Shown here: positions 1 through 64,000 of the stretch, in pieces
How the letters are laid out: the number at the start of each line of letters is the position of its first letter
Position numbering within the stretch: position 1 is the stretch's first letter
From: Candidatus Rariloculaceae bacterium
GTDB lineage: Bacteria > Pseudomonadota > Gammaproteobacteria > Steroidobacterales > Rariloculaceae
NCBI GenBank assembly: GCA_965262365.1
Contig: OZ253541.1
Coordinates: forward strand, 4,939,843 to 5,003,842
DNA length: 64,000 nt
Direction of reading: 5' to 3'
The notes under the pieces: generated by a model
Seen by the model: the letters and a program-made list of their open reading frames with translations, nothing else
Database searches by the model: none
What the model was told of the DNA's origin: nothing
Position numbers and translations under genes: made by a program

Positions 1-388
1 AAGCCACCAGGGGAGCGATCACCACGTCCAGATGCCGCGGGTCGATGCAATCCCTGGTGGCCGGCTCAAGGATGCCGAAGCGGTTCTCGCGTAGCGGCGT
101 ATCGTACGTGAGTCGTGCAAATCGCAGCGTCTCCCCGAGCAGCACCGGCGCGTAAATCCGCTGCCCCCGCGCGTACGCGCCGGTCGCGAGCGGCGCCGGA
201 TCGGCCTCGCCGTCCACGGCCAGGTAGATCGCCACGGACCTGGCGCGCCATAGCGGCGACAGTCGCCGCAGCCGGCGCGCGGCCTGGTGCTGCGCAGTCT
301 GGCGCTGCGCCCCGGACAGGGACCTGCGCCGTTCCCGAATCCGGCGGCGCAGGGCGTTGCGGGAATCAGCACCCGTTGAGATGCTCAC
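1..388 (-). CDS. ygfA: 5-formyltetrahydrofolate cyclo-ligase, 3' end runs off the window start
   Basis: Not in the ORF track because there is no stop inside the window. My translation of the third minus frame from GTG at 388 reads VSISTGADSRNALRRRIRERRRSLSGAQRQ..VAIYLAVDGEADPAPL..QRIYAPVLLGETLRFARL..NRFGILEPATRDCIDPRHLDVVIAPLVA, the 5-FCL pattern. It lies directly downstream of the 6S RNA, as in E. coli ssrS-ygfA. Confidence 0.75.
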   Translation of the reverse strand, partial: MSISTGADSRNALRRRIRERRRSLSGAQRQTAQHQAARRLRRLSPLWRARSVAIYLAVDGEADPAPLATGAYARGQRIYAPVLLGETLRFARLTYDTPLRENRFGILEPATRDCIDPRHLDVVIAPLVA

Positions 389-451
389 GGCGCGGTGTCC
401 GGGCGCGGCGCGGGACTTTTGCCAAAGGCAGTCGGGACGCCCCCTGAAAGG

Positions 452-645
452 ATGACGCTCCCCGTTGGCGCCGTTGCGGACCGTTGCCCTCGAACCAGAG
501 CAATAGGTGGGGTAAGCCGTGGTGGTTGAAGGCTTCCCGGCCAGGCCGGGTCTGCACAACGCCACCGACAGAACACAACCCCGAGGTCAAGATTTAGGGT
601 CGAAAGTCTGTCCAATCCGCATCGCACGCTACAGGGAGCGCCGTA
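452..645 (-). ncRNA. ssrS: 6S RNA (ends approximate)
   Basis: Lies in the non-coding gap between zapA and ygfA, the classic ssrS position. On the minus strand the 5' CGCTCCC (plus 634-640) pairs with 3' GGGGAGCG (plus 456-463), extended by GCGTGCGATGCGGA / TCCGCAACGGCGC. Internal GGAAGCCTTCAACC and CTGGTTCGAGGG resemble E. coli 6S GAAGCCTTAAAAC and the 3' CAAGGGTTCAAGGG region. Confidence 0.65.
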
Positions 646-669
646 ACTTGGTGCCGGTTGGTTCCAGCA

Positions 670-984
670 CTATGAGTGTAACCGCTGGTCGGGCTTCAGC
701 GCCGCATCGAGGCGTTCGCTCATGGCCCGGACGCGCGGAACGATGTTGTCCTTCAATTGTCGCTCGTCTCCGGATCGTCTCAACAGTTCATTGGCCATAT
801 TGAGCGCCGCCATGATCGCGATGCGGTCCAGCCCGATCACCTTGCCGCTGTCGCGGATCTCGCGCATCTTCTTGTTGAGCAGTTCCACCGACGCCAGCAG
901 GTTGGCCTTCTCCTCGGCGGGGCAGGAGACCTGGTACTCCTTCTCGAGTATCCGGATCGTGATGTGCGCGAACATCTCGCTCAC
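670..984 (-). CDS. zapA: cell division protein ZapA
   Basis: 104 aa: ITIRILEKEYQVSCPAEEKANLLASVELLNKKMREIRDSGKVIGLDRIAIMAALNMANELL is the canonical ZapA pattern. Synteny with 6S RNA and ygfA. Confidence 0.9.
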   Translation of the reverse strand: MSEMFAHITIRILEKEYQVSCPAEEKANLLASVELLNKKMREIRDSGKVIGLDRIAIMAALNMANELLRRSGDERQLKDNIVPRVRAMSERLDAALKPDQRLHS

Positions 985-1214
985 GGCGTGTTTTCCATGG
1001 CCTTGAGCCGTGTGATCATTGCTTCTACCCGGGACCGAACCTGGTCATTCATCTGGATCAACTTGGCCCGCTCCTCCATCAGGTTGTCCTGTCGCTGTTT
1101 CAGCGAAACGTTCTCACCCTGAAGTTGCCGGCAGATGACCAGCAACTCGTCCAGCCGTTTTTCGAGCCTCACAAGCTCCAGCTCGAAGTGGTGATTGCCG
1201 GCCTCGGAATTCAT
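981..1214 (-). CDS. small coiled-coil protein (TIGR02449/ZapB-like), 77 aa
   Basis: Only the C-terminal part of ORF 981..1616 looks real: MNSEAGNHHFELELVRLEKRLDELLVICRQLQGENVSLKQRQDNLMEERAKLIQMNDQVRSRVEAMITRLKAMENTP. The ATG at 1214 was verified in the sequence. The stop overlaps the zapA start by 4 nt. Small coiled-coil genes precede zapA in Pseudomonas-type genomes. Confidence 0.55.
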   Translation of the reverse strand: MNSEAGNHHFELELVRLEKRLDELLVICRQLQGENVSLKQRQDNLMEERAKLIQMNDQVRSRVEAMITRLKAMENTP

Positions 1215-1286
1215 CGAATCACTATAGAACCGGGTAGCCACAGGGGTCAACAGAGGGCCGCGCAGTGGTAGCATTGTCCGCCCCAA

Positions 1287-2627
1287 ATGCTGGAGACGGA
1301 CCCCTTGACTGCGCAAACCGCGGCATCCCGGGAATACGCCAGACGCCGCCGACACCTGATGGAACTCATGGGGTCCGGCGGGATCGCCGTGCTGCCGGCG
1401 GCCCCCGTTTGCCGGCGCAGCCGCGATACCCGGTACGAATACCGTCAGGACAGCGATTTCTACTACCTGACGGGATTCGGCGAGCCCGAATCCGTGGCCG
1501 TACTGGTGCCCGGCCGGCCCGAGGGCGAGTTCATCGTGTTCTGCCGGGAGCGCGATCCGCTGCGGGAGCGATGGGACGGCCTTCGTGCGGGGCCCGAGGG
1601 TGCGGTGGCCGGCCATGCGGCCGATGACGCGTTCCCCATCGACGATATCGACGAGATCCTGCCGGGGCTGCTTGAGCGCAGCGAGCGGGTCTACTACGCC
1701 ATGGGAGCGTCGGACTCATTCGATGGGCAATTGATGGAGTGGATGCACCGGCTGCAAAGCAACCGCCAGCGGGGCGGCGCGCCCGACGAACTGGTGTCCC
1801 TGGATCATCTCCTGCACGAGATGCGCCTGTTCAAGAGCCGCAACGAGATCGGGGTCATGCAGCGCTCGGCCCGGCTCGCCGTCGCCGCGCACCGGCGGGC
1901 AATGACTGTCTGCAAGCCGGGGATGCACGAATACGAACTGGAAGCGGAGTTCCGCCACGAGTTTGCCCGCCACGGCGCCCAGTGTTCCTACACGCCCATC
2001 GTCGCCTCGGGGGCCAACGCCTGCATCCTGCACTACACCGAGAACCGGGCCCCACTGAAGTCCGGCGACCTGGTGCTCATCGACGCCGGCTGCGAGTACC
2101 GCATGTACGCGTCGGACGTGACCCGCACCTTTCCGGTCAACGGCCGTTACAGCGAGCCCCAGCGGGAACTCTACGACATCGTCCACGCGGCCCACGCCGC
2201 CGCGGTGGACTCGGTGCGGTGCGGCAATCACTGGAACGATCCCCACGACGCTGCCGTGCGCGAGATCACCCGCGGTCTCAGGGAAATTGGGATTCTCAAG
2301 GGCCGGCTCGGGGACCTGGTGAGCAAGGGGGCCTACCGGCCGTATTTCATGCACAAGACGGGGCACTGGCTGGGCATCGACGTGCACGACGTCGGCGACT
2401 ACAAGCTGGATCAGCAGTGGCGGCTGCTGGAACCGGGGATGGTCATGACCGTTGAACCCGGCATTTACGTATCGAGCGACGCCGACAAGGCCGCCGCCCG
2501 CTGGCGGGGCATCGGCATTCGCCTGGAGGATGACGTGCACCTGAGCCGGGACGGCCCCCGGATTCTGAGCCGGGATCTGCCATCGAGCGCCGAGGAGATC
2601 GAGGCGTTCATGGACCGGGTCCACTGA
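1287..2627 (+). CDS. pepP: Xaa-Pro aminopeptidase (aminopeptidase P)
   Basis: 446 aa with YRQDSDFYYLTGF, DLVLIDAGCEY, HKTGHWLGIDVHD and VMTVEPGIY motifs of M24B PepP. pepP-ubiH-ubiI order as in E. coli. Confidence 0.9.
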   Translation: MLETDPLTAQTAASREYARRRRHLMELMGSGGIAVLPAAPVCRRSRDTRYEYRQDSDFYYLTGFGEPESVAVLVPGRPEGEFIVFCRERDPLRERWDGLRAGPEGAVAGHAADDAFPIDDIDEILPGLLERSERVYYAMGASDSFDGQLMEWMHRLQSNRQRGGAPDELVSLDHLLHEMRLFKSRNEIGVMQRSARLAVAAHRRAMTVCKPGMHEYELEAEFRHEFARHGAQCSYTPIVASGANACILHYTENRAPLKSGDLVLIDAGCEYRMYASDVTRTFPVNGRYSEPQRELYDIVHAAHAAAVDSVRCGNHWNDPHDAAVREITRGLREIGILKGRLGDLVSKGAYRPYFMHKTGHWLGIDVHDVGDYKLDQQWRLLEPGMVMTVEPGIYVSSDADKAAARWRGIGIRLEDDVHLSRDGPRILSRDLPSSAEEIEAFMDRVH

Positions 2628-2659
2628 GTTTCCGCGGGCCGGCCCGAGACGTGCGATCC

Positions 2660-3892
2660 ATGCCAACCGAGTGCGAGGTGCTCATCGTCGGCGGCGGGCT
2701 GGTGGGTTCGACGCTGGCTCACGCCCTGGCGCAGATTCCCGTCTCCACGGTATTGGTCGAGGAGCACGACCCCGGGCACCTGAAAGAGCCGGGATTCGAT
2801 GACCGATCCACGGCGCTGGCCAGCGGCAGCCAGCGGATTCTCCACGGTCTCGGCGTCTGGGACGAAGTCGCCGGCGAGGCGGAGCCCATCCGGACCATTC
2901 ACATTTCCGAGCGCGGCCGTTTCGGCGCGACGCGGATCCACGCCACCCAGGAAGGCGTCCCCGCGCTGGGCTACACGGTCGAGAACAGGGTACTGACCGG
3001 CACCGTGTGGCCGAAGATCCGCGCCGCCGAGGCGGTGACCTGCCTGGCGCCCGGGCGGCTGGAGGACTTCAAGGTCGAGGCCTCGGGCGTCACGGCCAGC
3101 GTCGGCACGGGCGGATCGAGCCACACGATCCGGGCGCGGCTGCTGGTGGCGGCCGACGGCGCGCGCTCGAGGGTGCGCAGCGCGCTGGGCATCGGCGTTC
3201 GCGAGGACGACTACGGCCAGAAGGGCGTCATCCTCAACTGCGAGACCGAGATGCCGCACAATGGCCGGGCGTTCGAGCGCTTCACGCCCACCGGTCCCCT
3301 CGCCATGCTCCCGCTGGGGCGCGGCCGCATGGCGGTGGTCTGGACGTTGCCCCGCGAAGAAGGGGATCGCGTCGGCGCCCTCGATGACGAGCCGTTCGGT
3401 GACGCGCTGCAACGGGCCTTCGGCTACCGGCTCGGCCGCATCCGCCAGATCGGCGTGCGCAGCGCCTGGCCGCTGCACCGGGTCCGGGCTGATTCGCTGA
3501 GCGCAACTCGGGCGGTATTGGTGGGCAACGCCGCGTTCAGCCTGCACCCGGTGGCAGGCCAGGGATTCAACCTGGCGCTGCGGGACATCGCGGCACTCGC
3601 CGAGTTGATCTGCGACGCTCGCCGCGACGACCCCGATGCCGACCCCGGGGCGGCAGTGGTGCTCGACCGCTACGCCGCCTGGCGCGCGGCCGATCAGCGG
3701 CGAATCGCCGAATTCACCCACGGATTGATGAGGTTGTTCACCATCGATGCCGCGCCTCTGGCGGTCTCCCGCGGCCTGGGCCTGATGGCTTTCGACCTGG
3801 TTCCGGGCGCCAAGCGCTGGCTGGCCCGCCAGGCCATGGGTCTGGGAGGTCGCGTGTCGCGCCTGGCCCGCGGCTTGCGGCTGACGCCTTGA
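2660..3892 (+). CDS. ubiH: 2-octaprenyl-6-methoxyphenol hydroxylase (UbiH family FAD monooxygenase)
   Basis: N-terminal VLIVGGGLVGSTLA Rossmann motif; LLVAADGARSRVR; GNAAFSLHPVAGQGFNLALRD. I chose the ATG at 2660 rather than the GTG at 2651. Confidence 0.8.
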   Translation: MPTECEVLIVGGGLVGSTLAHALAQIPVSTVLVEEHDPGHLKEPGFDDRSTALASGSQRILHGLGVWDEVAGEAEPIRTIHISERGRFGATRIHATQEGVPALGYTVENRVLTGTVWPKIRAAEAVTCLAPGRLEDFKVEASGVTASVGTGGSSHTIRARLLVAADGARSRVRSALGIGVREDDYGQKGVILNCETEMPHNGRAFERFTPTGPLAMLPLGRGRMAVVWTLPREEGDRVGALDDEPFGDALQRAFGYRLGRIRQIGVRSAWPLHRVRADSLSATRAVLVGNAAFSLHPVAGQGFNLALRDIAALAELICDARRDDPDADPGAAVVLDRYAAWRAADQRRIAEFTHGLMRLFTIDAAPLAVSRGLGLMAFDLVPGAKRWLARQAMGLGGRVSRLARGLRLTP

Positions 3893-5124
3893 ACACGTCG
3901 TCCCGCCCGCCGCGTACCGTGGTGATCGCCGGAGGCGGGCCGGTGGGCCTGGCCCTGGCAGCCTTGCTGGGCCGCGGCGCGGACGACCTGGACATACGCC
4001 TGTACGAGCCTCGTCCGGCGCCGCAGTGGAATCCCGAGGGGATGGATCTCAGGGTCTATGCGCTGTCGCGGGCTTCCCAGAACATCCTCGGGCACCTGGG
4101 CGCCTGGAACGCCATTGCCGAGTCGCGCGCCAGCCCTTACCGCCTCATGCGGGTATGGCACGGCGAATCGTTTACCGGCGCCGGCACGCTCACGTTCGAC
4201 AGCGCCGACTCCGGCGAACCGGATCTCGGGCACATCGTCGAGGACGTCCTGTGCCGCGACCGGATATGGCAGGTGCTGCAGGACACCAACGTAAGGGTGT
4301 CCTTCGGTGCCAGGATCGCGTCGGTGGAACCCGGGGACCGTGCCGTGGAGGTCATCACCGAGGCGGGCGAGACGGTGGCCGCCACCGTGTTGGTCGCCGC
4401 CGACGGCAGTGCGTCGCCGATTCGCGAGCGGCTGAAATTGCCCGTCACCGAGTTCTCCTACGGACAGCGCGCCGTGGTTACCCATGTGACGACCGAACGC
4501 AGCCACCAGAAAACTGCCTGGCAGCGATTCCTGCCCGACGGTCCGGTGGCGTTTCTGCCGTTGCTGGATGGCCGCAGTTCCGTGGTCTGGTCCACCGGAT
4601 CGGAGCATGCCGAAGCCTTGTGCGGGGCCGCCGAGGATGACTTCCTGGCCGAACTGCAAACCGCCGCAGGCGGCGCACTGGGGCGAATCCGGTCCGCTTC
4701 CAGGCGCGTGAGCTTCCCCCTGAGGGCCATCCATGCAAACCAGTACTGCCGTCCCCGGGTGGCGTTGGTAGGTGATGCCGCCCACACCGTACACCCACTG
4801 GCGGGGCAGGGCATGAACCTCGGTCTGCTCGACGCCGCGGTGCTGGCGGAGGAGATCCGCAATGCGCTGGGCCGCGACGAAGATCCCGGTGACCAAAGGG
4901 TATTGCGCCGCTACGAGCGCCGCCGCAAGGGAGAGAACCTGAAGATGCTCCTGGCCCTGGACGGCCTGAACAGGCTGTTCCGTTTGTCTGCGCCGGTCAT
5001 GCCGAGGCTACGGGCGATGGGGTTGAGCGCCGTCGACGGCGTACCGTTGCTGAAGGGTCTTTTCATGAACGAGGCGCTTGGAACGCGCGGCGACCTGCCG
5101 GAGGCTGCCCGGTCGTTTAGGTAG
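3889..5124 (+). CDS. ubiI: UbiH/UbiF/VisC/COQ6-family FAD monooxygenase (UbiI-like)
   Basis: VVIAGGGPVGLALA, VLVAADGSASPIRE, GDAAHTVHPLAGQGMNLGLLD. TTG start overlaps the ubiH stop (TTGA at 3889-3892). Position matches E. coli visC/ubiI. Confidence 0.75.
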   Translation: MNTSSRPPRTVVIAGGGPVGLALAALLGRGADDLDIRLYEPRPAPQWNPEGMDLRVYALSRASQNILGHLGAWNAIAESRASPYRLMRVWHGESFTGAGTLTFDSADSGEPDLGHIVEDVLCRDRIWQVLQDTNVRVSFGARIASVEPGDRAVEVITEAGETVAATVLVAADGSASPIRERLKLPVTEFSYGQRAVVTHVTTERSHQKTAWQRFLPDGPVAFLPLLDGRSSVVWSTGSEHAEALCGAAEDDFLAELQTAAGGALGRIRSASRRVSFPLRAIHANQYCRPRVALVGDAAHTVHPLAGQGMNLGLLDAAVLAEEIRNALGRDEDPGDQRVLRRYERRRKGENLKMLLALDGLNRLFRLSAPVMPRLRAMGLSAVDGVPLLKGLFMNEALGTRGDLPEAARSFR

Positions 5125-5242
5125 GTGGGTTGCGGGTGTGTGTGGACAGCGCTCGCTGTAACGCTTGGGGGGAGATTCGTGGGCCGAAGACACGCTATCC
5201 GCGCTGACTTGAGCTAAAATAGTCGCCTCAATCGCACGAATC

Positions 5243-5432
5243 CGTCGGAGAGACTTCGCTCGACAACGCCCCTGAAGGGCAGGGCGAGCGAAGCGCCGAA
5301 GGCGCAACCACCGCTTGGAAACGCTCAGGCAAACGGACGGCGGATTCTGATTGGCTCTGGAGAGCGGCCCCGCGGGGTCCACCGAAGGTGAGCGGCGCAA
5401 CGCGCCTAATCTCTCAGGTAACCGGACAGAGA
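5243..5432 (+). promoter_or_regulatory. tandem glycine riboswitch (two aptamers) in the gcvT leader
   Basis: Aptamer 1, about 5247-5337: GGAGAGACTTCGC..GCGAAGCGCCGAAGGCGCAACC..GAAACGCTCAGGCAAACGGAC. Aptamer 2, about 5357-5431: CTGGAGAGCGGCCCCGCGGGGTCCACCGAAGGTGAGCGGCGCAACGCGCCTAATCTCTCAGGTAACCGGACAGAG. Both carry the GGAGAG / CACCGAAGG / CTCTCAGG / GGAC core, upstream of the glycine cleavage operon. Confidence 0.8.
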
Positions 5433-5435
5433 AGC

Positions 5436-5493
5436 GGCGGATCGAGCCTGCGCATGAAAACCATGTGCGGTGCGCGAAACCGCCGTTTTTTTT
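5436..5493 (+). terminator. hairpin plus U-run, putative riboswitch expression platform
   Basis: GGCGG(5436-5440)...CCGCC(5480-5484) encloses an inner GCATG..CATGT hairpin and is followed by a run of 8 T (5486-5493), about 70 nt before the gcvT ATG. The pairing scheme was judged only by eye. Confidence 0.4.
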
Positions 5494-5562
5494 GAATCCG
5501 GAGAGCGGCTGGACGGGGATGAACGGAGGCGGCGAATCGCCTCCACGGTAGGCCGGAATGCG

Positions 5563-6675
5563 ATGAGCGATCTGAAACACACGGTACTGCACGCAGCGCA
5601 CCTGAGCGCCGGTGCACGAATGGCCCCGTTCGCCGGCTGGCACATGCCGGTGGCCTACGGCAGCCAGATCGACGAGCATCACGCGGTGCGCCGCGCCGCG
5701 GGCATGTTCGACGTATCCCACATGACCATCGTGGATGCCGCCGGCCCGGGCGCAAAGCCGTTTCTCCAACGACTCCTCGCCAACGATGTCGGCAAGCTGG
5801 ACCGCCGGCGCGGCCGCTTCGACTGCACGGCGCTGTATAGCTGCATGCTCGACGAGAGCGGCGGGATCCTGGACGACCTGATCGTCTACCGGTTCGCCGA
5901 TGACAGCTACCGGCTGATCGTCAATGCCGGCACCCGCGACAAGGACCTGGCCTGGCTCGACGATCGGGCGGCCGGTTTCGATGTGGACCTCGCGGAGCGG
6001 GACGACCTGGCGATGATCGCCGTGCAGGGCCCCGAAGCCCGCGGGACTGCATTGCCCCTGGTGCCCGGAACTGCCGACATCGGCGCACTACCACCGTTCA
6101 CCGCAGCGCGCGCCGACGGATGGTTGCTGGCCAGGACCGGCTACACCGGCGAGGATGGCCTGGAGATCATGCTGCCGCAGGATCAGGCAGAGGCGCTGTG
6201 GAACGCATTGCAGGCGCGGGGCGTCGCCCCCAGCGGCCTGGGCGCCCGCGACACCCTGCGCCTGGAAGCCGGCATGAACCTGTACGGCCAGGACATGGAC
6301 GAGACCGTGACGCCGCTGGAATGCGGGCTCAGGTGGACCGTGGACTTCGGTGGCGAGCGCGCGTTCATTGGCCGCCGGGGCCTGGAAGAGCGCCTCGGCG
6401 CCGGTACGACCCAGGTGCAGGCGGGCCTGATCCTCGAGGGTCGCGGCGTGCTCCGGTCCGGCTATCCGGTGGAGTCGGCGGCCGGTGAGGGCGTCGTCAC
6501 CAGCGGCACGTTCTCGCCGACCCTGGGCCGGGCCATCGCCCTGGCCAGGGTGCCGGCCGGTACCGAAAGCCCCTGCCATGTCTTCATTCGCGGGCGCAAA
6601 CTGCCCGTTCGCGTTGTCAAGCCACCGTTCGTGCGTAACGGCAGGATTCTGGTGGACCTGGAACCGACTGACTAA
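5563..6675 (+). CDS. gcvT: aminomethyltransferase, glycine cleavage T protein
   Basis: MSDLKHTVLHAAHLSAGARMAPFAGWHMPVAYG...GYTGEDGLEI. I chose the internal ATG at 5563 (verified); the upstream part of ORF 5470.. overlaps the riboswitch terminator. Confidence 0.9.
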   Translation: MSDLKHTVLHAAHLSAGARMAPFAGWHMPVAYGSQIDEHHAVRRAAGMFDVSHMTIVDAAGPGAKPFLQRLLANDVGKLDRRRGRFDCTALYSCMLDESGGILDDLIVYRFADDSYRLIVNAGTRDKDLAWLDDRAAGFDVDLAERDDLAMIAVQGPEARGTALPLVPGTADIGALPPFTAARADGWLLARTGYTGEDGLEIMLPQDQAEALWNALQARGVAPSGLGARDTLRLEAGMNLYGQDMDETVTPLECGLRWTVDFGGERAFIGRRGLEERLGAGTTQVQAGLILEGRGVLRSGYPVESAAGEGVVTSGTFSPTLGRAIALARVPAGTESPCHVFIRGRKLPVRVVKPPFVRNGRILVDLEPTD

Positions 6676-6687
6676 GGAGGAGAATTC

Positions 6688-7083
6688 ATGAGCGAGATTC
6701 CGGCTCATCTGAAGTACACGAAGGATCACGAGTGGATCGCGGAGGCCGATGACGGCACCGTGATCGTGGGCATCACCGATCATGCGCAGGAAGCGCTCGG
6801 TGACCTTGTCTTCGTGGAGCTTCCGGAGATGCACAGGGAAGTCGAATCGGGGGATGTCTGCGCGGTCGTGGAGTCGGTGAAGGCCGCTTCCGACGTGTAT
6901 TCCCCGCTGGCCGGCCAAATCGCCGCAGTCAACACCGCCCTTGACGATTCACCGGAACTCGTCAATGCGGATCCCCACGGCGAGGGCTGGTTGTTTCGGT
7001 TAACCCCTGCCTCGCCGACGGAAATGGAAGAATTGCTCGACGCCGACGCCTACGAACGGATCCTGGCGGAAATGGACGACTAG
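6688..7083 (+). CDS. gcvH: glycine cleavage system H protein
   Basis: 131 aa: [41 protein letters not shown] (lipoyl-lysine motif). Confidence 0.95.
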
Positions 7084-7086
7084 GGC

Positions 7087-8463
7087 ATGCCGTTCATTCC
7101 ACATACCCAGGCCGACACCGATGCCATGCTCAGGGCCATCGGCGTCCACGAGATCGATGATCTGTTTGCGGAGATTCCCGGCGAACTGAAGCTGGAAGCC
7201 CTTGAGGGCATTCCCGAGGCGATCACCGAATCCGAAGTGGGACGTCTCATGCGCCGGCGCGCCGGGCGCGACGAGATGGCCCTGAATTTTCTCGGCGCCG
7301 GCGCCTACGAACACCACATACCCGCGGCGGTATGGGAGCTGACGACCCGGGGCGAGTTCTACAGCGCCTATACGCCGTACCAGGCCGAGGCCAGTCAGGG
7401 GACCCTGCAGGTCATCTACGAGTACCAGACCATGATGGCGAGCCTGACCGGGCTTGAGGTGTCCAACGCATCCCAGTACGACGGCGCCTCGGCGCTGGCC
7501 GAAGCGGTGCTGATGGCCGTGCGCCGCAACCGCAAGTCCCGTTCGCGCCGCGTCCTGGCGCCTCGCACGCTGCACCCCCACTACCGCACCGTTGTCGAGA
7601 CGATCACCTCAGCCCAGGGTATCGAACTGGTGGAACTGCCCTGCGACCCGGCCGGCGGGCAGACCGATGTTGCGGCCCTGGAAAACTTCTCCGGAGAGGA
7701 CATCACTGCCGTGCTGATCCCGCAGCCCAACGTCTTCGGGGTCCTCGAACCCGTGGACGCGATGGCCGACTGGGCTGCCGCCAACGGCGCGATCGCGATC
7801 GGCGTGGTCAACCCCATGGCGCTCGGGCTGCTCAAGCCGCCCGGCGAGTGGGGCGCGGAGGGCGCGCCGATTGCCTGCGGCGAAGGTCAGCCCCTGGGCG
7901 TGCCGCTGAGTTCCGGCGGCCCGTACTTCGGCTTCCTCACCTGCCGACAGGCCCTGGTGCGCCAGTTACCCGGCCGCCTTGTGGGCCGCACGTTGGACCT
8001 GGACGGCAAGCCGGGGTTCACGCTCACCCTGCAGGCCCGGGAACAGCACATCCGCCGCTCCAGGGCCACGTCCAATATCTGCACCAACCAGGGCCTGATG
8101 GTCACCGCCGCCACCATCTACATGAGCCTGCTGGGCCCGGAGGGGCTCAGACGGGTCGCCGCCACCTGTCACGCCCGCACGGCGGCGCTGGCGGCCGGCG
8201 CGACGGCCATCCCCGGCGTGTCCGAGGTGTTCGCGTCGCCGCGGTTCCACGAGGTGGTGCTGCGCCTGCCCGTGGCGGCCCACGGCGTGCTGCGGCGGAT
8301 GCGGGACCGGGGCGTTCTCGGCGGGGTCAACCTCCAGGACTGGTACCCGGAACTGGGCGACGCCGTGCTGGTCTGCGCCACGGAGACGAAGACCGAGGAG
8401 GACATCCGGACCTACCTCGCGGCGCTCCGCGGCGCCATCGAGGCGACGGAGGGCTGCACATGA
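7087..8463 (+). CDS. gcvPA: glycine dehydrogenase (decarboxylating) subunit 1
   Basis: 458 aa: [46 protein letters not shown]. This is the split P-protein architecture. Confidence 0.9.
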
Positions 8464-9911
8464 CCGAGCCGCTGGTATTCGAACTGGGCCGGCCCGGACG
8501 CATGGCGGGCGCCCAGGTCCCCGCGGCGGACGTCGCCGTGGACCTGCCGCCCGAGATGTTGCGCGAGTCCGTGCCGCAGTTGCCGGAAGTCACGGAACTG
8601 GACGCCGTTCGCCACTACACGCGGCTTTCCCAGCGGAACTTCTCCATCGACACGCACTTCTACCCACTGGGCTCGTGCACCATGAAGTACAACCCCAGGG
8701 GCTGTAACACCTACGCCATGCTGCCGGGCTTGCTCGGCCGTCATCCTCTGGCGCCCGAAGACGTCTCGCAGGGCTTTCTATCCTGCATGTACGAGTTGCA
8801 GCAGATGCTGTGCCGGGTCACGGGCATGAGGGCGTTCTCGCTGACGCCCATGGCCGGCGCCCAGGGCGAGCTCGCCGGCGTGGCGATGATTCGCGCCTAC
8901 CACCTGGACCGCGGCGACACCGAGCGAACCGAGATTCTGGTCCCGGATGCCGCCCACGGCACCAATCCCGCCACGGCGGTAATGTGCGGCTGCACCGTCC
9001 GCGAACTCCCGACGGCGGCCGACGGCGACATGGATATTGACGCGCTTCGCAAGCTCGTCGGACCGCGCACCGCCGGCATCATGCTCACCAACCCGTCCAC
9101 GCTGGGTGTGTTCGAGCGGCGCATCGGAGAAGTGCAGCAGATCGTTCACGACGCCGGCGGCCTGCTCTATTACGACGGCGCGAACCTGAATGCCATCCTC
9201 GGCAAGGTGCTGCCGGGCGACATGGGATTCGATGTGATCCACATCAATCTCCACAAGACCTTCTCCACTCCTCACGGCGGTGGCGGACCGGGTTCCGGTG
9301 CGGTGGGCGTGGGCGAGCGGCTGGAGCCGTTCCTCCCTACACCGTTCGTGGGCATGGGCCCCGACGGTTACCGCTGGGTGGATGCCGCCGACCATCCGAA
9401 GAGCATCGGCCGCCTGTCCGCCTTCATGGGCAACGCCGGCGTGCTGCTGCGGGCCTACATCTACATGCGGATGCTCGGCCGGTTAGGGATGGAGCGCGTG
9501 GCCGACTACGCGGTTTTGAACGCCAACTACCTCATGGCGCAGCTTGCGGCGGCGGGATACGATCCGGCCTATCCCGAGCGGCTGGCGTGCCACGAGTTCG
9601 TCGTCACGCTCAAGCGGCAGGCCAGGGAGCATGGCCTCACCGCGATGAACCTCGCCAAGGCGCTGCTGGACCGCGGCTTCCACGCCCCGACGACCTATTT
9701 CCCGTTGCTGGTGCCGGAGTGCCTGCTCATCGAGCCCACCGAGACGGAGAGCAAGGAGACGCTGGACCGGTTCATCGCCGCCATGGCCGACATCCTCGCG
9801 GAAGTGCACGCGGACCCGGAGGAGTGCACGTGCGCGCCGCGAACGATGCCGGTGCGGCGGCTGGACGAGGTGCGGGCGGCGCGGCAGCCGGATTTGAGGT
9901 ATCGGCCGTAG
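8460..9911 (+). CDS. gcvPB: glycine dehydrogenase (decarboxylating) subunit 2
   Basis: Start ATG at 8460 overlaps the gcvPA stop (ATGA). [45 protein letters not shown] (PLP-lysine region). The upstream 204 codons of ORF 7848.. are an out-of-frame overlap of gcvPA. Confidence 0.9.
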
Positions 9912-10021
9912 GGTTTAACGATGGCGGTGGTGGGCGAGGGCGTGCATGCATGGCGCTTGAACGCTGCCGCGCGCACGCTTCTTGAGATTTGTGTCGGGTA
10001 AAAGGGGGTACAATCGGGGGT

Positions 10022-12814
10022 ATGAAGATGATCAACCTAATCGCCGCGCCGGCGGTGCTGGCCGCTGTGGCCGCGACCGGAGCCCTGGCCCAGGAGCGAT
10101 CCTGGAACGCTACGCTGGAGGAGATATCCACCGCGGTGGTTTCGATCCACGTGGACAGTACGCGGGCCTTTGACACCGAACGCAACCAGTCCAGCCAGGC
10201 GACGGGCTTCGTGGTGGACGCCGAAAACGGCCTGATCCTGACCAACCGGCACGTGGTGACGCCAGGGCCGGTGGTGGCCCAGGCCATCTTCCTCAACCAG
10301 GAGGAAGTGGAGCTTACGCCCGTCTACCGCGATCCGGTGCACGACTTCGGTTTCTTCCGCTACGATCCGGCGGCGCTGCGGTTCATCGAACCGGCGGAAC
10401 TGCCGCTGGTGCCCGAGGCGGCCCAGATCGGCCGCGACATCCGCGTGGTGGGCAACGACGCCGGCGAACAGCTTTCCATTCTGGCCGGCACCATCGCCCG
10501 CCTCGACCGCCAGGCGCCCAACTACGGACGCGGCAACTACAACGACTTCAATACCTTCTACCTGCAGGCGGCTTCGGGGACGTCCGGGGGTTCGTCCGGC
10601 TCTCCGGTCATCGACATCGAGGGCCGGGTGGTGGCGCTCAACGCCGGCGCCAATTCCCAGGCGGCATCGAGTTTCTTCCTGCCGCTGGACCGTGTGAGCC
10701 GCGCGTTCGAACTGGTACAGGACGGCAAGTCCGTCTCGCGGGGCACACTGCAGAGCGAATTCGTGTACAAGCCCTACGCCGAGTTGCGACGCCTCGGATT
10801 GCTCGAGGAGACCGAAGCCCTCACCCGGGAAGCTTTCCCGGACCAGACGGGGTTGCTGGTGGTGGAGCATGTGATCCCCGGCAACGGCAATTTCCTCGAG
10901 CCCGGTGACATCGTGTTGCGCGTCAACGGCGAACTCGTCTCCGAATTCGTGCCCGTGGCGGCGGCTCTGGACGAAAACGTCGGCCGCATGTTGGAGATCG
11001 AGGTCGAACGCGGCGGCGAGGCCCTGCGCCGGGAACTCATGGTGGACGACCTGCATGGCATCACCTCGGACGAATACGTCGAGTACGCCGAGGGCGTGTT
11101 CCACAACCTTTCGTATCAGCAGGCACGGCATTTCAACCGCCCGGTATCCGGCGTCTACGTCGCCAACCCCGGTTACGTTTTCGGAACCGCAGCCATTCCG
11201 CGGGGTAGCCTGATCACCAGCCTCGACGGCGAACCCATGGACGATCTCGACGACTTTCAACGGACGGTGCAGCAGCTTCCCATGGGTCAGCGCGCCATCG
11301 TGCGATTCGTGCAGTTCGACGATCCCAGGGCCGAGCGGCAACGCTCCATCATCAACAATCGCAACTGGTTCCCGGCCCGCCGCTGCAAGCGCGACGACGT
11401 GCTGGGGTACTGGCCGTGCGAAGGCCTGGCGGAGGCACCGCCGCCCGCGAAGGCGACGCCCGGCAGCACCACGTTTCCGCTTCGCGGCGATTCCCACGTG
11501 CAGGCGATCACGCCGTCCCTGGTGCTGATCAATTTCGACATGCCCTACACCGTTTCCGGCGTCTCGGATCGCCACTTCTACGGCACCGGCGTCATCGCCG
11601 ACGCCGAGCGCGGCTGGGTGGTGGTGGACCGCAACACCGTGCCGGTGGCCCTGGGCGACGTGCGGGTCACCTTCGCCGGTTCACTTGAGACGCCCGGCAA
11701 GGTGGAATACATCCATCCGCTGCACAATCTGGCGGTGGTGTCCTACGACCCGGCGCTGATCGGGGATACGCCGGTACAGTCAGCCACGTTCTCCTCGGAA
11801 TCGGCGGTTCCCGGAGAGGAACTGGAAGTGGTGGGGCTCAAGGCCGACCACACACTGCTGTCCCAGCCCAGCCTGGTGCGCGCGCTGATACCCGCCGAAC
11901 TGCCACTGTCGCGAACGCTGCGCTTCCGCGAGTCGAATCTCGAGGCGATCACCATGGTCAACGGTCCGGACGAATTCGATGGCGTGATCATCGATTCCGA
12001 CGGCGCGGTCCGGGCGCTGTGGGCGAGCTTCGCCTTCCAGCAGGGACGCGAGACGACGCAGTTCAACATGGGGGTCCCCGCGAATCTCGTCATCGACATG
12101 GTTGCGAGCATGAAGGCCGCTGAACCGCTGCGCTCGCTGGAAGTGGAGTGGAGCCTGGTGCCGTTGGCCTCGGCGCGCAACTTCGGGCTACCGGAGACCT
12201 GGGTGCAGCGCTACGAACAGCATAGTCCCCTGCGCCGGCAGGTCCTGGCGGTGTCATCCGTGGTGGCAGGATCGCCCGCGGCGGAGTTCTTCCAGTCCGG
12301 CGACATCCTGCTCAGCCTCAACGGCGAAGTCGCCAATACTTTCCTGGAGGCGGAACACGCTTCCCAGAGCCCCGAAGTCGACGTCACCATCTACCGCGCC
12401 GGCGGCGAACTGAGCGGCCGCATCCCCACGGTGGCGCTCGAAGGCGCGGGCATCGACCGCGTCCTGCTGTGGGCCGGCGCGCTGCTGCAGGCGCCGCACC
12501 GGGCCATCGCCGTGCAGCGGGGGATCCAGGCCGAGGGCGTGTACGTGTCGTTCTTCAGCTTCGGTTCGCCCGCAAGCCGCTCGGGGCTCTACGCGGGGCG
12601 CCGCGTTGTCGGCGTCGACGGCCAGCCGGTCGCGGATCTCGACGAATTCCTGGACGTGGTATCCGGGCGCGATGACCGCGAATCGGTGCGGCTCAACACG
12701 GTCACCTGGAACAACGTATCCGAAGTGATCACGCTCAAGCTGGACAACCACTACTGGCCCAGCTACGAACTGCGGCGAGACGGCGAGAGCTGGCAGCGGC
12801 GCGATCTGAACTAG
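10022..12814 (+). CDS. secreted trypsin-like serine protease with PDZ-like regions (HtrA/Nma111-like), about 930 aa
   Basis: Signal peptide MKMINLIAAPAVLAAVAATGALAQ; TNRHVV (His), GNDAGE (Asp region), GTSGGSSGSPVI (Ser); a long C-terminal half with a second degenerate protease-like/PDZ-like repeat. Confidence 0.8.
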   Translation: MKMINLIAAPAVLAAVAATGALAQERSWNATLEEISTAVVSIHVDSTRAFDTERNQSSQATGFVVDAENGLILTNRHVVTPGPVVAQAIFLNQEEVELTPVYRDPVHDFGFFRYDPAALRFIEPAELPLVPEAAQIGRDIRVVGNDAGEQLSILAGTIARLDRQAPNYGRGNYNDFNTFYLQAASGTSGGSSGSPVIDIEGRVVALNAGANSQAASSFFLPLDRVSRAFELVQDGKSVSRGTLQSEFVYKPYAELRRLGLLEETEALTREAFPDQTGLLVVEHVIPGNGNFLEPGDIVLRVNGELVSEFVPVAAALDENVGRMLEIEVERGGEALRRELMVDDLHGITSDEYVEYAEGVFHNLSYQQARHFNRPVSGVYVANPGYVFGTAAIPRGSLITSLDGEPMDDLDDFQRTVQQLPMGQRAIVRFVQFDDPRAERQRSIINNRNWFPARRCKRDDVLGYWPCEGLAEAPPPAKATPGSTTFPLRGDSHVQAITPSLVLINFDMPYTVSGVSDRHFYGTGVIADAERGWVVVDRNTVPVALGDVRVTFAGSLETPGKVEYIHPLHNLAVVSYDPALIGDTPVQSATFSSESAVPGEELEVVGLKADHTLLSQPSLVRALIPAELPLSRTLRFRESNLEAITMVNGPDEFDGVIIDSDGAVRALWASFAFQQGRETTQFNMGVPANLVIDMVASMKAAEPLRSLEVEWSLVPLASARNFGLPETWVQRYEQHSPLRRQVLAVSSVVAGSPAAEFFQSGDILLSLNGEVANTFLEAEHASQSPEVDVTIYRAGGELSGRIPTVALEGAGIDRVLLWAGALLQAPHRAIAVQRGIQAEGVYVSFFSFGSPASRSGLYAGRRVVGVDGQPVADLDEFLDVVSGRDDRESVRLNTVTWNNVSEVITLKLDNHYWPSYELRRDGESWQRRDLN

Positions 12815-13170
12815 CCACCCCTGTTGAGCAAAGCCGAATTGCCAAAACGCTCGATCGCCTGGAGCGTCTCGCGCACGTCCTTCACCAGCAGGCAACCCGC
12901 CTCATGGGGCTGGAACAGCCACTCGTGCGCGTCAAGCCCGATGGAATCAGCGCGTTCATGTCCAGGCGGAAATGCCGGTCCGTGGGCACCTTGCGGGTAG
13001 CCGAGCCAGCGTCGGAACCAGTCGATCACCACCAGTTCAAGCTGGCTCGGACCGCTTGCGACCAGCCAGGTACACGCATTGATGTTGTAACCCGCGGCGA
13101 TGAAGTCGGCGAGCACCCCCGGCCAGGTCCTGTATCCGCCCCACGAGGAGTTCCGCCTATATTCTGTGTC
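12811..13170 (-). pseudogene. remnant of a group II PLP-dependent (aromatic amino acid-type) decarboxylase
   Basis: VLADFIAAGYNINACTWLVASGPSQLELVVIDWFRRWLGYP (N-terminal region) is joined after about 20 aa to ADSIGLDAHEWLFQPHEAGCLLVKD, the region that normally carries D.HKW with the PLP lysine. That implies about 200 aa deleted, and Lys is replaced by Glu. Confidence 0.6.
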
Positions 13171-13196
13171 CGCAGGGCTGCTTGGGTTGCCGTGCT

Positions 13197-13218
13197 GTTA
13201 GCCCGACTTCCGCAACTC
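13197..13218. repeat. IS left inverted repeat
   Basis: See the mobile element entry; indexed base by base. Confidence 0.7.
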
Positions 13219-13364
13219 GACCGAGTTTTGATCGAATTTCATCGTGATTTGGGTGCCGAAGCTGACGTAACGCCCTGTTTTCATTGAATCGAGCCGCACG
13301 ATCTGGGCTGTAGTGCCGACCTAACCCCTTGATTTGTTTGGTGGTTGGGGCATGCTATGGGTCC

Positions 13365-15116
13365 ATGTTCGTACGGGCCAAGAGACGCTTCAAGGACGGC
13401 AAGGAACACCGCTACTGGAGCGTGGTGGAGAACGTTCGCAACCGCGACGGGCGGGTCGTTCAGCGTCAGGTGCTGTACCTGGGCGAGATCAACGATCGTC
13501 AGCGCGCGGCGTGGTGCCGTTCGATCGAGGTGTTGCAGGGAGATTCCGGGTCCGGATCGATGGCGCTGTTCGCCGAAGACGGCGAGGCGCCGGAGCTGGC
13601 CTGCGAGGTGGTGCGGATCCAGGTCAAGGCGCTGAGTTTACACCGACCGCGGCAGTGGGGCGCGTGCTGGCTGGCGCTGACGTTGTGGGATCGGCTGGAG
13701 CTGGATCGATTTTGGCGTACCCGGCTGCCGTCGAGCCGTCAGGGCACACGCTGGCTGGACGTGTTGAAGACGTTGGTGTGTTATCAGCTGATCGATCCGG
13801 GCAGCGAATGGCGGTTGCATCGGCATTGGTACGGTCACAGCGCGATGCGCGACTTGCTGGGCAGTCCGATGGCGGTCATCGCCAACGATACGCTGTACCG
13901 CTGTCTGGACAAGCTGGCGGCGCACAAGCGGGCGTTTTTCTCGTTTTTGCGGGCGCGTTGGGAGACGTTGTTCGACGCGCGCTTCGACGTCCTGCTGTAC
14001 GACCTGACCTCCACCTATTTTGAGAGCGATCCAACGTTTTCGGACAAGCGCCGGTTCGGATACAGCCGCGACAAGCGCTCGGACTGCGTGCAGGTGGTGA
14101 TCGCCCTGATCGTGACCCCGCAGGGGTTTCCGCTGGCCTACGAGGTGATGCCGGGCAACACGTCCGACAAGACCACGTTGGCGGACTTTCTGGAAAAGAT
14201 CGAGGCGCAGTACGGGCGATCGGACCGGGTCTGGATCATGGACCGTGGCATTCCCACCGAAGAGACTCTGGAGGCGATGCGCACGGGGCCGGCGCCGGTG
14301 CATTACCTGGTGGGCACGCCCAAGGGCCGATTGACGAAACTGGAGAAGGCGTTCGTGGGCAAGCCTTGGCGGCAGGTTCGCGAGTCGGTGGAGGTGAAGC
14401 TGTTGAGCGAGGACGGGGAACTGTACGTCCTGGCCCAGAGCCGGGCGCGGGTGTTGAAGGAGCGCGGCATGCGCCGGCGCCGATTGAAGAAGCTGTGGCG
14501 GCGGTTGCACGAGTTGCGCGACCAATCGCTGAAGCGCGACGAGTTGCTGCTGAAGCTGGGCGCGGCGAAGAAGGAGGCCGGCCGCGCTTGGCACTTGGTC
14601 GAGATCGGTCTGCCCAAGGCTCGCGAAGCGGTCACCGCCGAGACGTTCACGTTCTCATTGCGGCGCCAGCGGCTGCGCCAAGCCCGGCGCCGCGAGGGCC
14701 GGTATCTGCTGCGTTCCAACCTCACCGGCGAGGACCCGGCGACATTGTGGCGCTACTACATGCAGCTCTGCGAGATCGAGCAGGCGTTCAAGGAACTGAA
14801 GCACGATCTGGCCATCCGGCCGATCTTCCATCAGCGCGAGGATCGGATCGAGGCGCACATCTTCGTCGCCTTCATCGCGTACTGTCTGCACGTGACGTTG
14901 AAAAACCTGGCCCGACCGCGGGCGCCGGGGCTGACGCCCCGGGCGATCCTGGAGAAGTTCGCCACCATGCAGATGCTCGATGTGCATCTGCCGACCACCG
15001 ACGGACGGTACCTGATCCTGCCCCGACATACTCAACCGCAACGGGAACACCAACTCCTGCTGGATCAACTCAAACTGCGTTTGCCGGAACAACCGACACC
15101 CAGAATCCTCGCCTGA
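13365..15116 (+). CDS. IS1634-family transposase
   Basis: MFVRAKRRFKDGKEHRYWSVVENVRNRDGRVVQRQVLYLGEINDRQRAAW is the typical IS1634-family N-terminus. It also has YDLTSTYFE, GYSRDKRSDCVQVVIALIVT, WIMDRGI and the C-terminal YMQLCEIEQAFKELKHDLAIRPIFH. Confidence 0.85.
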   Translation: MFVRAKRRFKDGKEHRYWSVVENVRNRDGRVVQRQVLYLGEINDRQRAAWCRSIEVLQGDSGSGSMALFAEDGEAPELACEVVRIQVKALSLHRPRQWGACWLALTLWDRLELDRFWRTRLPSSRQGTRWLDVLKTLVCYQLIDPGSEWRLHRHWYGHSAMRDLLGSPMAVIANDTLYRCLDKLAAHKRAFFSFLRARWETLFDARFDVLLYDLTSTYFESDPTFSDKRRFGYSRDKRSDCVQVVIALIVTPQGFPLAYEVMPGNTSDKTTLADFLEKIEAQYGRSDRVWIMDRGIPTEETLEAMRTGPAPVHYLVGTPKGRLTKLEKAFVGKPWRQVRESVEVKLLSEDGELYVLAQSRARVLKERGMRRRRLKKLWRRLHELRDQSLKRDELLLKLGAAKKEAGRAWHLVEIGLPKAREAVTAETFTFSLRRQRLRQARRREGRYLLRSNLTGEDPATLWRYYMQLCEIEQAFKELKHDLAIRPIFHQREDRIEAHIFVAFIAYCLHVTLKNLARPRAPGLTPRAILEKFATMQMLDVHLPTTDGRYLILPRHTQPQREHQLLLDQLKLRLPEQPTPRILA

Positions 15117-15211
15117 ATCGACGGCCACACCGCTTGCCAGTCGGTGCCTTGTAGTGCCGACCTACGGCTCTGGACAACAATAAATCAATGACTTGCGCCC
15201 GTTTTGGCGCT

Positions 15212-15233
15212 GAGTTGCGGAAGTCGGGTTAGC
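15212..15233. repeat. IS right inverted repeat
   Basis: Its reverse complement GCTAACCCGACTTCCGCAACTC matches the left repeat at 20/22. Confidence 0.7.
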
Positions 15234-15256
15234 GTGCTTGAGGGAGCGGCCATCGC

Positions 15257-15508
15257 GTGTTGAAAATCGTCTCCGGTGGACAGACCGGCGTGGACCAGGG
15301 AGCGCTGGCCGCGGCGCTGGCGACAGGGACGGCCTGTGGCGGTTGGTGCCCGGAGGGACGACGGTCAGAGGAAGGTCCGATCCCCGCAATTTATCCTGTG
15401 GCGGAACTCTCAGGGGCAGGCTACCGTGAGCGCACGTTGCCGGTTGCGTTTGAGTACGCGCAAGCCTTGGTGGCAGGGATGTTGGAGCGGCTTATGCTAT
15501 CGACGTGA
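15257..15508 (+). pseudogene. truncated SLOG/YpsA-like putative molybdenum-carrier family gene
   Basis: [60 protein letters not shown] matches the N-terminal about 60 aa of the family. The sequence then diverges and stops at 83 aa, whereas family members are about 150-170 aa. It sits 24 bp from the IS end. Confidence 0.6.
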
Positions 15509-15564
15509 GGCTGCCTTGCGCACCGGAAGAAATCGAAAATAGAGCGATTCAATTCGGGCAGAGT

Positions 15565-16602
15565 TTACTCCACCGCCAGATGCCTTCTCGCTGCCTCCGC
15601 ATCGCATTCCCAGGCCTCAAACTCGTAACCGGGCTTCAGGAACATCTCGCCGGTCACCGTGACCGCCCCGGTCATGTATTCCGGGTCCTCGAACCAGTAC
15701 TCCACATCCAGGCGCATGCCGTCGTCTGAAAGCGCATAGCGCTCCACAAGGTGCTTCTGCGTCCCGCTGGGCGTGCCCCGGTCCAGGCCCCACACGGTTT
15801 CCTCGAAGTGGCGGGTGTCGATCACCAGCACTCCGTCCTCGAACCAGCCTATGGAGTGGCCCATGTAGCTCGGTTCGATGTCGGCGGGATGTTCGCTCAT
15901 CCTGAGGTGAACGACGCGCCGCCCGTCGAACTGCTCATACCAGATGTGCAGTTCATCCTCACCCACGCGGCTGAACTGTACGGGATACACCGGCAGGACC
16001 GTGCCGGGCAGCGACTCGGAAATGCAGTCGACCGCCGGATCGTCGTCAGGGTCGAACTCATCCAGGACCGCCTGTGCACTGGCAGTCAGCGGCAGGCTGT
16101 CCGGCCTGAATCCGGCAGCGACGTTGCGGTTGGCAAAGTCCTGCTGCCAGACGCCCGAGAAATCGGTGGAACCGCCCACGGGCGCCTCGGGCGCCTGAAA
16201 CGAGCCCGGTGCGAGGCCCGATGACCGGTAGGATGAGCCGTCGGCCTTGGTGATCACGTCTACGAACAACGTGCTGCGATCCGGCTCGCGATGGGGAAAG
16301 CCCCGCACACTGACCCGATCCCCAACCAGGAAGGTATCGGCCCGCCAGCCTATACTGCGCACCGATGAAACAGCGTTGGCTTCCAGCAGCCATTCCCGGG
16401 TTTCTCCCGTTGCCGCGTCCGTGGTCTCGAAAGTCAGGTAGACATGGGGATTGTGGTAGGCGTGCTCGGTGATCGTGCCTTGAAGTTCCATCGGCGAGTC
16501 CATGACGAATCGGGTCCGAGAGTGGTGGGCGTCGGCCGCCGGGGGGAGCCACAAGAGGAGCGCGATCGGTACGCTTAAGAGGGGAGTTGCGCGGCTATCC
16601 AT
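15565..16602 (-). CDS. secreted DUF6152-like N-domain fused to a roughly 220-aa C-terminal domain
   Basis: Signal peptide MDSRATPLLSVPIALLLWLPPAADA, then HHSRTRF..LQGTITEHAYHNPHVYLTFE..REWLLEANAVSSV..GDRVSVRGFP (DUF6152 pattern). C-terminal domain has DCISESLPG..HSIGWFEDGVLVIDTRHF. ATG at 16602 verified. Confidence 0.6.
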   Translation of the reverse strand: MDSRATPLLSVPIALLLWLPPAADAHHSRTRFVMDSPMELQGTITEHAYHNPHVYLTFETTDAATGETREWLLEANAVSSVRSIGWRADTFLVGDRVSVRGFPHREPDRSTLFVDVITKADGSSYRSSGLAPGSFQAPEAPVGGSTDFSGVWQQDFANRNVAAGFRPDSLPLTASAQAVLDEFDPDDDPAVDCISESLPGTVLPVYPVQFSRVGEDELHIWYEQFDGRRVVHLRMSEHPADIEPSYMGHSIGWFEDGVLVIDTRHFEETVWGLDRGTPSGTQKHLVERYALSDDGMRLDVEYWFEDPEYMTGAVTVTGEMFLKPGYEFEAWECDAEAARRHLAVE

Positions 16603-16742
16603 ATCGATTCTCAACGTGGTGGAGTGATCGTTGCGACTATATCAAATACCGTCACGGAAGCCCGGTCAACAGGTCGCGTCGAAATACGTGGCGACTCCGC
16701 GCTATGATGTGGTCCGCTCCTTCACCACACTGCGGAAATCGC

Positions 16743-17753
16743 ATGCGCTACTCGAAACTCATCGCTCGGATCAGTCTGGTTCTCTGCACGGCGTCGTTGG
16801 GGCCGATTGCCACGCAGGCTCACCATTCCCGCGCTCACTACGGGGACGAGACCGTTGAGTTCGACGCCGAAATCGTGGCGATCGACTGGCGAAATCCTCA
16901 TGTGACGTTCACGATCAGGGAGTCCTCCGACTCGGGCGAGGAAGCGGTCTGGGAACTGGAAGGCGGCTCGACCTACATGCTCGGCCGCTACTCCGGACTG
17001 GGGCGAGAACTGTTCAACGTCGGCGATGCGGTCAGGGTCGCCGGGCCCGTCTCCACGGTCCGGCCGAACGAGATGCTGGTCACGAACATGCTCCTGCCCG
17101 ACGGCAGGGAGGCCGTGATGCTGCCGAACCGTCCCACGCGCTGGTCGGACAGCGTCGGCGCGGCCGAACTGAGCCTGCAAACGGACAATCCTGAGCGCAG
17201 CCTGTTTCGCGTCTGGAGCATCGACCCGGACGCACGCGGCGGCGGACCGCTCCGTCTGCAATTGACCCCGGCCGGCGAGGCCAGCATGGCCGCCTACGAC
17301 ATCGACGAAGACGATCCCGCGATTCGTTGCGTCAAGCCCGGCATGCCCTCCACGATGTCGAACCCGCATCCCATGCATTTTGTCGACGATGGCGATCGAA
17401 TCACGCTCAACATCCAGGAAAACGACGTGGTCCGCACGATCTACCTCGGGGAGAACGCAGCCGCGGCAGCGCAGCCGCCGAGCCCGCTGGGTTATTCGGT
17501 GGGTCACTGGGAAGGCTCGACGCTGGTCGTTCGCACGACCAACATCAACTGGCCGTATTTCGACCGTACCGGCGTGCCGGTGAGCGACGAGGTCGTGGTA
17601 GATGAACGCTTCGAAATCGACGAGACCGGCAGCCGCATGGTCATCCGCGTCTTGACGACCGACCCCGTCAACTTTCAGGCGCCGGTGACGACGCAACGCA
17701 ACTACGCGCTGCTGGGCGAGGGCGTCAAGCCGTACGGCTGCGTCCCGAGATAA
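16743..17753 (+). CDS. paralogous secreted DUF6152-like fusion protein
   Basis: MRYSKLIARISLVLCTASLGPIATQAHHSRAHY..FDAEIVAIDWRNPHVTFTI..VWELEGGSTYML..GDAVRVAGP. C-terminal IRCVKPGMPS..YSVGHWEGSTLVVRTTNINWPYFD parallels the divergent neighbour. Confidence 0.6.
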   Translation: MRYSKLIARISLVLCTASLGPIATQAHHSRAHYGDETVEFDAEIVAIDWRNPHVTFTIRESSDSGEEAVWELEGGSTYMLGRYSGLGRELFNVGDAVRVAGPVSTVRPNEMLVTNMLLPDGREAVMLPNRPTRWSDSVGAAELSLQTDNPERSLFRVWSIDPDARGGGPLRLQLTPAGEASMAAYDIDEDDPAIRCVKPGMPSTMSNPHPMHFVDDGDRITLNIQENDVVRTIYLGENAAAAAQPPSPLGYSVGHWEGSTLVVRTTNINWPYFDRTGVPVSDEVVVDERFEIDETGSRMVIRVLTTDPVNFQAPVTTQRNYALLGEGVKPYGCVPR

Positions 17754-18621
17754 CTGCCGGCGATTCGCTGGGCCAGACTTCCATGCTATGAGCGCTGATC
17801 GCCTCGATGACCCCGGGGTCGCTCATGGCGAAGCGGGCAGCGTCGAAAATCTCCTTTACGAACTCGTCCGATGACCCTGCAGGCGCGAAGAAGCCTCCCC
17901 AGGAACCCGACGGCATTCCGTCGACGCCGCGTTCCAGCATCGTCGGAATCTCCGGAAGCATGGGGATGCGTTCGGGATGGACAACGACCAACGGCACTGC
18001 CGCACCGGACTGGATCAGCGGTGACACGTAGGGCGAGGTGGTAATTACCAGGTCCACATCCCCGTTGGCGACCGCCTCCATGGCTGCCGCCGAGCCGCGC
18101 ACGGACTCGTCCAGCGAAACGTCGATGCCGAGTTCACCCAGCAGCGCGGCGAACTCCAGGCGGTGGATGCTGCGCGGCGCGATGTGCGAATAGGTGAGCT
18201 CGCCCGGGTGAGCGCTCGTGTATTCCAGGAGTTCGTCAAGAGTGTCGATGCCCAGGCCGGAATGGGCGATCAGCACGTCCGGAACGGCGGTAATTCTCGT
18301 GATTGGGCGAAGATCCGCGAGCGGATCCACACCGAACGAGGACACGATCGCCGGCAGCATCGCCATGTTGCCGATGGTGGAAACGAAGACGGTCCTCTCG
18401 TCCGCCGGCGCCGCCACCCCGGCCTGCAACCCGACGCCGTAGTCGAACTCGACCTCGCGACCCAGGTATTCCTGAAGCTTCGGCGCAATGATGGTCGTCG
18501 CGGTGCTGGACGACCCGGTCGCGGGGTAGGTCGTGAGGATCAGGATCGATTCGGACTGGGCGGAGGCGAGGCCGGAGTAAACGAGTAGGCCAAGGATTAG
18601 CGTTTGAGCGAGTCTGCACAT
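17725..18621 (-). CDS. tripartite tricarboxylate transporter substrate-binding protein (Bug/TctC family), orphan
   Basis: Signal peptide MCRLAQTLILGLLVYSGLASA; PDVLIAHSGLGIDTLDELLEYTSAHPGELTYSH, RIPMLPEIPTMLERG and WGGFFAPAGSS are TctC-like. No tctA/tctB nearby. The 3' end overlaps the convergent gene by 29 bp. Confidence 0.7.
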   Translation of the reverse strand: MCRLAQTLILGLLVYSGLASAQSESILILTTYPATGSSSTATTIIAPKLQEYLGREVEFDYGVGLQAGVAAPADERTVFVSTIGNMAMLPAIVSSFGVDPLADLRPITRITAVPDVLIAHSGLGIDTLDELLEYTSAHPGELTYSHIAPRSIHRLEFAALLGELGIDVSLDESVRGSAAAMEAVANGDVDLVITTSPYVSPLIQSGAAVPLVVVHPERIPMLPEIPTMLERGVDGMPSGSWGGFFAPAGSSDEFVKEIFDAARFAMSDPGVIEAISAHSMEVWPSESPAVISGRSRTA

Positions 18622-18787
18622 GTGGATCGCCTCGACTTGCAGTTGCATCGAACACTAGCACGGATTGCCGGCAAGATTCGGCGACAACGTGTTCCTGGTT
18701 CGTTTCAGCAGTTATTGGCGTTGATCAATTGCTGCGCTCAATGTCTACTGGGACGCAGCAACTTGCGACTCGAGCGTGACCGTCCCG

Positions 18788-19036
18788 TCATTGGATGCCG
18801 CCGCCGGTGCCGTCGTCCGGTATCAAGTCCAGCACCGGAGCATGGACATCCTCGAAGGAATGGCGCTCGTACTCCGGCACAAGTTCGTGTGCCACGAGGT
18901 TGTAGCTGGCAACCACATCTCGAACGCCGAAAGCGTCGTTCTCATGCACTATCGCCCCAAGCGCGTCAGCGCGATCCGGCCGGCCTTCGCCGAGTAATTC
19001 CCCGGCTCTTCGGATTGTGATCCGTGTTTCGGTCAT
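18788..19036 (-). CDS. hypothetical protein, 82 aa
   Basis: MTETRITIRRAGELLGEGRPDRADALGAIVHENDAFGVRDVVASYNLVAHELVPEYERHSFEDVH... ATG at 19036 verified. No family recognised. Confidence 0.3.
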   Translation of the reverse strand: MTETRITIRRAGELLGEGRPDRADALGAIVHENDAFGVRDVVASYNLVAHELVPEYERHSFEDVHAPVLDLIPDDGTGGGIQ

Positions 19037-19122
19037 GTTCTGGGGGGCTGGTCCTGTGCCTGCATAATGCCACCAGAGGACGATTTTGTGAGACCGGGGC
19101 GGGGTCGGGATCGGAAACGAGG

Positions 19123-19719
19123 TCAACGTGCGTTGCTTGAGAGGGGAATCCTTTCGTCCACAGAGTCTTGCAGAGATGCCAGTATGTCCTGCACGACTTT
19201 CCGTACCCGGGCGTGGGGATGCGCCTGGGCGAATTGCAGAAAGGTGAGATAGCTTGAATCGAGGTACAGCGTGTCGGGCACGGACAATGGCGCATCGTGC
19301 AGCGCGTACACCACTACACCCACTTCACGGCTCGCCTCATGGCTCGCTCCACGCATTCCTCGTTCACCGCACCGTGCCAGCCATCGAGTGGTTCTAAGAA
19401 TTGCAATGGCGCGCGACACCGTTGATTTGGATGAGACGTTCGCCGCTCGCCCGATCTGCGCGTAGCTCGGGAACCGCCCCCTGGTCGCGCTCTGGCGAAG
19501 CACCATCCAGACCATCTTGTCTACCGATTCCAGCACCGGGTCCCCGAGCACGCGCTCCGGCCACGCAGGTGGCCCCGGCTCCGCAATCAGGACCCTCCTC
19601 GTGCGAGTGCTTGCCGCGCCATGGGCGGCCGATTCCTGTATACGCCGCTTGAGTTCAATGGTGCGCTGGCGAACCGACGGCACATTGTTGAACATGCCTT
19701 GGCTGAACATCACATGCAT
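19123..19719 (-). CDS. STY4528-like genomic-island/ICE replication protein (wHTH)
   Basis: VLGDPVLESVDKMVWMVLRQSATRGRFPSYAQIGRAANVSSKSTVSRAIAILRTTRWLARCGER..VVVYALHDAPLSVPDTLYLDSSYLTFL follows the pattern I recall for the STY4528 family (FPSY..ST VSRA..LR.TRWL...Y.LHDEPL). I chose the ATG at 19719 because the upstream part of the ORF is antisense to the P450 gene. Confidence 0.5.
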   Translation of the reverse strand: MHVMFSQGMFNNVPSVRQRTIELKRRIQESAAHGAASTRTRRVLIAEPGPPAWPERVLGDPVLESVDKMVWMVLRQSATRGRFPSYAQIGRAANVSSKSTVSRAIAILRTTRWLARCGERGMRGASHEASREVGVVVYALHDAPLSVPDTLYLDSSYLTFLQFAQAHPHARVRKVVQDILASLQDSVDERIPLSSNAR

Positions 19720-19833
19720 TTCTTGTTGGAATGCCCCAAAGGTACGTGAACAAAAGTTGTTTGAACCCATCAAATTTGATGGACTAGGCGCAAATTCAGG
19801 ACCAGGGACACGGCAACCTGCCGGGAAGGGGCA

Positions 19834-20939
19834 TTGATGGATTCGCTTGGACACGCGATACGGTCCGCGATCGCGAGTGCGGCGCTGCTGCAGGAGCGCC
19901 GGCAGAGTGGGGTGGCCTACAATCCCCTGTCGGCCCGGATGGCTCAGGACCCGTATCCGTTCTACGCGACTCTGCGCGCCCGGGACCCGGTGCACCGCAG
20001 CCGGCTCATGCACTCGTGGCTGTTCACACGCCATGCTGACGTGGGCGCCATCCTGCGCGACCACCGCCGCTTCGGCAACGACCCGCGCAATGGCAACCTC
20101 TCGGCCCGGCAGCCGGCGATTCTGCCGCGTTCGATCTGATGAAGGCGGTGGCCCAGCCCTTGCCGGTAATCGTCATCGCCGAGATGCTCGGCGTGCCGCC
20201 CGAGGATCGAGGACGGTTCAAGGTTTGGTCAGCGCAACGTGCGCGCCTGCTGGAACCGATCATCGGCCGCCGCGAACGCCGGCTCGCGGACGAGGCGGGC
20301 AGGGCGTTCGACGCCTATTTCGGCGCGATCATCGAGGCGCGGCGTACCGAGCCGCGCGACGATATTCTCAGTGCACTGGTACAAGCGGAGGACGAGGGTG
20401 AACGGCTGACGGCACGTGAGACCCTCAACATGCTTCGCCTGCTGTTGAGCGCCGGAAACGAAACAACCACAAACCTGATCGGCAACGGCGTACTCGCCCT
20501 GCTTCGCAACCCCGATGAGCTCCAGCGGCTCAGGGAGGACCCGTCCCTGATCCCGGCGGCGGTGGAGGAATTGTTGCGTTACGACTCGCCCGTACAGGTG
20601 GATTTTCGGCGCGTGCTCCAAGACTGCGAAGTGAACGGTTTTCCGGTGCGCAAACGTGACAACATAGTCGTCTTGCTGGGTGCGGCCAATCGGGACCCGG
20701 ACGTGTTCGAGAATCCCGACAGGCTCGACATCGCCCGCAACGCGCGCTCACACTTCGCGTTCGGCCGTGGAATCCATCATTGCCTGGGCGCCGCGCTCGC
20801 TCGCCTGGAAGGGCGGATCGTCCTGGAGATGCTCCTGGACCGATTCCCGTCGATGAGCCTGCTTACCGACCGCCCGCGGTTCCACAAGAGTATCGTGTTG
20901 CGAGGTCTCGAATCCTTGCCGGTCCGCTGTCTGAAGTGA
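19834..20939 (+). pseudogene. cytochrome P450 with internal deletion plus frame change
   Basis: The N-terminal 101 aa (PYPFYATLRARDPVHRS..WLFTRHADVGAILRDHRRF) end at a TGA at 20137-20139. The rest is in another frame: FDLMKAVAQPLPVIVIAEMLGVP, AGNETT, EELLRY, FGRGIHHCLGAALARLE (Cys-haem loop). About 50 aa, including the usual DPP.H..LR segment, are missing at the junction. Confidence 0.7.
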
Positions 20940-20956
20940 GGCGACAATCTCCGGTG

Positions 20957-22108
20957 TCAATGCCCGGTGTGCGCGGAGCCGGCGACTGACAGCACCAGTC
21001 GCACCAGCTCCACCGCGCGCGAGATTCCGTGCTTGTCGTAGATCTGCCTCACGTGCCAGCGGATGGTGTTTTCGCTGCGTGACATCAACGTGGCGATGTC
21101 ACGCACGGATTTGCCTTCCGCCAATGAGAAGGCCACCTGACTTTCCGTCGGCGTAAGACTCAGCGTGGCTTCAAGCAGTGCCGGATTGATCCGCGTCAGA
21201 CCAGCCGGCTCCACGACCAGCACCAGCGCGGCAATATGGGAGGCGCCGAAATCACTCTCCCCATGACCCACAGGGCTCACGTGTACCATGAGTCCCGGAG
21301 GACCGTTCACGCCGCTCGCTATCATGGACCCGCCGATGCCTTGCCTGGCGAACGGCGGCAGTGCCCGCGCCAGCAGTTGCTGTAGAACAGCATCGTCGCG
21401 CGGTGATCGGGCGTTCAGGAAACCATCCTGATCGTACAGGCAATCGCCTTCAAGCAGGAGGCTCCGGACTCCGTCGGTCGCTGCCGTGATCCGCGCACGC
21501 TTGTCGAGCTGAATTGTGCCGATCCCGCACTGACGCAGCAGTCCGGTGAGGGACGCACCCAGAGCTCCGGCTTCAGCAAGGGCCTGGCGAATGGTTATGT
21601 AGTGACGGAGATGGGGCAGTAGCCGTTGAATCCTCTTCGTTCGGGCGAACGACCATCCATTTCCGTCAACGGGGTCCGCGATGACCCAGACGATGCGTGA
21701 GCCGTTCGGCCCGTCCAGGCGCACATTGAGGCTGTTCTGGCTTTGTCCGACGGACAGAGCTTCGTTGTAGGCCACAGAGGTCTTGAATTCCTCGTCGGTG
21801 TAGAGGTCGGTGACGTGGACCAACTGGCTGTCTGGTAGACGCCTCACGCGCGGTATGCGTTCATCCAGGGCGTGGTAGATATCAAAATACATGCGCTCCC
21901 ATTCCTCGTTGCGTTGTCCCCGCAACAGGAACCGTGCCAGGAAAATGCGGATGTCGTCGTCGGAGTTCCCATCGCAGTGAATCAGGTAGCTGCCTTTGGT
22001 GCCGCAAGCCTCGTCGATGAGCGCCGAAGTTGCCGACCAATGGGTGTCGTCGAGCGTGGCCTGGTGCAGCGACATCAGGATGCGGTCGAATGCGTCGCGT
22101 TCGCTCAT
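20957..22108 (-). CDS. LuxR-family transcriptional regulator with N-terminal sensor-like domain
   Basis: C-terminal LTPTESQVAFSLAEGKSVRDIATLMSRSENTIRWHVRQIYDKHGISRAVELV is a LuxR/GerE HTH. ATG at 22108 verified. Confidence 0.75.
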   Translation of the reverse strand: MSERDAFDRILMSLHQATLDDTHWSATSALIDEACGTKGSYLIHCDGNSDDDIRIFLARFLLRGQRNEEWERMYFDIYHALDERIPRVRRLPDSQLVHVTDLYTDEEFKTSVAYNEALSVGQSQNSLNVRLDGPNGSRIVWVIADPVDGNGWSFARTKRIQRLLPHLRHYITIRQALAEAGALGASLTGLLRQCGIGTIQLDKRARITAATDGVRSLLLEGDCLYDQDGFLNARSPRDDAVLQQLLARALPPFARQGIGGSMIASGVNGPPGLMVHVSPVGHGESDFGASHIAALVLVVEPAGLTRINPALLEATLSLTPTESQVAFSLAEGKSVRDIATLMSRSENTIRWHVRQIYDKHGISRAVELVRLVLSVAGSAHTGH

Positions 22109-22347
22109 GGCGGCCCCTGCGCTTCCTGGCCTCTCCAAATTACCTGGTATTTTGAAGGTTGAGCTTACAGCTTGACCGGCGATGTGAGCCATGGCTCGAA
22201 TAGCCACTTCGCAACCAAAACGTAATGGCGGCAGGAACGCTCAGGGTTTGTCGGGAAACGTCAGTTACGGAAGTTCTTCAGTGGCCGGACATGCATCCCG
22301 GAGAGTCGAAAATCCAGCCCGGAGCGCCAAATCCACATCCCGGACCG

Positions 22348-22673
22348 CTACAACCGCAACCCGCTCTCCCAGCACAACGCCTCGATCGCGATCCCGTAGT
22401 CCATTACCTCGCCCCGCCAGCCGCAGCGGGCTGTCTTCGCATCGATGTTCACACCACGGCGCTCGTTGTAAGTGGCCAGCGGCAATTCGCCCGGGTCTTT
22501 CGGCCCACGTTGAGCGGCTCGCCGTCAGCATTTTCCACCATACCGGCCTCGCTCAGATCCTCCTGCGCGATTTGCACCACCACCTGGTAGCGTTCCGCCG
22601 CCATCGCCCGCACCTTTGAATAGGAGAATCGCCCCTGCCGAAACGCTTCGCTGGTCTGCGGCAACGACTCCAA
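22348..22673 (-). pseudogene. multi-deletion remnant of a DUF222/HNH endonuclease gene
   Basis: LPQTSEAFRQGRFSYSKVRAMA is joined directly to ERYQVVVQI..GEPLNVGRKTRA. After a frameshift it continues ELPLATYNERRGVNIDAKTARCGWRGEVMDYGIAIEALCW. The HNH core itself is missing. Confidence 0.55.
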
Positions 22674-22723
22674 TGCCCGGGCTACCCGGACCTTCTCCCG
22701 CGCCGTGCATCCGTTGATACCGC

Positions 22724-22783
22724 ATCGCCAATTGAGCCACCGGGCTCCTCGCCGTAGAACGCGTTGCTCAGCAGCCGCCAGCG
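22724..22783 (-). repeat. short copy of the dispersed P-domain remnant
   Basis: CTCGCCGTAGAACGCGTTGCTCAGCAG.CGCCAGCG is shared with 59.7 kb and 51.6 kb. It encodes RRWRLLSNAFYGEEP on the minus strand. Confidence 0.5.
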
Positions 22784-22857
22784 TCGGCGTAACCGGTCTG
22801 GGCGGTATTGTTCAGGTGCCACTGGCCGGCCAGCAGCGGGTCGGCGGTGCCCGCGGC

Positions 22858-23035
22858 GCCGCCTCGCCCGGCACTCGATCATGGACTTGCCGAATGGCTT
22901 TAAGGACGACGCGCAGATGGTAGTCGAGGAAATAGGCGACATCGTTCTTCTCGGACTCGGCGTACAGGTAGGCGCGCGCATATTGCACGGGCGCCTTGGG
23001 GGGGGGGGCTTCCGTACTTGTCCAGGAAGGGGAGC
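22858..23035 (-). pseudogene. possible Fic-family C-terminal remnant
   Basis: The minus frame reads QYARAYLYAESEKNDVAYFLDYHLRVVLKAIRQVHDRV. This resembles the Fic-family segment I recall as Y.ETD.NDLTYF..H.L.VI..AI..L. The poly-C/G tract sits just upstream in the same remnant. Confidence 0.35.
22998..23008. repeat. homopolymer G(11)
   Basis: Counted directly: three G at 22998-23000 plus eight at 23001-23008. Confidence 0.9.
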
Positions 23036-23096
23036 GTGTGCGCCGCTTGGTATATATTTTCTAGGCATATGCATATAGCATGGAGCGCAAAGGTTC

Positions 23097-23186
23097 GTGC
23101 GACGGGGCTATTTCGTGCGACGGGGCTATTTCGTGCGACGGGGCTATTTCGTGCGACGGGGCTATTTCGTGCGACGGGGCTATAAT
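23097..23186. repeat. 18-bp tandem direct repeat, 5 copies, upstream of the TonB-dependent receptor gene
   Basis: GTGCGACGGGGCTATTTC occurs 4 times exactly (23097-23168). A fifth copy, GTGCGACGGGGCTATAAT, ends in a perfect TATAAT at 23181-23186, about 88 nt before the ATG at 23274. Confidence 0.9.
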
Positions 23187-23273
23187 GAGCGAGGCTGCAC
23201 GATTCTGCGAAAGGCGGTGAATGTCAGTGAGCTTTCGGCCCGCTTGCCGCTTTGGATACAAGAAGGAGAAGTC

Positions 23274-26200
23274 ATGATCAGGGGAGCAAATTCACCATCC
23301 AGACACTGCACGTGGGCCATCGTTGTCTTCTTGCCGGTGTTTGCAGCGGCCCAGGAGGGCGATCAGGAAGCATCCGAGAGCGTGCAGGCTGCGGAAATCC
23401 AGGAGGCGCCGGTCGTTCCGGCGACCGCAGTTGAAGGCGCGCAGACCACACCGGCAACCGCAATCGAAGGCGCGCAGACCACACCGGCGACCGAAGTTGA
23501 AGGCGCGCAGGCCGCACCGGCGACCGAGCTGGAGCAGGCGCCCGTGGTGCCGGCCACGGAAATCGAGGAAGTCGTCGTCACAGGCTCGCGGATTGCGCGC
23601 ACGCCGGAGGAGCTGGCCGGCAACCTCGTCGTGCTCGACGCGGACTTCATCCGCGCCTCCGGCGAAGCGACGCTCGAGCGGGTGCTGCGCCAGTTGCCGC
23701 AGAATGCCAACTCGACTGTCGAGAGCTTCGGCAGCAACCTGAATAACGTCACCAACTTCACCGGCGCATCCACCGTGAACCTGCGCGGCCTCGGCAGCGA
23801 GTCCACGCTCGTTCTGGTGGACGGCAAGCGCATCGGCCACAGCGGCTTCCTCGGCGGCGTGACCGATATTTCATCCATTCCGCTGTCGCTCGTGGAACGC
23901 ATCGAGGTGCTGCTTGACGGCGCCTCGGCCGTGTACGGCTCCGACGCCGTGGGCGGGGTGATCAACATCATCACCCGCAGGGATTACGAGGGCGCCGAAC
24001 TGGATCTCAACTACAACACGCCCAACGACGGCAGCTACGACGAGTGGCGTGGCTCGATTTCGGGCGGCTTCAACGCCGGTGGCACCCGGATCAGGGCGAG
24101 CTACACCCATTCCGATCACTCCGGCCTCGACGGCGCGGACCGCGACGTCACCCTGTTCGAGCGATCGCAATTCGCCGGACCGCAGTTCGACGTCCGCTTC
24201 TGCTGCTCGCAGGAAGGCATGGCTTTCCCCATCGTCTATCGCCTGGACGGCGATCTGGTCGCCCAGCCTGAATACAACAGGCTGTCGGCGGAGGACAAGG
24301 CCCGGGCGATGAACATAACCCACGCCGTGCTGCCGGTGGGCTTCAACGAGAATTCCACTCTTGACGATATTACCCACTTCGGCGCTCCCGACTGGGGGGC
24401 GGAAACCCAGGCCGGATGGCATGTGTTGCCCCAGAACCGCAGCGACGGTGTTTCGCTCAGCTTCGACCGGGACTTCAACGCCAATGTCAGCGGCGAATTC
24501 CGGATCCGCTATGAGAGCCGGGAAACCACGTACAACAGAGGCTTCTTCAGCTTTGGCGGAGAGACGTGGGGCCCGGCTAATCCGTCCAACCCGTTCGACA
24601 GGAACGTACACATAAGGGGTCAGCGCCGCGATCTGCCGGCGCCGGCAAACCTGACCGACTCCGACACCCTGGATCTGGGTATCGACCTTGACGGCTCCAT
24701 CGGCGACAGCGGCTGGGAGTGGGAGGCCAGTTTCGGAGTCACCACCCATGACTCCGCCACCCAGAGACTTAATCCGGTCGACAGAGCGAGTCTGATAGCT
24801 GGCTTGAGGTCGGATGGAGTTACTCCGGTCGTAGCGTCCACCACGTTCTTTGAAACAAAAGAATCGTGCGAAGCGAAAGGAGCCGTCTTCGTCGACCGCG
24901 GGTTCGGAGCGTGTGAGCTCAGAGTTCCGCCCCCGCCGGCGGCCGAACCCTTCGGCGATTTGACCGGTTACATCACCGATTCGCTGCATGCCGCCAGCAC
25001 CAACGAGCAGACGCGTTTCGATGCATTGCTGCGGGGCACACCCTGGTCCCTGCCCGCCGGCGACGTGAGCGTGCTCGTGGGTGTCAGCTCCGAGGAAATC
25101 GCGCTCGACAGCATGTCGCAATTCAAGATAGGGAACATCGGCGAATCGCCCATCGGAGACATCGCGAGCTTCGACACCGACGCCAGCCGCCGCAACAGCG
25201 CGGCGTACGTCGAGAGCCTGCTGCCGCTCGCCGGTGGGAGTGGCGCCGGACCGGACGTATCGCTGAGCCTGTCCGGGCGTTGGGATTCCTACGACGCACC
25301 GGACGTCGTTTACACGGATAGTGCGTTGGGTACCACCGAAGTGGCCGACGATCTCCCGGACCCCGGCAGCGCGTCCACCTGGGGAGCCGGGTTGGTGATC
25401 TCGCCGACGGACAGCTTTCGCTTGCGGGCGAACTGGCAGACCTCGTTTGTGGCCCCTCAACTCAATCAGTTGTTGCGGCGCACCAGCCAGAGCGAGACGC
25501 GACCGTTCCGCGGTCTGCTTGTCCAACTCCCGGACGGACGCCTGAGTCAGCAGAAAGCCTTCGTTCTCGAGGGCGGCAATGCGGACCTGAAACCCGAGAC
25601 GGCGGACACGCTGAACGTAGGGCTCGAGTACAATGCGCCGTCCGGTCTGGGCCTGAAGGTCACCTGGAACCAGACGGAGTACAAGGATCGAATCAATTAC
25701 AACGTGCCCTTCATAATCGACCGGGAAAACTTGCCCAGCAGCATAACGATCCTGCCCGGAGAGACCGACGATCCCTCGGATGACATCTGGTTTCAGGAGC
25801 GTCGCTTTATCAACGTTTCGTCGGTACAGCGCGAAGGCGTGGACCTTGAAGCCTACTACACGCACGCGACCGCCAATGGCGATTTCAGTGTCCAGCTATG
25901 GCATTCCCGGACCAGCAAGTACGATGTGGTCGTCGATCCCGCGACCGGTGAGGTCATCAGCGTCCTCGGGCACAGGGACGGCACCGACACGGTTGTCAAC
26001 GAGACGCCCGAGTCGTCGACAACGGCGCAATTCACCTGGAGCCACAGGGGATTGGAAGCTGGCCTGGACATCTCCACGAGTTCCGAGACCGGCAGCACAT
26101 TGGCCGGGGTCACGAACGTCTACAATCCGCCCACGATCGCCGACCTGACACTGAGCTATAGCTTCAACGACGGCGGGCTGATCAGCAGCGTGCCGGGTTG

Positions 26201-26363
26201 GGCCGAGGGCGCCCGGCTGTCGCTGACGGTAAACAACCTGGGCGACGACTTCGGCACGATTCGCACGACGAACGAAGAAGGCATGGTACTGGAGGGGCAG
26301 GAAACAAATCCCTCGCCGGTTTACGGCCGGGTGCTCAACCTGTCGGTACACATGTCGCTATAA
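23274..26363 (+). CDS. TonB-dependent receptor with repeat-containing N-terminal extension
   Basis: RBS AAGGAGAAG precedes the ATG at 23274. Signal peptide, 11-aa PATxxEGAQxx repeats, plug VVVTGSRIARTPEELAGNLVVLD..., TLVLVDGKRIG, GASAVYGSDAVGGVINIITR, and a long beta-barrel region. Confidence 0.85.
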   Translation: MIRGANSPSRHCTWAIVVFLPVFAAAQEGDQEASESVQAAEIQEAPVVPATAVEGAQTTPATAIEGAQTTPATEVEGAQAAPATELEQAPVVPATEIEEVVVTGSRIARTPEELAGNLVVLDADFIRASGEATLERVLRQLPQNANSTVESFGSNLNNVTNFTGASTVNLRGLGSESTLVLVDGKRIGHSGFLGGVTDISSIPLSLVERIEVLLDGASAVYGSDAVGGVINIITRRDYEGAELDLNYNTPNDGSYDEWRGSISGGFNAGGTRIRASYTHSDHSGLDGADRDVTLFERSQFAGPQFDVRFCCSQEGMAFPIVYRLDGDLVAQPEYNRLSAEDKARAMNITHAVLPVGFNENSTLDDITHFGAPDWGAETQAGWHVLPQNRSDGVSLSFDRDFNANVSGEFRIRYESRETTYNRGFFSFGGETWGPANPSNPFDRNVHIRGQRRDLPAPANLTDSDTLDLGIDLDGSIGDSGWEWEASFGVTTHDSATQRLNPVDRASLIAGLRSDGVTPVVASTTFFETKESCEAKGAVFVDRGFGACELRVPPPPAAEPFGDLTGYITDSLHAASTNEQTRFDALLRGTPWSLPAGDVSVLVGVSSEEIALDSMSQFKIGNIGESPIGDIASFDTDASRRNSAAYVESLLPLAGGSGAGPDVSLSLSGRWDSYDAPDVVYTDSALGTTEVADDLPDPGSASTWGAGLVISPTDSFRLRANWQTSFVAPQLNQLLRRTSQSETRPFRGLLVQLPDGRLSQQKAFVLEGGNADLKPETADTLNVGLEYNAPSGLGLKVTWNQTEYKDRINYNVPFIIDRENLPSSITILPGETDDPSDDIWFQERRFINVSSVQREGVDLEAYYTHATANGDFSVQLWHSRTSKYDVVVDPATGEVISVLGHRDGTDTVVNETPESSTTAQFTWSHRGLEAGLDISTSSETGSTLAGVTNVYNPPTIADLTLSYSFNDGGLISSVPGWAEGARLSLTVNNLGDDFGTIRTTNEEGMVLEGQETNPSPVYGRVLNLSVHMSL

Positions 26364-26436
26364 TCGGAGGTATGAACTCTGGCGCAGACACCGGGTCCCG
26401 AGGTAGGGACCCGGCTTCGCCACCAGGAGTATTGAA

Positions 26437-27762
26437 ATGAATCGATTCTTGAAGACATGGCTACTGGTCGTAACGTTGGCCGTCGCCGCGACCGCCACCG
26501 CCCAAGAGGGGACGTTCGTCCTGGAGGGCGACCTGTCGGCCCACTACGCCAGCGGCAATTTCGTGGTCTGGACGCCCAAACCCGCGGCCGAAACCGGGGA
26601 AGGCGCGGCCGCGACCATGGCGGCTGCTTCGACCGCGACCACGACCGCCACCCCGGCGGCATCGACCGCGACAGCAAGCTCCGGTGCCACCATGACCGCC
26701 GCTTCGACCGCAACCTCCTCCGGGAGCGCGCCGTCGTCGACGGAAGCGTCGCTCAACGTGATCGCCAGGGCGCCCCTCGGAGCCGACGGCACGTTTCGGG
26801 TGGAGGCGGCCGTGGACGCACCGCGCGAGGCGTACTTCTACGTTCTGGAGGCCCGCAGTCACGAGGGCATGCGCATGGCGCCGATGAAGGGTAACGAGTT
26901 CATTCTCGAACCGGGCAACCTGCGATTGAACATGACCCGGCCCGGGCGCTTCACCATCGAGGGCGGCATGTACAACGACGCCGTCTTCAACTCCTGGCGG
27001 CGCTCGGATGAGTACATCGCGGCCGAAGCGGAATACCTGCGCCTGATTCCCTCGGTTGAGGGCGAGACCGAAGACGAGCGCCGCGCCCGTGTCGACGGCT
27101 CTTCGGCAGCCTTCAACCGCATGCTGGGATTCGAGACCGAAGGCCGCGCCCGGGTCTCGACCACCCATCCCGACCCGCAAGTGCGCCGTCTCGTCATCGA
27201 AACCGCCTGGCTGGGCGGCCCGTGGATGCTCGATGCCTGGCGGGGGCTCGCCGAGATGACCCCGGACGATCCGTATGTCATCGATCAACTCGCGAGGGCC
27301 GAGGTGGCCGAGGCGAAACGGGTCGAGGAGCGGCGCCGCTTCGCGGTCGGCGCGGACATCCAGGACTTCGTCGCGGACACTCTGGACGGCGAATCCATTC
27401 GACTCGCCGACGTACGGGCGGACAGCGAGTTGGTGCTGGTGGAGTTCTGGGCCTCCTGGTGCGGTCCGTGCCGGGTCGAGATTCCGCACATGAAGGAGGC
27501 CTACGCCAAGTATGGCGACCAGGGCTTCGAAATCCTTTCGTTCACCGTCGACGACGACCGCCTCGACTGGGAGATCGCCTCCGAGGAAGAGGATCTGCCC
27601 TGGTTCGATACCGGGATGGGAATGGAGCACGAGGCGTCACTTGCCTACGGCGTGACCGGCGTGCCGAAGAACTACCTGGTCGAGTCCGAAAGCGGCAACA
27701 TCGTGGCGAAGGATCTGCGCGGCCATCACCTGGACATAGCGCTGGAAGAGTTCTTCCAGTAG
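26437..27762 (+). CDS. secreted TlpA/ResA-like thiol-disulfide oxidoreductase with DUF4369-like N-domain (copy A)
   Basis: Signal peptide MNRFLKTWLLVVTLAVAATATAQ; Ala/Thr/Ser low-complexity insert; LVLVEFWASWCGPCRVEIPHMKEAY (CxxC thioredoxin fold). Confidence 0.8.
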   Translation: MNRFLKTWLLVVTLAVAATATAQEGTFVLEGDLSAHYASGNFVVWTPKPAAETGEGAAATMAAASTATTTATPAASTATASSGATMTAASTATSSGSAPSSTEASLNVIARAPLGADGTFRVEAAVDAPREAYFYVLEARSHEGMRMAPMKGNEFILEPGNLRLNMTRPGRFTIEGGMYNDAVFNSWRRSDEYIAAEAEYLRLIPSVEGETEDERRARVDGSSAAFNRMLGFETEGRARVSTTHPDPQVRRLVIETAWLGGPWMLDAWRGLAEMTPDDPYVIDQLARAEVAEAKRVEERRRFAVGADIQDFVADTLDGESIRLADVRADSELVLVEFWASWCGPCRVEIPHMKEAYAKYGDQGFEILSFTVDDDRLDWEIASEEEDLPWFDTGMGMEHEASLAYGVTGVPKNYLVESESGNIVAKDLRGHHLDIALEEFFQ

Positions 27763-27772
27763 TGCTCCAGGG

Positions 27773-27847
27773 TATCGAGTTCCGTCTTATCGAGTCCTGG
27801 CGAATCGAGTCTTGGCGAATGGGATTCTCGCGAATCGGGTTCGGGCG
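27773..27847. repeat. five imperfect 15-bp tandem repeats spanning the start of the next gene
   Basis: The five units are TATCGAGTTCCGTCT, TATCGAGTCCTGGCG, AATCGAGTCTTGGCG, AATGGGATTCTCGCG and AATCGGGTTCGGGCG. The ATG at 27819 lies in unit 4. Confidence 0.7.
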
Positions 27848-29024
27848 TTTCAGTCTCTGGCGGGTCGCGCTCCTCGCCGGCCTTGCCTGGGGTTGCGAAT
27901 CCGGCACCACCGAATACCGCATCCATGGCGATCTGGGCGAAATCGTCCAGGAAGGGGAAGTCGTGCTGACTCAGTACACGGCCCTGCTCTCCGAACGCGA
28001 GGAGTTTGCGACCGCCCCCATCGACGGCGGGCTGTTCGAACTGCGCGGGGATACCTGGGCGCCGCGATTCGTTACGTTGAAAGTGCTGGTCGATGGGCAG
28101 ACCGATCAGACCATCGATCTGATCGTCGAGCCGGGTGAGGATCTACGCGTCAGCCACGGCGACTGGGTATCGGGGCTCAGCGCCGAAGGCGGCCCTTACC
28201 ATCAACGGCTGATCTCATCCTGGGAGACCAGTCCGGAGTACCTCGTAGCGCTTGAAAACTACCGGGACATCATGACCCGCAAGCAGGCGCTCGAAGACGC
28301 GGGGATCTACGCTACGGGCGCGGTGGAAGGCGAAGAATCGCTCCTGGACCGGGCCTGGGCCGGCTGGGAGGCCCTCAAGGCCATCAAGGAAGACGCGCTT
28401 GACGCCTGGGTGCGCCAGCGCGAGGATCCCCTGGCCGGCTACCTGGCGCTGGAGCTTGGCGGGCGCGACGAGACCACGACCGTGCTGGCCACTCTCGACG
28501 CGCTGGAGCCGCTGCTCCCCGATGAGGTCGTTCGACGGCAACTGCTGCCCATGCGCCTGCGATCCGAGGCCATGGACCGGATCGCGGACAACGTGGACGG
28601 GTTCGCGCTCGGCGAGCACGTGACGGATTTCGCCGTGCCGGACCTTGACGGCAATCCGGTGCGGCTGTACGACCTGCTGGCCGAAAACGAACTCGTGCTG
28701 ATCGACTTCTGGGCGGCGTGGTGTGCTCCGTGTCTGGCACAGTTTCCGCTCCTCAAGGAGCTTCGCGCCGAGTACCGCGACCGCGGCTTCGAAATCCTTG
28801 GGTTTTCCGTGGACGCCGAGGAACAGGTCTGGCGGGACACCAGCGAGGAATACGAGTTGCCGTGGCCCGACGTGAGCGATCAGCAGGCGCTGTCGAGCCC
28901 GGTCGCGATCCGCTACGGCGCTACCATCCTGCCGTTCAACTACCTGCTCGACTCAGATGGGCGGGTTTTGGGAAAGAGGTTGATGCCCGGAGATCTCGAA
29001 GCGGAACTGGCGTCGCGGCTGTAG
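27819..29024 (+). CDS. TlpA-like thiol-disulfide oxidoreductase lipoprotein (divergent copy B)
   Basis: MGFSRIGFGRFSLWRVALLAGLAWGC (lipobox-like) ... LVLIDFWAAWCAPCLAQFPLLKELRAEY. I chose the internal ATG at 27819; the upstream part of ORF 27222.. overlaps copy A out of frame. Confidence 0.8.
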   Translation: MGFSRIGFGRFSLWRVALLAGLAWGCESGTTEYRIHGDLGEIVQEGEVVLTQYTALLSEREEFATAPIDGGLFELRGDTWAPRFVTLKVLVDGQTDQTIDLIVEPGEDLRVSHGDWVSGLSAEGGPYHQRLISSWETSPEYLVALENYRDIMTRKQALEDAGIYATGAVEGEESLLDRAWAGWEALKAIKEDALDAWVRQREDPLAGYLALELGGRDETTTVLATLDALEPLLPDEVVRRQLLPMRLRSEAMDRIADNVDGFALGEHVTDFAVPDLDGNPVRLYDLLAENELVLIDFWAAWCAPCLAQFPLLKELRAEYRDRGFEILGFSVDAEEQVWRDTSEEYELPWPDVSDQQALSSPVAIRYGATILPFNYLLDSDGRVLGKRLMPGDLEAELASRL

Positions 29025-29112
29025 TCCACATTCGTTGAACTCAGGTGCGGAAGGGTAGTCACCTCATAGGAGCGTGACTGAATCACGCGGCTCGAAAACG
29101 CGGAAGATTGAC

Positions 29113-30438
29113 ATGAAGAGATGTTTGACCTGTTGGCTGATAGTTGCGTTGTCTGCTCTGGGCGCGGTGTCTTACGCCCAGGAGTCGACTTTCGTCCTGG
29201 AAGGTGACTTGTCGGCCCATTACGCCGGCGGCATTTTCGTCGTCTGGACGCCCATGCCCGCGCCCGAGACCGGGGAGGGCGCGGCCGTGACGATGGGAGC
29301 GGCATCGACGGCAGCCGCGTCCGCCACCCCGGCGGCTTCGACCGCGACTGCAGCCTCGGGTGCCTCCATGACCGCCGCTTCGAGCGCATCCTCCACCGGG
29401 AGTGCACCATCGTCGACAGAATCGACGCTGAACGTGATCGCCAGGGCGCCCCTCGGAGCCGACGGCACGTTTCGGGTGGAGGCGGCTGTGGATACGCCGC
29501 GCGAAGTGTACTTCTATGTTCTGGAGGCCCGCAGTCACGAGGGCATGCGTATGGCGCCGATGAAGGGTAACGCGTTCATCCTCGAACCGGGCAACCTGCG
29601 ATTGAACATGACCCGGCCCGGGCGCTTCACCATCGAGGGCGGCATGTACAACGACGCCGTCTACAACTCCTGGCGGCGTTCGAATGAGTACATCGCGGCC
29701 GAAGCGCAATACCTGCGCCTGATTCCCTCGGTAGAGGGCGAGACCGAAGACGAGCGCCGCGCCCGGGTCGACGGCTCTTCGGCGGCCTACTCGCGCATGC
29801 TGGGAATCGAGACCGAAGGCCGCGCCCGGATATCGAGCACCCATCCGGATCCGCTGGCCCGGCGTTTCACCATCGAAACCGCCTGGCTGGGCGGCCCGTG
29901 GATTCTCGATGCCTGGCGGGGGCTCGCCGAGATGACCCCGGACGATCCGTATGTCATCGATCGGCTCGCGCGGGCCGAGGTGGCCGAGGCGAAACGGGTC
30001 GAGGAGCGGCGGCGTTTCGAGGTCGGGGCGGACATCCAGGACTTCGTCGCGGACACCCTGGATGGCGAATCGATCCGGCTCGCCGACGTACGGGCCGGGA
30101 GCGAGTTGGTTCTGATTGAGTTCTGGGCTTCCTGGTGCGGCCCCTGCCGGGTCGAGATCCCCCACATGAAGCAAGCCTATGCCAGGTACGCTGACCAGGG
30201 CTTCGAGATTTTTTCGTTCACTGTCGACGACGACCGCCTCGACTGGGAGATCGCCTCCGAGGAAGAGGATCTGCCCTGGTTCGATACCGGGATGGGAATG
30301 GAGCACGAGGCGGCGCTTGCCTACCGCGTGACCGGCGTGCCGAAGAACTTTCTTGTGGAGTCCGGCACCGGCAACATCGTGGCGAAGGACCTGCGCGGCC
30401 ATCACCTGGATATCGCGCTGGAGGAGTTCTTCCAGTAG
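29113..30438 (+). CDS. TlpA/ResA-like thiol-disulfide oxidoreductase (copy A'), close paralog of 26437..27762
   Basis: MKRCLTCWLIVALSALGAVSYAQ ... LVLIEFWASWCGPCRVEIPHMKQAY. Roughly nine in ten residues are identical to copy A by eye, over the same length (441 aa). Confidence 0.8.
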   Translation: MKRCLTCWLIVALSALGAVSYAQESTFVLEGDLSAHYAGGIFVVWTPMPAPETGEGAAVTMGAASTAAASATPAASTATAASGASMTAASSASSTGSAPSSTESTLNVIARAPLGADGTFRVEAAVDTPREVYFYVLEARSHEGMRMAPMKGNAFILEPGNLRLNMTRPGRFTIEGGMYNDAVYNSWRRSNEYIAAEAQYLRLIPSVEGETEDERRARVDGSSAAYSRMLGIETEGRARISSTHPDPLARRFTIETAWLGGPWILDAWRGLAEMTPDDPYVIDRLARAEVAEAKRVEERRRFEVGADIQDFVADTLDGESIRLADVRAGSELVLIEFWASWCGPCRVEIPHMKQAYARYADQGFEIFSFTVDDDRLDWEIASEEEDLPWFDTGMGMEHEAALAYRVTGVPKNFLVESGTGNIVAKDLRGHHLDIALEEFFQ

Positions 30439-30456
30439 TGTGCCGGCGTCTCGTCC

Positions 30457-32436
30457 TTATCGCGCGCCGTTGAAGTAGTCCCTGGCGTGCGCGAAGGCGC
30501 CCTGACCGACCTTCTCGCCGACCAGCCGGCCCGGAATGTCATCCGCCGGCGGATGGATTCCGCCCCATATGCGTGAAAGGCTGGTTTGATCGGCGGCATC
30601 GCGATACGTGGCCCACTGCAGGGTCATGCCTACACTGGGGCCGCGTTCGAAGACCAGGAAGTCATTGGCGGGAATCTCGAATTCGCTCATGCCGCCGGGA
30701 AAGTACTCGCTGCCGGTCAGCGCCGTGAGCACTTCCGCCGCCGCGCGCGAGAACGTCGAGTGCCCGGATATGTAACCCGCGAACGGCGGCGTCACGAAGG
30801 TCGGGCGCTGGTACGGCACCCAGCGCTCGGCCAGGATCCAGTCCACGCCCGCGGTATCGGCCGTGGGATCGTCGACGAAATTCGTGCCCCGCCACGCCTT
30901 CACCTTGATCTTGCCGACATGCTCGACGGCGCCGCCGCCGATGGGATCTCCGGGCCGGACCACTTCCATGTAGCCCGGAAAGAGCGGGATGCCGGCCTCG
31001 GAGTACGAGGGCCCGGAAGGATCGGCACTCTGGCCACGGTCGGCCATTGCCCGAATGGCGGAGATGGGCCGCAGGTAGTCGTACCAGCCCTTGATGCCCC
31101 AGGCGGCGATCGCCGCATCGTGCATCGCGCCGCCCAGCGCAAAGTAGGCCTTGACGTACCATTCCATCGGATCCAGTGTCGGACCGGTGCCCTCGAACCG
31201 CTTTTCGAGCTCCGGATGATCGGCAACCTCGTTGAGGATCACGAACCAGTGCCCGGGCGGGGTCTCCGAATCCGGGCCGTCCGCCCAGTATTCGGCGAGA
31301 ACGCGGGTATAGTCGCCGCGGGGTACCAATTGCTGCGCGTAGGGTTCACTGGTGACGGGGTTGGTCGCGTAGCCCAATCCCGCATCGCCGCCATTGAAAT
31401 AGTCGAAGAAGGTATCGTATTCCTGGCCGCTGGCCGGATAGCGAAGCACGTTGCCAGTACCTGCAGGCGAAATATCCATCATCACGCCGTCGCTCGGGTC
31501 CAGGTGGGAAGACCAGACCGCCACCATCGAGAAACCGCGCTTGTAGAGGTCCGACTCCGCCCCGCGGTAACTCGGCGGCGGTCCCGGATCGTGGTAGACG
31601 TAGTAGTCGAAATCGTCGCGCCGGTAGACGGTCAGGTCGGCCTCGTCCAGGGCAAATGGCTCCACGCGGCCCCATTCGGGCCCGAGAAACGGCGGTTCGC
31701 CGTCTTCGAGCAGGTTGCCCGCCTGGTCGATGGCGATCGGCAGCGAGACCGACTGCCATCGATCCAGATCGACGATGCCTGGATTGCCCGGCTCCGTCGG
31801 ATCGATACCCGGGTTCACGGGCATGTAATTCGTAATGGCGAAATTGTTCTCCTCGTTCGAACCGTCCTGCAGACCGAAACGGATGTAACAGTCGGCGATA
31901 TGGTTCCCAAGGGCCGCGGCCGACCCCGCTGCATAATCGAGCGAAGTATCGTCCACGTCGAATTCCAGGTCCTCCATCAACAGGGCGGACGACCGCCTGA
32001 TATCGGCCACCCCCGGCGATTCGGCAAATCGATGGGTGATCAACCGATAGGCGGCATGGCTCATCGCCTCTTCCCGCGCGGCGCGAATGTCGCCCGGCCG
32101 GGCGAACTCGTCCAGGTCGCAGCCAAACCTTTCGATCTGCCTGCCGAGGAGGTAGGTTGCCGCCGTATCCGAGTGGACCGCCCAGGCGTCGTACATCGCC
32201 GCGGAAACGTGGAACAGGTTGCGGGCATGCACCGTCGGGCGCGCGTAGTCGTTTCGAATCGCCTCCAGCAACAGGTCGGTCCACTGCCTGGCGACGACCG
32301 GCCCCTGCGGTTCCGGGGTCACCGTGGGAGGTACCCCGATTCCGACGCCCCCGCCGGGACCGCCACCCCCACCCGATCCGCCGCAGCCCGCCAGCAGCAC
32401 CGACACCAGCAGGTAACGACTGCGGCGGGTCATCAT
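30457..32436 (-). CDS. PAP2-superfamily / vanadium-haloperoxidase-like lipoprotein
   Basis: MMTRRSRYLLVSVLLAGCGGSGGGG lipoprotein signal. PAP2 motifs are present: ...PYQRP, YISGHSTFSRAAAEVL, SRIWGGIHPPADD. Confidence 0.7.
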   Translation of the reverse strand: MMTRRSRYLLVSVLLAGCGGSGGGGGPGGGVGIGVPPTVTPEPQGPVVARQWTDLLLEAIRNDYARPTVHARNLFHVSAAMYDAWAVHSDTAATYLLGRQIERFGCDLDEFARPGDIRAAREEAMSHAAYRLITHRFAESPGVADIRRSSALLMEDLEFDVDDTSLDYAAGSAAALGNHIADCYIRFGLQDGSNEENNFAITNYMPVNPGIDPTEPGNPGIVDLDRWQSVSLPIAIDQAGNLLEDGEPPFLGPEWGRVEPFALDEADLTVYRRDDFDYYVYHDPGPPPSYRGAESDLYKRGFSMVAVWSSHLDPSDGVMMDISPAGTGNVLRYPASGQEYDTFFDYFNGGDAGLGYATNPVTSEPYAQQLVPRGDYTRVLAEYWADGPDSETPPGHWFVILNEVADHPELEKRFEGTGPTLDPMEWYVKAYFALGGAMHDAAIAAWGIKGWYDYLRPISAIRAMADRGQSADPSGPSYSEAGIPLFPGYMEVVRPGDPIGGGAVEHVGKIKVKAWRGTNFVDDPTADTAGVDWILAERWVPYQRPTFVTPPFAGYISGHSTFSRAAAEVLTALTGSEYFPGGMSEFEIPANDFLVFERGPSVGMTLQWATYRDAADQTSLSRIWGGIHPPADDIPGRLVGEKVGQGAFAHARDYFNGAR

Positions 32437-34163
32437 CTTTGCGGATGATCGATGACCAGTTCCCGGTTGGCGGCGAGCGCCTGCATGACGGTTCGTTCCC
32501 CGTCGGGCCACTCCACCGTCAACGTGTCGACCTGGGTCATCGAACCCAATCCGAAGAGTTGGTCGGTGGGGTTATGCGAGGCGAAGTTGCTGCCGAGGGT
32601 GACTTCGCGCAGATGATCTTCGCCCGCGATGGTCGCCACGATCCGCGCTCCAATGGCCTGCGTATTCGGCGCCGCGCCGCGCAGCCGCACGCTCAGCCAG
32701 TTGTTCGTGGTCTGGTTCATCCACAGCGTCGCTGCATTCTCGGCGTGCATGTGCAGTTGCAGGATATCCGTATCGCCGTCGTTGTCGAAATCGGCGCAAA
32801 CGATGCCGCGGCCCTGCTCGGCGTCGTCGAGTCCGAGTTCCTGCGCGCGCTCAGTGAACGTGCCGTCGCCGTTGGAGACAAAAGCCCTCGACGTATCGGT
32901 GTTGAACCCTCCATAAAAGTCCCAATTCTGCCAGCCGTTGGTGTGATAGATGTCGAGGTCGCCGTCGTTTTCAAAGTCCAGGAAACAACTCCCCCAGCCC
33001 CAGCCACCGTCCGTCACGCCGGCCTCGGCCGTGACGTCGGCAAACGTGCCGTCGTCGTTGCGGTACAGCCGGTTGCCGACGCGTGACAAGCGGAACGGAA
33101 CGTCTTCGCCCACCGCACGGATGCTGCTGACGAACCAGTCGAGATCGCCATCGCCGTCAAAGTCGCCGACGGCCGATCCCATGCCGTTGCCGTCAATGAT
33201 CACGTCGTAGTCCGTGACGTTGCTGAACGTGCCGTCCCCGTTGTTGATGAACACCTGCGTGGAGTTGAAATCGGCGACCACAAGAATGTCGGGAAATGCA
33301 TCGTCGTTGATATGGGCGAACGTCGGCGCGAACGTATGATCGCTGTTTCGCTCCGTCACGAGTGGATCGGTACTGCTGATGATCGATGGCGCGATTCCGC
33401 TTTGTTCGCTGACGCTTGTAAAGCGTATGCCGGCGCTGTCGCTGTCGTTGCGCCACAGGTGCTCGGTATCTCCCGGGTTGCCGGCATAGTCACGCGGCGT
33501 ACCCCAGTGCGCCAACATCAGATCCAGATCGCCGTCGAGATCGTAGTCGCCGAACGCCGGCGACATGCTGTTTTGGGCACGCATGCGATCCAGGCCCGAA
33601 CCGCTCGATACGTCCGTGAACGTGCCGTCGCCGTTGTTGGCGAACACCATGGTGGGATCGCCGTCCAGGCCCGGCAGCACCAGGTCTAGGTCGTTGTCGC
33701 CGTCGAGATCCGCGAACGCGGGTGAACTGTGCCGGTAACTTCCGAAAATGGACTTCGTGGCTGCCACGCCGGCCTCGGCTGCAACGTCCTCGAAGACCAG
33801 GTTCCCGGTGTTGCGATAAAGAAGATTCGGGCCGCTGTCGCCGCGTACGATGAACAGGTCTATGTCGCCATCGTCATCGTAGTCGCCCGCCGCCGCGCCG
33901 CTGGGCAGGGTAATCGTCAATTCGGAATTCGACATCGGTTCGAGAAAGCCTACCGTGAAGCTGATTCCGGAGGCCGCCGTCATATCCACGAACATGGCCG
34001 AGCCGGTCGGCGGCGGGGGTGGCGGCGGCGGGGGTGGCGTTACAGGCGGCGGCGGGCCTCCGCCTCCGGGGGGATTCGCCGGACCGCCGCCCGAACCGCC
34101 GCCGCAACCTGCCGCAACGGCGACGCAACCGACGACAGCGAATGTCCTGAAACGCGCTGTCAT
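32433..34163 (-). CDS. CRTAC1-family protein (FG-GAP/VCBS repeats + ASPIC/UnbV), copy A
   Basis: 576 aa: repeated DYDDDGDIDLF, DLDGDNDLDL, DFDGDGDLDWF, DFENDGDLDIY, DFDNDGDTDI. C-terminal REVTLGSNFASHNPTDQLFGLG..VDTLTVEWPDG is the UnbV_ASPIC part. Start overlaps the upstream gene by 4 nt. Confidence 0.8.
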   Translation of the reverse strand: MTARFRTFAVVGCVAVAAGCGGGSGGGPANPPGGGGPPPPVTPPPPPPPPPPTGSAMFVDMTAASGISFTVGFLEPMSNSELTITLPSGAAAGDYDDDGDIDLFIVRGDSGPNLLYRNTGNLVFEDVAAEAGVAATKSIFGSYRHSSPAFADLDGDNDLDLVLPGLDGDPTMVFANNGDGTFTDVSSGSGLDRMRAQNSMSPAFGDYDLDGDLDLMLAHWGTPRDYAGNPGDTEHLWRNDSDSAGIRFTSVSEQSGIAPSIISSTDPLVTERNSDHTFAPTFAHINDDAFPDILVVADFNSTQVFINNGDGTFSNVTDYDVIIDGNGMGSAVGDFDGDGDLDWFVSSIRAVGEDVPFRLSRVGNRLYRNDDGTFADVTAEAGVTDGGWGWGSCFLDFENDGDLDIYHTNGWQNWDFYGGFNTDTSRAFVSNGDGTFTERAQELGLDDAEQGRGIVCADFDNDGDTDILQLHMHAENAATLWMNQTTNNWLSVRLRGAAPNTQAIGARIVATIAGEDHLREVTLGSNFASHNPTDQLFGLGSMTQVDTLTVEWPDGERTVMQALAANRELVIDHPQR

Positions 34164-34293
34164 CGTTCCAATCTTAACGGACGAACAAGCCCCCGGGGGC
34201 CTCGATTCGTGCCGTGCGTTCCCTCAGGTCGGAGATATCGGAGCGGACCGCCCAGGCGTCGTACATCGCCGCGGAAACGATTGCGGCGGGTAT
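34164..34293. repeat. duplication junction scar between the two CRTAC1 copies
   Basis: 34164-34200 equals 36025-36062 (sequence just downstream of copy B). About 34201-34247 equals about 36150-36196 (3' end of the small membrane gene). About 34248-34275 equals 32176-32210 (inside the PAP2 gene). About 34276-34293 equals 32421-32455 (PAP2 gene start). Confidence 0.7.
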
Positions 34294-36024
34294 TCATCGC
34301 TGCGGATGATCGATGACCAGCTCCTGGTTGGCGGCGAGCGTCTGCATGACGGTCCGTTCGCCGTCGGGCCACTCCACGGTCAACGTATCGACCTGGGTCA
34401 TCGAACCCAATCCGAAGAGTTGGTCAGTGGGGTTGTGTGAGGCGAAGTTGCTGCCGAGGGTGACTTCGCGCAGTTGGTCTTCGCCCGCGATGGTCGCAAC
34501 GATCCGCGCGCCGACGGCCTGGGTATTCGGCGCCGCGCCGCGAAGCCGCACGCTCAGCCAGTTGTTCGTGGCTTGGTTCATCCACAGCGTCGCTGCATTG
34601 TCGGAGTGCATGTGCAGTTGCAGGATATCGGTGTCGCCGTCGTTATCAAAATCAGCGCAGACGATGCCGCGGCCCTGCTCGGCGTCGTTGAGTCCGAGTT
34701 CCTCCGCGCGCTCTGTGAAAGTGCCGTCGCCGTTGGAGACAAAGGCCCTCGACGTATCGGTGTTGAACCCTCCAAACTCGTCCCAATCCTGCCAGCCGTT
34801 GGTGTGATAGATGTCGAGGTCGCCGTCGTTTTCGAAGTCCAGGAAACAACTCCCCCAGCCCCAACCTCCGTCTGTCACACCGGCATCGGCCGTTATGTCG
34901 GCAAAGGTGCCGTCGTCGTTGCGGTACAATCGATTGCCGACACGCGACAAATGTGACGGAACGTCTTCGCCCACCGCACGGATACTGCTGACGAACCAGT
35001 CGAGATCGCCATCGCCATCGAAGTCGCCCACGGCCGATCCCATCCCGTTGCCGTCAATGATCACATCGTAGTCCGTGACGTTGCTGAATGTGCCGTCCCC
35101 GTTGTTGATGAATACCAGTGTGGAGTTGAAATCGGCGACCACGAGGATGTCGGGAAGCGCATCGTCGTTGATGCGGGCAAAAGTTGGCGTAAATGTGTTG
35201 TCGAAGGTTCGACTCGTGACGAGCGGATCCCGGTTGACGACGATCGACGGCGCGATTCCGCTCGCTTCACTGACGCTGGTAAACCGAATGCCGGTGTTGT
35301 CGCTGTCGTTACGCCAGAGGTGTTCGGTATCTCCGGGAACGCCCGCCAAGCCCCACACCAGGCCCCAGTGACCGAGCATCAGGTCGAGATCGCCGTCGCG
35401 ATCGTAGTCGCCGAATGCCGGCGACATGTTGTGTTCGGCGCGCATGCGGTCCAGGCCCGAACCGCTCGTTACGTCGGTGAACGTACCGTCGCCGTTGTTG
35501 GCGAACAGCAAGGTGGAATCGCCGTCCAGGCCCGGCAGCAACAGGTCCAGATCATTGTCGCCGTCGAGGTCCGCGAATGCGGGTGAACTGTGCCGGTAAT
35601 TTTCAACGGCGGACTTCGTGAATGCCACGCCGGCCTCGGCTGCGACGTCCTCGAAGACCAGGTTCCCGGTGTTGCGGTAAAGAAGATTCGGTCCCCTGTC
35701 GCCGCGGACGATGAACAGGTCGATGTCGCCGTCGTCATCGTAGTCCGCCGCCGCCACGCCACTCGGCAAGATCATCGCCACTTCGGGATTCGATATCGGT
35801 TGGAGAAAGCCTACCGTGAAACTTATTCCGGAGGCCGCCGTCATATCCACGAACATGGCCGAGCCGGTCGGCGGCGGGGTCGGCGGCGGCGGGGGTGGCG
35901 TTACAGGCGGCGGCGGGCCTCCGGTTCCGGTGGGATTCGCCGGACCGCCGCCCGAACCGCCGCCGCAACCTGCCGCCACGGCGAAGAAACCGACGACCGC
36001 AAATGTCCTGAAACGCGCTGTCAT
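34294..36024 (-). CDS. CRTAC1-family protein, copy B (tandem duplicate)
   Basis: Same length (576 aa) and the same repeat and UnbV motifs as copy A. Most positions are identical by eye. Confidence 0.8.
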   Translation of the reverse strand: MTARFRTFAVVGFFAVAAGCGGGSGGGPANPTGTGGPPPPVTPPPPPPTPPPTGSAMFVDMTAASGISFTVGFLQPISNPEVAMILPSGVAAADYDDDGDIDLFIVRGDRGPNLLYRNTGNLVFEDVAAEAGVAFTKSAVENYRHSSPAFADLDGDNDLDLLLPGLDGDSTLLFANNGDGTFTDVTSGSGLDRMRAEHNMSPAFGDYDRDGDLDLMLGHWGLVWGLAGVPGDTEHLWRNDSDNTGIRFTSVSEASGIAPSIVVNRDPLVTSRTFDNTFTPTFARINDDALPDILVVADFNSTLVFINNGDGTFSNVTDYDVIIDGNGMGSAVGDFDGDGDLDWFVSSIRAVGEDVPSHLSRVGNRLYRNDDGTFADITADAGVTDGGWGWGSCFLDFENDGDLDIYHTNGWQDWDEFGGFNTDTSRAFVSNGDGTFTERAEELGLNDAEQGRGIVCADFDNDGDTDILQLHMHSDNAATLWMNQATNNWLSVRLRGAAPNTQAVGARIVATIAGEDQLREVTLGSNFASHNPTDQLFGLGSMTQVDTLTVEWPDGERTVMQTLAANQELVIDHPQR

Positions 36025-36126
36025 CGTTCCAATCTTAACGGACGAACAAGCCCCCGGGGGCTCTAGAATCGATTAACGAATTTCAGGCCATTGATCTCGC
36101 GGCTCAGCGCCGAAGGCGACCCTTGC

Positions 36127-36423
36127 CTAGCGGCTCTCGGGCGTCACGCCCACGTGGACCTCGATTCGTGCCGTGCGTTCCCTCAGGTCGGAGATATCGG
36201 AGCGCATCACGCGAATGTCGCCGCGAATCTCCGCGACATCGCCACGCAAGGCGGCGTGTTCCTGTGCGGCCGATGCGCGCAACGCGGCATGTTGTTCGTC
36301 GGCCGATCTGCGCATCGCATCGTGTTGCGTGACGATGAGCGTGGCGATCGCGATCGTCGATGCCAGCACCGTGCCCACCGTGGAGCCGATGATCGTGAAT
36401 GTCTGTTGCCGGTCGGAATTCAT
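36127..36423 (-). CDS. small single-pass membrane coiled-coil protein, 98 aa (may extend to 36627)
   Basis: MNSDRQQTFTIIGSTVGTVLASTIAIATLIVTQ (TM) followed by ...HAALRGDVAEIRGDIRVMRSDISDLRERTARIEVHVGV. Related to 43867..44202. Confidence 0.5.
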   Translation of the reverse strand: MNSDRQQTFTIIGSTVGTVLASTIAIATLIVTQHDAMRRSADEQHAALRASAAQEHAALRGDVAEIRGDIRVMRSDISDLRERTARIEVHVGVTPESR

Positions 36424-36645
36424 GCCATGCTCAACGGTTGGCGGCTCGCGGCAGTAACCTCCCGCTTGGGCCTCCACGCAGTCCGCCAACATCCCCATGG
36501 TAACCCAGTCCAGTTCGGCAAGCACCGGCATTTCCGGCTGTTTGGGCAAGAAATGATCGGTCGGCCTGCTGCCGAAAGGGTTGTATGCTTCGGATTTACC
36601 CGGTAATCTTTCCTTACATTCCGACATCCTTTTATCGGGAAAATC

Positions 36646-36882
36646 ATGCTTGCGAAATTAACGGCAAAGAACCAGATGACATTACCCAAGTCGGTACTGG
36701 CCACCTGCGAAGAAGCGACCTATTTCGATGTCACCAGCGAAAACGGTCGAATTGTATTGACGCCGGTCCGCATTAATCGTGCCGATGCCGTGCGAGCGAA
36801 GTTGGCCGAACTGGGAATTACGGAGAAAGACGCGGCGGATGCCGTGTTGTGGGTACGCGGTAATCCAAAACCCGCCCGATGA
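36646..36882 (+). CDS. AbrB/MazE/SpoVT-family antitoxin
   Basis: MLAKLTAKNQMTLPKSVL...RIVLTPV is the SpoVT-AbrB fold signature. The stop overlaps the toxin start (ATGA). Confidence 0.75.
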   Translation: MLAKLTAKNQMTLPKSVLATCEEATYFDVTSENGRIVLTPVRINRADAVRAKLAELGITEKDAADAVLWVRGNPKPAR

Positions 36883-37334
36883 ACCCGCCGCGCCCGGTGC
36901 TCGACACCAACGTACTGCTTTCGGCGCTACTGTTTTCCTCCGGCACACTAACGTGGCTGCGACGCGCGTGGCAGGCGAAAACGATCCGTCCTCTGGTGAG
37001 TCGCGAGACCGCAATGGAACTGATTCGAGTACTCGCCTATCCGAAGTTTCGGCTGTCGGTCGATGAACGCGAGGACTTGCTGGGCGATTTCCTGCCGCGG
37101 TGCGAAACGGTCACGGTACCGAAGGGGGTCTAGGTGCCCGAATGCCGCGACCCGCTGGATCGACCGTTCCTGGAGTTAGCGGTCGTGGCAGAGGCGGATT
37201 GGCTCGTGACGGGCGACAAGGATCTGCTGGCCCTGGAATCGGCATTTTCTGTGCCAATTGTGACACCGGCTTCGTTTCGCGAGATCCTGGGCATCAGCGC
37301 CGATCCCAGGCATCGCGGTCGACCCGGGCCGTAA
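36879..37334 (+). pseudogene. PIN-domain toxin (TIGR00305-like) interrupted by an in-frame TAG
   Basis: VLDTNVLLSALLFSSGT..., then TAG at 37131-37133, then the same frame continues VPECRDPLDRPFLELAVVAEADWLVTGDKDLL. Both halves of one PIN domain lie in one frame (36879 and 37134 are both multiples of 3). Confidence 0.75.
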
Positions 37335-37340
37335 TGACCG

Positions 37341-40115
37341 CTACCGCGCGCCGCCGCCGGATTCCACCTCCCGCCCGAATTCGTCGATCTCAACCACCTC
37401 GCCAATCCCCAGCGCGCGCACGTCCTCCTCGAACAGCGACAGATCGCCGGCGATCACCCACGTCAGGCGGTCCGGATGAATGATGTCGCGCGCGGCAGCG
37501 TGCACCTCTTCCAGGGTCACGTCCTCCAGCGCTTCGGCATAGCGTAGCGGGTAGTCCCACGGACGCCCCATCTCGGCGCTGGACAGCAGGCTGTTGAGCA
37601 GCGCACGGCCGGTTTCGAACCGGCCTGCCAGCGAGCGCACACGCCGCTCCCGCGTCTGGTTGAACTCTTCGGGCGTGGCGGGCCGGGCGCCGATGTATTC
37701 CTCGAGTTCGCGCTGGATCTCGGTAACCGCCTCCGCCGTCCTGTCGCCCTGTACCGGCGCGCTCACCATGAAAATCGGCTGGAACCGATCGGTAGTCAGG
37801 AAGGAGCCTGCGCCGTAACTCCAGCCCTTGTCCTCGCGCAGATTGAGATTGATGCGCGAGACGAAGCCGCTGCCGAGCACTTCGCTGGCGATCGTATCGG
37901 GCACGTCCGGTTCGACGGACGTCGCCGCCGCCGGGTAACCGGCCAGTATCACGCTCTGCGCGGACCCCGGCATGTTCACGAGGAACACCCGCGGACCCTC
38001 CGGCGGAGGCACCTGAGCAACCGCTGGCGCCGGGGCGTCCGGCACCGCACCGGCGGACGGATTTTCCGTTTCATCGACCGTCCAGTCTGCAAACCCGTCC
38101 GCCAGCCACTGTGCCAGATCGTCCATGGTCACGTCACCCACCGCGAACACCGTGAACGGCCGTCCCTCGATTCGGGCCGCGTGGTAATCCGCCACGTCGG
38201 CGCGGCCGATGCCGCGCACCTGTTCTTCGGTGATCTGCCGGCCGTAGGGATGCTCCGCGCCGAACACCCGTTCTTCCAGCGCCGCCCGGGCGATGGCGTT
38301 GGGTTGCGTCCTGCGCTGCTGGATTTCGGTGACGCGCCGTTCGGTCTGCAGCGCGAGCTGGTCCTCGGGGTAGGTGGGGTTGCTCAGGATATCGGCCGTC
38401 AGGGCGATGATCTCCGGCAGATTCTCGGTCAGTCCACCGGCCGTCAGGTTGCTCGAGAGGGTGCCGCCGGTCGCCCTGATGAAGGTGCCGAGTCGTTCCA
38501 TCTCGGTGCTGAGTTCCGCGGCGTCAAGGGAGGTCGTCCCGCTGTTAAGCTGCTGGAAGGCGAATTCCGTGATGCCCCGATCTTCCGAGGCCTCGCCCGC
38601 GGAGCCTACCTCGAACCGCAACACCAGATCCGTCACCGGAAGCACTTCCCGCCGCGCGAGCACCACCCGAATGCCGTTGTCCAGCTCACGCTCCTCGACC
38701 TCGGGAAAGCGCAGCGACGCGGCCGCCTCTACTTCAGGCAGGCGGCTGCGGTCCGCCTCTCCGGCGGCAGCGCTGGATCTGGCCGAAAACGGCACGCCGG
38801 TCAGTTCGTAGTAGGGGCGCGTCAGCCACTCGTTGGCCAATGCGGACAGTCCCTCGGAGGTCGCTTCCTGGACAGCCGCGATGGGCTCCCTGAACCGTCC
38901 GGGGTTGTTCGCGAAGACGGCGCCCGTGATCAGCGCCTCCGCCTTGGAGGACACGGTTTCGTAGTTGCGGGTGATGCCCGTCAGGCTCTGCGCCCGCTGC
39001 CGCTCCAGGCGTTCGGGGTCCGGCCCGGTGACCAGGAATTCCGCCAGCGTCTCGTCGAGGACGCGGCGCGCCTCCTCCACATCCGCGTCGGGGAGCAACT
39101 GCACGTCGATGCTGAACACGCCGGTAAGCTCATAGTCGATGGGCGAGGCCTGGACGAAGGATGCCAGGCGATGCTCCTCGACCAGGGCCCGGTAAAGCGG
39201 TGCGGTGCGGCCCCTGGAGAATGCGCTGCTCCACAGCGCGAAACCCACCGATTCGCGGGACGTGGACGGAATCGCCCAGGAGCGCCGTATGAAGCCGCTG
39301 GCAGCCTGATCGTGGATCACCTCGTGGCGGTTCTCGGTCAACTGCGGAACCCACCGGGCGATGCGGGTGAGGGGCTGCCCCGCCGGCGCATCGGCGTAGT
39401 ACTTCTCCATGAGCGGCCGGGCCGTGGCCATGTCGATGTCGCCGGCCAGCACGATGACGACGTTGGAGGCGCCGTAGTAGGTGTCGAACCAGTCCTTCAC
39501 GTCCGCAAGCGTGGCGGCGTCCAGGTCTTCCATGGAACCGATCACCGGATTGCGATAGGGGTGGCCGGGGGAAAACAGTCCCCGGAATACCACGTCCCAT
39601 ACGCTTCCCCACGGCCGATTCTCCCCCTGCCGCTTCTCGTTCTGCACCACGCTGCGCTGCTCGTCCAGCGTCGCCTGATCGACGGCGCCGAGCAGGTGGG
39701 TCATGCGGTCGGATTCCAGCCACAGCATGCGTTCCAGCGCGCCGGTGGGCACCGTCTGGAAATAGGCGGTACGGTCGAACGTGGTGGTGCCGTTGATGCC
39801 GGTCGCGCCGACTTCGCTGAGCGGCCCGAAGTAGTCCTCGTCGTGGTTCTCGCTGCCCTGGAACATCAGGTGCTCGAAAAGGTGCGCGAAACCCGTCCTG
39901 TTCTCCGGTTCGTCCTTCGAGCCCACGTGATACCAGGTGATCATGGAGACGATGGGCGCCTTGCGGTCGGTGTGGACGATGACGCGCAGGCCATTGTCGA
40001 GGGTGAACTCCTCGTAGGGGATGTCGATGTCGTCGAACTCGATGGCGAACGCCGTGGGTGCGGCCGTCAGGCTCGCCGCGGTCGCGATGAGTAAACGTAG
40101 AATCCAGTCTGGCAT
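37341..40115 (-). CDS. M16-family zinc peptidase, double-unit (PqqL-like), secreted
   Basis: 924 aa with a signal peptide, GFAHLFEHLMFQGSENH (HxxEH) and a second inactive M16 half. Confidence 0.85.
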   Translation of the reverse strand: MPDWILRLLIATAASLTAAPTAFAIEFDDIDIPYEEFTLDNGLRVIVHTDRKAPIVSMITWYHVGSKDEPENRTGFAHLFEHLMFQGSENHDEDYFGPLSEVGATGINGTTTFDRTAYFQTVPTGALERMLWLESDRMTHLLGAVDQATLDEQRSVVQNEKRQGENRPWGSVWDVVFRGLFSPGHPYRNPVIGSMEDLDAATLADVKDWFDTYYGASNVVIVLAGDIDMATARPLMEKYYADAPAGQPLTRIARWVPQLTENRHEVIHDQAASGFIRRSWAIPSTSRESVGFALWSSAFSRGRTAPLYRALVEEHRLASFVQASPIDYELTGVFSIDVQLLPDADVEEARRVLDETLAEFLVTGPDPERLERQRAQSLTGITRNYETVSSKAEALITGAVFANNPGRFREPIAAVQEATSEGLSALANEWLTRPYYELTGVPFSARSSAAAGEADRSRLPEVEAAASLRFPEVEERELDNGIRVVLARREVLPVTDLVLRFEVGSAGEASEDRGITEFAFQQLNSGTTSLDAAELSTEMERLGTFIRATGGTLSSNLTAGGLTENLPEIIALTADILSNPTYPEDQLALQTERRVTEIQQRRTQPNAIARAALEERVFGAEHPYGRQITEEQVRGIGRADVADYHAARIEGRPFTVFAVGDVTMDDLAQWLADGFADWTVDETENPSAGAVPDAPAPAVAQVPPPEGPRVFLVNMPGSAQSVILAGYPAAATSVEPDVPDTIASEVLGSGFVSRINLNLREDKGWSYGAGSFLTTDRFQPIFMVSAPVQGDRTAEAVTEIQRELEEYIGARPATPEEFNQTRERRVRSLAGRFETGRALLNSLLSSAEMGRPWDYPLRYAEALEDVTLEEVHAAARDIIHPDRLTWVIAGDLSLFEEDVRALGIGEVVEIDEFGREVESGGGAR

Positions 40116-40169
40116 GGGGCGGCTCCACTGGCGGCAGGGCGAAGAGTATAAGCCCGCCAGTCGCGTAAC

Positions 40170-43100
40170 GTGGCACTCTACTCAGAATGAGCCCCGCCAG
40201 GCCGATGGCAACGCCTGTCTCATCATGGGCGCGGGCCTGCCTACCATCGCATCGATCCGCGGAGTTGAACGGCGTGTTGGGTCTGCCCGCGCCCGTCTCC
40301 GCATCGCCGCCGTCGTAGCGCAGGCCGGCCTCCACGGTGGGACGCAGCGTGCCGCCCCAAACGGGCAGGCTGCCCGAACCCTCCAGGAGTACCCGCACCC
40401 GGCTGGTCGCGCCTTGCGCGGCCGCCAGCCCCTGCACCGCTTCGGAGTCCGTCTGCGTGAGCAGCGCGTCGGAACGCAGGGCCAGTTCGAACCGGCCGCT
40501 TTCACCCGTGCGGGCGGAAACCAGGCTGCGGCCGCCGAACGCCAGCATTCGATTCGACAGGTCCGTCTCGAGCGCGGATTCGGCGTCTTCGGGCTCAAGC
40601 TGCATCCGCCCGCCGCCGTAGCCGATAACGCCCCACAGGCTGGTCGTGTCGTTCAACTCGTAGTGGGCATAGGGATTCAGGCTCGTCAGCGTGCTTTCCA
40701 GGGACCCGCCGGCCGGGCGAGCGTGACTTCGAACACCAGCACCGCGTTCGGTCCTTCGTCAACCCGAGCGTCCGCCACCGACAGCGTCTGCCCGGTCCGA
40801 TGGACGATCACGGATCGCGCCTCGGTGAGCAGGCGGTCATCTACAGTACAGATGGCGCCGGTCTGATCGCACGCCAGATCCACGACCGGGGCAACCGTCA
40901 CCGGCTCCTCGGAGTCCGCCATTACGCTTATCGTCCACTCGTGGGCGAGATATTCCCCTTGCCGGTCCCGGATATGCTGGATCGTCTCGATGGAGCCGTT
41001 GGTCACCGTGAAGGCATGTTCGATCAGGTTCGCTTCGCCGATGACCTCGATGAGGTCCACGGCTTCGCTGAACTGCAGGTGGACCTCGAATTCGCTGTCG
41101 CTGCCGCCGTGCGCGTCCGGAATCATCGACCAGTCCGCCGTGAGGTCGGGTTGCTCGATCTGCCCGTCGACTACCGCGGCTCCCTGGTGCGCCAGGTCGA
41201 CCGCCGGCCCACTGACGCTGTTGATCTGCCCGCCGTTGAGCGCGAGGCTGTCGGCCACCAGCGCGATGTGGCGAACCGGGCTCTCGTCCGCCGTCACCAG
41301 GTGTTCGAATACCAACGTATCCTCGTGGGCCACGTGCGAGAACAGCGTGGACAGCTCCGTGGTCTCCGCCTCCGACTCCCCGAGAGTGAGCGTGACGCCG
41401 GGCACGCCATCGGTCGTTTCCACGCTGACACGTTCGTCAAATTGCAGTGTCACGCGGATCGGTTCGCCCGCGGTCCACTCGCCGTCGCGGTCGCCATCGT
41501 TCTGAATTTGCGACATTGTGACCTGCGCCCGGCGGGCCGGTTCCGGCGCGGAGGTGTCGCAGTCCACCTCGTCGGAGGTGTCGCGCCGGAACGAGCCTGA
41601 AGCCTGGTTGCCCACGGCGGTCTCCCCATGGGTCACGACATCGGCTGGAACGCTGATCGATACGGGCGAGCCCCACACGCGGGGGGTGATCCGCACCCGG
41701 TATCCCAAGAGCGTGTCGTGAGGCTGATCGACCAGTTCCGCCGTGGCGTTCGCGAGCGCCAGGTCGCTTTCGACGTTGAAGCCGTCGACGGGCTCGTATC
41801 TCAGGTACTGTGCGCTCGCCGTCGTGAAGCCGATGGTCAGGAAGAAGGACCCTTCCTCGTTCTCCGGTGTCGCCGGATCGTCGAAGTCGCGGCAGATGGT
41901 CTCCGGCACCGAGGTATCGCCGGACAAGCCGCTTGCCCCGGCGGTCACCACCGTGCGCAGCGGCTTCGACGAATCGGCCAGCACAGCCTCGGCGACGTTC
42001 GAGACCAGCCAGGCGCCGGCGTGACTGGCGCGCATCCTGAATGCATAGCGCTGGTTGCTGCCGATCGAAGCGGTGCGAAAACCAATGCCGTCCTCGCAGT
42101 CGACCTCCGACGAGCCGCTGCCGATGGATTGCCAGGTCAGGTCGCCTGAATCTCCGGAAGCTGATTCAGACACAGGGCTCGTTGCCACTGCAATGGCGCT
42201 GAGTTCGCTTGCAGTTACGCCGTCGGGAATCCAGCAGAGGTCGATGGACGGCGTCGCGTCGGTGGTGGCGTCGGACATGGAGTCGCCAGAGCCCTCGGTC
42301 ATCGAGTCGCTCGTATCCTCGGAATTCGAATCCGTTGAGTCCTCGGAAGTCCGGGCGGTGGCCGTCAATCCGTCTGCCATGGCCGTTGCCGTCACCCGCA
42401 GGAAACCGGATGGCAGCCCGGCGCCGTTCTCGCCCACGGCCGATACGCGATATCGCCGCGTTTCGGCAAAATTCAGGCCGACATCGTGTCGGAAGGAGGC
42501 GACGGTGCTCTCGGTATTGTCCTCGACCGCTGTCCAGGTCAGATCGACGTGAGTCGCCGTGGCCGTGGCGCTCAGACCGCTCACCTGCGCGGGCAGCGAA
42601 TCCTGCGACTGGACCTCGTTGTCGGAAATGGTCACCGTGAGTTCGCCGCCCGTGAAGTCGTCGTAGTCGCCGCCCTCCGCCGCATGGGAAACGACCGCCG
42701 AGTCGTGGTACGCGTCGTCGTCCTCGGCCGCGGAGAGCGTCACCGTCTGCGCCGTATCCCAATCGGCCGACGTGAAGGTGAGGCTCGACGGCTCGAAAGT
42801 CACGTCGGGGCTGCCGGTCACCCCGGGCGTCAGCGTCACGGTGTCCGTCGGCTCGGTATCCAGCACCGCGGTGTAGGTGGCGCTCGCGCCCTCGGCCACA
42901 TCGTCGTCGATCGGCGTAATCGTGAAACTCACGGAACCGGTTGTCTTTCCCGCATCAATCGTCAGCGTCTGGTCCGCCACGGTTTCGTAGTCGGTACCCT
43001 CGGTTGCGGAGTCGCCGGACGTACCCACCCACACCGGCACGACCGTGTCCGAGGCCCGCGGAATTCCGTTCAGCGTCCCCGTCACCGTGACAGTCTGTGC

Positions 43101-43781
43101 CCCACCGGACTCTTCCACCGCACTGGTCCCGCCAAGTATCAGCGCAGTTGAGGTCGTAAGGTAGTCTTCTGCGGTCACTGAAACGCTGTCCGCCGCCACC
43201 GAGCCGTAGTCGCCCCCGGTCACCGTGTGGCTTATCGTTGCGGAATCGTCAACCGTGTCCGCGTCATAGCCCGCGGTCACGGTCACCTCCTGCGCCCTGT
43301 ACCAGTTGCCGGTCGTGAAGGTCAGCGCGCCCGACACCGTCACGTCCGAACTGCCGGACACCGACGGCGTCACCGTCACCGTTCCGGTCGGTTCGGATTC
43401 CAGCGCCACCGAGTAGCCTTTCGTCCAGCCCTCGCTGATTTTCAGGGTGGTCGGTCCGACCCTCACGCCCCGGGTGTCGTTGTCGGTGATGGTCACGGTC
43501 GACTCGATGGTCGAGTTGTCTCCGGCGAAAGCCCCGTTGGAGGGATTTGAAAGCTGAATCTTGAACGTCTCGCTGTTCTCGTCCACGTCGTCGTCGCGGA
43601 TGGTCGCCCGAATGCGGCCGATTCTCGACCGGGCGGCTATCGTGAGGGTGCCGTCGGTCAACGAATAGTCGCCGTCGTCCTTCTTCGCGGTGCCGTCGAC
43701 GCCGCTGCTGCAAGCACCAGCGCAAGACAGCATCGCACGCGGGGAATCTCGATTGCCGCGGGCAGCACAATCGACATTCAT
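40170..43781 (-). pseudogene. Calx-beta/FN3-rich autotransporter-type adhesin, 5'-truncated and frameshifted
   Basis: The ORF 40686..43781 has no signal peptide and starts inside a Calx-beta unit (IRDDDVDENSETFKIQLSNPSNG). After a frame change near 40690 the reading continues LNPYAHYELNDTTSLWGVIGYGGGRMQLEPED..LRSDALLTQTDSEAV..VRVLLEGSGSL..TVEAGLRYDGGDAETGAG, an autotransporter beta-barrel. That decays again before reaching a normal C-terminus. Confidence 0.65.
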
Positions 43782-43866
43782 GTGGTCTGCTTGCGACGGC
43801 GCGGGTACATTCGATCTACTTGAAGTCCGTGTCAGGCAGACCCAACACTATAGTACCGGCGATTTC

Positions 43867-44202
43867 CTACGGAGTCTGCGGCGCTTCAGACTCGAATCCG
43901 AACAGGTGGACTTCCACGCGGGTCAGGCGATTTTCGATGTTGTCCAGGCGACTGTCGACACTGACGGCCATCTCGCGGAGTCGGTTGTCGACATTGCCTA
44001 TCTCCTGCCGGAGCCCGATTTCGACATCGCCAATTCGCGTGTGCAGGTTCCCCGTGTCGGTGCGCAGGTCCCTGATGTCGGTGCGCAGGCCCCTGATGTC
44101 GGAATTGATTTCGGCAAACCCGGATTGCATCATTACGCCGAGGGCGCAGAAGGCCAGGATGATCGAGCAGATCACCGTCACGGTCCGGCCGTCCCATTTC
44201 AT
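43867..44202 (-). CDS. small single-pass membrane coiled-coil protein, 111 aa
   Basis: MKWDGRTVTVICSIILAFCALGVMM (TM) then NSDIRGLRTDIRDLRTDTGNLHTRIGDVEIGLRQEIGNVDNRLREMAVSVDSRLDNIENRLTRVEVHLFG. ATG at 44202 verified. A 21-bp tandem repeat lies at about 44050-44100. Confidence 0.5.
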   Translation of the reverse strand: MKWDGRTVTVICSIILAFCALGVMMQSGFAEINSDIRGLRTDIRDLRTDTGNLHTRIGDVEIGLRQEIGNVDNRLREMAVSVDSRLDNIENRLTRVEVHLFGFESEAPQTP

Positions 44203-44320
44203 TTCTCTATTCCAACTCCGGCAGGATGCCGTCATCGTATCATGCGGTCACTGCTGCTCAACGCACGAAACTGGACGGTTCGCTCAAATTTGGCCCCGCC
44301 GGTGCATCTGTATACCATCC

Positions 44321-46381
44321 ATGAAAGCCACGAGCCCATCCATGAAACCGGCATCCACCCGCATAGCAGCATTGCTCGCCCTTTCCCTCGCATCCGGCGT
44401 GACGCATGCGCAAGACGAGACGGCGACCTACACCATGACCTTCGAGGGGCTGTGGACGGCCGACGACATCACCGATGCCGGCATGCCGGGCGGTGCGCAC
44501 TTCACCGAAATGATCGGTGCCACGCACAATTCCGGCACGACGATATGGGTGTCCGGTGGCACGGCCAGCGCCGGAGTCGAGAATGTCGCCGAACTGGGAA
44601 GCGTGGGCACCCTGGTCAGCGAGATCGGTGGAAACGCCAACGCCGCCGGCGTCGTCCGGGCGGGGAGTGCCTTCATCAGTCCGACAGCGACGGTTTCCGG
44701 CACGTTCACCGCGAATTCAAGCCATCCCCTGGTCTCGGTCCTGTCCATGGTCGCTCCCACGCCGGACTGGTTCGTCGGTGTCTCCAACCTGAGACTGTAC
44801 GACAACGGTTGGCAGAATCGGGTTGTTGACCTTTATCCCTACGATGCGGGGACCGAGGAGGGTTCCGGCTGGTCGCTGAGCAACGCGGCCACAAGTCCGC
44901 AGGGCGTCATCACAAGCATCCGCAACACGGGCAGGTTCCGCGGCAACCCCATCGGCAGGCTCAGTTTTACGACCGATCAAACCACCGACAACGGGCAAAC
45001 CACCGGCGGGGGCACGGTGTCCCCTGTGGAGCCTCCGGTGACGATCGAGCCGCGTTCGATGCATTACACGGTCCCGTTGCTGGTTCCGTCGGGCACATCG
45101 GGCGGAGCCCTGGGGGTGCTGCGAATCCTCAACGCCACGGCCGAGACCGGACCGGTGGACATCTACGCCATCGACGATTTCGGTACCCGCAGCGGTCCGG
45201 CCACGTTCACGCTCGGCGCCTGGGCGGCGGCGGAGTTCACGGCCTCGGACCTGCGGTCCGGCAACGTCCTGCTGGACTTGGCCGGCGGCGTCGGCCCCGT
45301 GCGCGATGCGCGACTTCTGATCGGCACGGACCTGCGGATCGTGCCCCTGGCCTATGTCCGTGCCGCCGACGGCACGCTGAGCGCGATGCACGACACGGTG
45401 CGATCGGCGTCTGCGGACGGCTCGGGGCAGTACCGCTACGAAGTCCCGGTCTTCAATCCTTCCACCGAGACGATCCAGGCGAGCCGCCTGCGGTTGATCA
45501 ATCCGGGCGACGAGCAGGCCTCGGTCACGATCGGCGCACGCGACGACAGCGGTGCGGCGGCCACCGGCGGAGACGTGACATTGACGCTGGCGGCAGGCGC
45601 CGCAAAGACCCTGACGGCGCAGCAGCTCGAGGCCGGTGACAGCAGCATCGCGGGCCGGTTGGGCGCCGGGGTCGGCAAGTGGCGGCTGAGGGTGTCGTCG
45701 GATCGGCCTCTGCAGGTCGTGAACATGACCGCTTCCACCGCCGGGTACTGGAACAACCTTTCCACGACCGCGGTGGCCGGTGCGGCGCCGGCGGATCTGG
45801 CGGCGCTGAACGAGCGCGTCGTTGGCGAGAATGTCGTCTACGAGACGAACACCGGGCAATTCACGCTCAACGCCACGGAGGGCGGGCGGTTCACGGAGAC
45901 GGGCGACATCGACGGCGTCGCGACGAGCTTCATGGGCAGTTACGGCTATCGGGCAATCGGGCCCGATGCGGGCCGGCTGACGCTGATGTACGACGACGGC
46001 GATGCATGCCGGGCCAACTTTTACTTCTCGTCCCGGACGAACGGCTGGTTCGCATCGCACTGCACCGGCAGCGATGACCCGGACGGATTCTGGCTGGGTG
46101 GCAACTGGTCCATTACGGTGAACCGAGCTTCAACGGAGCCGGGTTCCCTTGGCGAGTGCTACGCGGGACTGCTTGTGGGCATCGGGCAGAGCTGCACGTA
46201 TCCCGGCACGACGGACGAGTTCAGCGTCAATGTACGGGGCCGCGGATCGTTCCTGACATTCCTGGCCGGTATCCGGATCCGGGTGAACAACCAGACGATC
46301 AACGGTCGTGTCTACGACTTCGAGGCCTCGCATCGGGGGGAAGGCGTGTGGCGGATCGACCGGGTGGCCGGCAGCACCTGA
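44321..46381 (+). CDS. secreted Spondin_N-domain protein with two copies of an unnamed module and a Cys-containing C-terminal module
   Basis: Signal peptide MKPASTRIAALLALSLASGVTHA (alternative ATG at 44342). YTMTFEGLW..GGAHFTEMIGATHN..VSVLSMVAPTPDWFVGVSNLRLYDNGWQ..YPYDAGTEEG is the spondin N-terminal pattern. Confidence 0.75.
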   Translation: MKATSPSMKPASTRIAALLALSLASGVTHAQDETATYTMTFEGLWTADDITDAGMPGGAHFTEMIGATHNSGTTIWVSGGTASAGVENVAELGSVGTLVSEIGGNANAAGVVRAGSAFISPTATVSGTFTANSSHPLVSVLSMVAPTPDWFVGVSNLRLYDNGWQNRVVDLYPYDAGTEEGSGWSLSNAATSPQGVITSIRNTGRFRGNPIGRLSFTTDQTTDNGQTTGGGTVSPVEPPVTIEPRSMHYTVPLLVPSGTSGGALGVLRILNATAETGPVDIYAIDDFGTRSGPATFTLGAWAAAEFTASDLRSGNVLLDLAGGVGPVRDARLLIGTDLRIVPLAYVRAADGTLSAMHDTVRSASADGSGQYRYEVPVFNPSTETIQASRLRLINPGDEQASVTIGARDDSGAAATGGDVTLTLAAGAAKTLTAQQLEAGDSSIAGRLGAGVGKWRLRVSSDRPLQVVNMTASTAGYWNNLSTTAVAGAAPADLAALNERVVGENVVYETNTGQFTLNATEGGRFTETGDIDGVATSFMGSYGYRAIGPDAGRLTLMYDDGDACRANFYFSSRTNGWFASHCTGSDDPDGFWLGGNWSITVNRASTEPGSLGECYAGLLVGIGQSCTYPGTTDEFSVNVRGRGSFLTFLAGIRIRVNNQTINGRVYDFEASHRGEGVWRIDRVAGST

Positions 46382-46487
46382 CCGCCAGCACGGCGCCGTT
46401 CCTCCTGCCTGCGCACGCTCGTTGGGCGCCGCCGTCTCTCCCCGATCCGGTCTGGAAGAACCCGATTGCTTTTCATACCATACCGCT

Positions 46488-48137
46488 GTGCACCCTTTGA
46501 AGCGTTCCTCACTTCGGATTGCCGCACTCGCGGCCCTTGTGCTGTGGGGTTCGGCCGCGCTGGCCGAGCACTACACGCTGCCGCTGTTCGTGACGTCGAC
46601 GACGGCCGGCACCACCCAGGGCGTGCTGCGGTTACTCAACGACACCGGGGAATCCGGCTCGGTCGAGATCCATGCCATCGACGATGCCGGCACTCGCACC
46701 GGTCCGGCCACCTTCACACTGAACGCCTGGACGGCGGTGGAATTCGATGCCTCGGAGCTTGCCTCCGGAAATGCCATGAAGGGGTTGTCCGAGGGACTGG
46801 GCACCCTGTCCGGCGATGTGCGTCTGGCGATCGAGACGGAGTTGCAGATCGTGCCCTCGGCGTATGTTCGCGCGGGCGACGGCACGCTCAGCGCGATGCA
46901 CGATACCGTGCGCGCCAGCGTCGCCGCAGGGGGAGGGGGCGGTTACAGGTACCTGGTGCCGATCTTCAATTCCGCGTCCGAGGTCACGCAGGTGAGCCGG
47001 TTGCGGTTGATCAATCCGGGGGCTCGGATCGCGTCCATCACCATTGAGGGCCGTGACGATACGGGCACCGCGGCCACCGGGGGAACCGTTCAACTCACGG
47101 TGCCGGGGGCGGCGCCGGTGGATCACGAGGCGTTCAACGAGCGCTTCGGCGCAAGCGGGATCGAATACCGGCGGGGCAGCGACCGCGTCACTTACATGAC
47201 ACCGGCGTCGGACCGGTTCACGGAGACGGGCGAGTCCGGCGGTGTCGCGTTTACCAACATGGGCAGCGATTGCTATCCGGGCCTATTGGTGCGGATCGAG
47301 GGGAGTTGTACGTATCCCGGCACGACCGACGAGTTTACCGTCAACGAGCGCGGAAGGGGCCGGTTCCTGACGTTTCTGGCCGGTATCCGGATCCGGGTCA
47401 ACAACGAGACCATCGACGGCCGTGTCTACGACTTCGAGGCCACGCACCAGGGTGACGGGGTATGGCGGATCGATCGGGTGGCCGGCATGACCGAGGTGCC
47501 GAGCTTCGGTGCGGCAGCGAATCCGGGGGACCGGACTTACATGGAAGGCGCCGCGATCGATCCGCTGACGCTGCCGGAGGCAACCGGCGGCAACGGCCGG
47601 CTGACGTACGGCCTGTCACCCGATGTACCCGGGTTGAGCTTCATCGCAAGCATGCGCCAGCTTACCGGCACGCCGTCGACGGCGGGCATTTACGACATGA
47701 CCTACACCGTGACCGATGCAGACGGCGACACCGATACGCTCGGCTTCACCATCACTGTCGAGGCAGCCGAAGACGAGGGTAATGGTGGCGGTGGCGGCGG
47801 TGGTGGCGGCACGGGTTCTGCGGTCACGGTGGAAAACGGGAGTTGCAGGGGTACGCGAACGGGTGCCTCAACTTTTAGCGTGCAAATGAGCGGTACCGTT
47901 CGGGCGCATCGTGCAGTGTCAAGCGTCCGGGTCCTTGGGTATGTAAACGGCTTGCTTCTGGGCGCAGACTCGCTGGGCGACATTCCGGCCGGAGGTACGA
48001 GGAACTTCTCCATCTCCGGCGACCTTACGATCACCGCGAACAGGATCTCCTCCTGCAACGCCGACATCCATTTCCTGCCCGCGGGCTCGGAACCAGGCGG
48101 CGGCTCGGTCAGCATTGACTTTGGTACGCAGCTTTAG
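46488..48137 (+). CDS. secreted protein: two unnamed modules + Cys module + He_PIG/cadherin-like Ig + Gly-run + C-terminal domain
   Basis: There is no ATG. A GTG at 46488 (or TTG at 46497) gives ..KRSSLRIAALAALVLWGSAALA. LTYGLSPDVPGLSFIASMRQLTGTPSTAGIYDMTYTVTDADGDTDTLGFTITV is He_PIG-like. Confidence 0.65.
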   Translation: MHPLKRSSLRIAALAALVLWGSAALAEHYTLPLFVTSTTAGTTQGVLRLLNDTGESGSVEIHAIDDAGTRTGPATFTLNAWTAVEFDASELASGNAMKGLSEGLGTLSGDVRLAIETELQIVPSAYVRAGDGTLSAMHDTVRASVAAGGGGGYRYLVPIFNSASEVTQVSRLRLINPGARIASITIEGRDDTGTAATGGTVQLTVPGAAPVDHEAFNERFGASGIEYRRGSDRVTYMTPASDRFTETGESGGVAFTNMGSDCYPGLLVRIEGSCTYPGTTDEFTVNERGRGRFLTFLAGIRIRVNNETIDGRVYDFEATHQGDGVWRIDRVAGMTEVPSFGAAANPGDRTYMEGAAIDPLTLPEATGGNGRLTYGLSPDVPGLSFIASMRQLTGTPSTAGIYDMTYTVTDADGDTDTLGFTITVEAAEDEGNGGGGGGGGGTGSAVTVENGSCRGTRTGASTFSVQMSGTVRAHRAVSSVRVLGYVNGLLLGADSLGDIPAGGTRNFSISGDLTITANRISSCNADIHFLPAGSEPGGGSVSIDFGTQL

Positions 48138-48176
48138 AAGTTGGCGCCGCCATCGATGCGGCACGTCACTCCGACG

Positions 48177-50212
48177 TCACTCCACCACCTGCAACGCTTC
48201 CCGCAAAACCTCCACGCCCTGTGCGTCCAGGATCACCGCCTGGCGTACCGGTCTCGTCGGGACCGGCGTGCGGGCCGCCCAACCCGCCTCGCCACCATCG
48301 CTGAGAACGTTGATGGACAGCGGCTCCCGGTAGAGCTCCACGCCGTCCCCGTCAAACAGGATCAGCGTAAACGGCCCTTCAGGATCTGGTGCTCTGGGCC
48401 CCCTGTCGGTGCTTTGGGCGTGCGCTGTGCCGTACCGCCCGATTGCGTAAACGGTTGCACGCCGAGCGTGCCCGTCGCTGAGCGGGTGCGACGCCGGTAG
48501 TTCAGTGCGTTTCGATAGTGATAGTCGGACACAAACGCATACTGGCCGCAATAGGACATCAGATCCGTGTGTCCCTCGTCATCGTTCGAAACGAATCGCC
48601 GCCAGTTCACATCCCATCCGGCGTGCGGCCCCAGCCCACCGTCAGCGTAGGGATAGCTGAAGTCGACAGATGTTGCGCTACAACCCGGCGTATGCTGCAA
48701 ACCGAAGTTGTGTCCGAATTCGTGAGGAATCACATTGGGCGAGGAGATCGTGCTCACAGCCACATTGCCGGACAATTCCGCGAGGCCGGCGGTTCGCGCA
48801 GCACGCGCATCGTCCCCCAGCCACGGCCAGATGAACACGCCGTGGTACCGGACATCAGGGATCGGGCATCGACAGTCGGCGGCTCGTCACCGGGAAAATA
48901 CAGGGGGATGAACGTAACCCGAAACGGCGACAGTTCGTCGCCGTATAACCGGATCGGCTCGCCCGTGTTGTCGTCCTCGTTCGTCTCGGCAAGTTCGTCG
49001 TCGGCGCGGCCTGGTCGAGACGTTCGGCAAGCACGCTGCCCTGGCTGTCCAGCACGCGTGTGATGACCAGGGGCGGCTCCGATACTTCATGGTCGATCCT
49101 CACCGCCAACGCCGCCCAACGGCCAGGGACCGGCCGCTGACGCTCCCGGGGGGCGCCTCGCCAGTCCCACTCCCACACCAGCGGTCCCTGATAGTAGGAA
49201 ACCGAATGGTGAGTTGCATTGCCGTTGTCCGCGGCGTTTCCCGACCAGACCGGTCGCATGCTGACTTGCGGGGGAGGTTCGAACCCGCGAATCGCATTTC
49301 CGTCGTGCCGCAACACAAGTTCGCGGCGCGCGATGCGCTCCCAAAGAGCCCGGGGCACAGTTCCCGTCAATCGATTGGATTGCACGTACAGTCCGCTCAA
49401 GAAGGCCGGATTTGCGAGTTCCGGAGGAATTGATCCGGTCAACCGATTGCCGGAGAGGTCCAGGGTCTGCAGGTTGGCCAGATTTCCGAGCTCCCAGGGA
49501 ATCGGCCCCGACAATCGCTGACCAGACCGGGGTTTCTATCCGGATCCGTCACATAGCTGCCGTCGCCGCACCGCTCGAGTGTGCGCGCCGTGTCCGGCTC
49601 GCTGTCACAGTGGTCGCTCACGCCATCGCCGTCGGCATCCTCCGGACCGCCGACGCACGGGTCCAGAAACCACGGTCGTGTCGAACTGGTGGACAGATTG
49701 GTCAGGTGCCCCGCGGTGTCTTCCACCAGGCTCATGACCTGGATGCCCCGATCGGCCTGAACGGCCAACCGCCACCCGCCTTCCCCCTCTCCGAAGCTCC
49801 CGCTCAGCCCCCTGGCGCCGTCCTGGAGGGATTCGGCGCTCAGGGATGTCGAGGCACCTGAGGCCAGGGAAAGGCTCACCGCTCCCTCCGGCGCCTCATC
49901 GCCGGCATCGTCCCATGCCCGGATCTCGATCTGCGCGGCCCCCTCGGACGGATTGATCAGCCGCACCGCACTGCCATCCGGGAGACCGCTGTCGGGCGCC
50001 AGCGGCTCGATATCCAGCGACGTGTCCAGGACGAGCCGCCAGTCGCCCTGACCGGTGCCGATGCGAACCATTCCTTCGCGCAAGGCATCGGATACCGATG
50101 GCAGCAGGGGAAGACGGTAGGTGTCCGCCGAGGTATCGAGCGGCATGAAGAACAAGAGCACCACCAGGGCTCCGACGCCTGTGTGTCGATGAAATGCTCT
50201 TTTTTCACCCAT
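48177..50212 (-). pseudogene. multi-frameshift gene: signal peptide + unnamed module + TSP3-like + plant-type LRR + HExxHxxGxxH zinc metalloprotease
   Basis: Four successive frames. 49439-50212: signal peptide, module, DADGDGVSDHCD. 48855-49514: LSGPIPWELGNLANLQTLDLSGNRLTGSIPPEL. A third frame around 48840-48990: FRVTFIPLYFPGDEPP. 48362-48838: VIPHEFGHNFGLQH. 48177-48551: C-terminal domain. Confidence 0.7.
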
Positions 50213-50262
50213 GGCCGTATGTTCGCAGCATATGAATCCTCTGGGCAATCGGAAGTACGTCC

Positions 50263-51200
50263 CTAATCGGCCGCGGCGGCGAGCCGTCTCAGGCCCGAGA
50301 AGTCCCGCTCGGTGACCGTCGCCGACGCCTTCACCTCCACCCCGACAATCCGCCCGCGCGTATCCTCGATCACGAAATCGACTTCGTTTCGCTCCTTGTC
50401 GCGAAAGTGCGAGAACTCATAACGATCCTCCGCCCAACTGGCCAACTTGAGCAGTTCGCCGAGTACGAAACTTTCCAGCAGCGGTCCCCAGGGCGTCCTG
50501 TCCCGGCGCAAGCGGTCCAGCGTTACGCCCCTCAGGGTGGCCAGCAACCCGGAATCGAGAAAATGAAGCTTCGGCGCCTTCACGAGGCGCTTAAGAGTGT
50601 TGCTGTACCACGGCGGCAACGTGTGCAATAGAAACAGTCCTTCGAGAATGCGGAGGTATTTTTGGGTCGTCACGTGATTCATCCCGAGCACCGCCCCGAA
50701 ACCGGAGTAGTTGACGAGTCCACCGGAATGCTCGGCCACCACTCGCAGCAGTCCGGGCATCAAGCCGAGCTGTGCGATTTGAGCGATCTCGCGGATGTCG
50801 CGCTGAACAATGGCCTCAATGTAGTCCCTGTGCCAATCCTGTCGGCGCCGCCATCCCGACCGGCTCAGCGCCTCCGGATACCCGCCCGCGAGCACGGTCT
50901 CGATCAGGTCATCGCCGAGTACCGCCGTGGTAGCCGTTGTGGCATCGCCGGAAAATGTACGTGCCAGGAAGTGCGATGGGGTTTCTCGTATCTCCGACTG
51001 GGCCAGGGGAAGGAGCCGAATGATTGCCATGCGCCCCGCGAGTGAGTCCGCGACACGTGGGAGCGTCATGAGGTTTGCCGAGCCGGTAAGCAGATAGCGA
51101 CCGGGCCGTGGGTCGGCGTCCACGGCGGCCTTGATCGCCAGCATCAGGTCGGGCGCGCCGATGCGGCGATTGGCGCAGAAGAACTTCCGACGTTTCAGTG
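50263..51200 (-). pseudogene. 5'-truncated AAA ATPase with DUF4143
   Basis: APDLMLAIKAAVDADPRPGRYLLTGSANLMTL...EVDFVIEDTRGRIVGVEVKASATV matches the DUF4143 ATPase family. The Walker A-containing N-terminal roughly 110 aa are absent and are replaced by a Sel1 fragment. Confidence 0.6.
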
Positions 51201-51214
51201 TCGCCCGCCGCACA

Positions 51215-51262
51215 GTCTCGCCGTGGCGTACTACAACGGATACGGTGTACCTCAGGACCTGG
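51215..51262 (+). repeat. Sel1-repeat gene fragment
   Basis: TCTCGCCGTGGCGTACTACAACGGATACGGTGTACCTCAGGACC matches 61268-61312 of the intact Sel1 gene (VAYYNG.GV). Confidence 0.6.
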
Positions 51263-51311
51263 AACACCATCGTATACACCCAATCACGCTAACGGGCCTT
51301 GTAGACGACCT

Positions 51312-51455
51312 TCAGGGCTCCATGACCCTGACGCGCGAATCCCCGGCCAGGTCGATCAACCGGCGGTCAAATGTCAGCAATGCCTCGCATCTTGCGGCCG
51401 CGCCGAGATGCAACGCGCCCGCGAAATCCATACCCTGCTCCGCGGGAAGGCCGCC
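51312..51455 (-). pseudogene. PIN/VapC C-terminal remnant
   Basis: GMDFAGALHLGAAARCEALLTFDRRLIDLAGDSRVRVMEP resembles a VapC C-terminus (..DAL.LA.A......L.T.D..L). No N-terminal half is present. Confidence 0.4.
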
Positions 51456-51487
51456 CAATTCAGAGCGAAGGTCGCCTATATCTCCGC

Positions 51488-51693
51488 CGGATGACTCCCG
51501 TAGTAGATGCGCAACCGCCAGGCATCCAGATTGCCCGTGTCGTCCTCGGCGCCGTCGAAGACCTCGATCTGCCAATCGCCGTTCGGGTCCTCGCCGCAGA
51601 ACGCGTTGCTCAACAGGCGCCAGCGAATCTGCTCGAGATCGTTCACGGCATGGAGAGCGCCAAATGCGGCCATTGCTTCGAGTGCATGATTGA
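51488..51693 (-). pseudogene. proprotein-convertase P-domain-like remnant, dispersed repeat copy A
   Basis: The minus strand encodes HALEAMAAFGALHAVNDLEQIRWRLLSNAFCGEDPNGDWQIEVFDGAEDDTGNLDAWRLRIYYGSHP. It is near-identical at DNA level to 59624-59960, apart from a roughly 140-bp internal deletion. Confidence 0.6.
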
Positions 51694-51800
51694 GTTCCAT
51701 GGGTGAGATAGCCAATGGTTCAATTATGCTATGTAATAATCGTGTTAATTCACTCTGTTTCGCAGAACGACAGAAGTCTGCAGACTTGGGAGGGAGACCC

Positions 51801-53699
51801 ATGAGCAATGGCCGCTGCACGCGTGGAAATCCGTGGGCGCGTATCTTTGTCGCGCTTTATGTCCTTGTTCTGGCGTACGGCTGTTCGGCGCCCCAGGTCA
51901 TCGATGTGGATTTCAGCGTTCTCGACCCCGAGCAACAGGCGGTGGAAGAGAACGCGCTGATACGTCCGGGCTCCACGTTGACACTGAGCAGCATTACCGC
52001 CATCAGCAGCGACGGCACGCAAAGCACCCTGGCGGAGTCCGACGAGTACATCGTGACGGTTCTGGGTGGAACCTATGACGCCGCGACCCGCGAAGTGCAT
52101 TTCAGCGAAGTCCCCGCCGACGTGCCTCCGCAAGGCTACGAAGTGGCGATCCAGCACGCTGACGGTGTCGGCACGGTCATGCGTTTCACACCGGACTTTG
52201 CCGGCATCCATGGGCCGGAGCCGGGCGATGTGGTGTCCTTCGAAGTGAACCTGGAGTGGAGTCGGGACGGCCAGAGGTATTCCATTGGCGAAGGCACGCC
52301 GCTGATCCCCGGCGAAGCCTACAGCCTTCATGCGGTCGCCCGGGATACCCTGGGGCGCACGTTCGAAACCGGCAGCGACAGCAACACGATTCCCGCCGAG
52401 CGGCTCGCCACGACGCTGGCAAACCTGACCGCCGGTGGTGACGACGGGTCCATGCTGGTCGCAGGCAGCGGCGCACCAGGCCAGGAATACCGTATGGAAG
52501 TGCGTTACGGCGGCGACGAGAGGCACGCCATAATCCTCGAATTCCCCCTGGATCCCGCCATCTCCCAGGGCCCGCAACCGCAAGCCGTTACCCGCGTGGA
52601 AATCCTCGGCGAACTGAGCGATGGCGCACCCATCCGACCCGGCGATGCAAAGCCGCTGCAGGTGCGGGTAGCGGACATCCGCGGCCGAACGTGGCTGCTC
52701 GATATGGATGGCGGCGGTTCCCACGCGGACAATCAATACCGGCTGCCGCCTTCGCGCCTCCAGGTTCTGGTGGAGAACGGGGTCTACGACCAGGGCGCCG
52801 GGCGGGTTCAATTCGACGCCGACGCCGAAGCCATGCTGGAAATGACCTACGGGTTGGAGGTGAGATACGACTCGGACCCGTTGCTGGCCGACGCAAGGGA
52901 ATACCAGCCGGACTTCCTGGCCGTCGTACCGCTCATGGAAACGGACGAACTTGTCTACGCGGGACAGGATGTTCGCGAGGGGCAGTCGGGCCAGAGTGGC
53001 CAGAACGGCGCCCGCGGCAACGACACCAACCGCGAGATGGGCCGCGGAGGCGGCGGTCGCAACGGCGGCAACGGCACCAACGGTCAGACGGGCGCCCGGG
53101 GCGCCGTTGGCCCGAGTCTGCGTGTGGTCGCCCGCGAGGTGCGCACCCTGGACTCGGAGACGCGTCTGGCGCTGTTTGAAGTGCGCGTGCCGGGCGCGCC
53201 GCCGGAGTACTACCTCCGCGCAATGGACGATTCCCCGGTCACTATCGTCAGCCGCGGCGGCAGCGGCGGCACCGGCGGCGATGGCGGCGATGCCTATTTC
53301 TCGGGTTCCGGCGGCGATGGCGGTGCCGCGGGCAGCGGCGGTGACGGCGGTGACGGCGGCAATGGCGGCAACGTCGTATTGATCCTTGCTTCCTTCGACC
53401 TGGAAGGCGTGTTCGTTCTGGACAGCCGGGGCGGCGGTGGGGGCCGGGGAGGCGCCGAGGGCGTTGCTGGCCGTCCCGGCAGTCCGGGCTCGGTGGGCAA
53501 CTGGAATGAGGCCGATATCCCCAGGGATCAGGTCATGCCGGAAGTCGGCGCGTACGGCAATGAAGGCAACATCGGCCACACTGGGCGTGACGGATTCGAC
53601 GGTCAACCGGGCACTGTGGAGTTCATTGTCGAGGAAGAACAGGCGGGGGCGCTGGTGAGGCGCACGCCGGTGGGCATACAGACCGTGATACTCTTTTGA
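51801..53699 (+). CDS. lipoprotein with three beta-rich repeats and a collagen-like/Gly-rich C-terminal third
   Basis: RBS GGGAGGGAG precedes the ATG at 51801. The signal RIFVALYVLVLAYGC has a lipobox. The Gly-rich tail includes GQSGQSGQNGARGND..GGNGTNGQTGARGAVGP..GGSGGTGGDGGDAYFSGSGGDGGAAGSGGDGGDGGNGGNVVLIL..GGGGGRGGAEGVAGRPGSPGS. Confidence 0.65.
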   Translation: MSNGRCTRGNPWARIFVALYVLVLAYGCSAPQVIDVDFSVLDPEQQAVEENALIRPGSTLTLSSITAISSDGTQSTLAESDEYIVTVLGGTYDAATREVHFSEVPADVPPQGYEVAIQHADGVGTVMRFTPDFAGIHGPEPGDVVSFEVNLEWSRDGQRYSIGEGTPLIPGEAYSLHAVARDTLGRTFETGSDSNTIPAERLATTLANLTAGGDDGSMLVAGSGAPGQEYRMEVRYGGDERHAIILEFPLDPAISQGPQPQAVTRVEILGELSDGAPIRPGDAKPLQVRVADIRGRTWLLDMDGGGSHADNQYRLPPSRLQVLVENGVYDQGAGRVQFDADAEAMLEMTYGLEVRYDSDPLLADAREYQPDFLAVVPLMETDELVYAGQDVREGQSGQSGQNGARGNDTNREMGRGGGGRNGGNGTNGQTGARGAVGPSLRVVAREVRTLDSETRLALFEVRVPGAPPEYYLRAMDDSPVTIVSRGGSGGTGGDGGDAYFSGSGGDGGAAGSGGDGGDGGNGGNVVLILASFDLEGVFVLDSRGGGGGRGGAEGVAGRPGSPGSVGNWNEADIPRDQVMPEVGAYGNEGNIGHTGRDGFDGQPGTVEFIVEEEQAGALVRRTPVGIQTVILF

Positions 53700-53702
53700 C
53701 GC

Positions 53703-55025
53703 ATGAATTCCACCAGAGAAGATCAGGCCGCACCTGACCGGGGCCGAGGGCACGAACACGGTTTCAAGGCTTCCCGCCTTCGTCAGAAGGCGCTGGCCAT
53801 ATTCACCGTCGTGGTAATTTCGGCGGTGTGTTTTCTCGTTTATATCAGTGCGGACGTGACAGTCCGGCGTCTGGTCAACGAAGCTCAAACCGCCCTGCCG
53901 GAAGGCGATCTGAGGGCGGTGGATCTGCAAGCCGCCGCAACGAGATTTCAACGCGCGCTGGAAATCAGACCCAGTGACGCCTACTTGCTGGATGCCGCGG
54001 ACTTGCTGCAACAGCGCGTCGCCGAGCAGGTGGGCCGCGACATCGCGCGGAGCGAACTGGACCTGGCGGATAAAATCCTCGCCGCCGCGAGCGAATCCTG
54101 GTCCGACATCGAGAGGTTTGGCGACACCGGCGAGTTGCGAAGCGCCCTGGACAGCGCGTGGCTGCAACAGCAGATTCGCGAGGAAGTAGCCGGGTTTGTC
54201 GCCGCCGCGCTGGAGGTGTTGGCCGGCGGCGTGACGGACGGCGAACGCATCGACGACATCAGGGCGGCGTTGCAGCAATTGCGCCAGGCCCTCGATCTGG
54301 ACCCCGACAACGACCGCGCTCGAACGCTGCGCGACGACGCTCGCCTCGACCTTATGGCAGCAGCCCGCCGCGAGCTCAAGGCAGGCAACCAGGATCGGGC
54401 GGAGGACTTGCTGGAAGTGGCCCAGGACGAGTGGCGCGACGACGATGCCATCGCAGAGCTGCGCGATGAACTGAGGCAGCTTTTCGACGAACTTTCCGCG
54501 GCCTCGGAACTGCGCCGGCTGATCGACCTTGGCGAACAGCGGCTTGCCGCGGACAACCTGTCCACGCCCACGGGCGACAGCGCGGTGGATTACTTCCGCC
54601 GGGCGTTGGCGCTGGATTCCGACAACGAGCAGGCCGCCGCGGGACTGTCGCAATTGGCCGACCGCTACGCGCTCCTGGGTTGGGATGCCGTTGAACGCGG
54701 CGACATTGCCGAGTCGCGCCGACTTCTGTCGAAGCTCACCGAAGTGGCGCCGCAACATCCCGAGGCCGGCCCGCTGCAAGCGCGAATCGAGGCGGCGGAG
54801 GAAACCGAGCAAGTCGAGCAGGAGCAACAGGCGGCCCGGGAAGAACCTTCCCAGGCGCCTCCACCCGGTCCCGTGATTGCCGACGACGAAGAAGGCCGCC
54901 TCTGGTCGGAGGTGATGAGCCTGTGCGACGAGACTCAGCTACGCCGCTACATCAACGGGTATCCCGCCGGCCGGTATATCGACGAAGCCTGGAGCAGGCT
55001 CTCGGCCTGCCGGGCAGGCCGCTGA
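53703..55025 (+). CDS. membrane-anchored TPR-like/helical-repeat protein
   Basis: Starts 4 nt after the preceding stop. It has one TM (ALAIFTVVVISAVCFLVYISA), then helical repeats (FQRALEIRPSDAYLL, LRQALDLDPDNDRA, YFRRALALDSDNEQA) and a C-terminal ..LRRYINGYPAGRYIDEAWSRL. Confidence 0.6.
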   Translation: MNSTREDQAAPDRGRGHEHGFKASRLRQKALAIFTVVVISAVCFLVYISADVTVRRLVNEAQTALPEGDLRAVDLQAAATRFQRALEIRPSDAYLLDAADLLQQRVAEQVGRDIARSELDLADKILAAASESWSDIERFGDTGELRSALDSAWLQQQIREEVAGFVAAALEVLAGGVTDGERIDDIRAALQQLRQALDLDPDNDRARTLRDDARLDLMAAARRELKAGNQDRAEDLLEVAQDEWRDDDAIAELRDELRQLFDELSAASELRRLIDLGEQRLAADNLSTPTGDSAVDYFRRALALDSDNEQAAAGLSQLADRYALLGWDAVERGDIAESRRLLSKLTEVAPQHPEAGPLQARIEAAEETEQVEQEQQAAREEPSQAPPPGPVIADDEEGRLWSEVMSLCDETQLRRYINGYPAGRYIDEAWSRLSACRAGR

Positions 55026-55069
55026 CAGGAGGTGACAGATCGACAGGGGCTTGCTTTCTTCGATGCGCG

Positions 55070-55262
55070 GCATAGCGGCACTACTTGCACTTTCCCTCGC
55101 CGTCGGCGTTCGCTTTCGAATTGCCGAACAGCTCTCCGCTTCGGACCTTGTCACTCGGGCGCCGACTCGACCGACATTGGCATGAACCGCGGCATGATCG
55201 CCAAAATGGCCCGCCGATGCGCAGATTTGCGCGACGCGCGCGCCACACGCTGGCACGTGCGC
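55070..55262 (+). pseudogene. collinear mini-copy of the Sel1 gene locus (three fused segments)
   Basis: 55070-55108 matches 60578-60612 (signal-peptide region). 55106-55153 matches 61373-61425 (3' end: RFRIAEQLSASDLVT). 55154-55262 matches 61498-61600 (downstream non-coding DNA). Confidence 0.65.
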
Positions 55263-55410
55263 TGGCCGAAACCGGTCGATGAAATCCGTGCCGTCGCGCA
55301 CCAATGATCACCCGCGCGCATATCACCCGCCGTGCCTTGCATCCTTTCGGATCGTGCCGCAAACAGGTACCCGGCCTTCGGACAGTTTCTTCCACCGGCT
55401 TGCGCCCGCT

Positions 55411-55529
55411 GCATGATTGATTTCCTGTGTGATGCGGAAGAACGCAGTGAGAGGATCCGGCAAGCTCGAACTTGAGCAGTCGGCAGCGAAATCATGTTCG
55501 TTGGTCGAATCGCTACCGGTCCGCGGCGG
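55411..55529 (-). repeat. dispersed repeat copy C (segment adjoining the P-domain remnant)
   Basis: GCATGATTGATTTCCTGTGTGATGCGG.A.AACGCAGTGAGAGGATCCGGCAAGCTCGAACTTGAGC..TCGGCAGCGAAATCATGTTCGTTG matches 59958-60076. Confidence 0.65.
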
Positions 55530-55610
55530 GCAGTACGGAGCCTCCCACCGGAGCTTATGGCCTCTCTTGCAGGGACGGTTGAATGTCCAGGCTCCCGAGA
55601 ACAACCGGCG

Positions 55611-55909
55611 ATGAAACCGGCACCAAAGAGCATAGCGGCAATACTGGCACTTTCCCTCGCCGCCGCCGCGAGTGCCCAGACCCTTGACCTGGGTGTCGCG
55701 AAGTTCACGGCCGGCGACTATGCGGGCGCGCTTCGGGACCTTGTGCCCTTGGCCGAGCAGGGCAGCTCAACGGCCATGAAGACGCGGCTGGCGCCCGCTA
55801 TCGGATTGCCGAACAACTCTCACCGTCGGACCTTGTCATCGCCCAACAGATCGCGCAGCAGTGTCTCGAGCAGGGTTACGAATACTGCGTTAGACAAGAT
55901 GAGAGATAA
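55611..55909 (+). pseudogene. Sel1-repeat gene with all repeats deleted and a frame change
   Basis: MKPAPKSIAAILALSLAAAASAQTLDLGVAKFTAGDYAGALRDLVPLAEQGSSTA parallels the intact gene N-terminus. It then jumps, out of frame, to GHEDAAGARYRIAEQLSPSDLVIAQQIAQQCLEQGYEYCV, the equivalent of the intact gene's last about 40 aa. Confidence 0.7.
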
Positions 55910-55947
55910 CGACCGATTCGAGACAAACTGGAAGTTTGCGCCCCAGG

Positions 55948-56475
55948 TCAATCCGTCAGCAGGTGGCCATGGCAGTTCAGTTGCGCGTCGACGGCAAGAA
56001 ACGCCGCGCCGCAGCGTTCCAACCAATTCAGGCCGTCGGCTGGCTGTTTAAGTAACGCGATCGAGGCAATGGAACCGGCAACGACCGCTTGCCCCGCGGC
56101 GACGCTGACGCTCAAGAGGCCTTCTACCGGCCAGCCGGTGCGAGGATCGACCAGGGTTCATCGTCGGGTTGCGGTCCGACGATGCAAATGTCGCCGCCCA
56201 GATTGACCAGTCCGTGACGGATACCGGCCTTTCTGGCGATGATTGCCGTCGCATCGGCGACGTATTCCTTCACCACGCCGCCGAAATCCAGTTCCATCCC
56301 CTCCAGGGGCAGATAGATTTGCTTCTCGGAATACTCCACCTTCAACCAGCCGACCCTGGCCAGGCAGGCGTCCAATTCGCTCTGTCGAGGCAAAGTCGTG
56401 CGCCGTCGATGCCACACCCGGCGGAACACTCCTGATGTGATGTCAAACAGCCCGTCGCTCTGTTCGTAGCACACT
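55948..56475 (-). pseudogene. ApbE (FAD:protein FMN transferase) fragment, 5'-truncated and frameshifted
   Basis: FDITSGVF..ELDACLARVGWLKVEY..MELDFGGVVKEYVADATAIIARKAGIRHGLVNLGGDICIVG..EPW. After a frame change near 56125 it continues SVSVAAGQAVVAGSIASIALLKQPADGLNWLERCGAAFLAVD. Confidence 0.6.
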
Positions 56476-56830
56476 GACGCGTACTTCTCGCTGCCCATGT
56501 AACGGTCGACGCTCATGGTCAGCGCCCATCGCGGTTGCTGGACGATCCCCTTGAGGCCGACGGTCGCCGCGCCATAGGCGGACAAGCGGAGATCGCTGGA
56601 CTGGCTGAGGTCGGGCGGCAGAATGAAATTGTCGATGGGCAGGTAGAAGTCGGCGGCGGACTGACTGTAATAGCGAAGATTCGGGACGATCTGGAACCGG
56701 GCGCCGATGTTCTGGTACCAGGACGTGTGCAGCGTGTGCGAGGCAATTCCCCAGTCGTCGTCAAAGTAGCGGTAATCCAGGTGCAGGGCGCCGTCTCGAG
56801 CGACCTTACCGTTGTCAGAAATCCCGAAGA
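56476..56830 (-). pseudogene. DUF3570 outer-membrane protein fragment fused to the ApbE fragment
   Basis: LHLDYRYFDDDWGIASHTLHTSWYQNIGARFQIVPNLRYYSQSAADFY matches the DUF3570 pattern (YRYY.DDWGI.SHT...RYYSQ.AADFY). It lacks both of its own ends. Confidence 0.5.
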
Positions 56831-58565
56831 CGGCACGCAAGACTATATCGACACCAACAAGAGAGCACTGCAAGCTCTGGTCGAGGAGAAGGGTGCGGGC
56901 CACATCCTGAACAAGGTTCAGGCGATCGGCGGTCACGGTGGCGGACCTGTGGTGAAACAAGGCACGTTTGAATTCGTCAATCTCGAGCGCTTCCTCCGCG
57001 GCGAAGAAAGTGGCTCAACGGCACCCGCGATCACCGTGGACAACCTCTTCGAAGGCGTCACCATGGAGTCGCCGGCGCGAACTCTGTGGCGTGCCGCCAT
57101 TCTGTTTGCAGGGCGACTGCCGACTCAGGACGAGCTCGACGCCGTGCAGTACGGCCTGGGATCCAAGATGCGAGAAATTATTCGCGGCTACATGGACGGC
57201 CCTGCGTTCCACCAATTCCTGATCGATGGAGCCAATGATCGGTTGCTGACGGACCGAGGTCTCGAACACCGAGTCATCGATCTCGGTTCGCACGAATTCG
57301 TAGCGCTGAACAGGAAGTTCATCGAGGCCCTGAGATCGGCAGCGCGTCGTGGATACGAAGAACGTTGGGAAGATCCTCAGTACCGTGACTGGGAACGTGC
57401 CATTTCGGAAGGGGCCGCCCGAGCTCCGATCGAGCTTATCGCCCGTGTGGTCGAGAACGATCTACATTACAAAGAGATTCTGACGGCCAACTACATCATG
57501 GCGAATCCGAAAATGGCGGAAGCCTATGGTGCCTCGACCGAATTCGAAAATACAAATGACATCGACGAATTCAAGCCATCGACGATTGTGGACTACTACC
57601 GAAAGGACGATTCGAAGATAATCTCCAACGATCCAGAGTTTGACGTCAATGTTGTGATCAACTCGGGGAACTTGCAAACCACCTATCCGCACGCAGGTAT
57701 TCTGAACACGACATCCTTCCTGCAGCGCTACCCCTCGACGGCCACGAACCGCAACAGGGCACGTTCGCGCTGGACTTACTATCACTTCCTCGGTTGGGAT
57801 GTAGAAAAGTCGACGCAGCGCACCACGGATGCCGCGATTCTGGCCGACACCGATAACCCGACCATGTACAACCCGGCCTGTACGCACTGTCACGAGGCGC
57901 TCGGGCAATAGCAATACGTTTGAGATCATCCACTGTCCCGTAGTGGTGCCGGTGGACATTCCAAGCGACGACCATTACGAGGTACAGGTGGAAGTCTATG
58001 TCGGCTATAACTACTCCGACGAGCCCGATCAACCGGCCACAATGGCCGTGTGGGTGGCTGTACCGCAGTGGCACCAATAGAGCTACCCCAAGACGACACC
58101 TACACGATCGAGGTCGTCGCTTATCAGCGTCGCCTCGGAGACGAATCGGCGCGGATGGTGGTGGTCGTCGAATCGGACGATGGGGGTGCCGCCAGCGAAG
58201 CTGTCATTCGCGACAAGCTGGCCGACCTGCACTGGAAGCTGTTCGGTGCCGAAGTAGAGCCCGACTCACCCGATGTGAACGAAGCCTATGAATTGTTCTT
58301 CAAGGTGTGGTCCACGAAGCGCCGCACGGAATCCGGTCATTTCCATGACTCCGGATTCCGCTGCGACCCAGATGACAAGACTTACTACGATGAATTTTTC
58401 GATTCGATCGCCAGCTACAACGAATGGGGACATCCTGAGTGGGACAATCAGCGTATCGATCAGTTCAATGAAAACCTGAACATGACCGACTCGGTGCAGG
58501 TAGTCAGGGCATGGTCGGTCGTTCTGGCTTTCCTGATGACCGACTCTCGGTACTTTTATTTGTAG
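56827..58565 (+). pseudogene. large CxxCH-motif protein of the type that partners DUF1501 (DUF1549/1553- or DUF1588-like), 5'-truncated and broken into three frames
   Basis: FAGRLPTQDELDAV, NDRLLTDR, HAGILNTTSFLQRYPSTATNRNRARSRWTYYHFLG, NPACTHCHEALGQ, then a stop at 57909-57911. Two further ORF pieces follow (57829-58080 and 58050-58565), the last ending ..VLAFLMTDSRYFYL just before the DUF1501 gene. Confidence 0.5.
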
Positions 58566-58575
58566 GGGGTCTGGA

Positions 58576-59600
58576 ATGAAGCGCCGAACTTTTATTCAAG
58601 GCATGCTGGCGGCAGGCGCGGCGGGAGGATTTCGAGTGCCGTTCGCCAATGCGGCCGATTACACCGGGAAACTGTTCGTGTTTGCCCAGGCAATGGGCGG
58701 TTGGGACGTGACGAGTCTGTGCGACCCAAAGGTCAATCAGCCTGACGAGAAAAAGATCAACTATTGGGCGGATAGCGATGAGGTCGGCGAGGCCGGAAAC
58801 ATCCTCTACGCGCCCTTTGCGAACAACAAGACCTTCTTTGACAAGTATTATCAGCGAATGCTGGTGATCAACGGTGTCGATGCCCGGACCAATTCACACG
58901 ACACCGGCGTCATACACAACTGGAGCGGCCGGATCGGGGAAGGGTATCCGACAACCACGGCGCTGATGGCCGCACACAACGGACCGGCACTGGCCATGCC
59001 GTATCTTGCGTTTGACGGCTATTCGAATCCGGCTGGCGTCATCACGTATACGCGATTGGACGATACTGAGAAAATTCAGAACATCGCACTACCGGCGGCA
59101 AGGGGAGGGGACCCGACAGACCGGCCCTACTACAGCGGTTTGGATTGGCAGTTCCTGACTCAATACCGCAATGCGCGTGCGGCACGTCTGGCTGGAGCGC
59201 CCAATCTCATGCCCAGGGCAGAAGACAATCGGGCTCTTTACTCAATAGCTCTGCAGCCCGAAGCCACGGAAGGGTTGCGAGAATTCGCGGACCAGGTTCC
59301 TCACCATGACGACAGTCTTACCCACATCAAGAGGCAAGCTCAACTGGCCGTCGTCGCGTTCAAGGTCGGCGTGGCCGTCAGTGCGGACCTGGCCGAGGGT
59401 GGATTCGATACCCACGATGACCATGATCTTGAGCAAGGGCAGCGTATGGCCGAGTTCACTGACGGTGTGGACTACCTCTGGGACCAGGCTGAAAGCCACG
59501 GTATCGCCGACCGGCTGGTGGTGGTGATGGGCTCCGACTTTTCTCGCACCAACCACTACAACGACGATAACGGCAAGGACCACTGGCCTTACGGGCAGTT
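58576..59600 (+). pseudogene. DUF1501 (sulfatase-fold, Tat-signal) protein, 3'-truncated by the dispersed repeat
   Basis: MKRRTFIQGMLAAGAAGG (twin-arginine type), GGFDTHDDHD, VVVMGSDFSRTNHYNDDNGKDHWP. Family similarity ends about 59600, where repeat copy B begins; the ORF then reads through antisense repeat sequence. Confidence 0.6.
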
Positions 59601-59623
59601 CCTCATTCTTCCCCCTCTTCCGC

Positions 59624-60076
59624 GGGATGACTCCCATAGTAGATGCGCAACCGCCACGCATCCAGATTGCCCGTGTCGTCCGCGGCGCCGTCGAAGCCCT
59701 CGATCTGCCAATCGCCGTTCGGGCCCTCGCCGTAGAACGCGTTGCTCAGCAGGCGCCAGCGAATCTGCTCGATATCGTTCACGGCCAGCGTCTCGGAGTC
59801 TTCGGAAAAAATGGCGCCCGCAACGAGGCGGCCTCCGACCGCGCGCCGCGTTCCAGAACCAGTTGGTTGAGAACGTCGAAGTCGTCAAGCTCCACGCGAA
59901 TTGTGGGCGATACGACAAGCGTCATGGAGAGCGCCATATGCGGCCATTGCTTCGAGTGCATGATTGATTTCCTGTGTGATGCGGGACAACGCAGTGAGAG
60001 GATCCGGCAAGCTCGAACTTGAGCGCTCGGCAGCGAAATCATGTTCGTTGTTCGAATCGCTACCGGTCTGCGGCGG
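59624..60076 (-). pseudogene. P-domain-like remnant, dispersed repeat copy B (longest copy)
   Basis: The minus strand, in three frames, reads ...SLPDPLTALSRITQEINHALEAMAAYGAL / MTLVVSPTIRVELDDFDVLNQLVLERG / ETLAVNDIEQIRWRLLSNAFYGEGPNGDWQIEGFDGAADDTGNLDAWRLRIYYGSHP. The last has the F.GE..NG.W.L...D...D.G.L..W.L pattern. Confidence 0.65.
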
Positions 60077-60280
60077 ACTATAGCGCACGGCATCGGAAAA
60101 TTTGCGGAGCCGGACTTGATCCTGGCGTAATACCCGCAATGCGCCGACACCGTCAGAGCGCCTAGACCAATGATCAGGGCTACGCATACTGCGTCAGATA
60201 GGGAACCCGACCAGTCCGGTCTGGATGAATCCGATTGATTGTCATACCATGTCAGCCACGAGCCTACCCGCGTTAGTAGG

Positions 60281-60470
60281 AGACTGTACGACAACGGTTG
60301 GCAGAATCGGGTCGTTGACCTTTGTCCCTACGATGCCGGGACCGAGCCGGTGGATATCTACGCCATCGACGATTCCGGTACCCGTATCGGTTCGGCCACC
60401 TTCACGCTCGGCGCCTCGGCGGCGGCGGAGACGTGGCATCGTTCCTGACGTTCCTGGCCGATATCGACAG
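60281..60470 (+). pseudogene. collinear three-segment mini-copy of the Spondin_N/module gene
   Basis: 60281-60345 matches 44793-44858 (RLYDNGWQNRVVDL.PYDAGTE). 60346-60428 matches 45149-45231 (PVDIYAIDD.GTR.G.ATFTLGA.AAAE). About 60435-60470 matches about 46243-46278 (SFLTFLA). The frame is kept across the first junction only. Confidence 0.75.
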
Positions 60471-60555
60471 GCTCTCCCTGCATCGGCGGAATCCCGACCT
60501 CCGTTGTAAAATCGCGCATGGATTGCGTTTACCAGGCTCCCGAGAACAACCAACG

Positions 60556-61485
60556 ATGAAACCGGCATTCAAGTGTATAGCGGCACTACTCGCACTTTCC
60601 CTCGCCGTCGCCGTGAGTGCCCAGACCATGGACCAGGGTATTGCGAAGTTCAGCAGCGGCGACTATGAGGGAGCGCTCCGGGATCTGATGCCCTTCGCCG
60701 AACAGGGCAGCTCGACGGCGCAGTACCTTGTCGGTGCGATTTACGCCAACGGCCAGGGCGTCGTGCGCGACAATGTGGCCGCGGCGAGCTGGATAAGGCG
60801 CGCCGCGGAGCAGGAACATGCTCGCGCCCAGTTCTATCTCGGGCAAATGCATGAGCGGGGTCAGGGCGTCGACGCGGACCACGCCGAAGCCGCCCGGTGG
60901 TATGGGCGGGCTGCGTACCTGGGAGACGCGCAGGCGCAGTACAGGCTAGGAACGATGCGGGAGCTGGGGCTTGGCGTCGATCGGGATTTGGGTGAAGCAG
61001 CGAATTTGTACCGCAGCGCCGCCGAGCAGGACCATGCGGACGCTCAGGAGAGCCTCGGCGTGATGTACACCACCGGACAGGGAGTCGACCGGCATTACGG
61101 CGATGCAGTTATCTGGTTCGGCCGGGCGGCCGAGCAGGGGCACGCCCGGGCCCAATTCAGTCTCGGCGTGATGTACGCGGACGGACTGGGCGTCGAGCCG
61201 GACAGCGAGCAGGCGATCTACTGGTATCGTCGAGCCGCCGAGCAGGGGCACGCCCGGGCCCAATTCAATCTCGGCGTGGCGTACTACAACGGAGACGGTG
61301 TACGTAGGGACCCGGTACTTGCGTATGTCTGGGCCAATGTTGCGGCGTCCAGCGGTCATGAAGACGCTGCCGGCGTTCGCTTTCGAATTGCCGAACAGCT
61401 CTCCGCTTCGGACCTTGTCACTGCCCAACAGATTGTGCTCCAGTGCCGCCAGCAGGGTCACGAATACTGCGTCACGTTGCGCTGA
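60556..61485 (+). CDS. secreted Sel1-repeat (SLR) protein, intact
   Basis: Signal peptide MKPAFKCIAALLALSLAVAVSAQ, followed by about 7 Sel1 units (AAEQGHARAQFSLGVMYADGLGVEPDSEQAIYWYRRAAEQGHARAQFNLGVAYYNGDGV...). Confidence 0.85.
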   Translation: MKPAFKCIAALLALSLAVAVSAQTMDQGIAKFSSGDYEGALRDLMPFAEQGSSTAQYLVGAIYANGQGVVRDNVAAASWIRRAAEQEHARAQFYLGQMHERGQGVDADHAEAARWYGRAAYLGDAQAQYRLGTMRELGLGVDRDLGEAANLYRSAAEQDHADAQESLGVMYTTGQGVDRHYGDAVIWFGRAAEQGHARAQFSLGVMYADGLGVEPDSEQAIYWYRRAAEQGHARAQFNLGVAYYNGDGVRRDPVLAYVWANVAASSGHEDAAGVRFRIAEQLSASDLVTAQQIVLQCRQQGHEYCVTLR

Positions 61486-61609
61486 ACAGCGAACGTACGG
61501 GCGCCGACCCGGCCGACATTGGCATGAACCGCGGCATGATCGCCAAAAATGGCACGCCGATGCGCAGTTCTGCGGGACGCGCGCCACACTGTGCTATGGT
61601 CGAGCGAAC

Positions 61610-62960
61610 TCGATATCGCCCAATCTCAAAGATTTATTGTATGCTTAGGCGAAATAAGCGAGAAACTTGGCTCTAAAGCCGGGGTGTGTTGGGCCGTACT
61701 GCTGCAATTCCCACTTTATTTGAAACGGATTCGCAAGTATTATTGGGAGCCTGAGAACGGTTTGAAGAAATTGAAAAAAATCCTTTCTCTTTTGCACTCT
61801 TACTTCGGTTGGTTGAACGTTTGTAAGCAAACCGTTCACATTTGTTTATCAAACCCAGTCGAACTCCTGCGTAGTCCTGTCGCCAAACGTTCAGTTGAAA
61901 ACCCATCGTGTGCCGAATGTCTTTCATACTTGGCATTCGATCGCACAGGAAGTGTCAAGCATCTTTCGCACTTTTCTCTTTTGGGGTTGTGTCGAAAATA
62001 ATTCGCACCTTGGTACTGTAAAGACTCTTTCGCACTTTCCTTTTTGGCGGTCACCTCGGTTTGCAGTCGTGCCGCGGCATAAGCCCTCTCGTCGTTCATC
62101 TCTTCAATCAATGTCATGTTCATGTACCGGCGCAGTCCCCGGTGGGTGGCGGCGACATGGCGCAGCCGTGCAGCGGCGAGCATCAAGACCGAGCGTCCGT
62201 CCGGGTATCCCCGCCAATGCGTCGGCGACCGCCAGGCGTCTTTCCATTCCGGGATGACCCCTATTGTGAACGTACGACCCAAAAACGATTTGCGCTCTCA
62301 CTCATTGACGATGCTTGGATAACTATTGATATTTTTGAAAGTTGGAGAAGAATGCGGACTTGGATAGGCGGTAGCCAACAAGTCATTGGAATGATCGCGG
62401 AAAAGCCGGATCGCTTATAAGACTTCAATACGGCTTGCAATTTCAATAAAGACGAAGAACCGGAATACATAGAGACTTTAGAGAACCGCAACGGATCCGA
62501 AACCCTCGCTGGGATCAAACCGCAGCCGAGCGCCAACCCAGTTCACCAAATACTCAATTGACGATGATCGTGTTGCTTACCGCTCCAAACTCTTTCATGG
62601 AGAATCACAAGCACTATCGGGGTTGGCTTGTAGTGCGGTACATCGTCTTGCTTTGCAAAACATAGGCCCGTTAGTTTTCTGGAACTCCCACAGAGTGTTC
62701 AAGCCGCTTATGTTCGAGACAACTTTGATGTTTCCGACATTACTTTTCCAGTATCAGTCACGCCAACATTGCTCGTACTTCGTTTGTTGCATTCATCGTT
62801 CTCTCTTCCAAATTGTTTTGAAAAACTTCGATCACTGTCTGTTTCCATTGTCTCTGGTAAGTACACTGCCGTTTTGAATTCAGTTCTTCTACCTGGTGCT
62901 ACGTACATGGCTATTTGGAAAAGACGCAGGTACTTGACCAACTGCCCGGTCCGAAACGGT
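61610..62960. other. AT-rich island without convincing ORFs
   Basis: The composition drops visibly. For example, 61741-61800 has about 22 G+C in 60, against a roughly two-thirds G+C background. There are only short ORFs with no recognisable families, and one GC-rich patch (62100-62260). Confidence 0.6.
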
Positions 62961-63466
62961 CCGCCAGGGTCCGATAAGGTCCCTTGAGAGCCTGGAATCA
63001 AAGGACTTCGACCCACGGCCAGCCGCTGCGGCAACGTGCAATCCGGGCAGGGACGGACGAGAAAACCCAGGCGCTTTGCGCTATGTCGAAAGCGAAAACC
63101 GCAGCGTCGTCGCGTGTGATTTCTTGTCGGCGAGCCTATGCTGCGCCCGCTCGCCGACGCACGAGAGCGTCAGGCTTGAGTCTGGCCCGCGTGGCCGGTC
63201 CCACGCCCTTGTGACGCGATCCAGAAGCATTTCCCCGATCTGCCTTTCGTCGTCGTCGGATATGCCGATGAACGGTCGTGCCGGGATGTCTGCCCACCGC
63301 CGACGCTGCGCCACTTCGCCGCGTACCTGCCGAAGGCCGCCGAAAGGCCGAGGCTGCACTCGACCAGGACGCCGGTCGGACGTTCGATCGCCGGCACGAG
63401 CGAGGCGGCAGCAATGAACCGACACACCCACAAACGCGCCCCGGCGGCGACAATTCTGACCCAGTT

Positions 63467-64000
63467 CTATCTCCCAAGCGATTCCAAGCGTCCCAGCCAA
63501 TTCCCGAACCTGGGGCATGCATCGCGAATAACGTCCAATTCCGTATCCATCGCAACAATCGAACCGTAAAGAACCTTGTCATACCGGGGAATAATGCTTG
63601 CGATCCGCTTGCTCGGCGCTGTCGCTGTGTTGTCGTTAATGTCTTCGGGGGTCGGAAACGCTTCACGAATCCGGCGCAATTCCTGAATGGATTCCTCCGG
63701 TAAATCGATTAGCGTTTAAAAAACGTCCACATTCGAAAACAGCAACCCTTCGAACTCATGTTTCTGCACGTAGGGAAATACCCTCGATTGATCCCAGTTA
63801 CCGGTGAGCTTGTCGCAGACTGCGTCATGGATGCGTTCTTCCAGTTCAGCCGGCGAGCTGTCACCCTTGCCGACAAACCCGTAAAAGTCGACCAGCGAAG
63901 TCACGAAATCGAAACCCCGAAACAACATTGCCATGTCCGACGCGAGCCTGTGCACGGACACATGGCCGCCGCCTGATTTGCCGCGGGACCGACCAACCAG
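63467..64000 (-). pseudogene. DUF4276-family gene with an in-frame TAA, 5' end beyond the window
   Basis: ...SGGGHVSVHRLASDMAMLFRGFDFVTSLVDFYGF..VFPYVQKHEFEGLLFSNVDVF, then TAA at 63716-63718. The same frame continues TLIDLPEESIQELRRIREAFPTPEDINDNTATAPSKRIASIIPRYDKVLYGSIVAMD..IRDACPRFGNWLGRL. HEFE..L and PSKR are the family hallmarks as I recall them. Confidence 0.6.

Follow-up and report, generated by a model that had tools for sequence, protein, structure and literature searches.

A convergent seven-gene envelope locus in a Rariloculaceae bacterium probably combines two separately conserved modules

The window analysed here, 64,000 nt of a Candidatus Rariloculaceae bacterium (GCA_965262365.1, contig OZ253541.1, positions 4,939,843–5,003,842), contains seven genes for exported proteins in a convergent arrangement. 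The original prediction interpreted them as a single cluster. Our comparison with related genomes indicates that they are probably two separately conserved envelope modules that are neighbours only in this lineage: module A, an operon of a TonB-dependent receptor (TBDR) and TlpA-like oxidoreductases, and module B, which pairs CRTAC1-like lipoproteins with a vanadium-haloperoxidase-like (VHPO-like) lipoprotein of the PAP2 superfamily. The gene identities, extracytoplasmic location and site residues of the earlier interpretation stand, while the linkage of the seven genes as a unit does not.

Module A lies on the plus strand and begins with the TBDR (23274–26363; Pfam Plug, E 7.5e-18, and the 22-strand barrel domain, TonB_dep_Rec_b-barrel, E 2.1e-28), followed by TlpA1 (26437–27762), TlpA2 (27819–29024, with its ATG at 27819) and TlpA3 (29113–30438), a paralogue of the first copy. 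On the minus strand are the VHPO-like gene (30457–32436; DUF6851 and VCPO_2nd), CRTAC_B (32433–34163), a tandem-duplication junction (34164–34293) and CRTAC_A (34294–36024), the paralogue of CRTAC_B. Farther along the same strand is an M16 (insulinase-type) peptidase gene (37341–40115), the ancestral right-hand flank of module A. The ORF list and Pfam place all seven genes and their domains where they had been predicted, and the CxxC motifs of the three TlpA-like proteins (WCGPC, WCAPC and WCGPC, in gene order) were likewise confirmed. Export signals are present in every product: an AxA-Q/E site with a charged n-region and a hydrophobic core in the TBDR, TlpA1 and TlpA3, and canonical lipoboxes, LAGC in the VHPO-like protein and AAGC in the two CRTAC proteins. 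All that TlpA2 shows is AWGC, a non-canonical motif that may make it a lipoprotein as well.

Conserved linkage of the two modules was looked for in relatives, and apart from the window the convergent seven-gene arrangement turned up in a single place, a 94%-identical sister strain (L004). The CRTAC–VHPO pair occurs without the TBDR/TlpA operon in relatives whose VHPO-like proteins are 89, 85, 83 and 66% identical, and at 81–89% protein identity the module B cassette is found in other genomic contexts. In one 6.0-Mb genome that contains both modules (L003, L087) they are 1.3 Mb apart. In L088 (~80% nucleotide identity) the TBDR and three TlpA-like genes are followed by the M16 peptidase gene with no CRTAC or VHPO gene in between, and thus module B looks inserted in the window: in this lineage the CRTAC–VHPO cassette probably came to lie between the TlpA operon and the gene for the peptidase. 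The linkage was absent at 49–79% TBDR identity, save for CRTAC-only neighbours in two loci (L089 and L095).

These patterns speak against the view, taken by the original prediction, that the seven genes together make up a single envelope redox system. In such a system a CRTAC-tethered, peroxide-using enzyme would oxidise a substrate outside the cell or make oxidants there, the TBDR would import the product, and DsbD-fed TlpA reductases would reduce it or repair oxidised envelope thiols. We consider this unlikely, as the linkage is missing from the closest relatives, just 4 of 80 species loci have a TlpA-like gene within 10 kb of the VHPO-like gene, none of them with a TBDR as well, and the TBDRs that accompany CRTAC–VHPO elsewhere belong to a family unrelated to that of the window. 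Moreover, the TBDR gene of the sister strain has lost 1.66 kb at its 5' end to an IS element, but CRTAC–VHPO is intact. What keeps the idea alive is that CRTAC-type genes occur within 3 kb of orthologous TBDR–TlpA operons in three of nine lineages. The first is represented by the window and L004, with CRTAC plus VHPO; in the second (L089), a lone CRTAC gene with 55% identity to CRTAC_B faces the operon convergently, beside a DsbD fusion; and the third (L095) has a 1120-aa CCP_MauG–CRTAC fusion directly downstream of the operon on the same strand. With a CRTAC background density of 5 per 875 kb, about 0.3 adjacencies would be expected (Poisson p ~0.004), although this statistic is post hoc, covers few lineages and combines different architectures and orientations. 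These adjacencies hint at less than full independence of the two modules.

The di-haem peroxidase–CRTAC fusion is itself a real family of at least 120 proteins (45–97% identity), found in Gammaproteobacteria (Alcanivorax, Salinisphaera and others), in which one polypeptide with a lipoprotein-like N-terminus holds both the propeller and a peroxide-using enzyme. Here a haem enzyme takes the place of the vanadate/PAP2 type, and it precedes the propeller in the domain order. CRTAC propellers have thus been fused to two unrelated peroxide-using enzymes. A more speculative reading, to which we give little weight, is that CRTAC1-type propellers are dedicated partners of surface peroxide-using enzymes (in one family of the VHPO-like enzyme, in a second of a di-haem cytochrome c peroxidase) and belong with TBDRs and the periplasmic TlpA/DsbD reductases to an undescribed pathway. 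If this were true, the bacterium would oxidise or halogenate organic matter outside the cell, or a compound of host or algal origin, then import it and reduce it in the periplasm, and the convergent arrangement in the window would be one instance of the pathway and not an accident.

The preferred reading, two modules with separate histories, is supported by the cohesion of each. Module B is a tight functional unit, often a single fused secreted protein. In the window it is a 3.7-kb cassette in which a four-nucleotide overlap (ATGA, 32433–32436) joins the end of CRTAC_B to the start of the VHPO-like gene, the reverse of the direction originally described, and the pair is predicted from this overlap to be translationally coupled. 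The gene order, CRTAC then VHPO, is kept in relatives at 66–89% protein identity, and DNA homology with them is limited to 30462–34165/36026, that is, to just the two genes. Both parts occupy one stop-free ORF in 37 of 80 species-representative genomes, and are adjacent in 4 and nearby in 5. Where enough upstream DNA was available, CRTAC and VHPO are linked in 44 of 66 loci; in the other 22 assessable loci, mostly from Saprospiraceae, the VHPO-like gene has no detectable CRTAC partner, and those Saprospiraceae proteins have other C-terminal domains attached. By Pfam, the fused architecture comprises FG-GAP_3, UnbV_ASPIC, an Ig-like linker, DUF6851 and VCPO_2nd, to which the Bacteroidota versions add Por_Secre_tail (type IX secretion). 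One fused protein (P0361) has two CRTAC units and one VHPO domain, like the 2:1 gene layout of the window. The commonest neighbour of CRTAC–VHPO is a TBDR, found at 8 of 21 gammaproteobacterial loci (directly upstream in L005 and L011) with a profile of gammaproteobacterial sequences that probably misses the SusC-type receptors of Bacteroidota. Sulfatase and phosphodiesterase genes also occur near the pair in a few loci.

In the enzyme of module B, a Gly/Pro linker follows the lipobox. Its PAP2 motifs are intact, as had been claimed: K449-x6-R456-P457, S557-G558-H559 and S621-R622-x5-H628-x3-D632, of which K449 had been overlooked. The signature KxxxxxxRP/PSGH/SRxxxxxHxxxD is represented by KGWYDYLRP, YISGHS and SRIWGGIHPPADD. 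On alignment, the vanadate/phosphate-binding residues were intact throughout, with K449, R456, P457, S557, G558, H559, R622, H628 and D632 invariant in 88 of 88 sequences, and we propose K449, R456, S557-G558-H559, R622, H628 and D632 as the active site. A profile search against PDB sequences returned vanadium haloperoxidases only (9l8x, NapH3 8cxl, 9ptr, 4cit and NapH1 3w35), the site residues aligning to the K..RP, SG and SR..GG.H segments of 9l8x, 8cxl and 9ptr. The AlphaFold2 model (pTM 0.75, mean pLDDT 68) is of low confidence in the active-site loops (pLDDT <50 at 542–554 and 620–631); it has the two four-helix bundles of the family, and the top 14 matches in a Foldseek search of the PDB are all vanadium haloperoxidases (E ~1e-13 to 4e-8). 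As far as model and alignment can tell, the protein thus combines a vanadium-haloperoxidase fold with a complete vanadate/phosphate site.

Among the solved bacterial enzymes, Streptomyces NapH1 (3w35/3w36) and NapH3 (8cxl), XhnO11 (9l8x) and the Zobellia galactanivorans iodoperoxidase (4cit/4usz) share with it the two-helical-bundle fold (Foldseek E 1e-13 to 1e-9, TM-score normalised to target 0.64–0.69) and, in the profile search, the Lys/Arg/Ser-Gly-His/Arg/His site. At ~17% identity, however, the VHPO-like protein exceeds them in length by ~200 residues and carries insertions between the bundles. As a lipoprotein (in Bacteroidota, a protein secreted by type IX secretion), it is no natural-product pathway enzyme. 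Unlike these four, it has a CRTAC1-type propeller as its partner or as a fused domain and belongs to a clade that is highly conserved across phyla (55–68% identity between Gammaproteobacteria and Bacteroidota). The top Foldseek match, NapH3, catalyses a rearrangement and not a halogenation; thus, the fold does not guarantee halogenation.

The same active site would also suit a surface phosphoesterase or acid phosphatase that is no peroxidase at all and that, with its propeller partner, frees phosphate or a dephosphorylated nutrient from organic matter outside the cell, to be taken up by TonB-dependent transport. The invariance of the PAP2 signature, including the charge-relay Asp, fits this, as do the sulfatase and phosphodiesterase neighbours; and one Foldseek match, 3bb0, is an apo-chloroperoxidase with a phosphate intermediate that catalyses dephosphorylation, so that one site can carry out both chemistries. 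We nevertheless find a phosphatase improbable, since the sequence and fold matches are to two-bundle vanadium haloperoxidases, the small class A acid phosphatases of bacteria reaching no better than E ~4, and since the joining of CRTAC propellers with a di-haem peroxidase in a different family suggests peroxide chemistry.

The partner of the VHPO-like enzyme, the CRTAC1-like protein, matches FG-GAP_3 in five stretches (E 8e-44) and UnbV_ASPIC (E 4e-16), aligns with the human CRTAC1 structure 9etn (E 1e-16), and has four DxDxDG loops of the kind found in Ca-binding FG-GAP blades. These blades and the UnbV_ASPIC domain are common to animal CRTAC1 and the enediyne cluster protein E4. The window proteins differ from these in being bacterial lipoproteins on a Gly/Pro tether, in showing no EGF-like domain in Pfam, and in having a VHPO-like enzyme as their genomic partner. 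In the literature that we searched, no function was found for bacterial CRTAC1/ASPIC/UnbV members.

The locus had been described as carrying two recent duplications under current selection. Both duplications are real: TlpA1 and TlpA3 are 87% identical as proteins (dS 0.32, dN/dS 0.24), and CRTAC_A and CRTAC_B 88% (dS 0.33, dN/dS 0.20). With dS of ~0.32 for each pair, they are not very recent, and dN/dS of ~0.2 indicates that both copies of each pair have been under purifying selection. The junction between the CRTAC genes retains a 5' remnant of the VHPO-like gene (34236–34279, matching 32166–32209), joined to a 3'-end remnant of a small ORF (34186–34245, matching 36145–36204). That ORF (36127–36627, minus strand) encodes a protein with a single transmembrane helix and, at its C-terminus, a coiled-coil-like repeat, and has no Pfam match. 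It had been counted as a member of the minus-strand operon, but outside the sister strain it is not conserved with the cassette.

Module A is a conserved operon of its own. The TBDR orthologs span 45–98% identity, the operon is kept down to 40% TBDR identity, and every orthologous locus with readable downstream DNA has one to three TlpA-like genes. DsbD adjoins the operon in L089, L114 and L116, and an M16 peptidase in the window, L004, L088 and L114. The TBDR reaches the cut-off of no substrate-specific NCBIfam model; it has an N-terminal Ala/Pro/Thr/Glu linker that is rich in repeats, its coding DNA being a 33-nt tandem repeat (23418–23526), and conserved cysteines at C532 and in a vicinal pair, C310-C311. 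The TlpA-like proteins match AhpC-TSA, Redoxin and Thioredoxin_8 in Pfam, TlpA2 being 30% identical to TlpA1. They fall far short of the NCBIfam cut-offs for ResA, TlpA and DsbE (best, ResA, 75–79 bits versus 170; TlpA, 39–44 versus 230), and are best classed as superfamily members of no named equivalog. With TlpA, ResA and CcmG, which are fed by DsbD, they share the thioredoxin fold, WCxPC and an export signal, as well as DsbD genes beside orthologous operons; they differ in a DUF4369-like N-domain of ~250 residues and in being encoded, in one to three copies, directly after a TBDR and not in a cytochrome-maturation locus.

Taken as two independent extracytoplasmic modules, which is on balance the better account, the locus would work as follows. 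In module B, whose two proteins we infer to sit at the outer membrane in contact with each other, the propeller would bind or present an extracellular substrate or organise a complex at the cell surface, and the VHPO-like enzyme would oxidise or halogenate that substrate with peroxide, with or without halide. Uptake of the product could in many Gammaproteobacteria fall to the dedicated TBDR encoded directly upstream. Module A would be a separate uptake operon, its TBDR importing a substrate that the periplasmic TlpA-like CxxC reductases then reduce, perhaps with electrons from the DsbD encoded nearby in other genomes. The M16 peptidase beside it suggests disulfide-containing peptides as that substrate.

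A logic similar to that of SusC/SusD-type loci is possible where a TBDR precedes CRTAC–VHPO in Gammaproteobacteria, the pair serving as the surface-exposed binding or enzyme component, with an oxidative or PAP2-type accessory in place of a glycoside hydrolase. The window locus itself is no Bacteroidetes-type polysaccharide utilisation locus: its TBDR falls below the cut-offs for OMP_RagA_SusC (43.6 versus 368) and the SusC signature (22.8 versus 46.2), and has TlpA-like genes and no SusD beside it. A perfect 18-nt tandem repeat, TTCGTGCGACGGGGCTAT, occurs five times (23094–23183) some 90 nt ahead of the start of the TBDR gene.

We consider the seven-gene cluster of exported proteins to be a lineage-specific juxtaposition of two modules, not a system. 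The plus-strand module A consists of a TonB-dependent receptor gene (TBDR, 23274-26363; Plug and barrel domains in Pfam) followed by three TlpA-like genes, TlpA1 (26437-27762), TlpA2 (27819-29024, with its ATG at 27819) and TlpA3 (29113-30438), whose products each combine a thioredoxin fold with a weak DUF4369-like N-domain (Pfam). Module B, on the minus strand, comprises two CRTAC1-like genes, CRTAC_A (34294-36024) and CRTAC_B (32433-34163), each encoding 576 aa with five FG-GAP_3 stretches and UnbV_ASPIC (Pfam), and a gene for a vanadium-haloperoxidase-like (VHPO-like) protein of 659 aa (30457-32436) with DUF6851 and VCPO_2nd (Pfam). The ORFs and their domains agree with the original prediction of gene positions, and the CxxC motifs of the three TlpA-like proteins are, as claimed, WCGPC, WCAPC and WCGPC. 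The 4-nt overlap in module B also exists, but its direction had been reversed: the CRTAC_B stop meets the start of the VHPO-like gene (AGATGATGACC). N-termini are Sec-like in TBDR, TlpA1 and TlpA3; canonical lipoboxes, with a Gly/Pro tether after each, occur in the VHPO-like protein (LAGC) and in CRTAC_A and CRTAC_B (AAGC), and the sole such signal in TlpA2 is a non-canonical, lipobox-like AWGC.

The alternative, that the seven genes constitute one envelope redox system, would be strengthened by a linkage conserved in related genomes. This is not what we find, as the layout recurs only in the sister strain (L004), at ~94% DNA identity. In that strain an IS element stands in place of the initial 1.66 kb of the TBDR gene, and TlpA2 is split, which may be an assembly error at 6x coverage; the IS insertion cannot be one. 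Relatives whose VHPO-like proteins are 89% (L001), 85% (L003), 83% (L005) and 66% (L006) identical to that of the window have CRTAC then VHPO, without a TBDR-TlpA operon, and nucleotide homology to L001, L003 and L005 is restricted to 30462-34165/36026, exactly the CRTAC and VHPO-like genes. In the 6.0-Mb genome containing L003, an orthologue of the window TBDR (L087, 73% identical, followed by two TlpA genes) is 1.3 Mb distant. Another relative, L088, is ~80% identical in DNA over TBDR, the three TlpA genes and an M16 peptidase gene, with a gap from the last TlpA gene to the peptidase of 1.2 kb versus 6.9 kb in the window, where the gap holds the VHPO-like gene, two CRTAC genes and a small ORF. 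Taken together, the L088 gap, the separation of L003 and L087 and the confined homology make it look as if the CRTAC-VHPO cassette entered a pre-existing array of TBDR, TlpA genes and M16 peptidase. Caution is thus called for: when exported proteins form a neat convergent cluster within an accessory region, two modules may have come together recently.

The small ORF (36127-36627, minus strand; one transmembrane helix, without a Pfam family match) was rejected as part of module B, since the sister strain alone has homologues of it and the DNA shared with other relatives extends no further than the CRTAC start. None of the eight proteins reached a cut-off in an NCBIfam search, which returned zero matches for the VHPO-like protein, the CRTAC proteins and the small ORF. 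Selenoprotein families of the Sec-motif receptor and WAxxUGC ResA-like types exist, according to a review, and both appeared among the weak NCBIfam matches; we dropped this lead because the matches were confined to the plug or thioredoxin core, with scores far under the cut-offs. A promoter and terminator scan of 22400-37400 yielded no more sites than shuffled sequence, and so lends no support to operon boundaries.

Unlike the seven-gene linkage, the pairing within module B is widespread. Six-frame ORFs from 80 species-representative genome loci with a VHPO-like protein were searched with profiles built from the window proteins. CRTAC and VHPO parts lie within one stop-free ORF of ~1250-1350 aa in 37/80 loci, as adjacent genes in 4/80 and nearby in 5/80; counting only loci with >2.5 kb of upstream DNA, they are linked in one of these ways in 44 of 66. 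The fused architecture runs FG-GAP_3, UnbV_ASPIC, an Ig-like linker (Flg_new_2 or PKD), DUF6851 and VCPO_2nd (Pfam); fusions from Bacteroidota end in a Por_Secre_tail, a type IX secretion signal, and further versions bear MopE-type metal-binding repeats or an F5/8 type C carbohydrate-binding domain. In one representative (P0361, 1751 aa), two CRTAC units precede the VHPO domain, which is the gene layout of the window as a single polypeptide. The fusions are strong evidence for joint action of the CRTAC and VHPO-like proteins, whose secretion signals indicate a site beyond the cytoplasm. TBDR is the only clearly recurrent neighbour of the pair (8/21 gammaproteobacterial loci); in L005 and L011, among others, it immediately precedes the pair in the same orientation, L011 being one of the loci with a natural fusion. 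We rejected the possibility that the window TBDR is an inverted orthologue of this receptor, since their BLASTP similarity is not significant (E 0.07). A TBDR profile from the window receptor alone matched almost nothing and was reseeded with the receptors of L003, L005 and L006, in which form it is probably still blind to SusC-type receptors. TlpA-like genes occur within 10 kb of the VHPO-like gene in only 4/80 loci, in none of them with TBDR alongside.

The vanadate/phosphate-binding residues of the VHPO-like protein were predicted to be intact, and alignment of 88 members bears this out. The PAP2/vanadate site is complete (K449-x6-R456-P457, S557-G558-H559, S621-R622-x5-H628-x3-D632) and invariant in 88/88 members from Gammaproteobacteria, Bacteroidota, Rhodothermales and others, which argues against a loss of binding residues. 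In a profile search of PDB sequences the matches were vanadium haloperoxidases only (XhnO11 9l8x, NapH3 8cxl, 9ptr, Zobellia 4cit and NapH1 3w35). An AlphaFold2 model of intermediate quality (pTM 0.75, pLDDT 68, loops near the site weak) likewise retrieved vanadium haloperoxidases as all of its top 14 Foldseek hits (E 2e-13 to 4e-8, TM-score to target 0.64-0.69). The rival reading as a phosphoesterase or acid phosphatase can point to apo-VCPO, which is able to work as a phosphatase (PDB 3bb0), but class A acid phosphatases appear in Foldseek at E ~4 at best. A vanadium-haloperoxidase assignment must itself be read with NapH3 in mind, which shows that having the fold is no guarantee of halogenation, and identity to the closest solved structures is only ~17%.

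The clade is large: a database search gave at least 7965 homologues, labelled vanadium-dependent haloperoxidase by several sources, and a library clustered at 50% identity gave 821 clusters at E <=1e-30, spanning Gammaproteobacteria, Bacteroidota, Rhodothermales and other groups. Cultivable carriers include Cognaticolwellia mytili KCTC 52417, Winogradskyella spp. and Fulvivirga marina. Known vanadium haloperoxidases come from algae and fungi, from a few natural-product pathways of Streptomyces and from one flavobacterium. We regard the VHPO-like enzyme as differing from these in being exported, propeller-coupled and often TBDR-linked. Each gene family taken singly is already known and carries that annotation in public records. 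Our literature search (CRTAC1, ASPIC or UnbV with haloperoxidase, FG-GAP/VCBS, TonB, cytochrome c peroxidase or T9SS) turned up neither an account of the pairing or fusion nor a function for the VHPO-like clade; a Zobellia transcriptome paper reports iodoperoxidase induction and nothing further on the topic. What emerges is a large, strongly conserved vanadium-haloperoxidase clade, with members predicted to reach the cell surface and either paired with a CRTAC1-type propeller or fused to one. Should its members have haloperoxidase activity, reactive halogen species and organohalogens in marine sediments, on algae and in sponge tissue would have a widespread bacterial source, and bacterial CRTAC1/UnbV proteins would gain a first functional handle.

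In three of nine lineages, CRTAC-type genes are also found no more than 3 kb from a TBDR-TlpA operon. Besides that of the window and L004, these are L089, where a lone CRTAC lipoprotein gene, its product sharing 55% identity with CRTAC_B, converges on the operon and adjoins a DsbD fusion, and L095, where a gene directly after TlpA (14523-17885) encodes a 1120-aa lipoprotein-like fusion of CCP_MauG (di-haem cytochrome c peroxidase) with a CRTAC1-type propeller. The latter fusion family has at least 120 proteins (45-97% identity) in Gammaproteobacteria, including Alcanivorax and Salinisphaera. Against a background density of 5 CRTAC genes per 875 kb in the collected loci, ~0.3 adjacencies were expected and 3 observed (Poisson p ~0.004); as this estimate is post hoc and involves few lineages with mixed architectures, we regard the adjacency as a lead. 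What it does establish is that two unrelated peroxide-using enzymes have CRTAC propellers fused to them, which favours a peroxide chemistry for module B and keeps alive a looser redox connection to TlpA/DsbD.

The two paralogue pairs, TlpA1/TlpA3 (87% protein identity) and CRTAC_A/CRTAC_B (88%), had been taken as recent duplications under current selection. With dS ~0.32 for both and dN/dS of 0.20-0.24, the copies are not very recent, but both are kept by purifying selection. The 130-nt spacer separating CRTAC_A and CRTAC_B contains two gene remnants, one of the 5' part of the VHPO-like gene (44 nt, 34236-34279 versus 32166-32209, 95% identical) and one of the 3' end of the small ORF (60 nt, 34186-34245 versus 36145-36204, 93% identical). 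The spacer is a tandem-duplication junction, the duplicated span having run from inside the small ORF to inside the VHPO-like gene, and the duplicated VHPO fragment was afterwards deleted to a remnant. Another gammaproteobacterial locus, L040, has two complete CRTAC-VHPO fusion genes in tandem and then a third CRTAC gene (2451-12205), a case of the unit being amplified independently. TlpA1-type genes come in duplicate in at least two lineages, at differing operon positions.

Module A has a conserved identity of its own. Orthologues of the window TBDR form a well-populated family (45-98% identity), and in every orthologous locus with readable downstream DNA the receptor gene is followed by one to three TlpA-like genes of the same N-domain and thioredoxin architecture (loci counted: L087, L088, L089, L090, L091, L094, L095, L096, L114, L115 and L116; ~8/24 loci from the metagenome scan were usable). 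An M16 peptidase recurs beside the operon in the window, L004, L088 and L114, and DsbD, the membrane protein that gives electrons to periplasmic reductases, in L089, L114 and L116. Conserved cysteines of the TBDR include a vicinal pair, C310-C311. We infer that module A may couple TonB-dependent uptake to periplasmic disulfide reduction; given the M16 peptidase neighbour, one possible substrate would be disulfide-containing peptides. In L089, a 1086-aa protein with DsbD_N, DsbD_TM and extra thioredoxin/AhpC-TSA domains (14341-17601) adjoins both the TBDR-TlpA operon and the lone CRTAC gene.

Two tandem repeats mark the beginning of module A. A perfect 18-nt repeat (TTCGTGCGACGGGGCTAT x5, 23094-23183) precedes the TBDR start by ~90 nt and might be an array of regulator-binding sites or else a hypervariable spacer. 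Within the TBDR coding sequence, a 33-nt repeat (23418-23526) encodes an Ala/Pro/Thr/Glu-rich PATxVEGAQTT repeat located after the signal peptide and before the plug domain; orthologue lengths of 986-1069 aa suggest that its copy number varies.

Labels given to the relatives, all uncultured Gammaproteobacteria, are Woeseiaceae, Pseudomonadales or Candidatus Azotimanducaceae, and we take the LXNI, LXNJ and MKWU prefixes of several matching metagenome contigs and the SB, COS, IRC and RHO bin MAG names to denote marine sponge microbiome projects. The window itself has a run of eukaryote-like or adhesion-type genes at 40686-49514, encoding Calx-beta (1031 aa), Spondin_N (853 aa), He_PIG Ig-like and LRR proteins, and likewise encodes TPR proteins; a repertoire of this kind would fit a host-associated (e.g. 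sponge-associated) bacterium. In agreement with the original description of the accessory surroundings as decayed, a DDE transposase and a cytochrome P450 ORF are found at 13329-15116 and 20139-20939, the latter ORF matching no more than the C-terminal half (positions 215-433 of 462) of its family model. Short overlapping ORFs at 36779-37483, where L004 has an intact PIN-domain toxin/antitoxin pair (5008-5696), may be a decayed toxin-antitoxin locus. Two adjacent opposite-strand ORFs at 15565-17753 both match DUF6152, a family that recurs in the vicinity of both the L087 TBDR-TlpA operon and the L001 CRTAC-VHPO genes.

What the first reader, a model, noticed from the sequence alone, without database searches (positions are those of the whole stretch)
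44321..50212. Unnamed tandem module shared by three neighbouring secreted proteins, each fused to a different eukaryote-type domain
Three adjacent genes carry the same roughly 100-120 aa module, usually as a tandem pair.

Module sequences:
- First-half form: HYT(V/L)PL(L/F)V...G(A/T).(G/Q)VLR(I/L)LN.T.E(T/S)G.V(D/E)I(Y/H)AIDD.GTR(S/T)GPATFTL.AW.A.EF.AS(D/E)L.SGN...L.(G/E)G(V/L)G...(D/G).RL.I(G/E)T(D/E)L.IVP.AYVRA.DGTLSAMHDTVR
- Second-half form: YRY.VP(V/I)FN(P/S).(T/S)E..Q.SRLRLINPG...AS(V/I)TI.(A/G)RDD(S/T)G.AATGG.V.LT
- The first gene continues: LTAQQLEAGD..GRLGAGVGKWRLRVSSDRPLQVVNMTASTAGYWNNLST
- The pseudogene on the minus strand keeps a recognisable copy: RLINPSEGAAQIEIRAWDDAGDEAPEGAVSLSLASGAS..LSAESLQDGARGLSGSFGEGEGGWRLAVQADRGIQVMSLVEDTAGHLTNLSTS

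Fusion partners differ between the three genes: Spondin_N; He_PIG/cadherin-like Ig; TSP3 + plant-type LRR + zincin.

I cannot place the module in any named family from memory. A private module shuffled onto host-matrix-type domains is the best candidate in this window for an undescribed surface or host-interaction system.
Basis: partly seen in the sequence, partly recalled or inferred. Interest (0 to 1): 0.7.

Follow-up and report, generated by a model that had tools for sequence, protein, structure and literature searches.

The report
ASRT-like sandwich pair in secreted proteins
The repeated module is real, but it is not private to this genome: it is a paired beta-sandwich domain of the little-studied ASRT/DUF5719 superfamily, which thousands of secreted proteins of marine bacteria carry as a constant part joined to very varied enzymes and adhesion domains.

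Summary
Genes A (44321-46381, +), B (46497-48137, +) and pseudogene C (48180-50212, -) share a ~115-aa module with two alternating forms, m1 and m2. The two forms are homologous (hhalign E 3e-31).

The module can be placed. [quoted passage not shown] These two proteins founded the ASRAH superfamily. Pfam DUF5719 matches the module below threshold in the window and above threshold in some relatives.

The family is large: 3,378 clusters at 50% identity. Members carry a strict dyad or tetrad joined to about 60 partner families, including LRR, cadherin, reprolysin-like and PPIase domains. Neighbouring genes are not conserved.

Close relatives sit in Ca. Rariloculaceae, other Gammaproteobacteria, Bryobacterales and Rhodospirillales MAGs. 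These look like sponge symbionts, but that is inferred.

In the window only A is intact. B has two in-frame deletions. C is a frameshifted wreck whose tetrad has collapsed.

The most likely role is a ligand-binding (probably glycan-binding) targeting or anchoring unit. This is inferred, not shown.

Verdict: a new variant of a known kind, of moderate interest.

The parts
44321..46381 (+). Gene A, intact, 686 aa: signal peptide, Spondin_N, linker, m1, m2, 'mid', 'ct'
   Evidence: ORF. Pfam Spond_N E 1e-35. NF038123 E 4e-28. Full-length orthologues at about 81% nucleotide identity in L001-L007. dN/dS 0.25-0.59 by region, 0.25-0.54 in the folded domains.
44423..44926 (+). Spondin_N domain of gene A (aa 35-202)
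   Evidence: PF06468, 123.9 bits.
45059..45406 (+). Module copy A_m1 (aa 247-362), first-half form
   Evidence: BLASTP. HMM domain E 2e-44. AF2 model pLDDT 94.8.
45428..45772 (+). Module copy A_m2 (aa 370-484), second-half form
   Evidence: Pfam DUF5719 21.7 bits, below threshold.
45773..46144 (+). 'mid' domain of gene A (aa 485-608): an unnamed ~120-aa domain with two invariant Cys that follows the dyad in most close relatives
   Evidence: jackhmmer finds it in 86 frames or proteins, sometimes repeated. No Pfam hit. No significant PDB hit.
46145..46378 (+). 'ct' domain of gene A (aa 609-686): an unnamed ~77-aa Cys-pair domain
   Evidence: 81% identical to B aa 321-395. Found in 42 frames or proteins. 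No meaningful PDB hit: the best matches are designed beta-trefoil proteins, E 3e-4 with no single stretch passing on its own.
46497..48137 (+). Gene B, 546 aa from TTG 46497: signal peptide, m1, half of m2, truncated 'mid', 'ct', He_PIG, C-terminal Ig-like region. The reading frame is open but two in-frame deletions are present.
   Evidence: the L015 orthologue is 705 aa; aa 219-287 and 347-416 are missing here. He_PIG 28.1 bits.
46566..46916 (+). Module copy B_m1
   Evidence: 64% identical to A_m1, E 8e-39. HMM E 4.5e-48.
46941..47111 (+). Module copy B_m2, N-terminal half only (strands 1-4); the C-terminal half is deleted
   Evidence: Intact in P0022 and in the L015 orthologue.
47268..47492 (+). 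'ct' domain of gene B
48180..50212 (-). Gene C pseudogene: remains of a protein of about 1257 aa (signal peptide, m1-m2-m1-m2 tetrad, TSP3-like motif, LRR, M66-like zincin, C-terminal domain)
   Evidence: tblastn with the intact L015 orthologue gives five pieces in frames -1, -3, -2, -1, -3 with gaps between them. Pfam LRR_1 and Peptidase_M66 on the pieces.
49967..50125 (-). Remnant of module 1 of gene C (start and end of the domain; 55 aa and 29 aa deleted in frame)
   Evidence: Alignment to the L015 orthologue. HMM fragments.
49679..49966 (-). Chimeric module of gene C: the start of module 2 fused to module 4 at 'RLINP'
   Evidence: 44% identical to A_m2, E 1e-13. DUF5719 20.4 bits.
60280..60430 (+). 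Deletion remnant of a second gene-A-like copy: the end of Spondin_N joined directly to the m1 core
   Evidence: blastn: 95.5% to 44791-44857 and 89.6% to 45140-45235. Module HMM E 6e-8.

Best explanation
**What the module is.** It is a ~115-residue beta-sandwich domain of the ASRT-like (ASRAH) superfamily, on a branch that Pfam partly captures as DUF5719.

**How it is arranged.**
- It exists in two alternating forms, m1 and m2.
- It is used as a fixed pair (dyad) or double pair (tetrad), apart from a few proteins with 6-8 copies.
- The domains appear to pack rigidly against each other.
- The block sits directly after the signal peptide, at the C-terminus, or internally, in secreted multidomain proteins.
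- It is the one constant element joined to highly variable 'payload' domains: proteases, PPIases, LRR, cadherin/Ig-like domains, and Spondin_N here.

**Most likely role (inferred).** The dyad or tetrad forms ASRT-like clefts between paired domains. These clefts would bind a ligand, probably a carbohydrate and possibly an acidic one. That would target or tether the payload to a glycan-rich surface: either the bacterium's own envelope polysaccharide or the host/extracellular matrix.

**State in this window.** The family is decaying. Gene A is intact and under moderate purifying selection. Gene B has lost half of one domain. Gene C is a frameshifted, repeat-collapsed pseudogene. A further fragment lies 10 kb downstream.

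**Shown:** homology of the copies, the fold, the family size, the dyad/tetrad pattern, partner diversity, and the decay.

**Inferred:** ligand binding, the glycan nature of the ligand, the anchoring role, and the sponge-symbiont habitat.
For: **Homology of the copies:**

**Fold**
- The dyad model has pLDDT 94.8 and pTM 0.90.
- The tetrad model (P0168) has pLDDT 89.7 and pTM 0.85. Such high pTM values for 2- and 4-domain chains imply fixed packing between domains.
- In Foldseek against the PDB, the only probability-1.00 hits are ASRT and TM1070. These are 2ii7/2ii8/2ii9 (target-normalised TM 0.61-0.78, rmsd down to 3.0 A) and 1nc7 (TM 0.61).

**Sequence links**
- The m1 profile's top PDB hit is ASRT (E 0.063). 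In that alignment the module's near-invariant Asn falls on the ASRT Asn. Its invariant Arg falls on the ligand-contacting Cys of the ASRT strand-2 signature (signature from PMC2739507).
- Pfam DUF5719 hits 39 of 60 close homologues (best E 6.6e-8) and 16 of 36 tetrad proteins. One of these, P0127, scores 36.3 bits against a cut-off of 26.2.
- Pfam ASRT (PF07100) and PLipase_C_C hits occur in some members.

**Dyad/tetrad pattern**
- m1-m2 in 83 of 120 close homologues.
- Four modules in 145 of the 150 best representatives, as m1-m2-m1-m2 in 110 of them.
- Two or four modules in 50 of the 68 module-bearing frames in 37 loci; most of the rest are short or cut off at a locus end.
- This matches the published remark that ASRAH domains occur as dyads or tetrads, mirroring the ASRT tetramer whose clefts are walled by the dimer interface.

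**Constant part with variable payload**
- 64 Pfam families appear as partners in 36 proteins. Further partners are listed.
- The block is N-terminal in 54, C-terminal in 61 and internal in 35 of the 150.

**Other points**
- Polar and charged residues are invariant across sequences only ~35-60% identical: R, N, DD-G, LE-G, G-G-G-W, N-S.
- Selection: dN/dS is 0.25-0.49 in the modules of A.
- Decay.
Against: - No ligand, binding assay or localisation exists for any secreted member, so the glycan-binding idea comes from a 2009 computational paper.
- Sequence-only links to ASRT itself are weak (E 0.063; Pfam ASRT hits in very few members).
- Window proteins score below the DUF5719 cut-off (13-22 bits against 26.2).
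- I could not inspect model coordinates. The ASRT-like packing of the dyad and tetrad is therefore inferred from pTM alone.
- No glycosyltransferase or other carbohydrate gene is consistently nearby, unlike the actinobacterial family.
- dN/dS of 0.3-0.5 is only moderate constraint.
- The frameshifts in gene C could in part be assembly errors. The large in-frame deletions are not easily explained that way.
Confidence: 0.6

Rival explanations
1. The module is a passive Ig-like spacer or stalk, like the Big, CARDB or invasin domains of bacterial adhesins. It would only hold the payload away from the cell and bind nothing itself.
For: - Weak Pfam hits to Invasin_D3 (E 0.002-0.014), PapD_C, Big_1 and ASH.
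- Foldseek also lists the Ig-like domains of GH2 enzymes and SGBP-B at E about 1e-3.
- Many partner domains are themselves Ig-like.
Against: - Spacer repeats usually vary freely in copy number. Here the number is 2 or 4 in almost all complete proteins, with alternating m1/m2 forms.
- The high pTM indicates a compact block rather than beads on a string.
- Charged and polar residues are invariant.
- Probability-1.00 fold matches go only to ASRT/TM1070.
- The block is often at the extreme C-terminus, where a stalk makes little sense.
Confidence: 0.17
2. The module is mainly an oligomerisation device. Dyads would dimerise, and tetrads fold back on themselves, to rebuild an ASRT-like four-domain assembly. 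This would make the payloads bivalent or rigid, with no small-molecule or glycan ligand.
For: - ASRT and TM1070 are tetramers, and ASRAH domains come as dyads or tetrads.
- The dyad/tetrad pattern holds here.
- The tetrad model has a high pTM.
Against: - It does not explain the invariant Arg at the ASRT ligand position or the conserved DD-G / LE-G loops.
- It is not exclusive of ligand binding, because the ASRT clefts lie at the interfaces.
- No multimer prediction could be run.
Confidence: 0.15
3. The module is a secretion or sorting tag, or an intramolecular chaperone or pro-domain for the attached enzymes.
For: - It is the only constant part of many secreted proteins.
- In the dyad subfamily it begins one or two residues after the predicted signal-peptide cleavage site.
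- Many partners are proteases.
Against: - Its position is N-terminal, C-terminal or internal in comparable numbers.
- Many partners are not enzymes, for example LRR, cadherin and Spondin_N.
- No secretion-system genes are linked to it.
- At 230-470 aa it is far larger than the sorting tags I know of (from my own knowledge; not compared here).
Confidence: 0.05
4. One reading: a private, unnamed module specific to this organism that defines an undescribed host-interaction system of three co-operating genes.
For: - No Pfam or NCBIfam model reaches threshold on the window proteins.
- The B-C-A cluster is conserved in related MAGs (L002, L005, L015).
Against: - There are 3,378 clusters in public data, in several phyla.
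- The fold and the Pfam DUF5719/ASRT links place the module.
- Two of the three genes are damaged here.
- Elsewhere the genes stand alone in unrelated neighbourhoods.
Confidence: 0.03

Closest known systems
ASRT (Anabaena sensory rhodopsin transducer, PDB 2II7) and Thermotoga TM1070 (1NC7), the ASRAH superfamily of De Souza, Iyer and Aravind 2009 (PMC2739507)
   Same: - Same beta-sandwich fold (Foldseek probability 1.00, target-normalised TM 0.61-0.78).
- Conserved Asn closing strand 2.
- Assembly in twos and fours.
   Different: - ASRT and TM1070 are ~125-aa single-domain cytoplasmic proteins that form homotetramers.
- Here the domains are covalently linked, differentiated into m1 and m2, secreted, and fused to large payloads.
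- The His/Cys ligand residues of the ASRT signature are replaced. An invariant Arg stands at the Cys position.
- Sequence similarity is marginal (E 0.063).
Pfam DUF5719 (PF18986). Probably the actinobacterial cell-surface lipoprotein family with ASRAH dyads described in PMC2739507; this equation is my inference.
   Same: - It is the Pfam model that most often matches the module (39/60 and 16/36 members).
- Module matches map to three separate zones of the 319-position model, so DUF5719 is itself built of such repeats.
- It is extracellular.
   Different: - Window proteins are below the cut-off (13-22 bits against 26.2).
- There is no lipobox Cys after the signal peptide.
- The hosts here are Gram-negative or Acidobacteria.
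- There is no linked WhiB, glycosyltransferase or inactive zincin neighbourhood.
- The module is fused to many payloads instead of standing alone.
C-terminal domains of bacterial phospholipase C (PLipase_C_C, PF05506; e.g. PLC-N, PDB 9GY2)
   Same: - Weak Pfam hits in 10 of 60 members.
- Foldseek E about 2e-3.
- It is an accessory beta-sandwich attached to a secreted enzyme.
   Different: - No significant score on the window proteins (13.3 bits against 24.4).
- It is restricted to one enzyme family.
- Its function is likewise unknown.
Surface-anchoring or carbohydrate-binding repeat modules such as SLH triplets and CBMs (functional analogy only)
   Same: - A constant, fixed-number repeat block attached to many different extracellular payloads.
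   Different: - No sequence or fold relationship was tested or claimed.
- Ligand binding is not demonstrated for this module.
Eukaryotic-like proteins of sponge symbionts (LRR, cadherin, fn3, Sel1, TPR and similar classes)
   Same: - The window and related MAGs are rich in such domains: Sel1, TPR, LRR, Calx-beta, FG-GAP.
- Several family members fuse the module to LRR, cadherin or fn3.
   Different: - The module itself has only prokaryotic relatives in the searches made here.
- Many partners are ordinary bacterial enzymes.
- The sponge habitat of these MAGs was not verified with the tools.

Membership tests
ASRAH superfamily (ASRT-like beta-sandwich; PMC2739507) | Eight-stranded beta-sandwich with the fold of ASRT (2II7) and TM1070 (1NC7) | tested here: met
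   - The AF2 models have 8-9 strands per domain.
- Foldseek gives probability 1.00 to 2ii7/2ii8/2ii9 (target-normalised TM 0.61-0.78) and to 1nc7_B (0.61).
- Strand-by-strand topology was not checked, because no coordinates were available.
ASRAH superfamily (ASRT-like beta-sandwich; PMC2739507) | Nearly invariant Asn at the end of strand 2, followed by an ungapped tight turn | tested here: met
   - The Asn of 'LRLIN' / 'VRIIN' is invariant in A3, A4 and A5 and at least 90% conserved in A2.
- It aligns to the Asn of ASRT 'CILN'.
ASRAH superfamily (ASRT-like beta-sandwich; PMC2739507) | Conserved Trp after a polar residue at the start of strand 1 | tested here: inconclusive
   - The module has Tyr, His or Phe there (HYTVP, YRYEVP, consensus xHxVPxF), not Trp.
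- The alignment to ASRT did not cover strand 1.
ASRAH superfamily (ASRT-like beta-sandwich; PMC2739507) | Multi-domain versions occur as dyads or tetrads | tested here: met
   - Dyad in 83 of 120 close homologues.
- Four modules in 145 of the 150 best representatives.
- Two or four modules in most complete frames.
ASRAH superfamily (ASRT-like beta-sandwich; PMC2739507) | Statistically significant sequence-profile link to ASRT homologues | tested here: inconclusive
   - ASRT is the top PDB hit of the m1 profile, but at E 0.063.
- Pfam ASRT PF07100 hits 1 of 60 members at E 2.6e-4 and is precomputed on P0273 and P0300.
- No HHpred-type comparison with an ASRT alignment could be run.
Pfam DUF5719 (PF18986) | Whole-protein score at or above the gathering cut-off of 26.2 bits | tested here: not met
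   - Window proteins: B 18.9 bits, C 20.4 bits, A dyad 21.7 bits.
- The cut-off is met by some tetrad relatives, e.g. P0127 at 36.3 bits.
Actinobacterial ASRAH lipoprotein family (PMC2739507) | Lipobox Cys after the signal peptide, family-specific N- and C-terminal extensions, and linkage to WhiB, a glycosyltransferase and an inactive zincin | tested here: not met
   - There is no Cys at or after the predicted cleavage sites of A, B or C.
- Neighbours are Calx-beta, M16 peptidase and DUF4143 genes.
- The other contexts examined are unrelated.
PLipase_C_C (PF05506) | Score at or above 24.4 bits; C-terminal to a phospholipase C or phosphoesterase domain | tested here: not met
   - 13.3 bits on A.
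- No phosphoesterase domain is present.
Spondin_N / NF038123 domain proteins (gene A only) | Pfam PF06468 at or above 24 bits; NCBIfam NF038123 at or above 40 bits | tested here: met
   123.9 bits and 98.9 bits.

The most novel reading that the evidence does not exclude
The m1-m2 dyad and the tetrad would be a previously unrecognised class of carbohydrate-binding or anchoring module. It would be an intramolecular copy of the ASRT tetramer, with clefts lined by an invariant Arg that bind acidic or sulfated glycans. Marine and sponge-associated bacteria of several phyla would exchange it horizontally and use it to pin dozens of different enzymes and adhesion domains to their own envelope or to the host matrix.
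Probability: 0.25. Interest if true: 0.6.

Novelty: new variant of a known kind. Interest (0 to 1): 0.4.

Why it matters
- If the dyad/tetrad is a targeting module, it would give a handle on thousands of uncharacterised secreted proteins of marine Gammaproteobacteria and of likely sponge symbionts.
- It would provide a first functional context for Pfam DUF5719.
- It would extend the ASRT superfamily, whose founding member is still of debated function, to a large extracellular branch.
- Close relatives at 56-63% identity occur in Gammaproteobacteria, Bryobacterales and Rhodospirillales MAGs. This hints at gene exchange within a shared habitat.
- For this particular window the practical message is more modest: one intact gene, one damaged gene, one pseudogene and a fragment. 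That is a decaying paralogue family rather than a working three-gene system.

Tried and rejected
- **Direct sequence searches on the module found nothing.** phmmer of the dyad against PDB sequences returned no hits. NCBIfam has no model for the module.
- **One search form failed.** The search for related loci with alignment A1 failed for lack of a conserved stretch. The single-protein form was used instead, which finds only close relatives.
- **Literature searches were mostly empty or wasted.**
  - 'DUF5719' and 'Rariloculus' returned 0 papers each.
  - 'ASRAH' returned only the 2009 paper among relevant items.
  - Sponge + symbiont + eukaryotic-like proteins + spondin returned 0.
  - A search on MAG name fragments returned only irrelevant papers. 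The sponge origin of the MAGs therefore rests on my recollection of the naming of those bins.
- **Cluster look-up of 10 representatives** gave almost no names.
- **No conserved gene neighbourhood.** This was looked for and not found, so the 'system' idea was dropped.
- **The 'mid' and 'ct' domains stayed unidentified.** Profile searches against the PDB gave only designed beta-barrels or beta-trefoils and one uncharacterised protein, at weak E-values.
- **Chance similarity was considered and rejected**.
- **A generic Ig-like assignment was considered and ranked low** (see rival explanations).

Full report
**1. What is in the sequence**

Window 44321-50212 holds three genes.

- **Gene A** (44321-46381, +, 686 aa). 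It has a signal-peptide-like N-terminus (MKATSPSMKPASTRIAALLALSLASGVTHA|Q). A Spondin_N domain follows (aa 35-202; Pfam E 1.2e-35; NCBIfam NF038123 E 4e-28). Next come a Thr/Gly/Pro-rich linker and two copies of the reported module: m1 at aa 247-362 and m2 at aa 370-484. About 200 further residues follow.
- **Gene B.** It most likely starts at TTG 46497 (MKRSSLRIAALAALVLWGSAALA|EHYT). After the signal peptide it runs straight into m1, then half of an m2, then a region shared with A. A He_PIG domain (28.1 bits) and an Ig-like tail complete it.
- **Gene C** (minus strand). It is broken into several frames that carry module remains, an LRR stretch and an M66-like zincin with HEFGH.

**2. Is the repeat real?**

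Yes.

- BLASTP among the copies gives E 8e-39 (A_m1/B_m1, 64% identity), 4e-14 (A_m2/B_m2) and 1e-13 (A_m2/C_m2, 44% identity).
- The two forms are weakly similar to each other (33% identity, E 0.006).
- Profiles of m1 (A2, 31 sequences) and m2 (A3, 36 sequences) built from homologues match each other at hhalign probability 99.9%, E 3.3e-31 over 110 columns. So m1 and m2 are two differentiated versions of one domain.
- An HMM built from the window copies found no other copy in the 64 kb, apart from a short frame at 60239-60445 (E 6e-8).

**3. What the module is**

*Models.*
- An AlphaFold2 model of the A dyad, built with 60 aligned sequences, has mean pLDDT 94.8 and pTM 0.90. It shows two all-beta domains of 8-9 strands, each with a short helix.
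- A model of a four-module relative (P0168, 531 aa) has pLDDT 89.7 and pTM 0.85, although it has a 47-residue disordered leader.
- Such pTM values for multi-domain chains imply a fixed mutual packing. I could not inspect coordinates, so this is an inference.

*Fold matches.*
- In Foldseek against the PDB, most hits are low-probability matches to Ig-like domains of glycosidases.
- The only hits with probability 1.00 are the ASRT chains 2II7/2II8/2II9 (target-normalised TM 0.61-0.78; best rmsd 3.0 A over 101 columns) and Thermotoga TM1070 (1NC7, TM 0.61).
- These two proteins founded the 'ASRAH' superfamily of De Souza, Iyer and Aravind (PMC2739507).

*Sequence evidence points the same way but is weaker.*
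- The m1 profile's best PDB hit out of 177,635 sequences is ASRT, at E 0.063. In that alignment the module's conserved Asn matches the Asn that the paper calls nearly absolutely conserved at the end of strand 2. The module's invariant Arg sits on the Cys of the ASRT 'SHEshChhN' signature, a residue that contacts the bound diol in TM1070 (signature).
- Pfam DUF5719 matches 39 of 60 close homologues (best E 6.6e-8) and 16 of 36 tetrad proteins.
  - One tetrad protein, P0127, scores 36.3 bits, above the 26.2 cut-off.
  - On the window proteins the score stays below the cut-off (18.9-21.7 bits).
- Module matches fall on three separate zones of the 319-position DUF5719 model. DUF5719 is therefore itself built of such repeats.
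- PLipase_C_C, ASRT (PF07100) and Slr4 are hit in a minority of members.
- NCBIfam has no model for the module.
- The literature library holds nothing on DUF5719. Apart from the 2009 paper, it holds nothing relevant on ASRAH.

**4. How large and how varied the family is**

- An exhaustive HMMER search with the m2 profile against 1.84 billion cluster representatives found 3,378 proteins at E<=1e-3 and 1,837 at E<=1e-30.
- The best 150 are 530-2,750 aa long. 145 carry exactly four modules, 110 of them as m1-m2-m1-m2; a few have 6-8.
- The block is N-terminal in 54, C-terminal in 61 and internal in 35 of these 150.
- In 36 of them Pfam finds 64 other families. These include LRR (8), Calx-beta (5), FGE-sulfatase (4), cadherin (4), PKD, fn3, CARDB and reprolysin-like.
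- A second search with a tetrad profile lists at least 2,629 proteins. Partners there are reprolysin-like proteases, PPIases, subtilases, RHS, PSD domains and others. The few named entries are MAGs of Pseudomonadales, Gammaproteobacteria or Pseudomonadota.

*Close relatives of the window dyad.*
- There are 137 hits, and m1-m2 is the arrangement in 83 of the 120 listed.
- In species-representative genomes they occur in MAGs of Ca. Rariloculaceae/Rariloculus, unclassified Gammaproteobacteria and Pseudomonadales. They also occur in Bryobacterales at 56-63% identity. Named hits include Rhodospirillales and Acidobacteria.
- Several paralogues occur per genome. OZ241971.1 has at least 8 module genes across L002, L017 and L022.
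- From their bin names I believe many of these MAGs are sponge-derived. The tools did not let me verify that.

*The dyad subfamily has a fuller conserved cassette.*
- The order is signal peptide, m1, m2, 'mid' (~120 aa, two invariant Cys), then 'ct' (~77 aa, Cys pair).
- He_PIG and a variable tail then usually follow: LRR, CARDB, NHL, Excalibur, trypsin or PPC.
- 'mid' and 'ct' are themselves mobile and sometimes repeated. They have no Pfam match and no significant PDB match.

*Neighbourhoods.* Gene neighbourhoods of three family members on long contigs have nothing in common.

**5. State of the three window genes**

The nearest relative, L015 (87-90% nucleotide identity), has an intact B orthologue (705 aa) and an intact C orthologue (1,257 aa). 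The C orthologue reads: signal peptide, m1-m2-m1-m2, TSP3-like motif, LRR, M66-like zincin.

- **Gene B.** Against the L015 orthologue, window B lacks aa 219-287 (the second half of m2) and aa 347-416 (part of 'mid'), both in frame.
- **Gene C.** It aligns in five pieces in frames -1, -3, -2, -1, -3, with missing segments between them. Within its first piece there are three in-frame deletions. One of these joins module 2 to module 4 at the repeated RLINP motif.
- **Gene A.** It is full length relative to orthologues in L001-L007. Its dN/dS is 0.25-0.54 in the folded domains and up to 0.59 in the linker. It is lowest in m2 and 'ct'.
- **Synteny.** The B/C/A cluster is syntenic in L002 and L005, though A lies on the other side there.
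- **Downstream fragment.** At 60280-60430 there is a fragment 95.5% identical to the end of A's Spondin_N. It is joined directly to a stretch 89.6% identical to A's m1 core.
- **Caveat.** Some frameshifts could be assembly errors. The large deletions are unlikely to be.

**6. Mechanism**

*Shown:* a rigidly packed dyad or tetrad of ASRT-fold domains is the constant part of many secreted proteins with interchangeable payloads.

*Inferred:* like the ASRT/TM1070 tetramer, whose clefts are walled by the dimer interface, the paired domains form ligand pockets. Three observations favour ligand binding over a passive spacer role:
- the invariant Arg at the ASRT ligand position;
- the conserved DD-G, LE-G and G-x-G-x-G-W loops;
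- the fixed copy number.

The 2009 paper argued for sugars as ligands on contextual grounds. An invariant Arg would suit an acidic glycan.

The most economical role is therefore a targeting or anchoring unit. It would hold proteases, adhesion domains and similar payloads on a polysaccharide surface, either bacterial or host. I give the fold and superfamily assignment about 0.9 and the glycan-anchor role about 0.45. The rival explanations (spacer, pure oligomeriser, sorting tag or pro-domain) are listed with their evidence in that section.

**7. Comparison, novelty, verdict**

- **Superfamily placement.** The module works like, and by fold belongs with, the ASRAH superfamily.
  - Met: the fold, the strand-2 Asn, and the dyad/tetrad features.
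  - Inconclusive: the strand-1 Trp and the sequence-significance features.
- **What it is not.** It is not a member of the actinobacterial lipoprotein family: it has no lipobox and a different genomic context. In the window it also does not pass the DUF5719 threshold.
- **Novelty.** I found no description of this large secreted, payload-fused branch. I therefore rate it a new variant of a known kind.
- **Interest.** About 0.4. This is a sizeable uncharacterised domain family with a testable hypothesis, but the window itself shows mostly its decay.

Noticed in passing
window 60280-60430 (+), ORF 60239-60448: A deletion remnant of a second gene-A-like copy. The end of Spondin_N (95.5% identical to 44791-44857) is joined directly to the m1 core (89.6% identical to 45140-45235).
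   Followed up: yes
window 45773-46378 and 47112-47492: Two further unnamed domains are shared by A and B: 'mid' (~120 aa, two invariant Cys) and 'ct' (~77 aa, Cys pair; 81% identical between A and B). Both recur, sometimes repeated, in many relatives. They have no Pfam match and no significant PDB match.
   Followed up: partly
window 51483-51706 vs 59619-59979; 55410-55755 vs 59957-60700: Short DNA segments are repeated at 84-95% identity between the regions downstream of the cluster. They look like scars of segmental duplication or recombination. Spurious ORFs crossing them share long peptide strings.
   Followed up: partly
window 55494-56051 (+) and 60322-61485 (+): A Sel1-repeat protein (Pfam Sel1 E 2.5e-56, six repeats) has a truncated paralogue 5 kb upstream with a near-identical signal peptide and first repeat. 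Its signal-peptide DNA also resembles that of gene A (77.6% identity, 60550-60616 vs 44336-44402).
   Followed up: partly
window 51476-51820 (-): The C-terminal end of this short ORF (DGDWQIEVFDGAEDDTGNLDAWRLRIYYGSHP) resembles the C-terminal end of an 855-aa ORF that flanks the syntenic cluster in L015 (6765-9332, -). That ORF looks by eye like a subtilase, but I did not scan it. If so, this is a likely remnant of a lost neighbour gene.
   Followed up: no
window 40686-43781 (-), 32433-36024 (-), 37341-40115 (-): The upstream neighbours are a 1031-aa Calx-beta protein, two tandem FG-GAP/ASPIC paralogues of 576 aa each, and an M16 peptidase. The region is rich in large secreted or surface-type proteins.
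   Followed up: no
window 13329-15116 (+): A DDE_Tnp_1 transposase ORF (E 9e-16). Together with the pseudogenes and fragments, it fits a genome with active rearrangement and decay.
   Followed up: no
window 56535-59967 (+): A DUF1592 (PSD4) / DUF1501 gene pair. The DUF1501 ORF runs at its 3' end into one of the repeated segments, so its C-terminus is probably not native.
   Followed up: no
L009 (999-16713) and L017 (3444-16140): These loci carry arrays of four consecutive dyad-bearing genes on one strand, in Ca. Rariloculus and Ca. Rariloculaceae MAGs. This shows tandem paralogue expansion of the family.
   Followed up: partly

Follow-up and report, generated by a model that had tools for sequence, protein, structure and literature searches.

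Two adjacent genes in the window, i.e. the whole stretch of 64,000 nt that was analysed, encode a lipoprotein and a membrane protein with TPR repeats. Our preferred reading, with a probability of about one half, is that this pair belongs to a conserved module of four genes as its envelope-side half, present here without its motor and selectively maintained. The preliminary description had already treated the two genes as a pair, which was supported, and the present reading adds that they would be half of a module with a TolQ-like/vWA motor. The lipoprotein and its TPR adaptor travel with the motor in one clade and are thus concrete candidate targets of a vWA-tipped motor, and the motor-less copy in the window is a natural test of the pair's own function.

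The gene pair and its flanks

Gene 1 (51801–53699, plus strand) is an ORF for a 632-aa lipoprotein, and gene 2 (53703–55025, plus strand) is an ORF for a protein of 440 aa that spans the membrane once and has TPR repeats. A Shine-Dalgarno-like GGGAGGGAG (51788–51796, plus strand), as read from the sequence, is located 5–13 nt 5′ of the ATG of gene 1. The genes had been said to be 4 nt apart, but the spacer reads as 3 nt (TGA CGC ATG). They had also been described as translationally coupled; the spacing is indeed tight here, but spacing and coupling are not kept in relatives, and in four of them (L001, L004, L009, and L010) the two genes are on opposite strands. A scan for promoters and terminators revealed nothing exceeding chance. 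A 1025-aa antisense ORF (51750–54827) was rejected as a GC-driven artefact: codon-position GC content does not discriminate between its strand and the plus strand, and the plus strand is backed by conserved homologues, dN/dS values below 1, and curated TPR models.

Upstream of the pair, a repeat copy (51483–51706) matches positions 59619–59979, which cover the last part of a DUF1501 gene and the following spacer (self-blastn, 94.6% and 91.8% identity). It ends 95 bp before the ATG, in agreement with the earlier observation that the pair begins about 100 bp from a repeat breakpoint. A conspecific contig (L006) is colinear with the window only from position 51718 onward and carries IS66 upstream instead. 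The pair had been noted as intact amid decayed DNA, and the Pfam scan and self-blastn likewise showed fragmentary flanks, with a truncated AAA_14/DUF4143 gene, a P_proprotein fragment, a DUF3570+ApbE chimera, and Sel1 fragments.

The block of blastn homology with the relative L003 comprises window positions 51746–55026. At the downstream breakpoint (55026–55027) the homology stops, and L003 goes on with TolQ-like and vWA genes. In the window as well as in the conspecific contig, homology ends at the stop codon of the TPR gene. The place at which relatives carry the motor genes is occupied by scrambled fragments (55098–55890), which are homologous to 59957–61589, the region of a Sel1-repeat gene (self-blastn; 60322–61485 in the Pfam scan). 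Searches of the window with tblastn and HMMs detected no MotA/vWA remnant, the TolQ-like/vWA module is absent from the conspecific contig, and no vWA protein at 65% identity or higher was recorded on the contigs of this species. The motor could be encoded elsewhere in the 6-Mb genome; its absence there is not proven, because co-occurrence determined by comparing match lists is a lower bound, and the vWA gene of L012 was missed in this way.

The lipoprotein and its Gly-triplet domain

For gene 1, 57 homologues were found at E ≤ 1e-61, all of them annotated as “hypothetical”. No Pfam or NCBIfam family matches the protein, a Pfam scan of 52 family members gave the same result, and Gly_rich_2 remained under its Pfam cut-off (E 0.013). 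A PDB sequence search with the lipoprotein profile retrieved only artificial Gly-Ser linkers. Scans of genome contigs with the lipoprotein or with alignment A1 yielded no relative, as glycine-rich patterns swamped the candidates, and an exact look-up of the window lipoprotein gave no match; the conspecific contig was found via the TPR protein.

The protein starts with a signal peptide and a lipobox LAYG/C (51801–51884, plus strand; VLVLAYG/C in the window), as had been proposed. Cys28 is invariant in 52 sequences, and 48 of the 52 members carry a PROSITE-type lipobox pattern, defined as [LIVMFWSTAG]2-[LIVMFYSTAGCQ]-[AGS]-C with no charge in the six positions before. A sorting rule based on Asp at position +2 is known for lipoproteins of E. 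coli. This residue is absent from all 48 lipobox-bearing members, and the lipoprotein is probably anchored in the outer membrane.

Three Ig-like repeats follow, comprising residues 29–140 (51885–52220), 141–258 (52221–52574), and 259–374 (52575–52922, all on the plus strand), the last of which ends in an invariant PDF(L) motif. The claim of three repeats of about 110 aa was borne out by profile–profile comparison: HHalign probabilities range from 96.7% to 98.9% (the values for repeat 1 versus repeats 2 and 3, respectively), with E values from 4e-10 to 2e-17. All three repeats are also backed by the AF2 model, which predicts a beta-sandwich for repeat 1, and repeats 1 and 2 additionally by Foldseek. 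Foldseek matches of the N-terminal part include cadherin, Ig, S-layer, and Big domains as well as LigA, FdeC, and Hoc; these matches are generic, with whole-chain TM-scores of 0.1–0.2.

The C-terminal 258 aa (residues 375–632, 52923–53696, plus strand) form a domain in which six conserved period-3 Gly runs (residues 388–406, 419–437, 486–496, 502–523, 545–563, and 583–604) lie between short beta strands. This confirmed the G-x-y triplets of the preliminary description, which had termed the region a collagen-like/poly-Gly tail. It is Gly-rich, but AF2 predicts a folded domain of alternating Gly-triplet segments and beta strands (pLDDT 85.5). Nor is it an unconserved low-complexity extension: it is the most conserved region of the lipoprotein, and the period-3 glycines are the most conserved positions of the family and represent the bulk of the invariant columns. 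Most Gly runs have pLDDT values of 90 or higher without a DSSP assignment to helix or strand, and the segments probably adopt a polyproline-II/polyglycine-II-like conformation, packed on the beta strands.

A collagen triple helix (PF01391) was considered and rejected: the window protein is unmatched, and weak matches in 13 of the 52 family members are all under the Pfam cut-off (best E 0.0025). The G-x-y periodicity is common to both, but the runs comprise just 4–8 triplets here, and a compact monomeric fold is predicted rather than a trimeric rod. The best structural match in the PDB, the snow flea antifreeze protein 3bog, is non-significant (E 0.08). Models of a “PGII sandwich” in mycobacterial PE_PGRS proteins offer a second polyglycine-II comparison (PMC11364801, PMC9436101). 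Like the domain, both have GGxGGx motifs and a glycine at each third position; whole-triplet indels are tolerated, and AF2 is confident without assigning alpha or beta structure. In contrast to both, Gly runs alternate with beta strands here, in a 258-aa domain of a proteobacterial lipoprotein, and no sequence homology to either was detected.

A search of BFVD matched the domain to a Terrestrivirus protein annotated as DUF7932 (6e-11), while DUF7932 itself (PF25560) matches none of the 52 family members. The annotation is explained by long distant proteins, in which the Gly-triplet domain stands ahead of a separate DUF7932 domain. With its profile, 375 cluster representatives were retrieved at E ≤ 1e-10. 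This widespread domain, found in at least 375 sequence clusters, is predicted to fold confidently and has neither a curated family nor a solved structure. One distant carrier (P0250) is a fusion with TonB_C. A short lipoprotein with the same domain is encoded on L011, a contig too short to show its context.

Compared with the conspecific copy and with 48 of 51 aligned relatives, the window gene has a 27-bp in-frame deletion (9 aa, GGSGGSGGA; 53262–53281, plus strand). It is placed after codon 485 by the alignment and at about 53272 by a blastn-style comparison, its position being ambiguous within a (GGCGGCNNN)n repeat. The window copy is therefore without three Gly triplets of one run, and its folding might be impaired.

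The TPR protein and its two-cysteine module

Gene 2 has 19 homologues. A conserved basic motif, GF..(S/P)R.R.K, precedes a transmembrane helix at residues 30–48 (53790–53846, plus strand; 19-residue hydropathy maximum of 2.78, alignment A4), which is the only hydrophobic helix, as had been reported. The following helical/TPR region (53847–54797, plus strand) is predicted to be periplasmic and includes RQALDLDPDN and RRALALDSDN, with L197, P201, and N203 invariant. The TPR-like repeats proposed earlier were verified by Pfam models above their cut-offs, i.e. TPR_11 (34.5 bits, cut-off 26.8), TPR_2 (30.4, cut-off 27), and TPR_19 (28.3, cut-off 25), and by conservation of the (R/Q)AL.LD.DN motifs. 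Consensus TPR structures match the protein 2 profile with E values down to 1.8e-11. PilW and TraC are far under their cut-offs in Pfam/NCBIfam and reflect the TPR repeats alone. For the pair as a whole, Pfam and NCBIfam give only these generic repeats, so that neither protein can be assigned to a named family, as had been stated.

A Glu/Gln/Pro-rich linker of variable length (54798–54875, plus strand, alignment A4) connects to a C-terminal module of 49 aa with two cysteines (residues 392–440, 54876–55022, plus strand). It is the most conserved part of the protein and contains LRRYINGYPAGRYIDEAWSRL, which had appeared conserved from the single sequence and is conserved in the alignment. Ten residues do not vary (D395, E397, W401, R415, Y416, Y420, P421, G423, R424, and C436), and C408 is almost invariant. 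Pfam has no match for the module. An HMM of the module matches a secreted caspase that is encoded next to a distant lipoprotein homologue (L007) and was outside the training set, with an E value of 1.2e-10, and in L008 the module is found on a shorter helical protein beside the lipoprotein gene. The gene adjacent to the lipoprotein gene has a significant module match in 9 of 10 other neighbourhoods, and once this gene encodes a caspase in place of a TPR protein. TPR proteins and caspases appear to exchange the module. The conserved lipobox, the paired cysteines, and the presence of a signal peptide or a transmembrane helix in each partner fit a periplasmic location.

Motor genes in relatives and alternative readings

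Homologues of the two genes co-occur as adjacent pairs across relatives; pairing is thus conserved for two proteins that, apart from the TPR repeats, belong to no curated family. TolQ-like and vWA genes were present in all six inspected relatives with 46% identity or higher (L001, L003, L004, L009, L010, and L012), where they adjoin the lipoprotein and TPR genes. The order of the four genes is permuted and their membership is constant. For the lipoprotein, the TPR protein, and the MotA-like protein, the pairwise identity matrices are correlated (r 0.94–0.97), showing that the three are co-inherited. The four genes are arranged as tight operons in the closest clade, even where the setting is housekeeping (L012, after the nuo genes). 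In the relatives, a gene of the MotA/ExbB/TolQ family is followed by the vWA gene with overlapping stop and start codons, and tolR/exbD is lacking. At the N-terminus of the vWA protein is a helix, SA(I/V)DLFASGMGAFILIA, that hardly varies and whose Asp is invariant; a linker rich in CPxCP comes next. The helix is not statistically similar to MotB, ExbD, or TolR in PDB sequences or Pfam; homology to them is without sequence support, because a PDB profile search gave nothing relevant. Its proposed role as an “axle” is based on the aspartate, the gene context, and AF3 models (PMC12204202). Lipoprotein homologues of 45% identity or lower have no motor nearby; their neighbours are caspases, a trio of kinase, FHA, and PP2C genes, or FecR/NosD genes, so that the motor may be an add-on of one clade and not what the system is for.

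Motors of the MotAB/ExbBD/TolQR type power flagella, nutrient import, outer-membrane stability, and gliding. The four-gene module has a cast comparable to that of Tol-Pal (TolQRA, Pal, and the TPR protein CpoB) or Ton: like Tol-Pal, it combines a proton channel in the inner membrane with a protein spanning the periplasm, a lipoprotein of the outer membrane, and a TPR protein. However, there is no sequence relationship. The SHLS/His motif of TolA/TonB is absent from the helix of protein 2 (ALAIFTVVVISAVCFLVYI, no His), TonB_C and TolA do not match this protein in Pfam or NCBIfam, and the window lipoprotein is devoid of an OmpA-like peptidoglycan-binding domain. A tolQ-like gene paired with “TPH-vWA” and lacking tolR has been proposed to represent a new class of force transducers (PMC12204202, Mol Biol Evol 2025, section 8). 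The same gene pair adjoins the lipoprotein–TPR pair in the six relatives, whereas the motor genes are missing from the window itself. That study names no outer-membrane partner and describes mostly heterologous vWA gene pairs, in contrast to the single vWA gene with lipoprotein and TPR genes found here. In the Agl-Glt gliding machinery of Myxococcus, CglB, an outer-membrane lipoprotein with a vWA domain, is linked across the periplasm to a TolQR-type motor (PMC9946355); there, the vWA domain resides on the lipoprotein, here it would be on the motor axle, and the components differ.

In the proposed mechanism, gene 1 would encode an outer-membrane lipoprotein with three Ig-like spacer domains and a folded Gly-triplet C-terminal domain, and gene 2 a TPR scaffold anchored in the inner membrane, whose two-cysteine module, on its flexible acidic linker, would dock to the lipoprotein. 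In complete systems, the aspartate helix of the vWA protein would sit inside the TolQ/ExbB-like channel, and a Cys/Pro-rich rod with the vWA domain at its tip would be pulled or turned by the motor. The lipoprotein–TPR complex would be what this motor acts on; the two proteins would interact, and the system would transmit force. In this genome, the motor may have been removed or separated by a rearrangement located precisely at the stop codon of the TPR gene, which would leave a passive bridge between the inner and outer membranes or a pair served by another motor. A bolder version, which we regard as rather doubtful, is that the lipoprotein is the outer-membrane target of the TolQ-like/TPH-vWA motors, that the vWA domain uses its metal-ion site to grip acidic residues in the collagen-like Gly-triplet domain, much as integrin I-domains grip collagen, and that the TPR protein holds the lipoprotein via its portable module, yielding a hitherto undescribed proton-driven trans-envelope machine with a new polyproline-II/beta fold.

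The pair might instead be a self-sufficient surface or envelope adhesin for contact with a host or matrix, with the TPR protein aiding export or anchoring and the motor being incidental. The Foldseek matches are adhesion and surface proteins, eukaryote-like adhesion domains abound in the window (Spondin_N, Calx-beta, FG-GAP, LRR, Sel1, and He_PIG), and the intact pair persists without a motor in two strains. We consider this unlikely, given the generic nature of the Ig-like matches, the four-gene operons of the closest clade with their housekeeping setting in L012, the lack of linked export or surface-exposure machinery, and a Gly domain that Pfam does not identify as a collagen triple helix. 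Domains such as vWA, caspase, TPR, and FHA/PP2C recur in bacterial conflict systems, and the lipoprotein could be an extracytoplasmic sensor of stress, conflict, or cell-death signalling, for which the module proteins, vWA, kinase, FHA, and PP2C serve as interchangeable effectors or transducers. The distant homologues in L007, flanked by the module-bearing C14 caspase and a DUF4384 protein, and in L008, flanked by a trio of Ser/Thr kinase, FHA, and PP2C genes, are compatible with this. It is nevertheless quite improbable: PADLOC matches neither window protein, the MotA-like protein shows only a generic ZorA-type similarity (best E 4.5e-7 over about 70–130 residues), the core cluster is without nuclease, NTPase, or toxin domains, and the neighbourhood in L012 is housekeeping.

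Very unlikely, in our view, is that the pair is a functionless relic that has not yet degraded after loss of the motor. The fragmentary surrounding DNA, the absent motor, the deletion in a conserved Gly run, and the fairly high dN/dS value of the TPR gene versus L003 (0.53) would fit such a relic. However, both ORFs are intact in two strains, which have an identical TPR gene and whose lipoprotein genes differ by three synonymous changes, no non-synonymous changes, and the in-frame slippage indel. The dN/dS value of the lipoprotein gene versus L003 is 0.27, ranging from 0.22 to 0.31 across the tested domains; in our reading, the pair is still under purifying selection here.

Motor genes beside the pair in relatives

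The two genes are located on the plus strand at 51801–53699 (gene 1, encoding the lipoprotein of 632 aa) and at 53703–55025 (gene 2, encoding the TPR protein of 440 aa, hereafter protein 2). The preliminary description gave their distance as 4 nt; the actual gap between the TGA stop and the ATG is 3 nt (CGC). A GGGAGGGAG motif is found 5–13 nt upstream of the gene 1 ATG. An antisense ORF of 1025 aa (51750–54827, minus strand) extends across both genes. It was rejected as a gene because the plus strand is backed by homologues with dN/dS values <1 and by curated TPR matches, and it is attributed to the high GC content. The codon-position GC did not differentiate between the two strands over the gene pair.

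The genomic context was read in eleven neighbourhoods. In six relatives with lipoprotein identities of 46–82% (L001, L003, L004, L009, L010, and L012), genes for a MotA/ExbB/TolQ-family protein and a vWA protein (families by Pfam) are found beside the lipoprotein and TPR genes, and the vWA gene overlaps the stop codon of the MotA/ExbB/TolQ-family gene. The order is lipoprotein-TPR-MotA-vWA in L003 and L012, and MotA-vWA-lipoprotein with a convergent TPR gene in the other four. Order and strand thus vary, while the four-gene membership is constant, and for the relatives this membership is close to certain. The pairwise identity matrices of the lipoproteins, TPR proteins, and MotA-like proteins, which appear from their sequences to be co-inherited, correlate with r values of 0.94–0.97.

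At the N-terminus of the vWA protein is an almost invariant helix, SA(I/V)DLFASGMGAFILIA, that contains an invariant Asp and is followed by a Cys/Pro-rich CPxCP linker. From sequence alone, no relation of this helix to MotB, ExbD, or TolR is detectable. The same pair, i.e. a tolQ-like gene together with a “transpore-helix vWA” gene and without tolR/exbD, was described in 2025 (PMC12204202), and no further description was found in the literature searched. The linker, rich in Cys and Pro, consists of CPxCP/CPECPE repeats (L003 14230–15315; homologues P0106–P0171), an unusual composition for a spacer in the periplasm. A rigid rod could result, perhaps with disulfide cross-links or bound metal.

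The motor-less locus in the window

The DNA homology to L003, the closest four-gene relative (82% identity), covers 51746–55026 and ends at the stop codon of the TPR gene, beyond which L003 goes on into the motor genes. In the 64-kb window, tblastn revealed no MotA-like or vWA remnant, and profile HMMs compared with its six-frame translation revealed no motor gene even at E≤10. The conspecific contig L006 is colinear with the window from 51718 to the window end (99.6% identity), and its pair is likewise motor-less. Upstream of 51718, the window sequence is replaced in L006 by an IS66 element (TnpA, TnpB, and DDE transposase; L006 5500–7959). This element sits exactly where the window sequence differs, which marks the site roughly 80 bp before gene 1 as a recurrent rearrangement point. 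The recorded contigs of this species contain no vWA protein with at least 65% identity to the L003 vWA protein; a more divergent or uncalled motor copy may exist elsewhere in the genome.

The preliminary description had proposed that the pair begins at a repeat-mediated breakpoint. In agreement with this, both flanks of the pair (51483–51706 and 55098–55890) are scrambled copies of the 59.6–61.6 kb region, where a DUF1501 gene ends and a Sel1-repeat gene is located. The pair had also been described as intact amid decayed DNA, and its intact ORFs are indeed flanked by gene fragments, i.e. an N-terminally truncated AAA_14/DUF4143 ATPase (50263–51279, –), a P_proprotein fragment that overlaps the beginning of gene 1 on the opposite strand (51476–51820, –), and a DUF3570 piece fused to an ApbE piece in one ORF (56124–56960, –).

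The window and L006 have identical TPR genes; between their lipoprotein genes, there are three synonymous and zero non-synonymous substitutions and a 27-bp in-frame deletion in the window, by which three GGx units (GGSGGSGGA) were lost from the third Gly run. The deletion site lies inside a (GGCGGCNNN)n repeat, and the deletion is therefore a slippage event. In comparison with L003, the lipoprotein has a dN/dS value of 0.27 (0.22–0.31 per domain) and the TPR protein one of 0.53. At the sequence level, the pair in the window is not in decay.

A Gly-triplet domain and a two-cysteine module

The lipoprotein family comprises 57 clear homologues of about 630–690 aa with 28–83% identity, all of them unnamed; the few labelled ones belong to metagenome-assembled genomes of Gammaproteobacteria and Deltaproteobacteria. 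The lipobox noted previously is well supported: the signal peptide ends with LAYG|C, the Cys is invariant in 52 homologues, and the PROSITE-type pattern is present in 48 of the 52 family members. Asp is found at position +2 in none of them, and therefore the lipoprotein is probably located in the outer membrane. No Pfam or NCBIfam model matched among the 52 members, with collagen and Gly_rich_2 at sub-threshold level only. The three proposed repeats of about 110 aa are homologous (profile-profile probabilities of 96.7–98.9%). AlphaFold2, with the family alignment as input, yielded a confident model (mean pLDDT 87) in which three beta-sandwich domains precede the C-terminal domain, and a Foldseek search with the whole chain retrieved tandem Ig-like, cadherin, S-layer, and Big-domain proteins.

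The C-terminal domain (residues 375–632) contains the G-x-y triplets that had been noted. They form six runs (residues 388–406, 419–437, 486–496, 502–523, 545–563, and 583–604), whose period-3 Gly is shared by at least 90% of the family members. The runs are modelled with high confidence, yet DSSP assigns neither helix nor strand to them; modelled alone, the domain has a pLDDT of 85.5. Foldseek with this domain alone found nothing significant in the PDB, the top match (E 0.08) being the snow flea antifreeze protein, a six-helix polyproline-II bundle. The domain resembles such bundles, including PE_PGRS models (PMC11364801, PMC9436101), without significant structural or sequence support. A predicted giant-virus protein annotated DUF7932 was matched with an E value of 6e-11. 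A search of 1.84 billion cluster representatives with the domain profile retrieved 1734 proteins at E≤1e-3, among them 375 at E≤1e-10. About 50 clusters share the architecture of the window lipoprotein, and many other carriers are lipoproteins (about 360 aa) that have just one beta domain, located at the N-terminus. In long proteins of about 1000 aa, the domain directly precedes a separate DUF7932 (PF25560), and in the TPR protein P0250 it is found between the TPR region and TonB_C domains; besides P0250, examples of these other architectures are P0248, P0310, P0319, P0226, P0227, and P0239. No curated model covers the domain. The confident model and the many matches across architectures indicate that the “tail” is a folded domain that is widespread and lacks a curated family.

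For protein 2, 19 homologues were retrieved, and the protein belongs to no curated family besides the TPR repeats, which pass the Pfam cut-offs and match consensus TPR structures, as had been expected. The anticipated TM helix is represented by a strongly hydrophobic helix at residues 30–48. The linker that had been noted is acidic and also rich in Pro. The C-terminal segment, already noted as conserved, is the most conserved part of the family: the last 49 residues (392–440; D.E..LW..V...C....L.RY...YP.GRYI.EAW.R...C) hold most of the invariant columns. A profile built from this two-cysteine module was compared with the 3318 ORF segments from the window and the retrieved loci; L012, which was added later, was read by eye. 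In 10 of the 11 neighbourhoods, the sole significant match adjoins the lipoprotein gene. The module is found on a shorter helical protein in L008 and, in L007 (Deltaproteobacteria lineage), on a secreted C14 caspase (E 1.2e-10) that was outside the profile training set. In L005, the most distant locus, the matches are only marginal (E 7e-4 to 3e-3). A signal peptide or transmembrane helix is present in all carriers, and two cysteines are conserved; therefore, the module seems likely to be an extracytoplasmic, disulfide-bonded unit. As it tracks the lipoprotein while the rest of the carrier changes, we infer from the gene neighbourhoods that the module mediates binding to the lipoprotein. At L007 3–3969, the lipoprotein gene is flanked by the gene of the caspase, which has the module at its C-terminal end, and by that of a DUF4384 protein truncated by the contig end, beyond which any N-terminal domain would lie.

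A putative envelope module and competing explanations

All functional claims for the pair are computational. We estimate a probability of about 0.5 that it represents the envelope half of a motor module that is motor-less here. The lipoprotein would be lipid-anchored in the outer membrane, with the three Ig-like spacers extending a rigid Gly-triplet domain. Protein 2 would be anchored in the inner membrane, its basic N-terminus probably facing the cytoplasm and its TPR scaffold and docking module the periplasm. In complete systems, a TolQ-like pentamer would set the vWA axle in motion, and the Cys/Pro-rich rod would bring the vWA domain to the lipoprotein-TPR complex. Acidic residues are conserved in the Gly runs (GDGGDGG, GNEGN, and GRDG.DG) and could plausibly be ligands of the vWA metal-ion site. 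The integrin I-domain binds collagen, and this contact served as the model. For docking and force transmission, the odds are about even or less. In this genome, the pair might be a passive bridge or be served by another motor.

An autonomous adhesin would agree with the Ig-like and cadherin-like matches and with the abundance of eukaryote-like domains encoded in the window, but tight four-gene operons in housekeeping contexts make it unlikely. Less probable still is a sensor of stress, conflict, or cell death: distant homologues adjoin caspase, DUF4384, and kinase/FHA/PP2C genes, but PADLOC gave no matches. The decayed surroundings and the 27-bp deletion fit a functionless relic, which intact ORFs under purifying selection render the least probable of these explanations.

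The envelope-half reading would make complete systems work most like Tol-Pal or Ton, with which they share the combination of a channel, an element spanning the periplasm, a lipoprotein of the outer membrane, and a TPR protein. In contrast to these, the SHLS motif, a TolA/TonB C-terminal domain, and an OmpA-like domain are absent. The motor half of the relatives is a member of the proposed TPH-vWA class, while the window lacks this half. By sequence, the pair may thus represent previously undescribed partner components of this recently proposed class. This opens to test the question of what vWA-tipped motors act on, and it brings the uncurated fold of the Gly-triplet domain to notice.

The window contains further features. 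An ORF cluster at 40686–49514 and 60322–61485 encodes Calx-beta, Spondin_N, He_PIG, LRR, and Sel1 domains, i.e. eukaryote-like adhesion and repeat domains, and therefore suggests a host-associated lifestyle. A tandem duplication with 89% identity (32412–34209 and 34273–36071) carries a 576-aa FG-GAP/ASPIC (UnbV) ORF on the minus strand of each copy. The copies of a second duplication, with 90% identity (26499–27777 and 29175–30453), carry AhpC/TSA-thioredoxin-like ORFs of 441 and 454 aa.

Follow-up and report, generated by a model that had tools for sequence, protein, structure and literature searches.

Near one end of the 64,000-nucleotide stretch of DNA analysed here (the window) lies an intact Sel1-repeat gene (60556..61485, + strand), which encodes six Sel1 repeats and a signal peptide (Pfam Sel1, E 2.5e-56; 309 aa in the public gene call), and directly 5' of this gene there is a short stretch with similarity to a gene located 14 kb away. 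The latter gene (44321..46381, + strand) is also intact and combines a Spondin_N domain (Pfam Spond_N, E 1.7e-35; PF06468, 123.4 bits versus a cut-off of 24) with a module of ~350 aa. This module (HYTVPLLVP...) is present at 45061-46373, again at 46568-47487, and in the related locus L004 at 5646-9239; it resembles DUF5719 only weakly and cannot be assigned firmly to a Pfam family, and in hundreds of metagenomic proteins it is 65-75 % identical, which is unusually conserved given its varied fusion partners (Spondin_N, He_PIG, CARDB, LRR, cadherin and M66 peptidase, with the LRR/M66 protein carrying two tandem copies). A search with the protein encoded by 44321-46381 gave 467 relatives, and the loci of the closest ones were compared with the window; among named genomes, the closest (74-75 % protein identity) are those of Candidatus Rariloculaceae and other gammaproteobacterial MAGs.

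The sequence-only reading of the window had described a 190-bp collinear match in three pieces to the gene at 44321-46381, and in BLASTN searches and an ungapped side-by-side comparison, in which the borders of the pieces are sharp, both the coordinates and the order of these pieces hold. The count of three does not, as there is also a 5'UTR-type piece, the region of a start codon and an island of 5 bp, and all parts are found in the order of the intact gene: 5'UTR, start codon, P1, P2, 5-bp island and P3. The most upstream part is P0 (60215..60250, + strand), a 5'UTR-type piece of a lost gene which matches 46446-46481 at 32/36 positions; within the window and the strain loci this motif occurs only here and in the spacer preceding the downstream paralogue (gene 2). 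A retained ribosome-binding region, ATG and first codons follow at 60243..60266 (+ strand), with ATACCAT and an 11-bp exact match of the GCCACGAGCC type to 44326-44336. The ATG is at 60249-60251 and continues with the codons TCA GCC ACG AGC C.., so that the region reads ATACCAT-G-TCA-GCCACGAGCC, and the gene at 44321-46381 opens with ATACCATCC-ATG-AAA-GCCACGAGCC in the window and L004 alike. The start of the L004 orthologue and that of the window gene are matched equally well, and from this parallel it is clear that the ribosome-binding region, start codon and first codons of a gene of this family survive here.

Downstream of the start codon, P1 (60280..60346, + strand) represents the end of the Spondin_N domain (LRLYDNGWQNRVVDLCPYDAGTE), and is identical to 44791-44857 at 64/67 positions, including a perfect run of 33 bp, and to the L004 orthologue at 66/67 positions (BLASTN E 1e-25 for 60100-60700 versus the window). 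P2 represents the start of the ~350-aa module (PVDIYAIDDSGTRIGSATFTLGASAAAE); its unambiguous part (60347..60430, + strand) has 77/84 matches to 45152-45235, the extended match of 60335-60430 to 45140-45235 has 86/96 (BLASTN E 4e-32), and identity to gene 2 (46660-46741) is 79 %. P3 (60438..60465, + strand) is a C-terminal segment (SFLTFLA) with 26/28 matches to 46246-46273 (BLASTN E 5e-6) and 27/28 to L004. Overall, P1, P2 and P3 are 95 % identical to the L004 orthologue, and the 76 bp between P3 and the ribosome-binding region of the Sel1 gene were similar to nothing found.

Both main junctions carry short repeats. Junction 1 (60335..60346, + strand) is an imperfect 12-bp direct-repeat zone (GCCGGGACCGAG versus GCCGAGACCGGA), in which the likeness of GACCGAG and CCGAGACCGG proposed earlier is present, and here 294 bp of the intact gene are absent in frame, with the translation continuous from YDAGTE to PVDIYAIDD, also as proposed. 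Junction 2 (60423..60435, + strand) consists of the 8-bp perfect repeat CGGCGGAG and the 5-bp island ACGTG. The repeat closes P2 and occurs in the intact gene at both 45228-45235 and 45565-45572, and ACGTG derives from 45573-45577; the 7 bp previously taken as filler at this junction are thus part of a 13-bp exact match to 45565-45577, which is located between P2 and P3 and is collinear with the other pieces. The 1010 bp of source sequence absent here (the earlier estimates were ~1 kb, and ~290 bp for junction 1) would then have been removed by two successive deletions of ~337 and ~668 bp, the first of them between the perfect 8-bp repeats. Taken together, the structure records at least four or five separate deletions and does not resemble a designed three-part unit.

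The frame that is preserved across junction 1 is lost further downstream, with P3 shifted by +1 relative to P1 and P2 and the source frame ending at a TGA inside P3. The ORF running from the retained ATG (60249-60509) uses a non-ancestral frame, has a GC3 of 0.55 versus 0.74-0.83 in real genes, and gave no Pfam match. By frame, GC3 and Pfam test the reading frame is destroyed and a coding signal is absent. A comparison of 59.4-60.7 kb with known RNA families gave a single match far under threshold (E 0.79).

The Sel1 protein adjoining the relic is also encoded on L001, a 1.56-Mb contig of an ENA metagenome assembly which over 12.3 kb matches the window at 99.56 % identity, and its relic does not differ from that of the window. 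The relics in L003, L005 and L012 differ only at positions 60385 and 60392, both of which are C in these loci and T in the window. Not counting the window, five independent assemblies, representing at least three samples, carry the relic; a 33-mer spanning junction 1 had no match when scanned against JGI metagenome contigs. This distribution bears on the question of whether the junctions could be assembly chimeras or a repeat misassembly, which would be conceivable with a metagenome assembly as source (contig names such as ctg60364_18x_l). As five contigs, assembled independently from several samples at 4x-30x coverage, have the same structure with unique flanks, such a chimera is excluded for practical purposes; furthermore the pieces are 5-10 % off the intact gene, a difference that would not arise if reads from that gene had been joined chimerically. 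There was no partly decayed intermediate of the relic among the loci compared. One candidate for such an intermediate, P0050 (97 % identical, 433 aa), was rejected, as it represents a normal gene frameshifted in a 4x contig on which the M16 peptidase is also split.

Within L001, an IS66-family transposase (1-1135) replaces the sequence at 50583-51717 of the window, and a 27-bp G+C-rich indel between the two, after window position 53267, lies inside an ORF of 669 aa. This ORF belongs to a block of 8.2 kb (51707-59919) which is present in the window and L001 and absent from L003, L005 and L012, and which contains the 669-aa gene, a TPR gene, a Sel1 relic, a short Sel1 paralogue, and ApbE, PSD4/DUF1592 and DUF1501-like fragments. 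The flanks of the block (51483-51706 and 59619-59979) are direct repeats with 94.6 % identity that differ by an indel of 134 bp, and the block reflects either a strain-specific deletion via recombination of these repeats or a duplicative insertion. A 43-bp repeat, apparently coding on the minus strand, is found at 51585-51625, 59720-59761 and 22741-22783 with 90-95 % identity. The stretch at 59570-59758 has 54 % protein identity to 8109-8297 of L009, just 3' of the Spondin_N match in that locus (6001-7962).

The position of the relic corresponds to that of a full-length gene in relatives. In L004, which is ~95 % identical to the window in conserved genes, an intact orthologue of 778 aa is followed after 23 bp by Sel1, and in L006 (81 % protein identity) a single opposite-strand MarR gene lies between the orthologue and Sel1. 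The order common to L004 and L007 is gene 2, the LRR/M66 peptidase gene and the Spondin_N gene, and the window has the Spondin_N gene, gene 2, LRR/M66 fragments, AAA_14/DUF4143, other sequence, the relic and Sel1; comparison of these orders places the relic at the position of the full gene, between LRR/M66 and Sel1. This is among several observations that strongly support one of the two possibilities raised in the sequence-only reading, plain deletional decay of a paralogue; the others are the kept 5'UTR and start codon, the multiple deletions, the microhomology at some of the junctions, the broken frame, an age close to that of the split from L004 and the similar decay of adjoining genes.

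There are three observations that complicate the identity of the lost gene. The P0 piece resembles the spacer before gene 2, and not the 5'UTR that the Spondin_N gene has in the window or in L004. Second, the Sel1 genes of the window (60556-61485) and L004 (12361-13287) have a dS of 0.42 with dN/dS 0.29, versus a dS of 0.08-0.14 for neighbouring genes, which suggests paralogue replacement or import of an allele; the two Sel1 genes may therefore not be strict orthologues, which weakens the argument from synteny. Third, a paralogous stretch at 55410-55675 has the flanks of the relic, with 57 unrelated bp instead of the relic itself, and this comparison alone would equally fit an insertion at 60.1-60.5 kb. 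In view of these points the lost gene may have been a recombinant, a duplicate or a distinct paralogue rather than simply an original copy of the L004 type. Histories of tandem duplication versus Campbell-type insertion were considered, and no scenario fitted both the P0 5'UTR and the kept first codons.

The absence of the 455-bp stretch between the same flanks in the 55.4-kb locus, together with the joining of collinear pieces at micro- or imperfect homology, could also be explained by a templated patchwork insertion, a single event in which successive template switches on the gene or its mRNA gave a patchwork that was inserted upstream of Sel1, either by break-induced replication with microhomology jumps or as a reverse-transcribed copy. 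We consider this very unlikely. The 5'UTR piece is missing from the putative template gene, yet the first codons of that gene are present; the derived bases of the present gene are absent from the relic; and relatives have an intact gene at this position. The adjoining LRR/M66 gene is equally multi-piece where a full gene is demonstrably ancestral, and the ORFs examined at ~43-64 kb showed no evident reverse transcriptase.

The absence of derived bases comes from an age comparison in which the relic was set against the gene of every strain and against four to five orthologues from outgroups. Four changes are derived in the window gene, and all are absent from the relic, which in addition keeps one ancestral base (CACC) that is changed in the genes of both the window and L004. 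The relic lacking these derived bases indicates that 44321-46381 is a relative and not the donor, and the description of the relic as a mini-copy from its source has to be dropped in favour of one that treats the intact gene as the nearest relative to have survived, itself changed since the lineages parted. The number of changes private to the relic ranges from 6 (L003) to 8 (window) in 179 bp, or 3.4-4.5 %, which are small numbers but agree with neutral evolution, given that synonymous divergence per lineage is 0.04-0.07 for the window and L004. Judged by these substitutions, the time over which the relic has drifted would be about equal to the separation of the window and L004, arguing against recent copying from the gene at a distance of 14 kb.

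The second possibility raised in the sequence-only reading was that of a silent donor cassette, a sequence reserve with no promoter, which gene conversion would copy into the expressed Spondin_N/module gene so as to vary a surface protein. The homologous secreted protein gene lies 14 kb off in the same orientation, the 33-bp perfect run in P1 would in principle suffice for RecA-dependent exchange, and the clustered strain differences in P2 (60385 and 60392) carry the base of the intact gene in L003, L005 and L012. Despite this the cassette is extremely unlikely, and it failed every test that was run. The relic is single-copy in the 64-kb window and the 10-kb flanks of related loci, and none of the 26 variable sites of the intact gene (window, L002, L003 and L005) falls within P1-P3; the shared segments are not enriched for variable sequence. 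The strain comparison called for in the earlier reading gave no trace of recombination between relic and full gene, with the bases private to the relic (TGT at 60323-5, GAT at 60353-5, ATC at 60386-8, TCG at 60416-8 and GAT at 60459-61) absent from the intact gene in all strains compared. With regard to the two clustered sites, the T versus G mismatch at 60387, between 60385 and 60392, was left unconverted; this excludes a conversion tract from the gene, and two C-to-T mutations account for the sites. Gene conversion at 60385/60392 was also dismissed on the grounds that the required haplotype is present in neither the intact gene nor gene 2.

The conservation of the family likewise speaks against a cassette, as it is uniform, with a mean identity of 76 % over 40 full-length homologues and no hypervariable block; in these 40 homologues P1 is at the 98th, P2 at the 34th and P3 at the 56th percentile of conservation. 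Unlike donor cassettes, the relic bears its own start codon and 5'UTR, and four other genes in the window have collapsed likewise without any expression-site partner. A related proposal is that the relic is active nevertheless, either as a one-cassette conversion donor through its near-perfect runs of 33 bp and more, or as a direct repeat, through loss of the 14 kb that separate it from the gene, which would fuse the 5' part of the gene to the Sel1 leader, and to this we attach a similarly minute probability. If such exchange or fusion did take place, it would result in population-level variation of a secreted protein, maybe a mediator of host interaction; this gammaproteobacterial clade may be sponge-associated, which we presume from the isolate name of one MAG.

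Next to the relic, four further genes in the window were found to be collapsed. The LRR/M66 peptidase pseudogene (48100..50192, - strand) consists of eight collinear segments separated by seven deletions when compared with the intact genes of ~1200 aa in L004 and L007. Its breakpoints were placed using the overlaps of BLAST segments, as global MAFFT alignment was too noisy at 81 % identity, and the deletions are of ~90-690 bp and change the frame. Most junctions are at direct repeats of 4-14 bp, often imperfect, with one junction, between the two tandem module copies of the gene, being a 13-bp perfect repeat. The other three had been noted before as having the same architecture, and all are true relics. 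A DUF222/HNH endonuclease relic (22357-22757, - strand) has residues 71-122 and 461-501 of a protein of ~500 aa, the two blocks being just 122 bp apart, and this protein is intact in L004 and L007. The PLP-dependent decarboxylase relic (12811-13116, - strand; Pfam E 1.6e-4) is a 101-aa ORF made from two fragments, in which the catalytic HK motif reads HE, and it is directly adjoined by an IS4-type DDE transposase gene (13329-15116, + strand). For the HNH and decarboxylase relics the source gene lies outside the window. Finally, the Sel1 relic (55070-55248) has three pieces, namely the signal peptide, C-terminus and 3' flank of the 60556-61485 gene, and is followed by a short Sel1 paralogue of 146 aa (55410-56051) with the same upstream flank as the full Sel1 gene. 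With these four examples, the collapse of dispensable genes by multiple deletions is seen to be general in this region of the genome, in keeping with the deletion bias known from bacterial pseudogenes.

Elsewhere in the region, an ORF at 58576-59967 (+ strand) with similarity to DUF1501 matches only ~115/390 profile positions and has a low GC3, and is uncalled in the public annotation, which has small minus-strand ORFs at this place; this is probably one more gene fragment whose ORF has been extended spuriously. Exact look-ups of this ORF and of the 686-aa version of the Spondin_N/module protein returned no record, because gene calls differ. There are also two duplicated gene pairs with ~89-90 % identity, 26499-27777 / 29175-30453 and the tandem pair 32412-34209 / 34273-36071, for the latter of which the 576-aa counterpart in L003 has FG-GAP/UnbV_ASPIC domains. 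The two pairs are further evidence of recent duplication in the region.

Based on its anatomy, its syntenic position, its age, its presence in several strains and the similar decay of adjoining genes, the stretch 60215-60465 is very probably an in-situ pseudogene relic, formed by deletional decay of a paralogue. With regard to the order of events, the mechanism of deletion and the status of the lost copy as original or duplicate, we infer that a full-length Spondin_N/module gene with its own 5'UTR and start codon was once located directly upstream of Sel1, and may have become dispensable, with the intact copy surviving at 44321-46381. It would then have lost ~90 % of its length in a minimum of four or five internal deletions that arose independently. 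Several of these lie between short direct repeats, a pattern that either replication slippage or microhomology-mediated end joining would fit. Point mutations would have accumulated at a roughly neutral rate, and the remnant would now be a non-coding spacer before Sel1.

As a supplement to decay, and not as an alternative to it, the 5' end of the dead gene (promoter, 5'UTR and start codon) could now serve as promoter or leader of Sel1, which would formerly have been the second gene of a two-gene operon. Co-transcription would fit the Sel1 start at 23 bp after the upstream gene in L004, no + strand terminator is predicted between relic and Sel1, and the extreme 5' end has been kept while ~90 % of the body was lost. 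Furthermore, the Sel1 unit is homologous to its counterparts in L004, in L006 and at 55.4 kb only from 14-22 bp before the ATG onward, and hence any promoter must be further upstream. Against this, no σ70-type promoter is predicted anywhere in 59.5-61.7 kb, and survival of the 5' end may be due to chance, with the strains being too similar for its conservation to be informative. On balance we regard such a role as unlikely.

The relic is real but ordinary, being a product of bacterial pseudogene decay of an already known kind. It marks the former place of a Spondin_N/module gene and has little import beyond annotation, and the case for a system resembling antigenic variation at this locus is removed. 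ORFs that run over such relics should not be counted as genes by gene callers. More generally, the locus is rich in secreted repeat proteins (Sel1, TPR, LRR, Ig-like and Calx-beta) and has a fast turnover, via duplication, rearrangement and microhomology-associated deletion, and the presence of this relic and four other collapsed relics in 64 kb points to a sizeable pseudogene load in an uncultured gammaproteobacterium of 5-6 Mb.

Three known systems were compared with the relic. As in the TR/VR pair of diversity-generating retroelements, part of a surface-protein gene is repeated as a short stretch outside that gene, whereas the repeat in the relic is discontinuous, and the neighbouring ORFs checked gave no sign of a reverse transcriptase. 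Such a retroelement was rejected, as the mismatches (T/C, C/T, T/G, C/G and G/A) are at mixed positions and are not adenine-specific. The systems of Anaplasma msp2/p44, Neisseria pilS and Borrelia vls also have truncated, unexpressed copies of a surface-protein gene beside the full-length gene on the replicon, where many cassettes feed the variable region of an expression site (PMC2789410). While these systems have 5 to ~100 cassettes, a hypervariable core between conserved ends, and cassette sequence in the expression-site variants, the relic is a single copy with a kept start codon, with no hypervariable region and no transfer in any strain. In bacterial pseudogenes, both a deletion bias and microhomology-flanked deletions are established (PMC6054270, PMC2817411, PMC2916853). 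The deletion-eroded pseudogenes of the Ca. Burkholderia leaf-nodule symbionts, Sodalis and Salmonella are, like the relic, non-functional remnants of genes which are intact in relatives, with multiple deletions, some of them flanked by microhomology; they accumulate substitutions approximately neutrally (PMC6054270, PMC2817411, PMC2916853), with which the small number of changes in the relic is compatible. The relic differs from these in being unusually far collapsed, to ~9 % of the gene in 5-6 islands that are 90-98 % identical, and in being located in a large genome (contigs of 5-6 Mb) which is not obviously that of a reduced endosymbiont.
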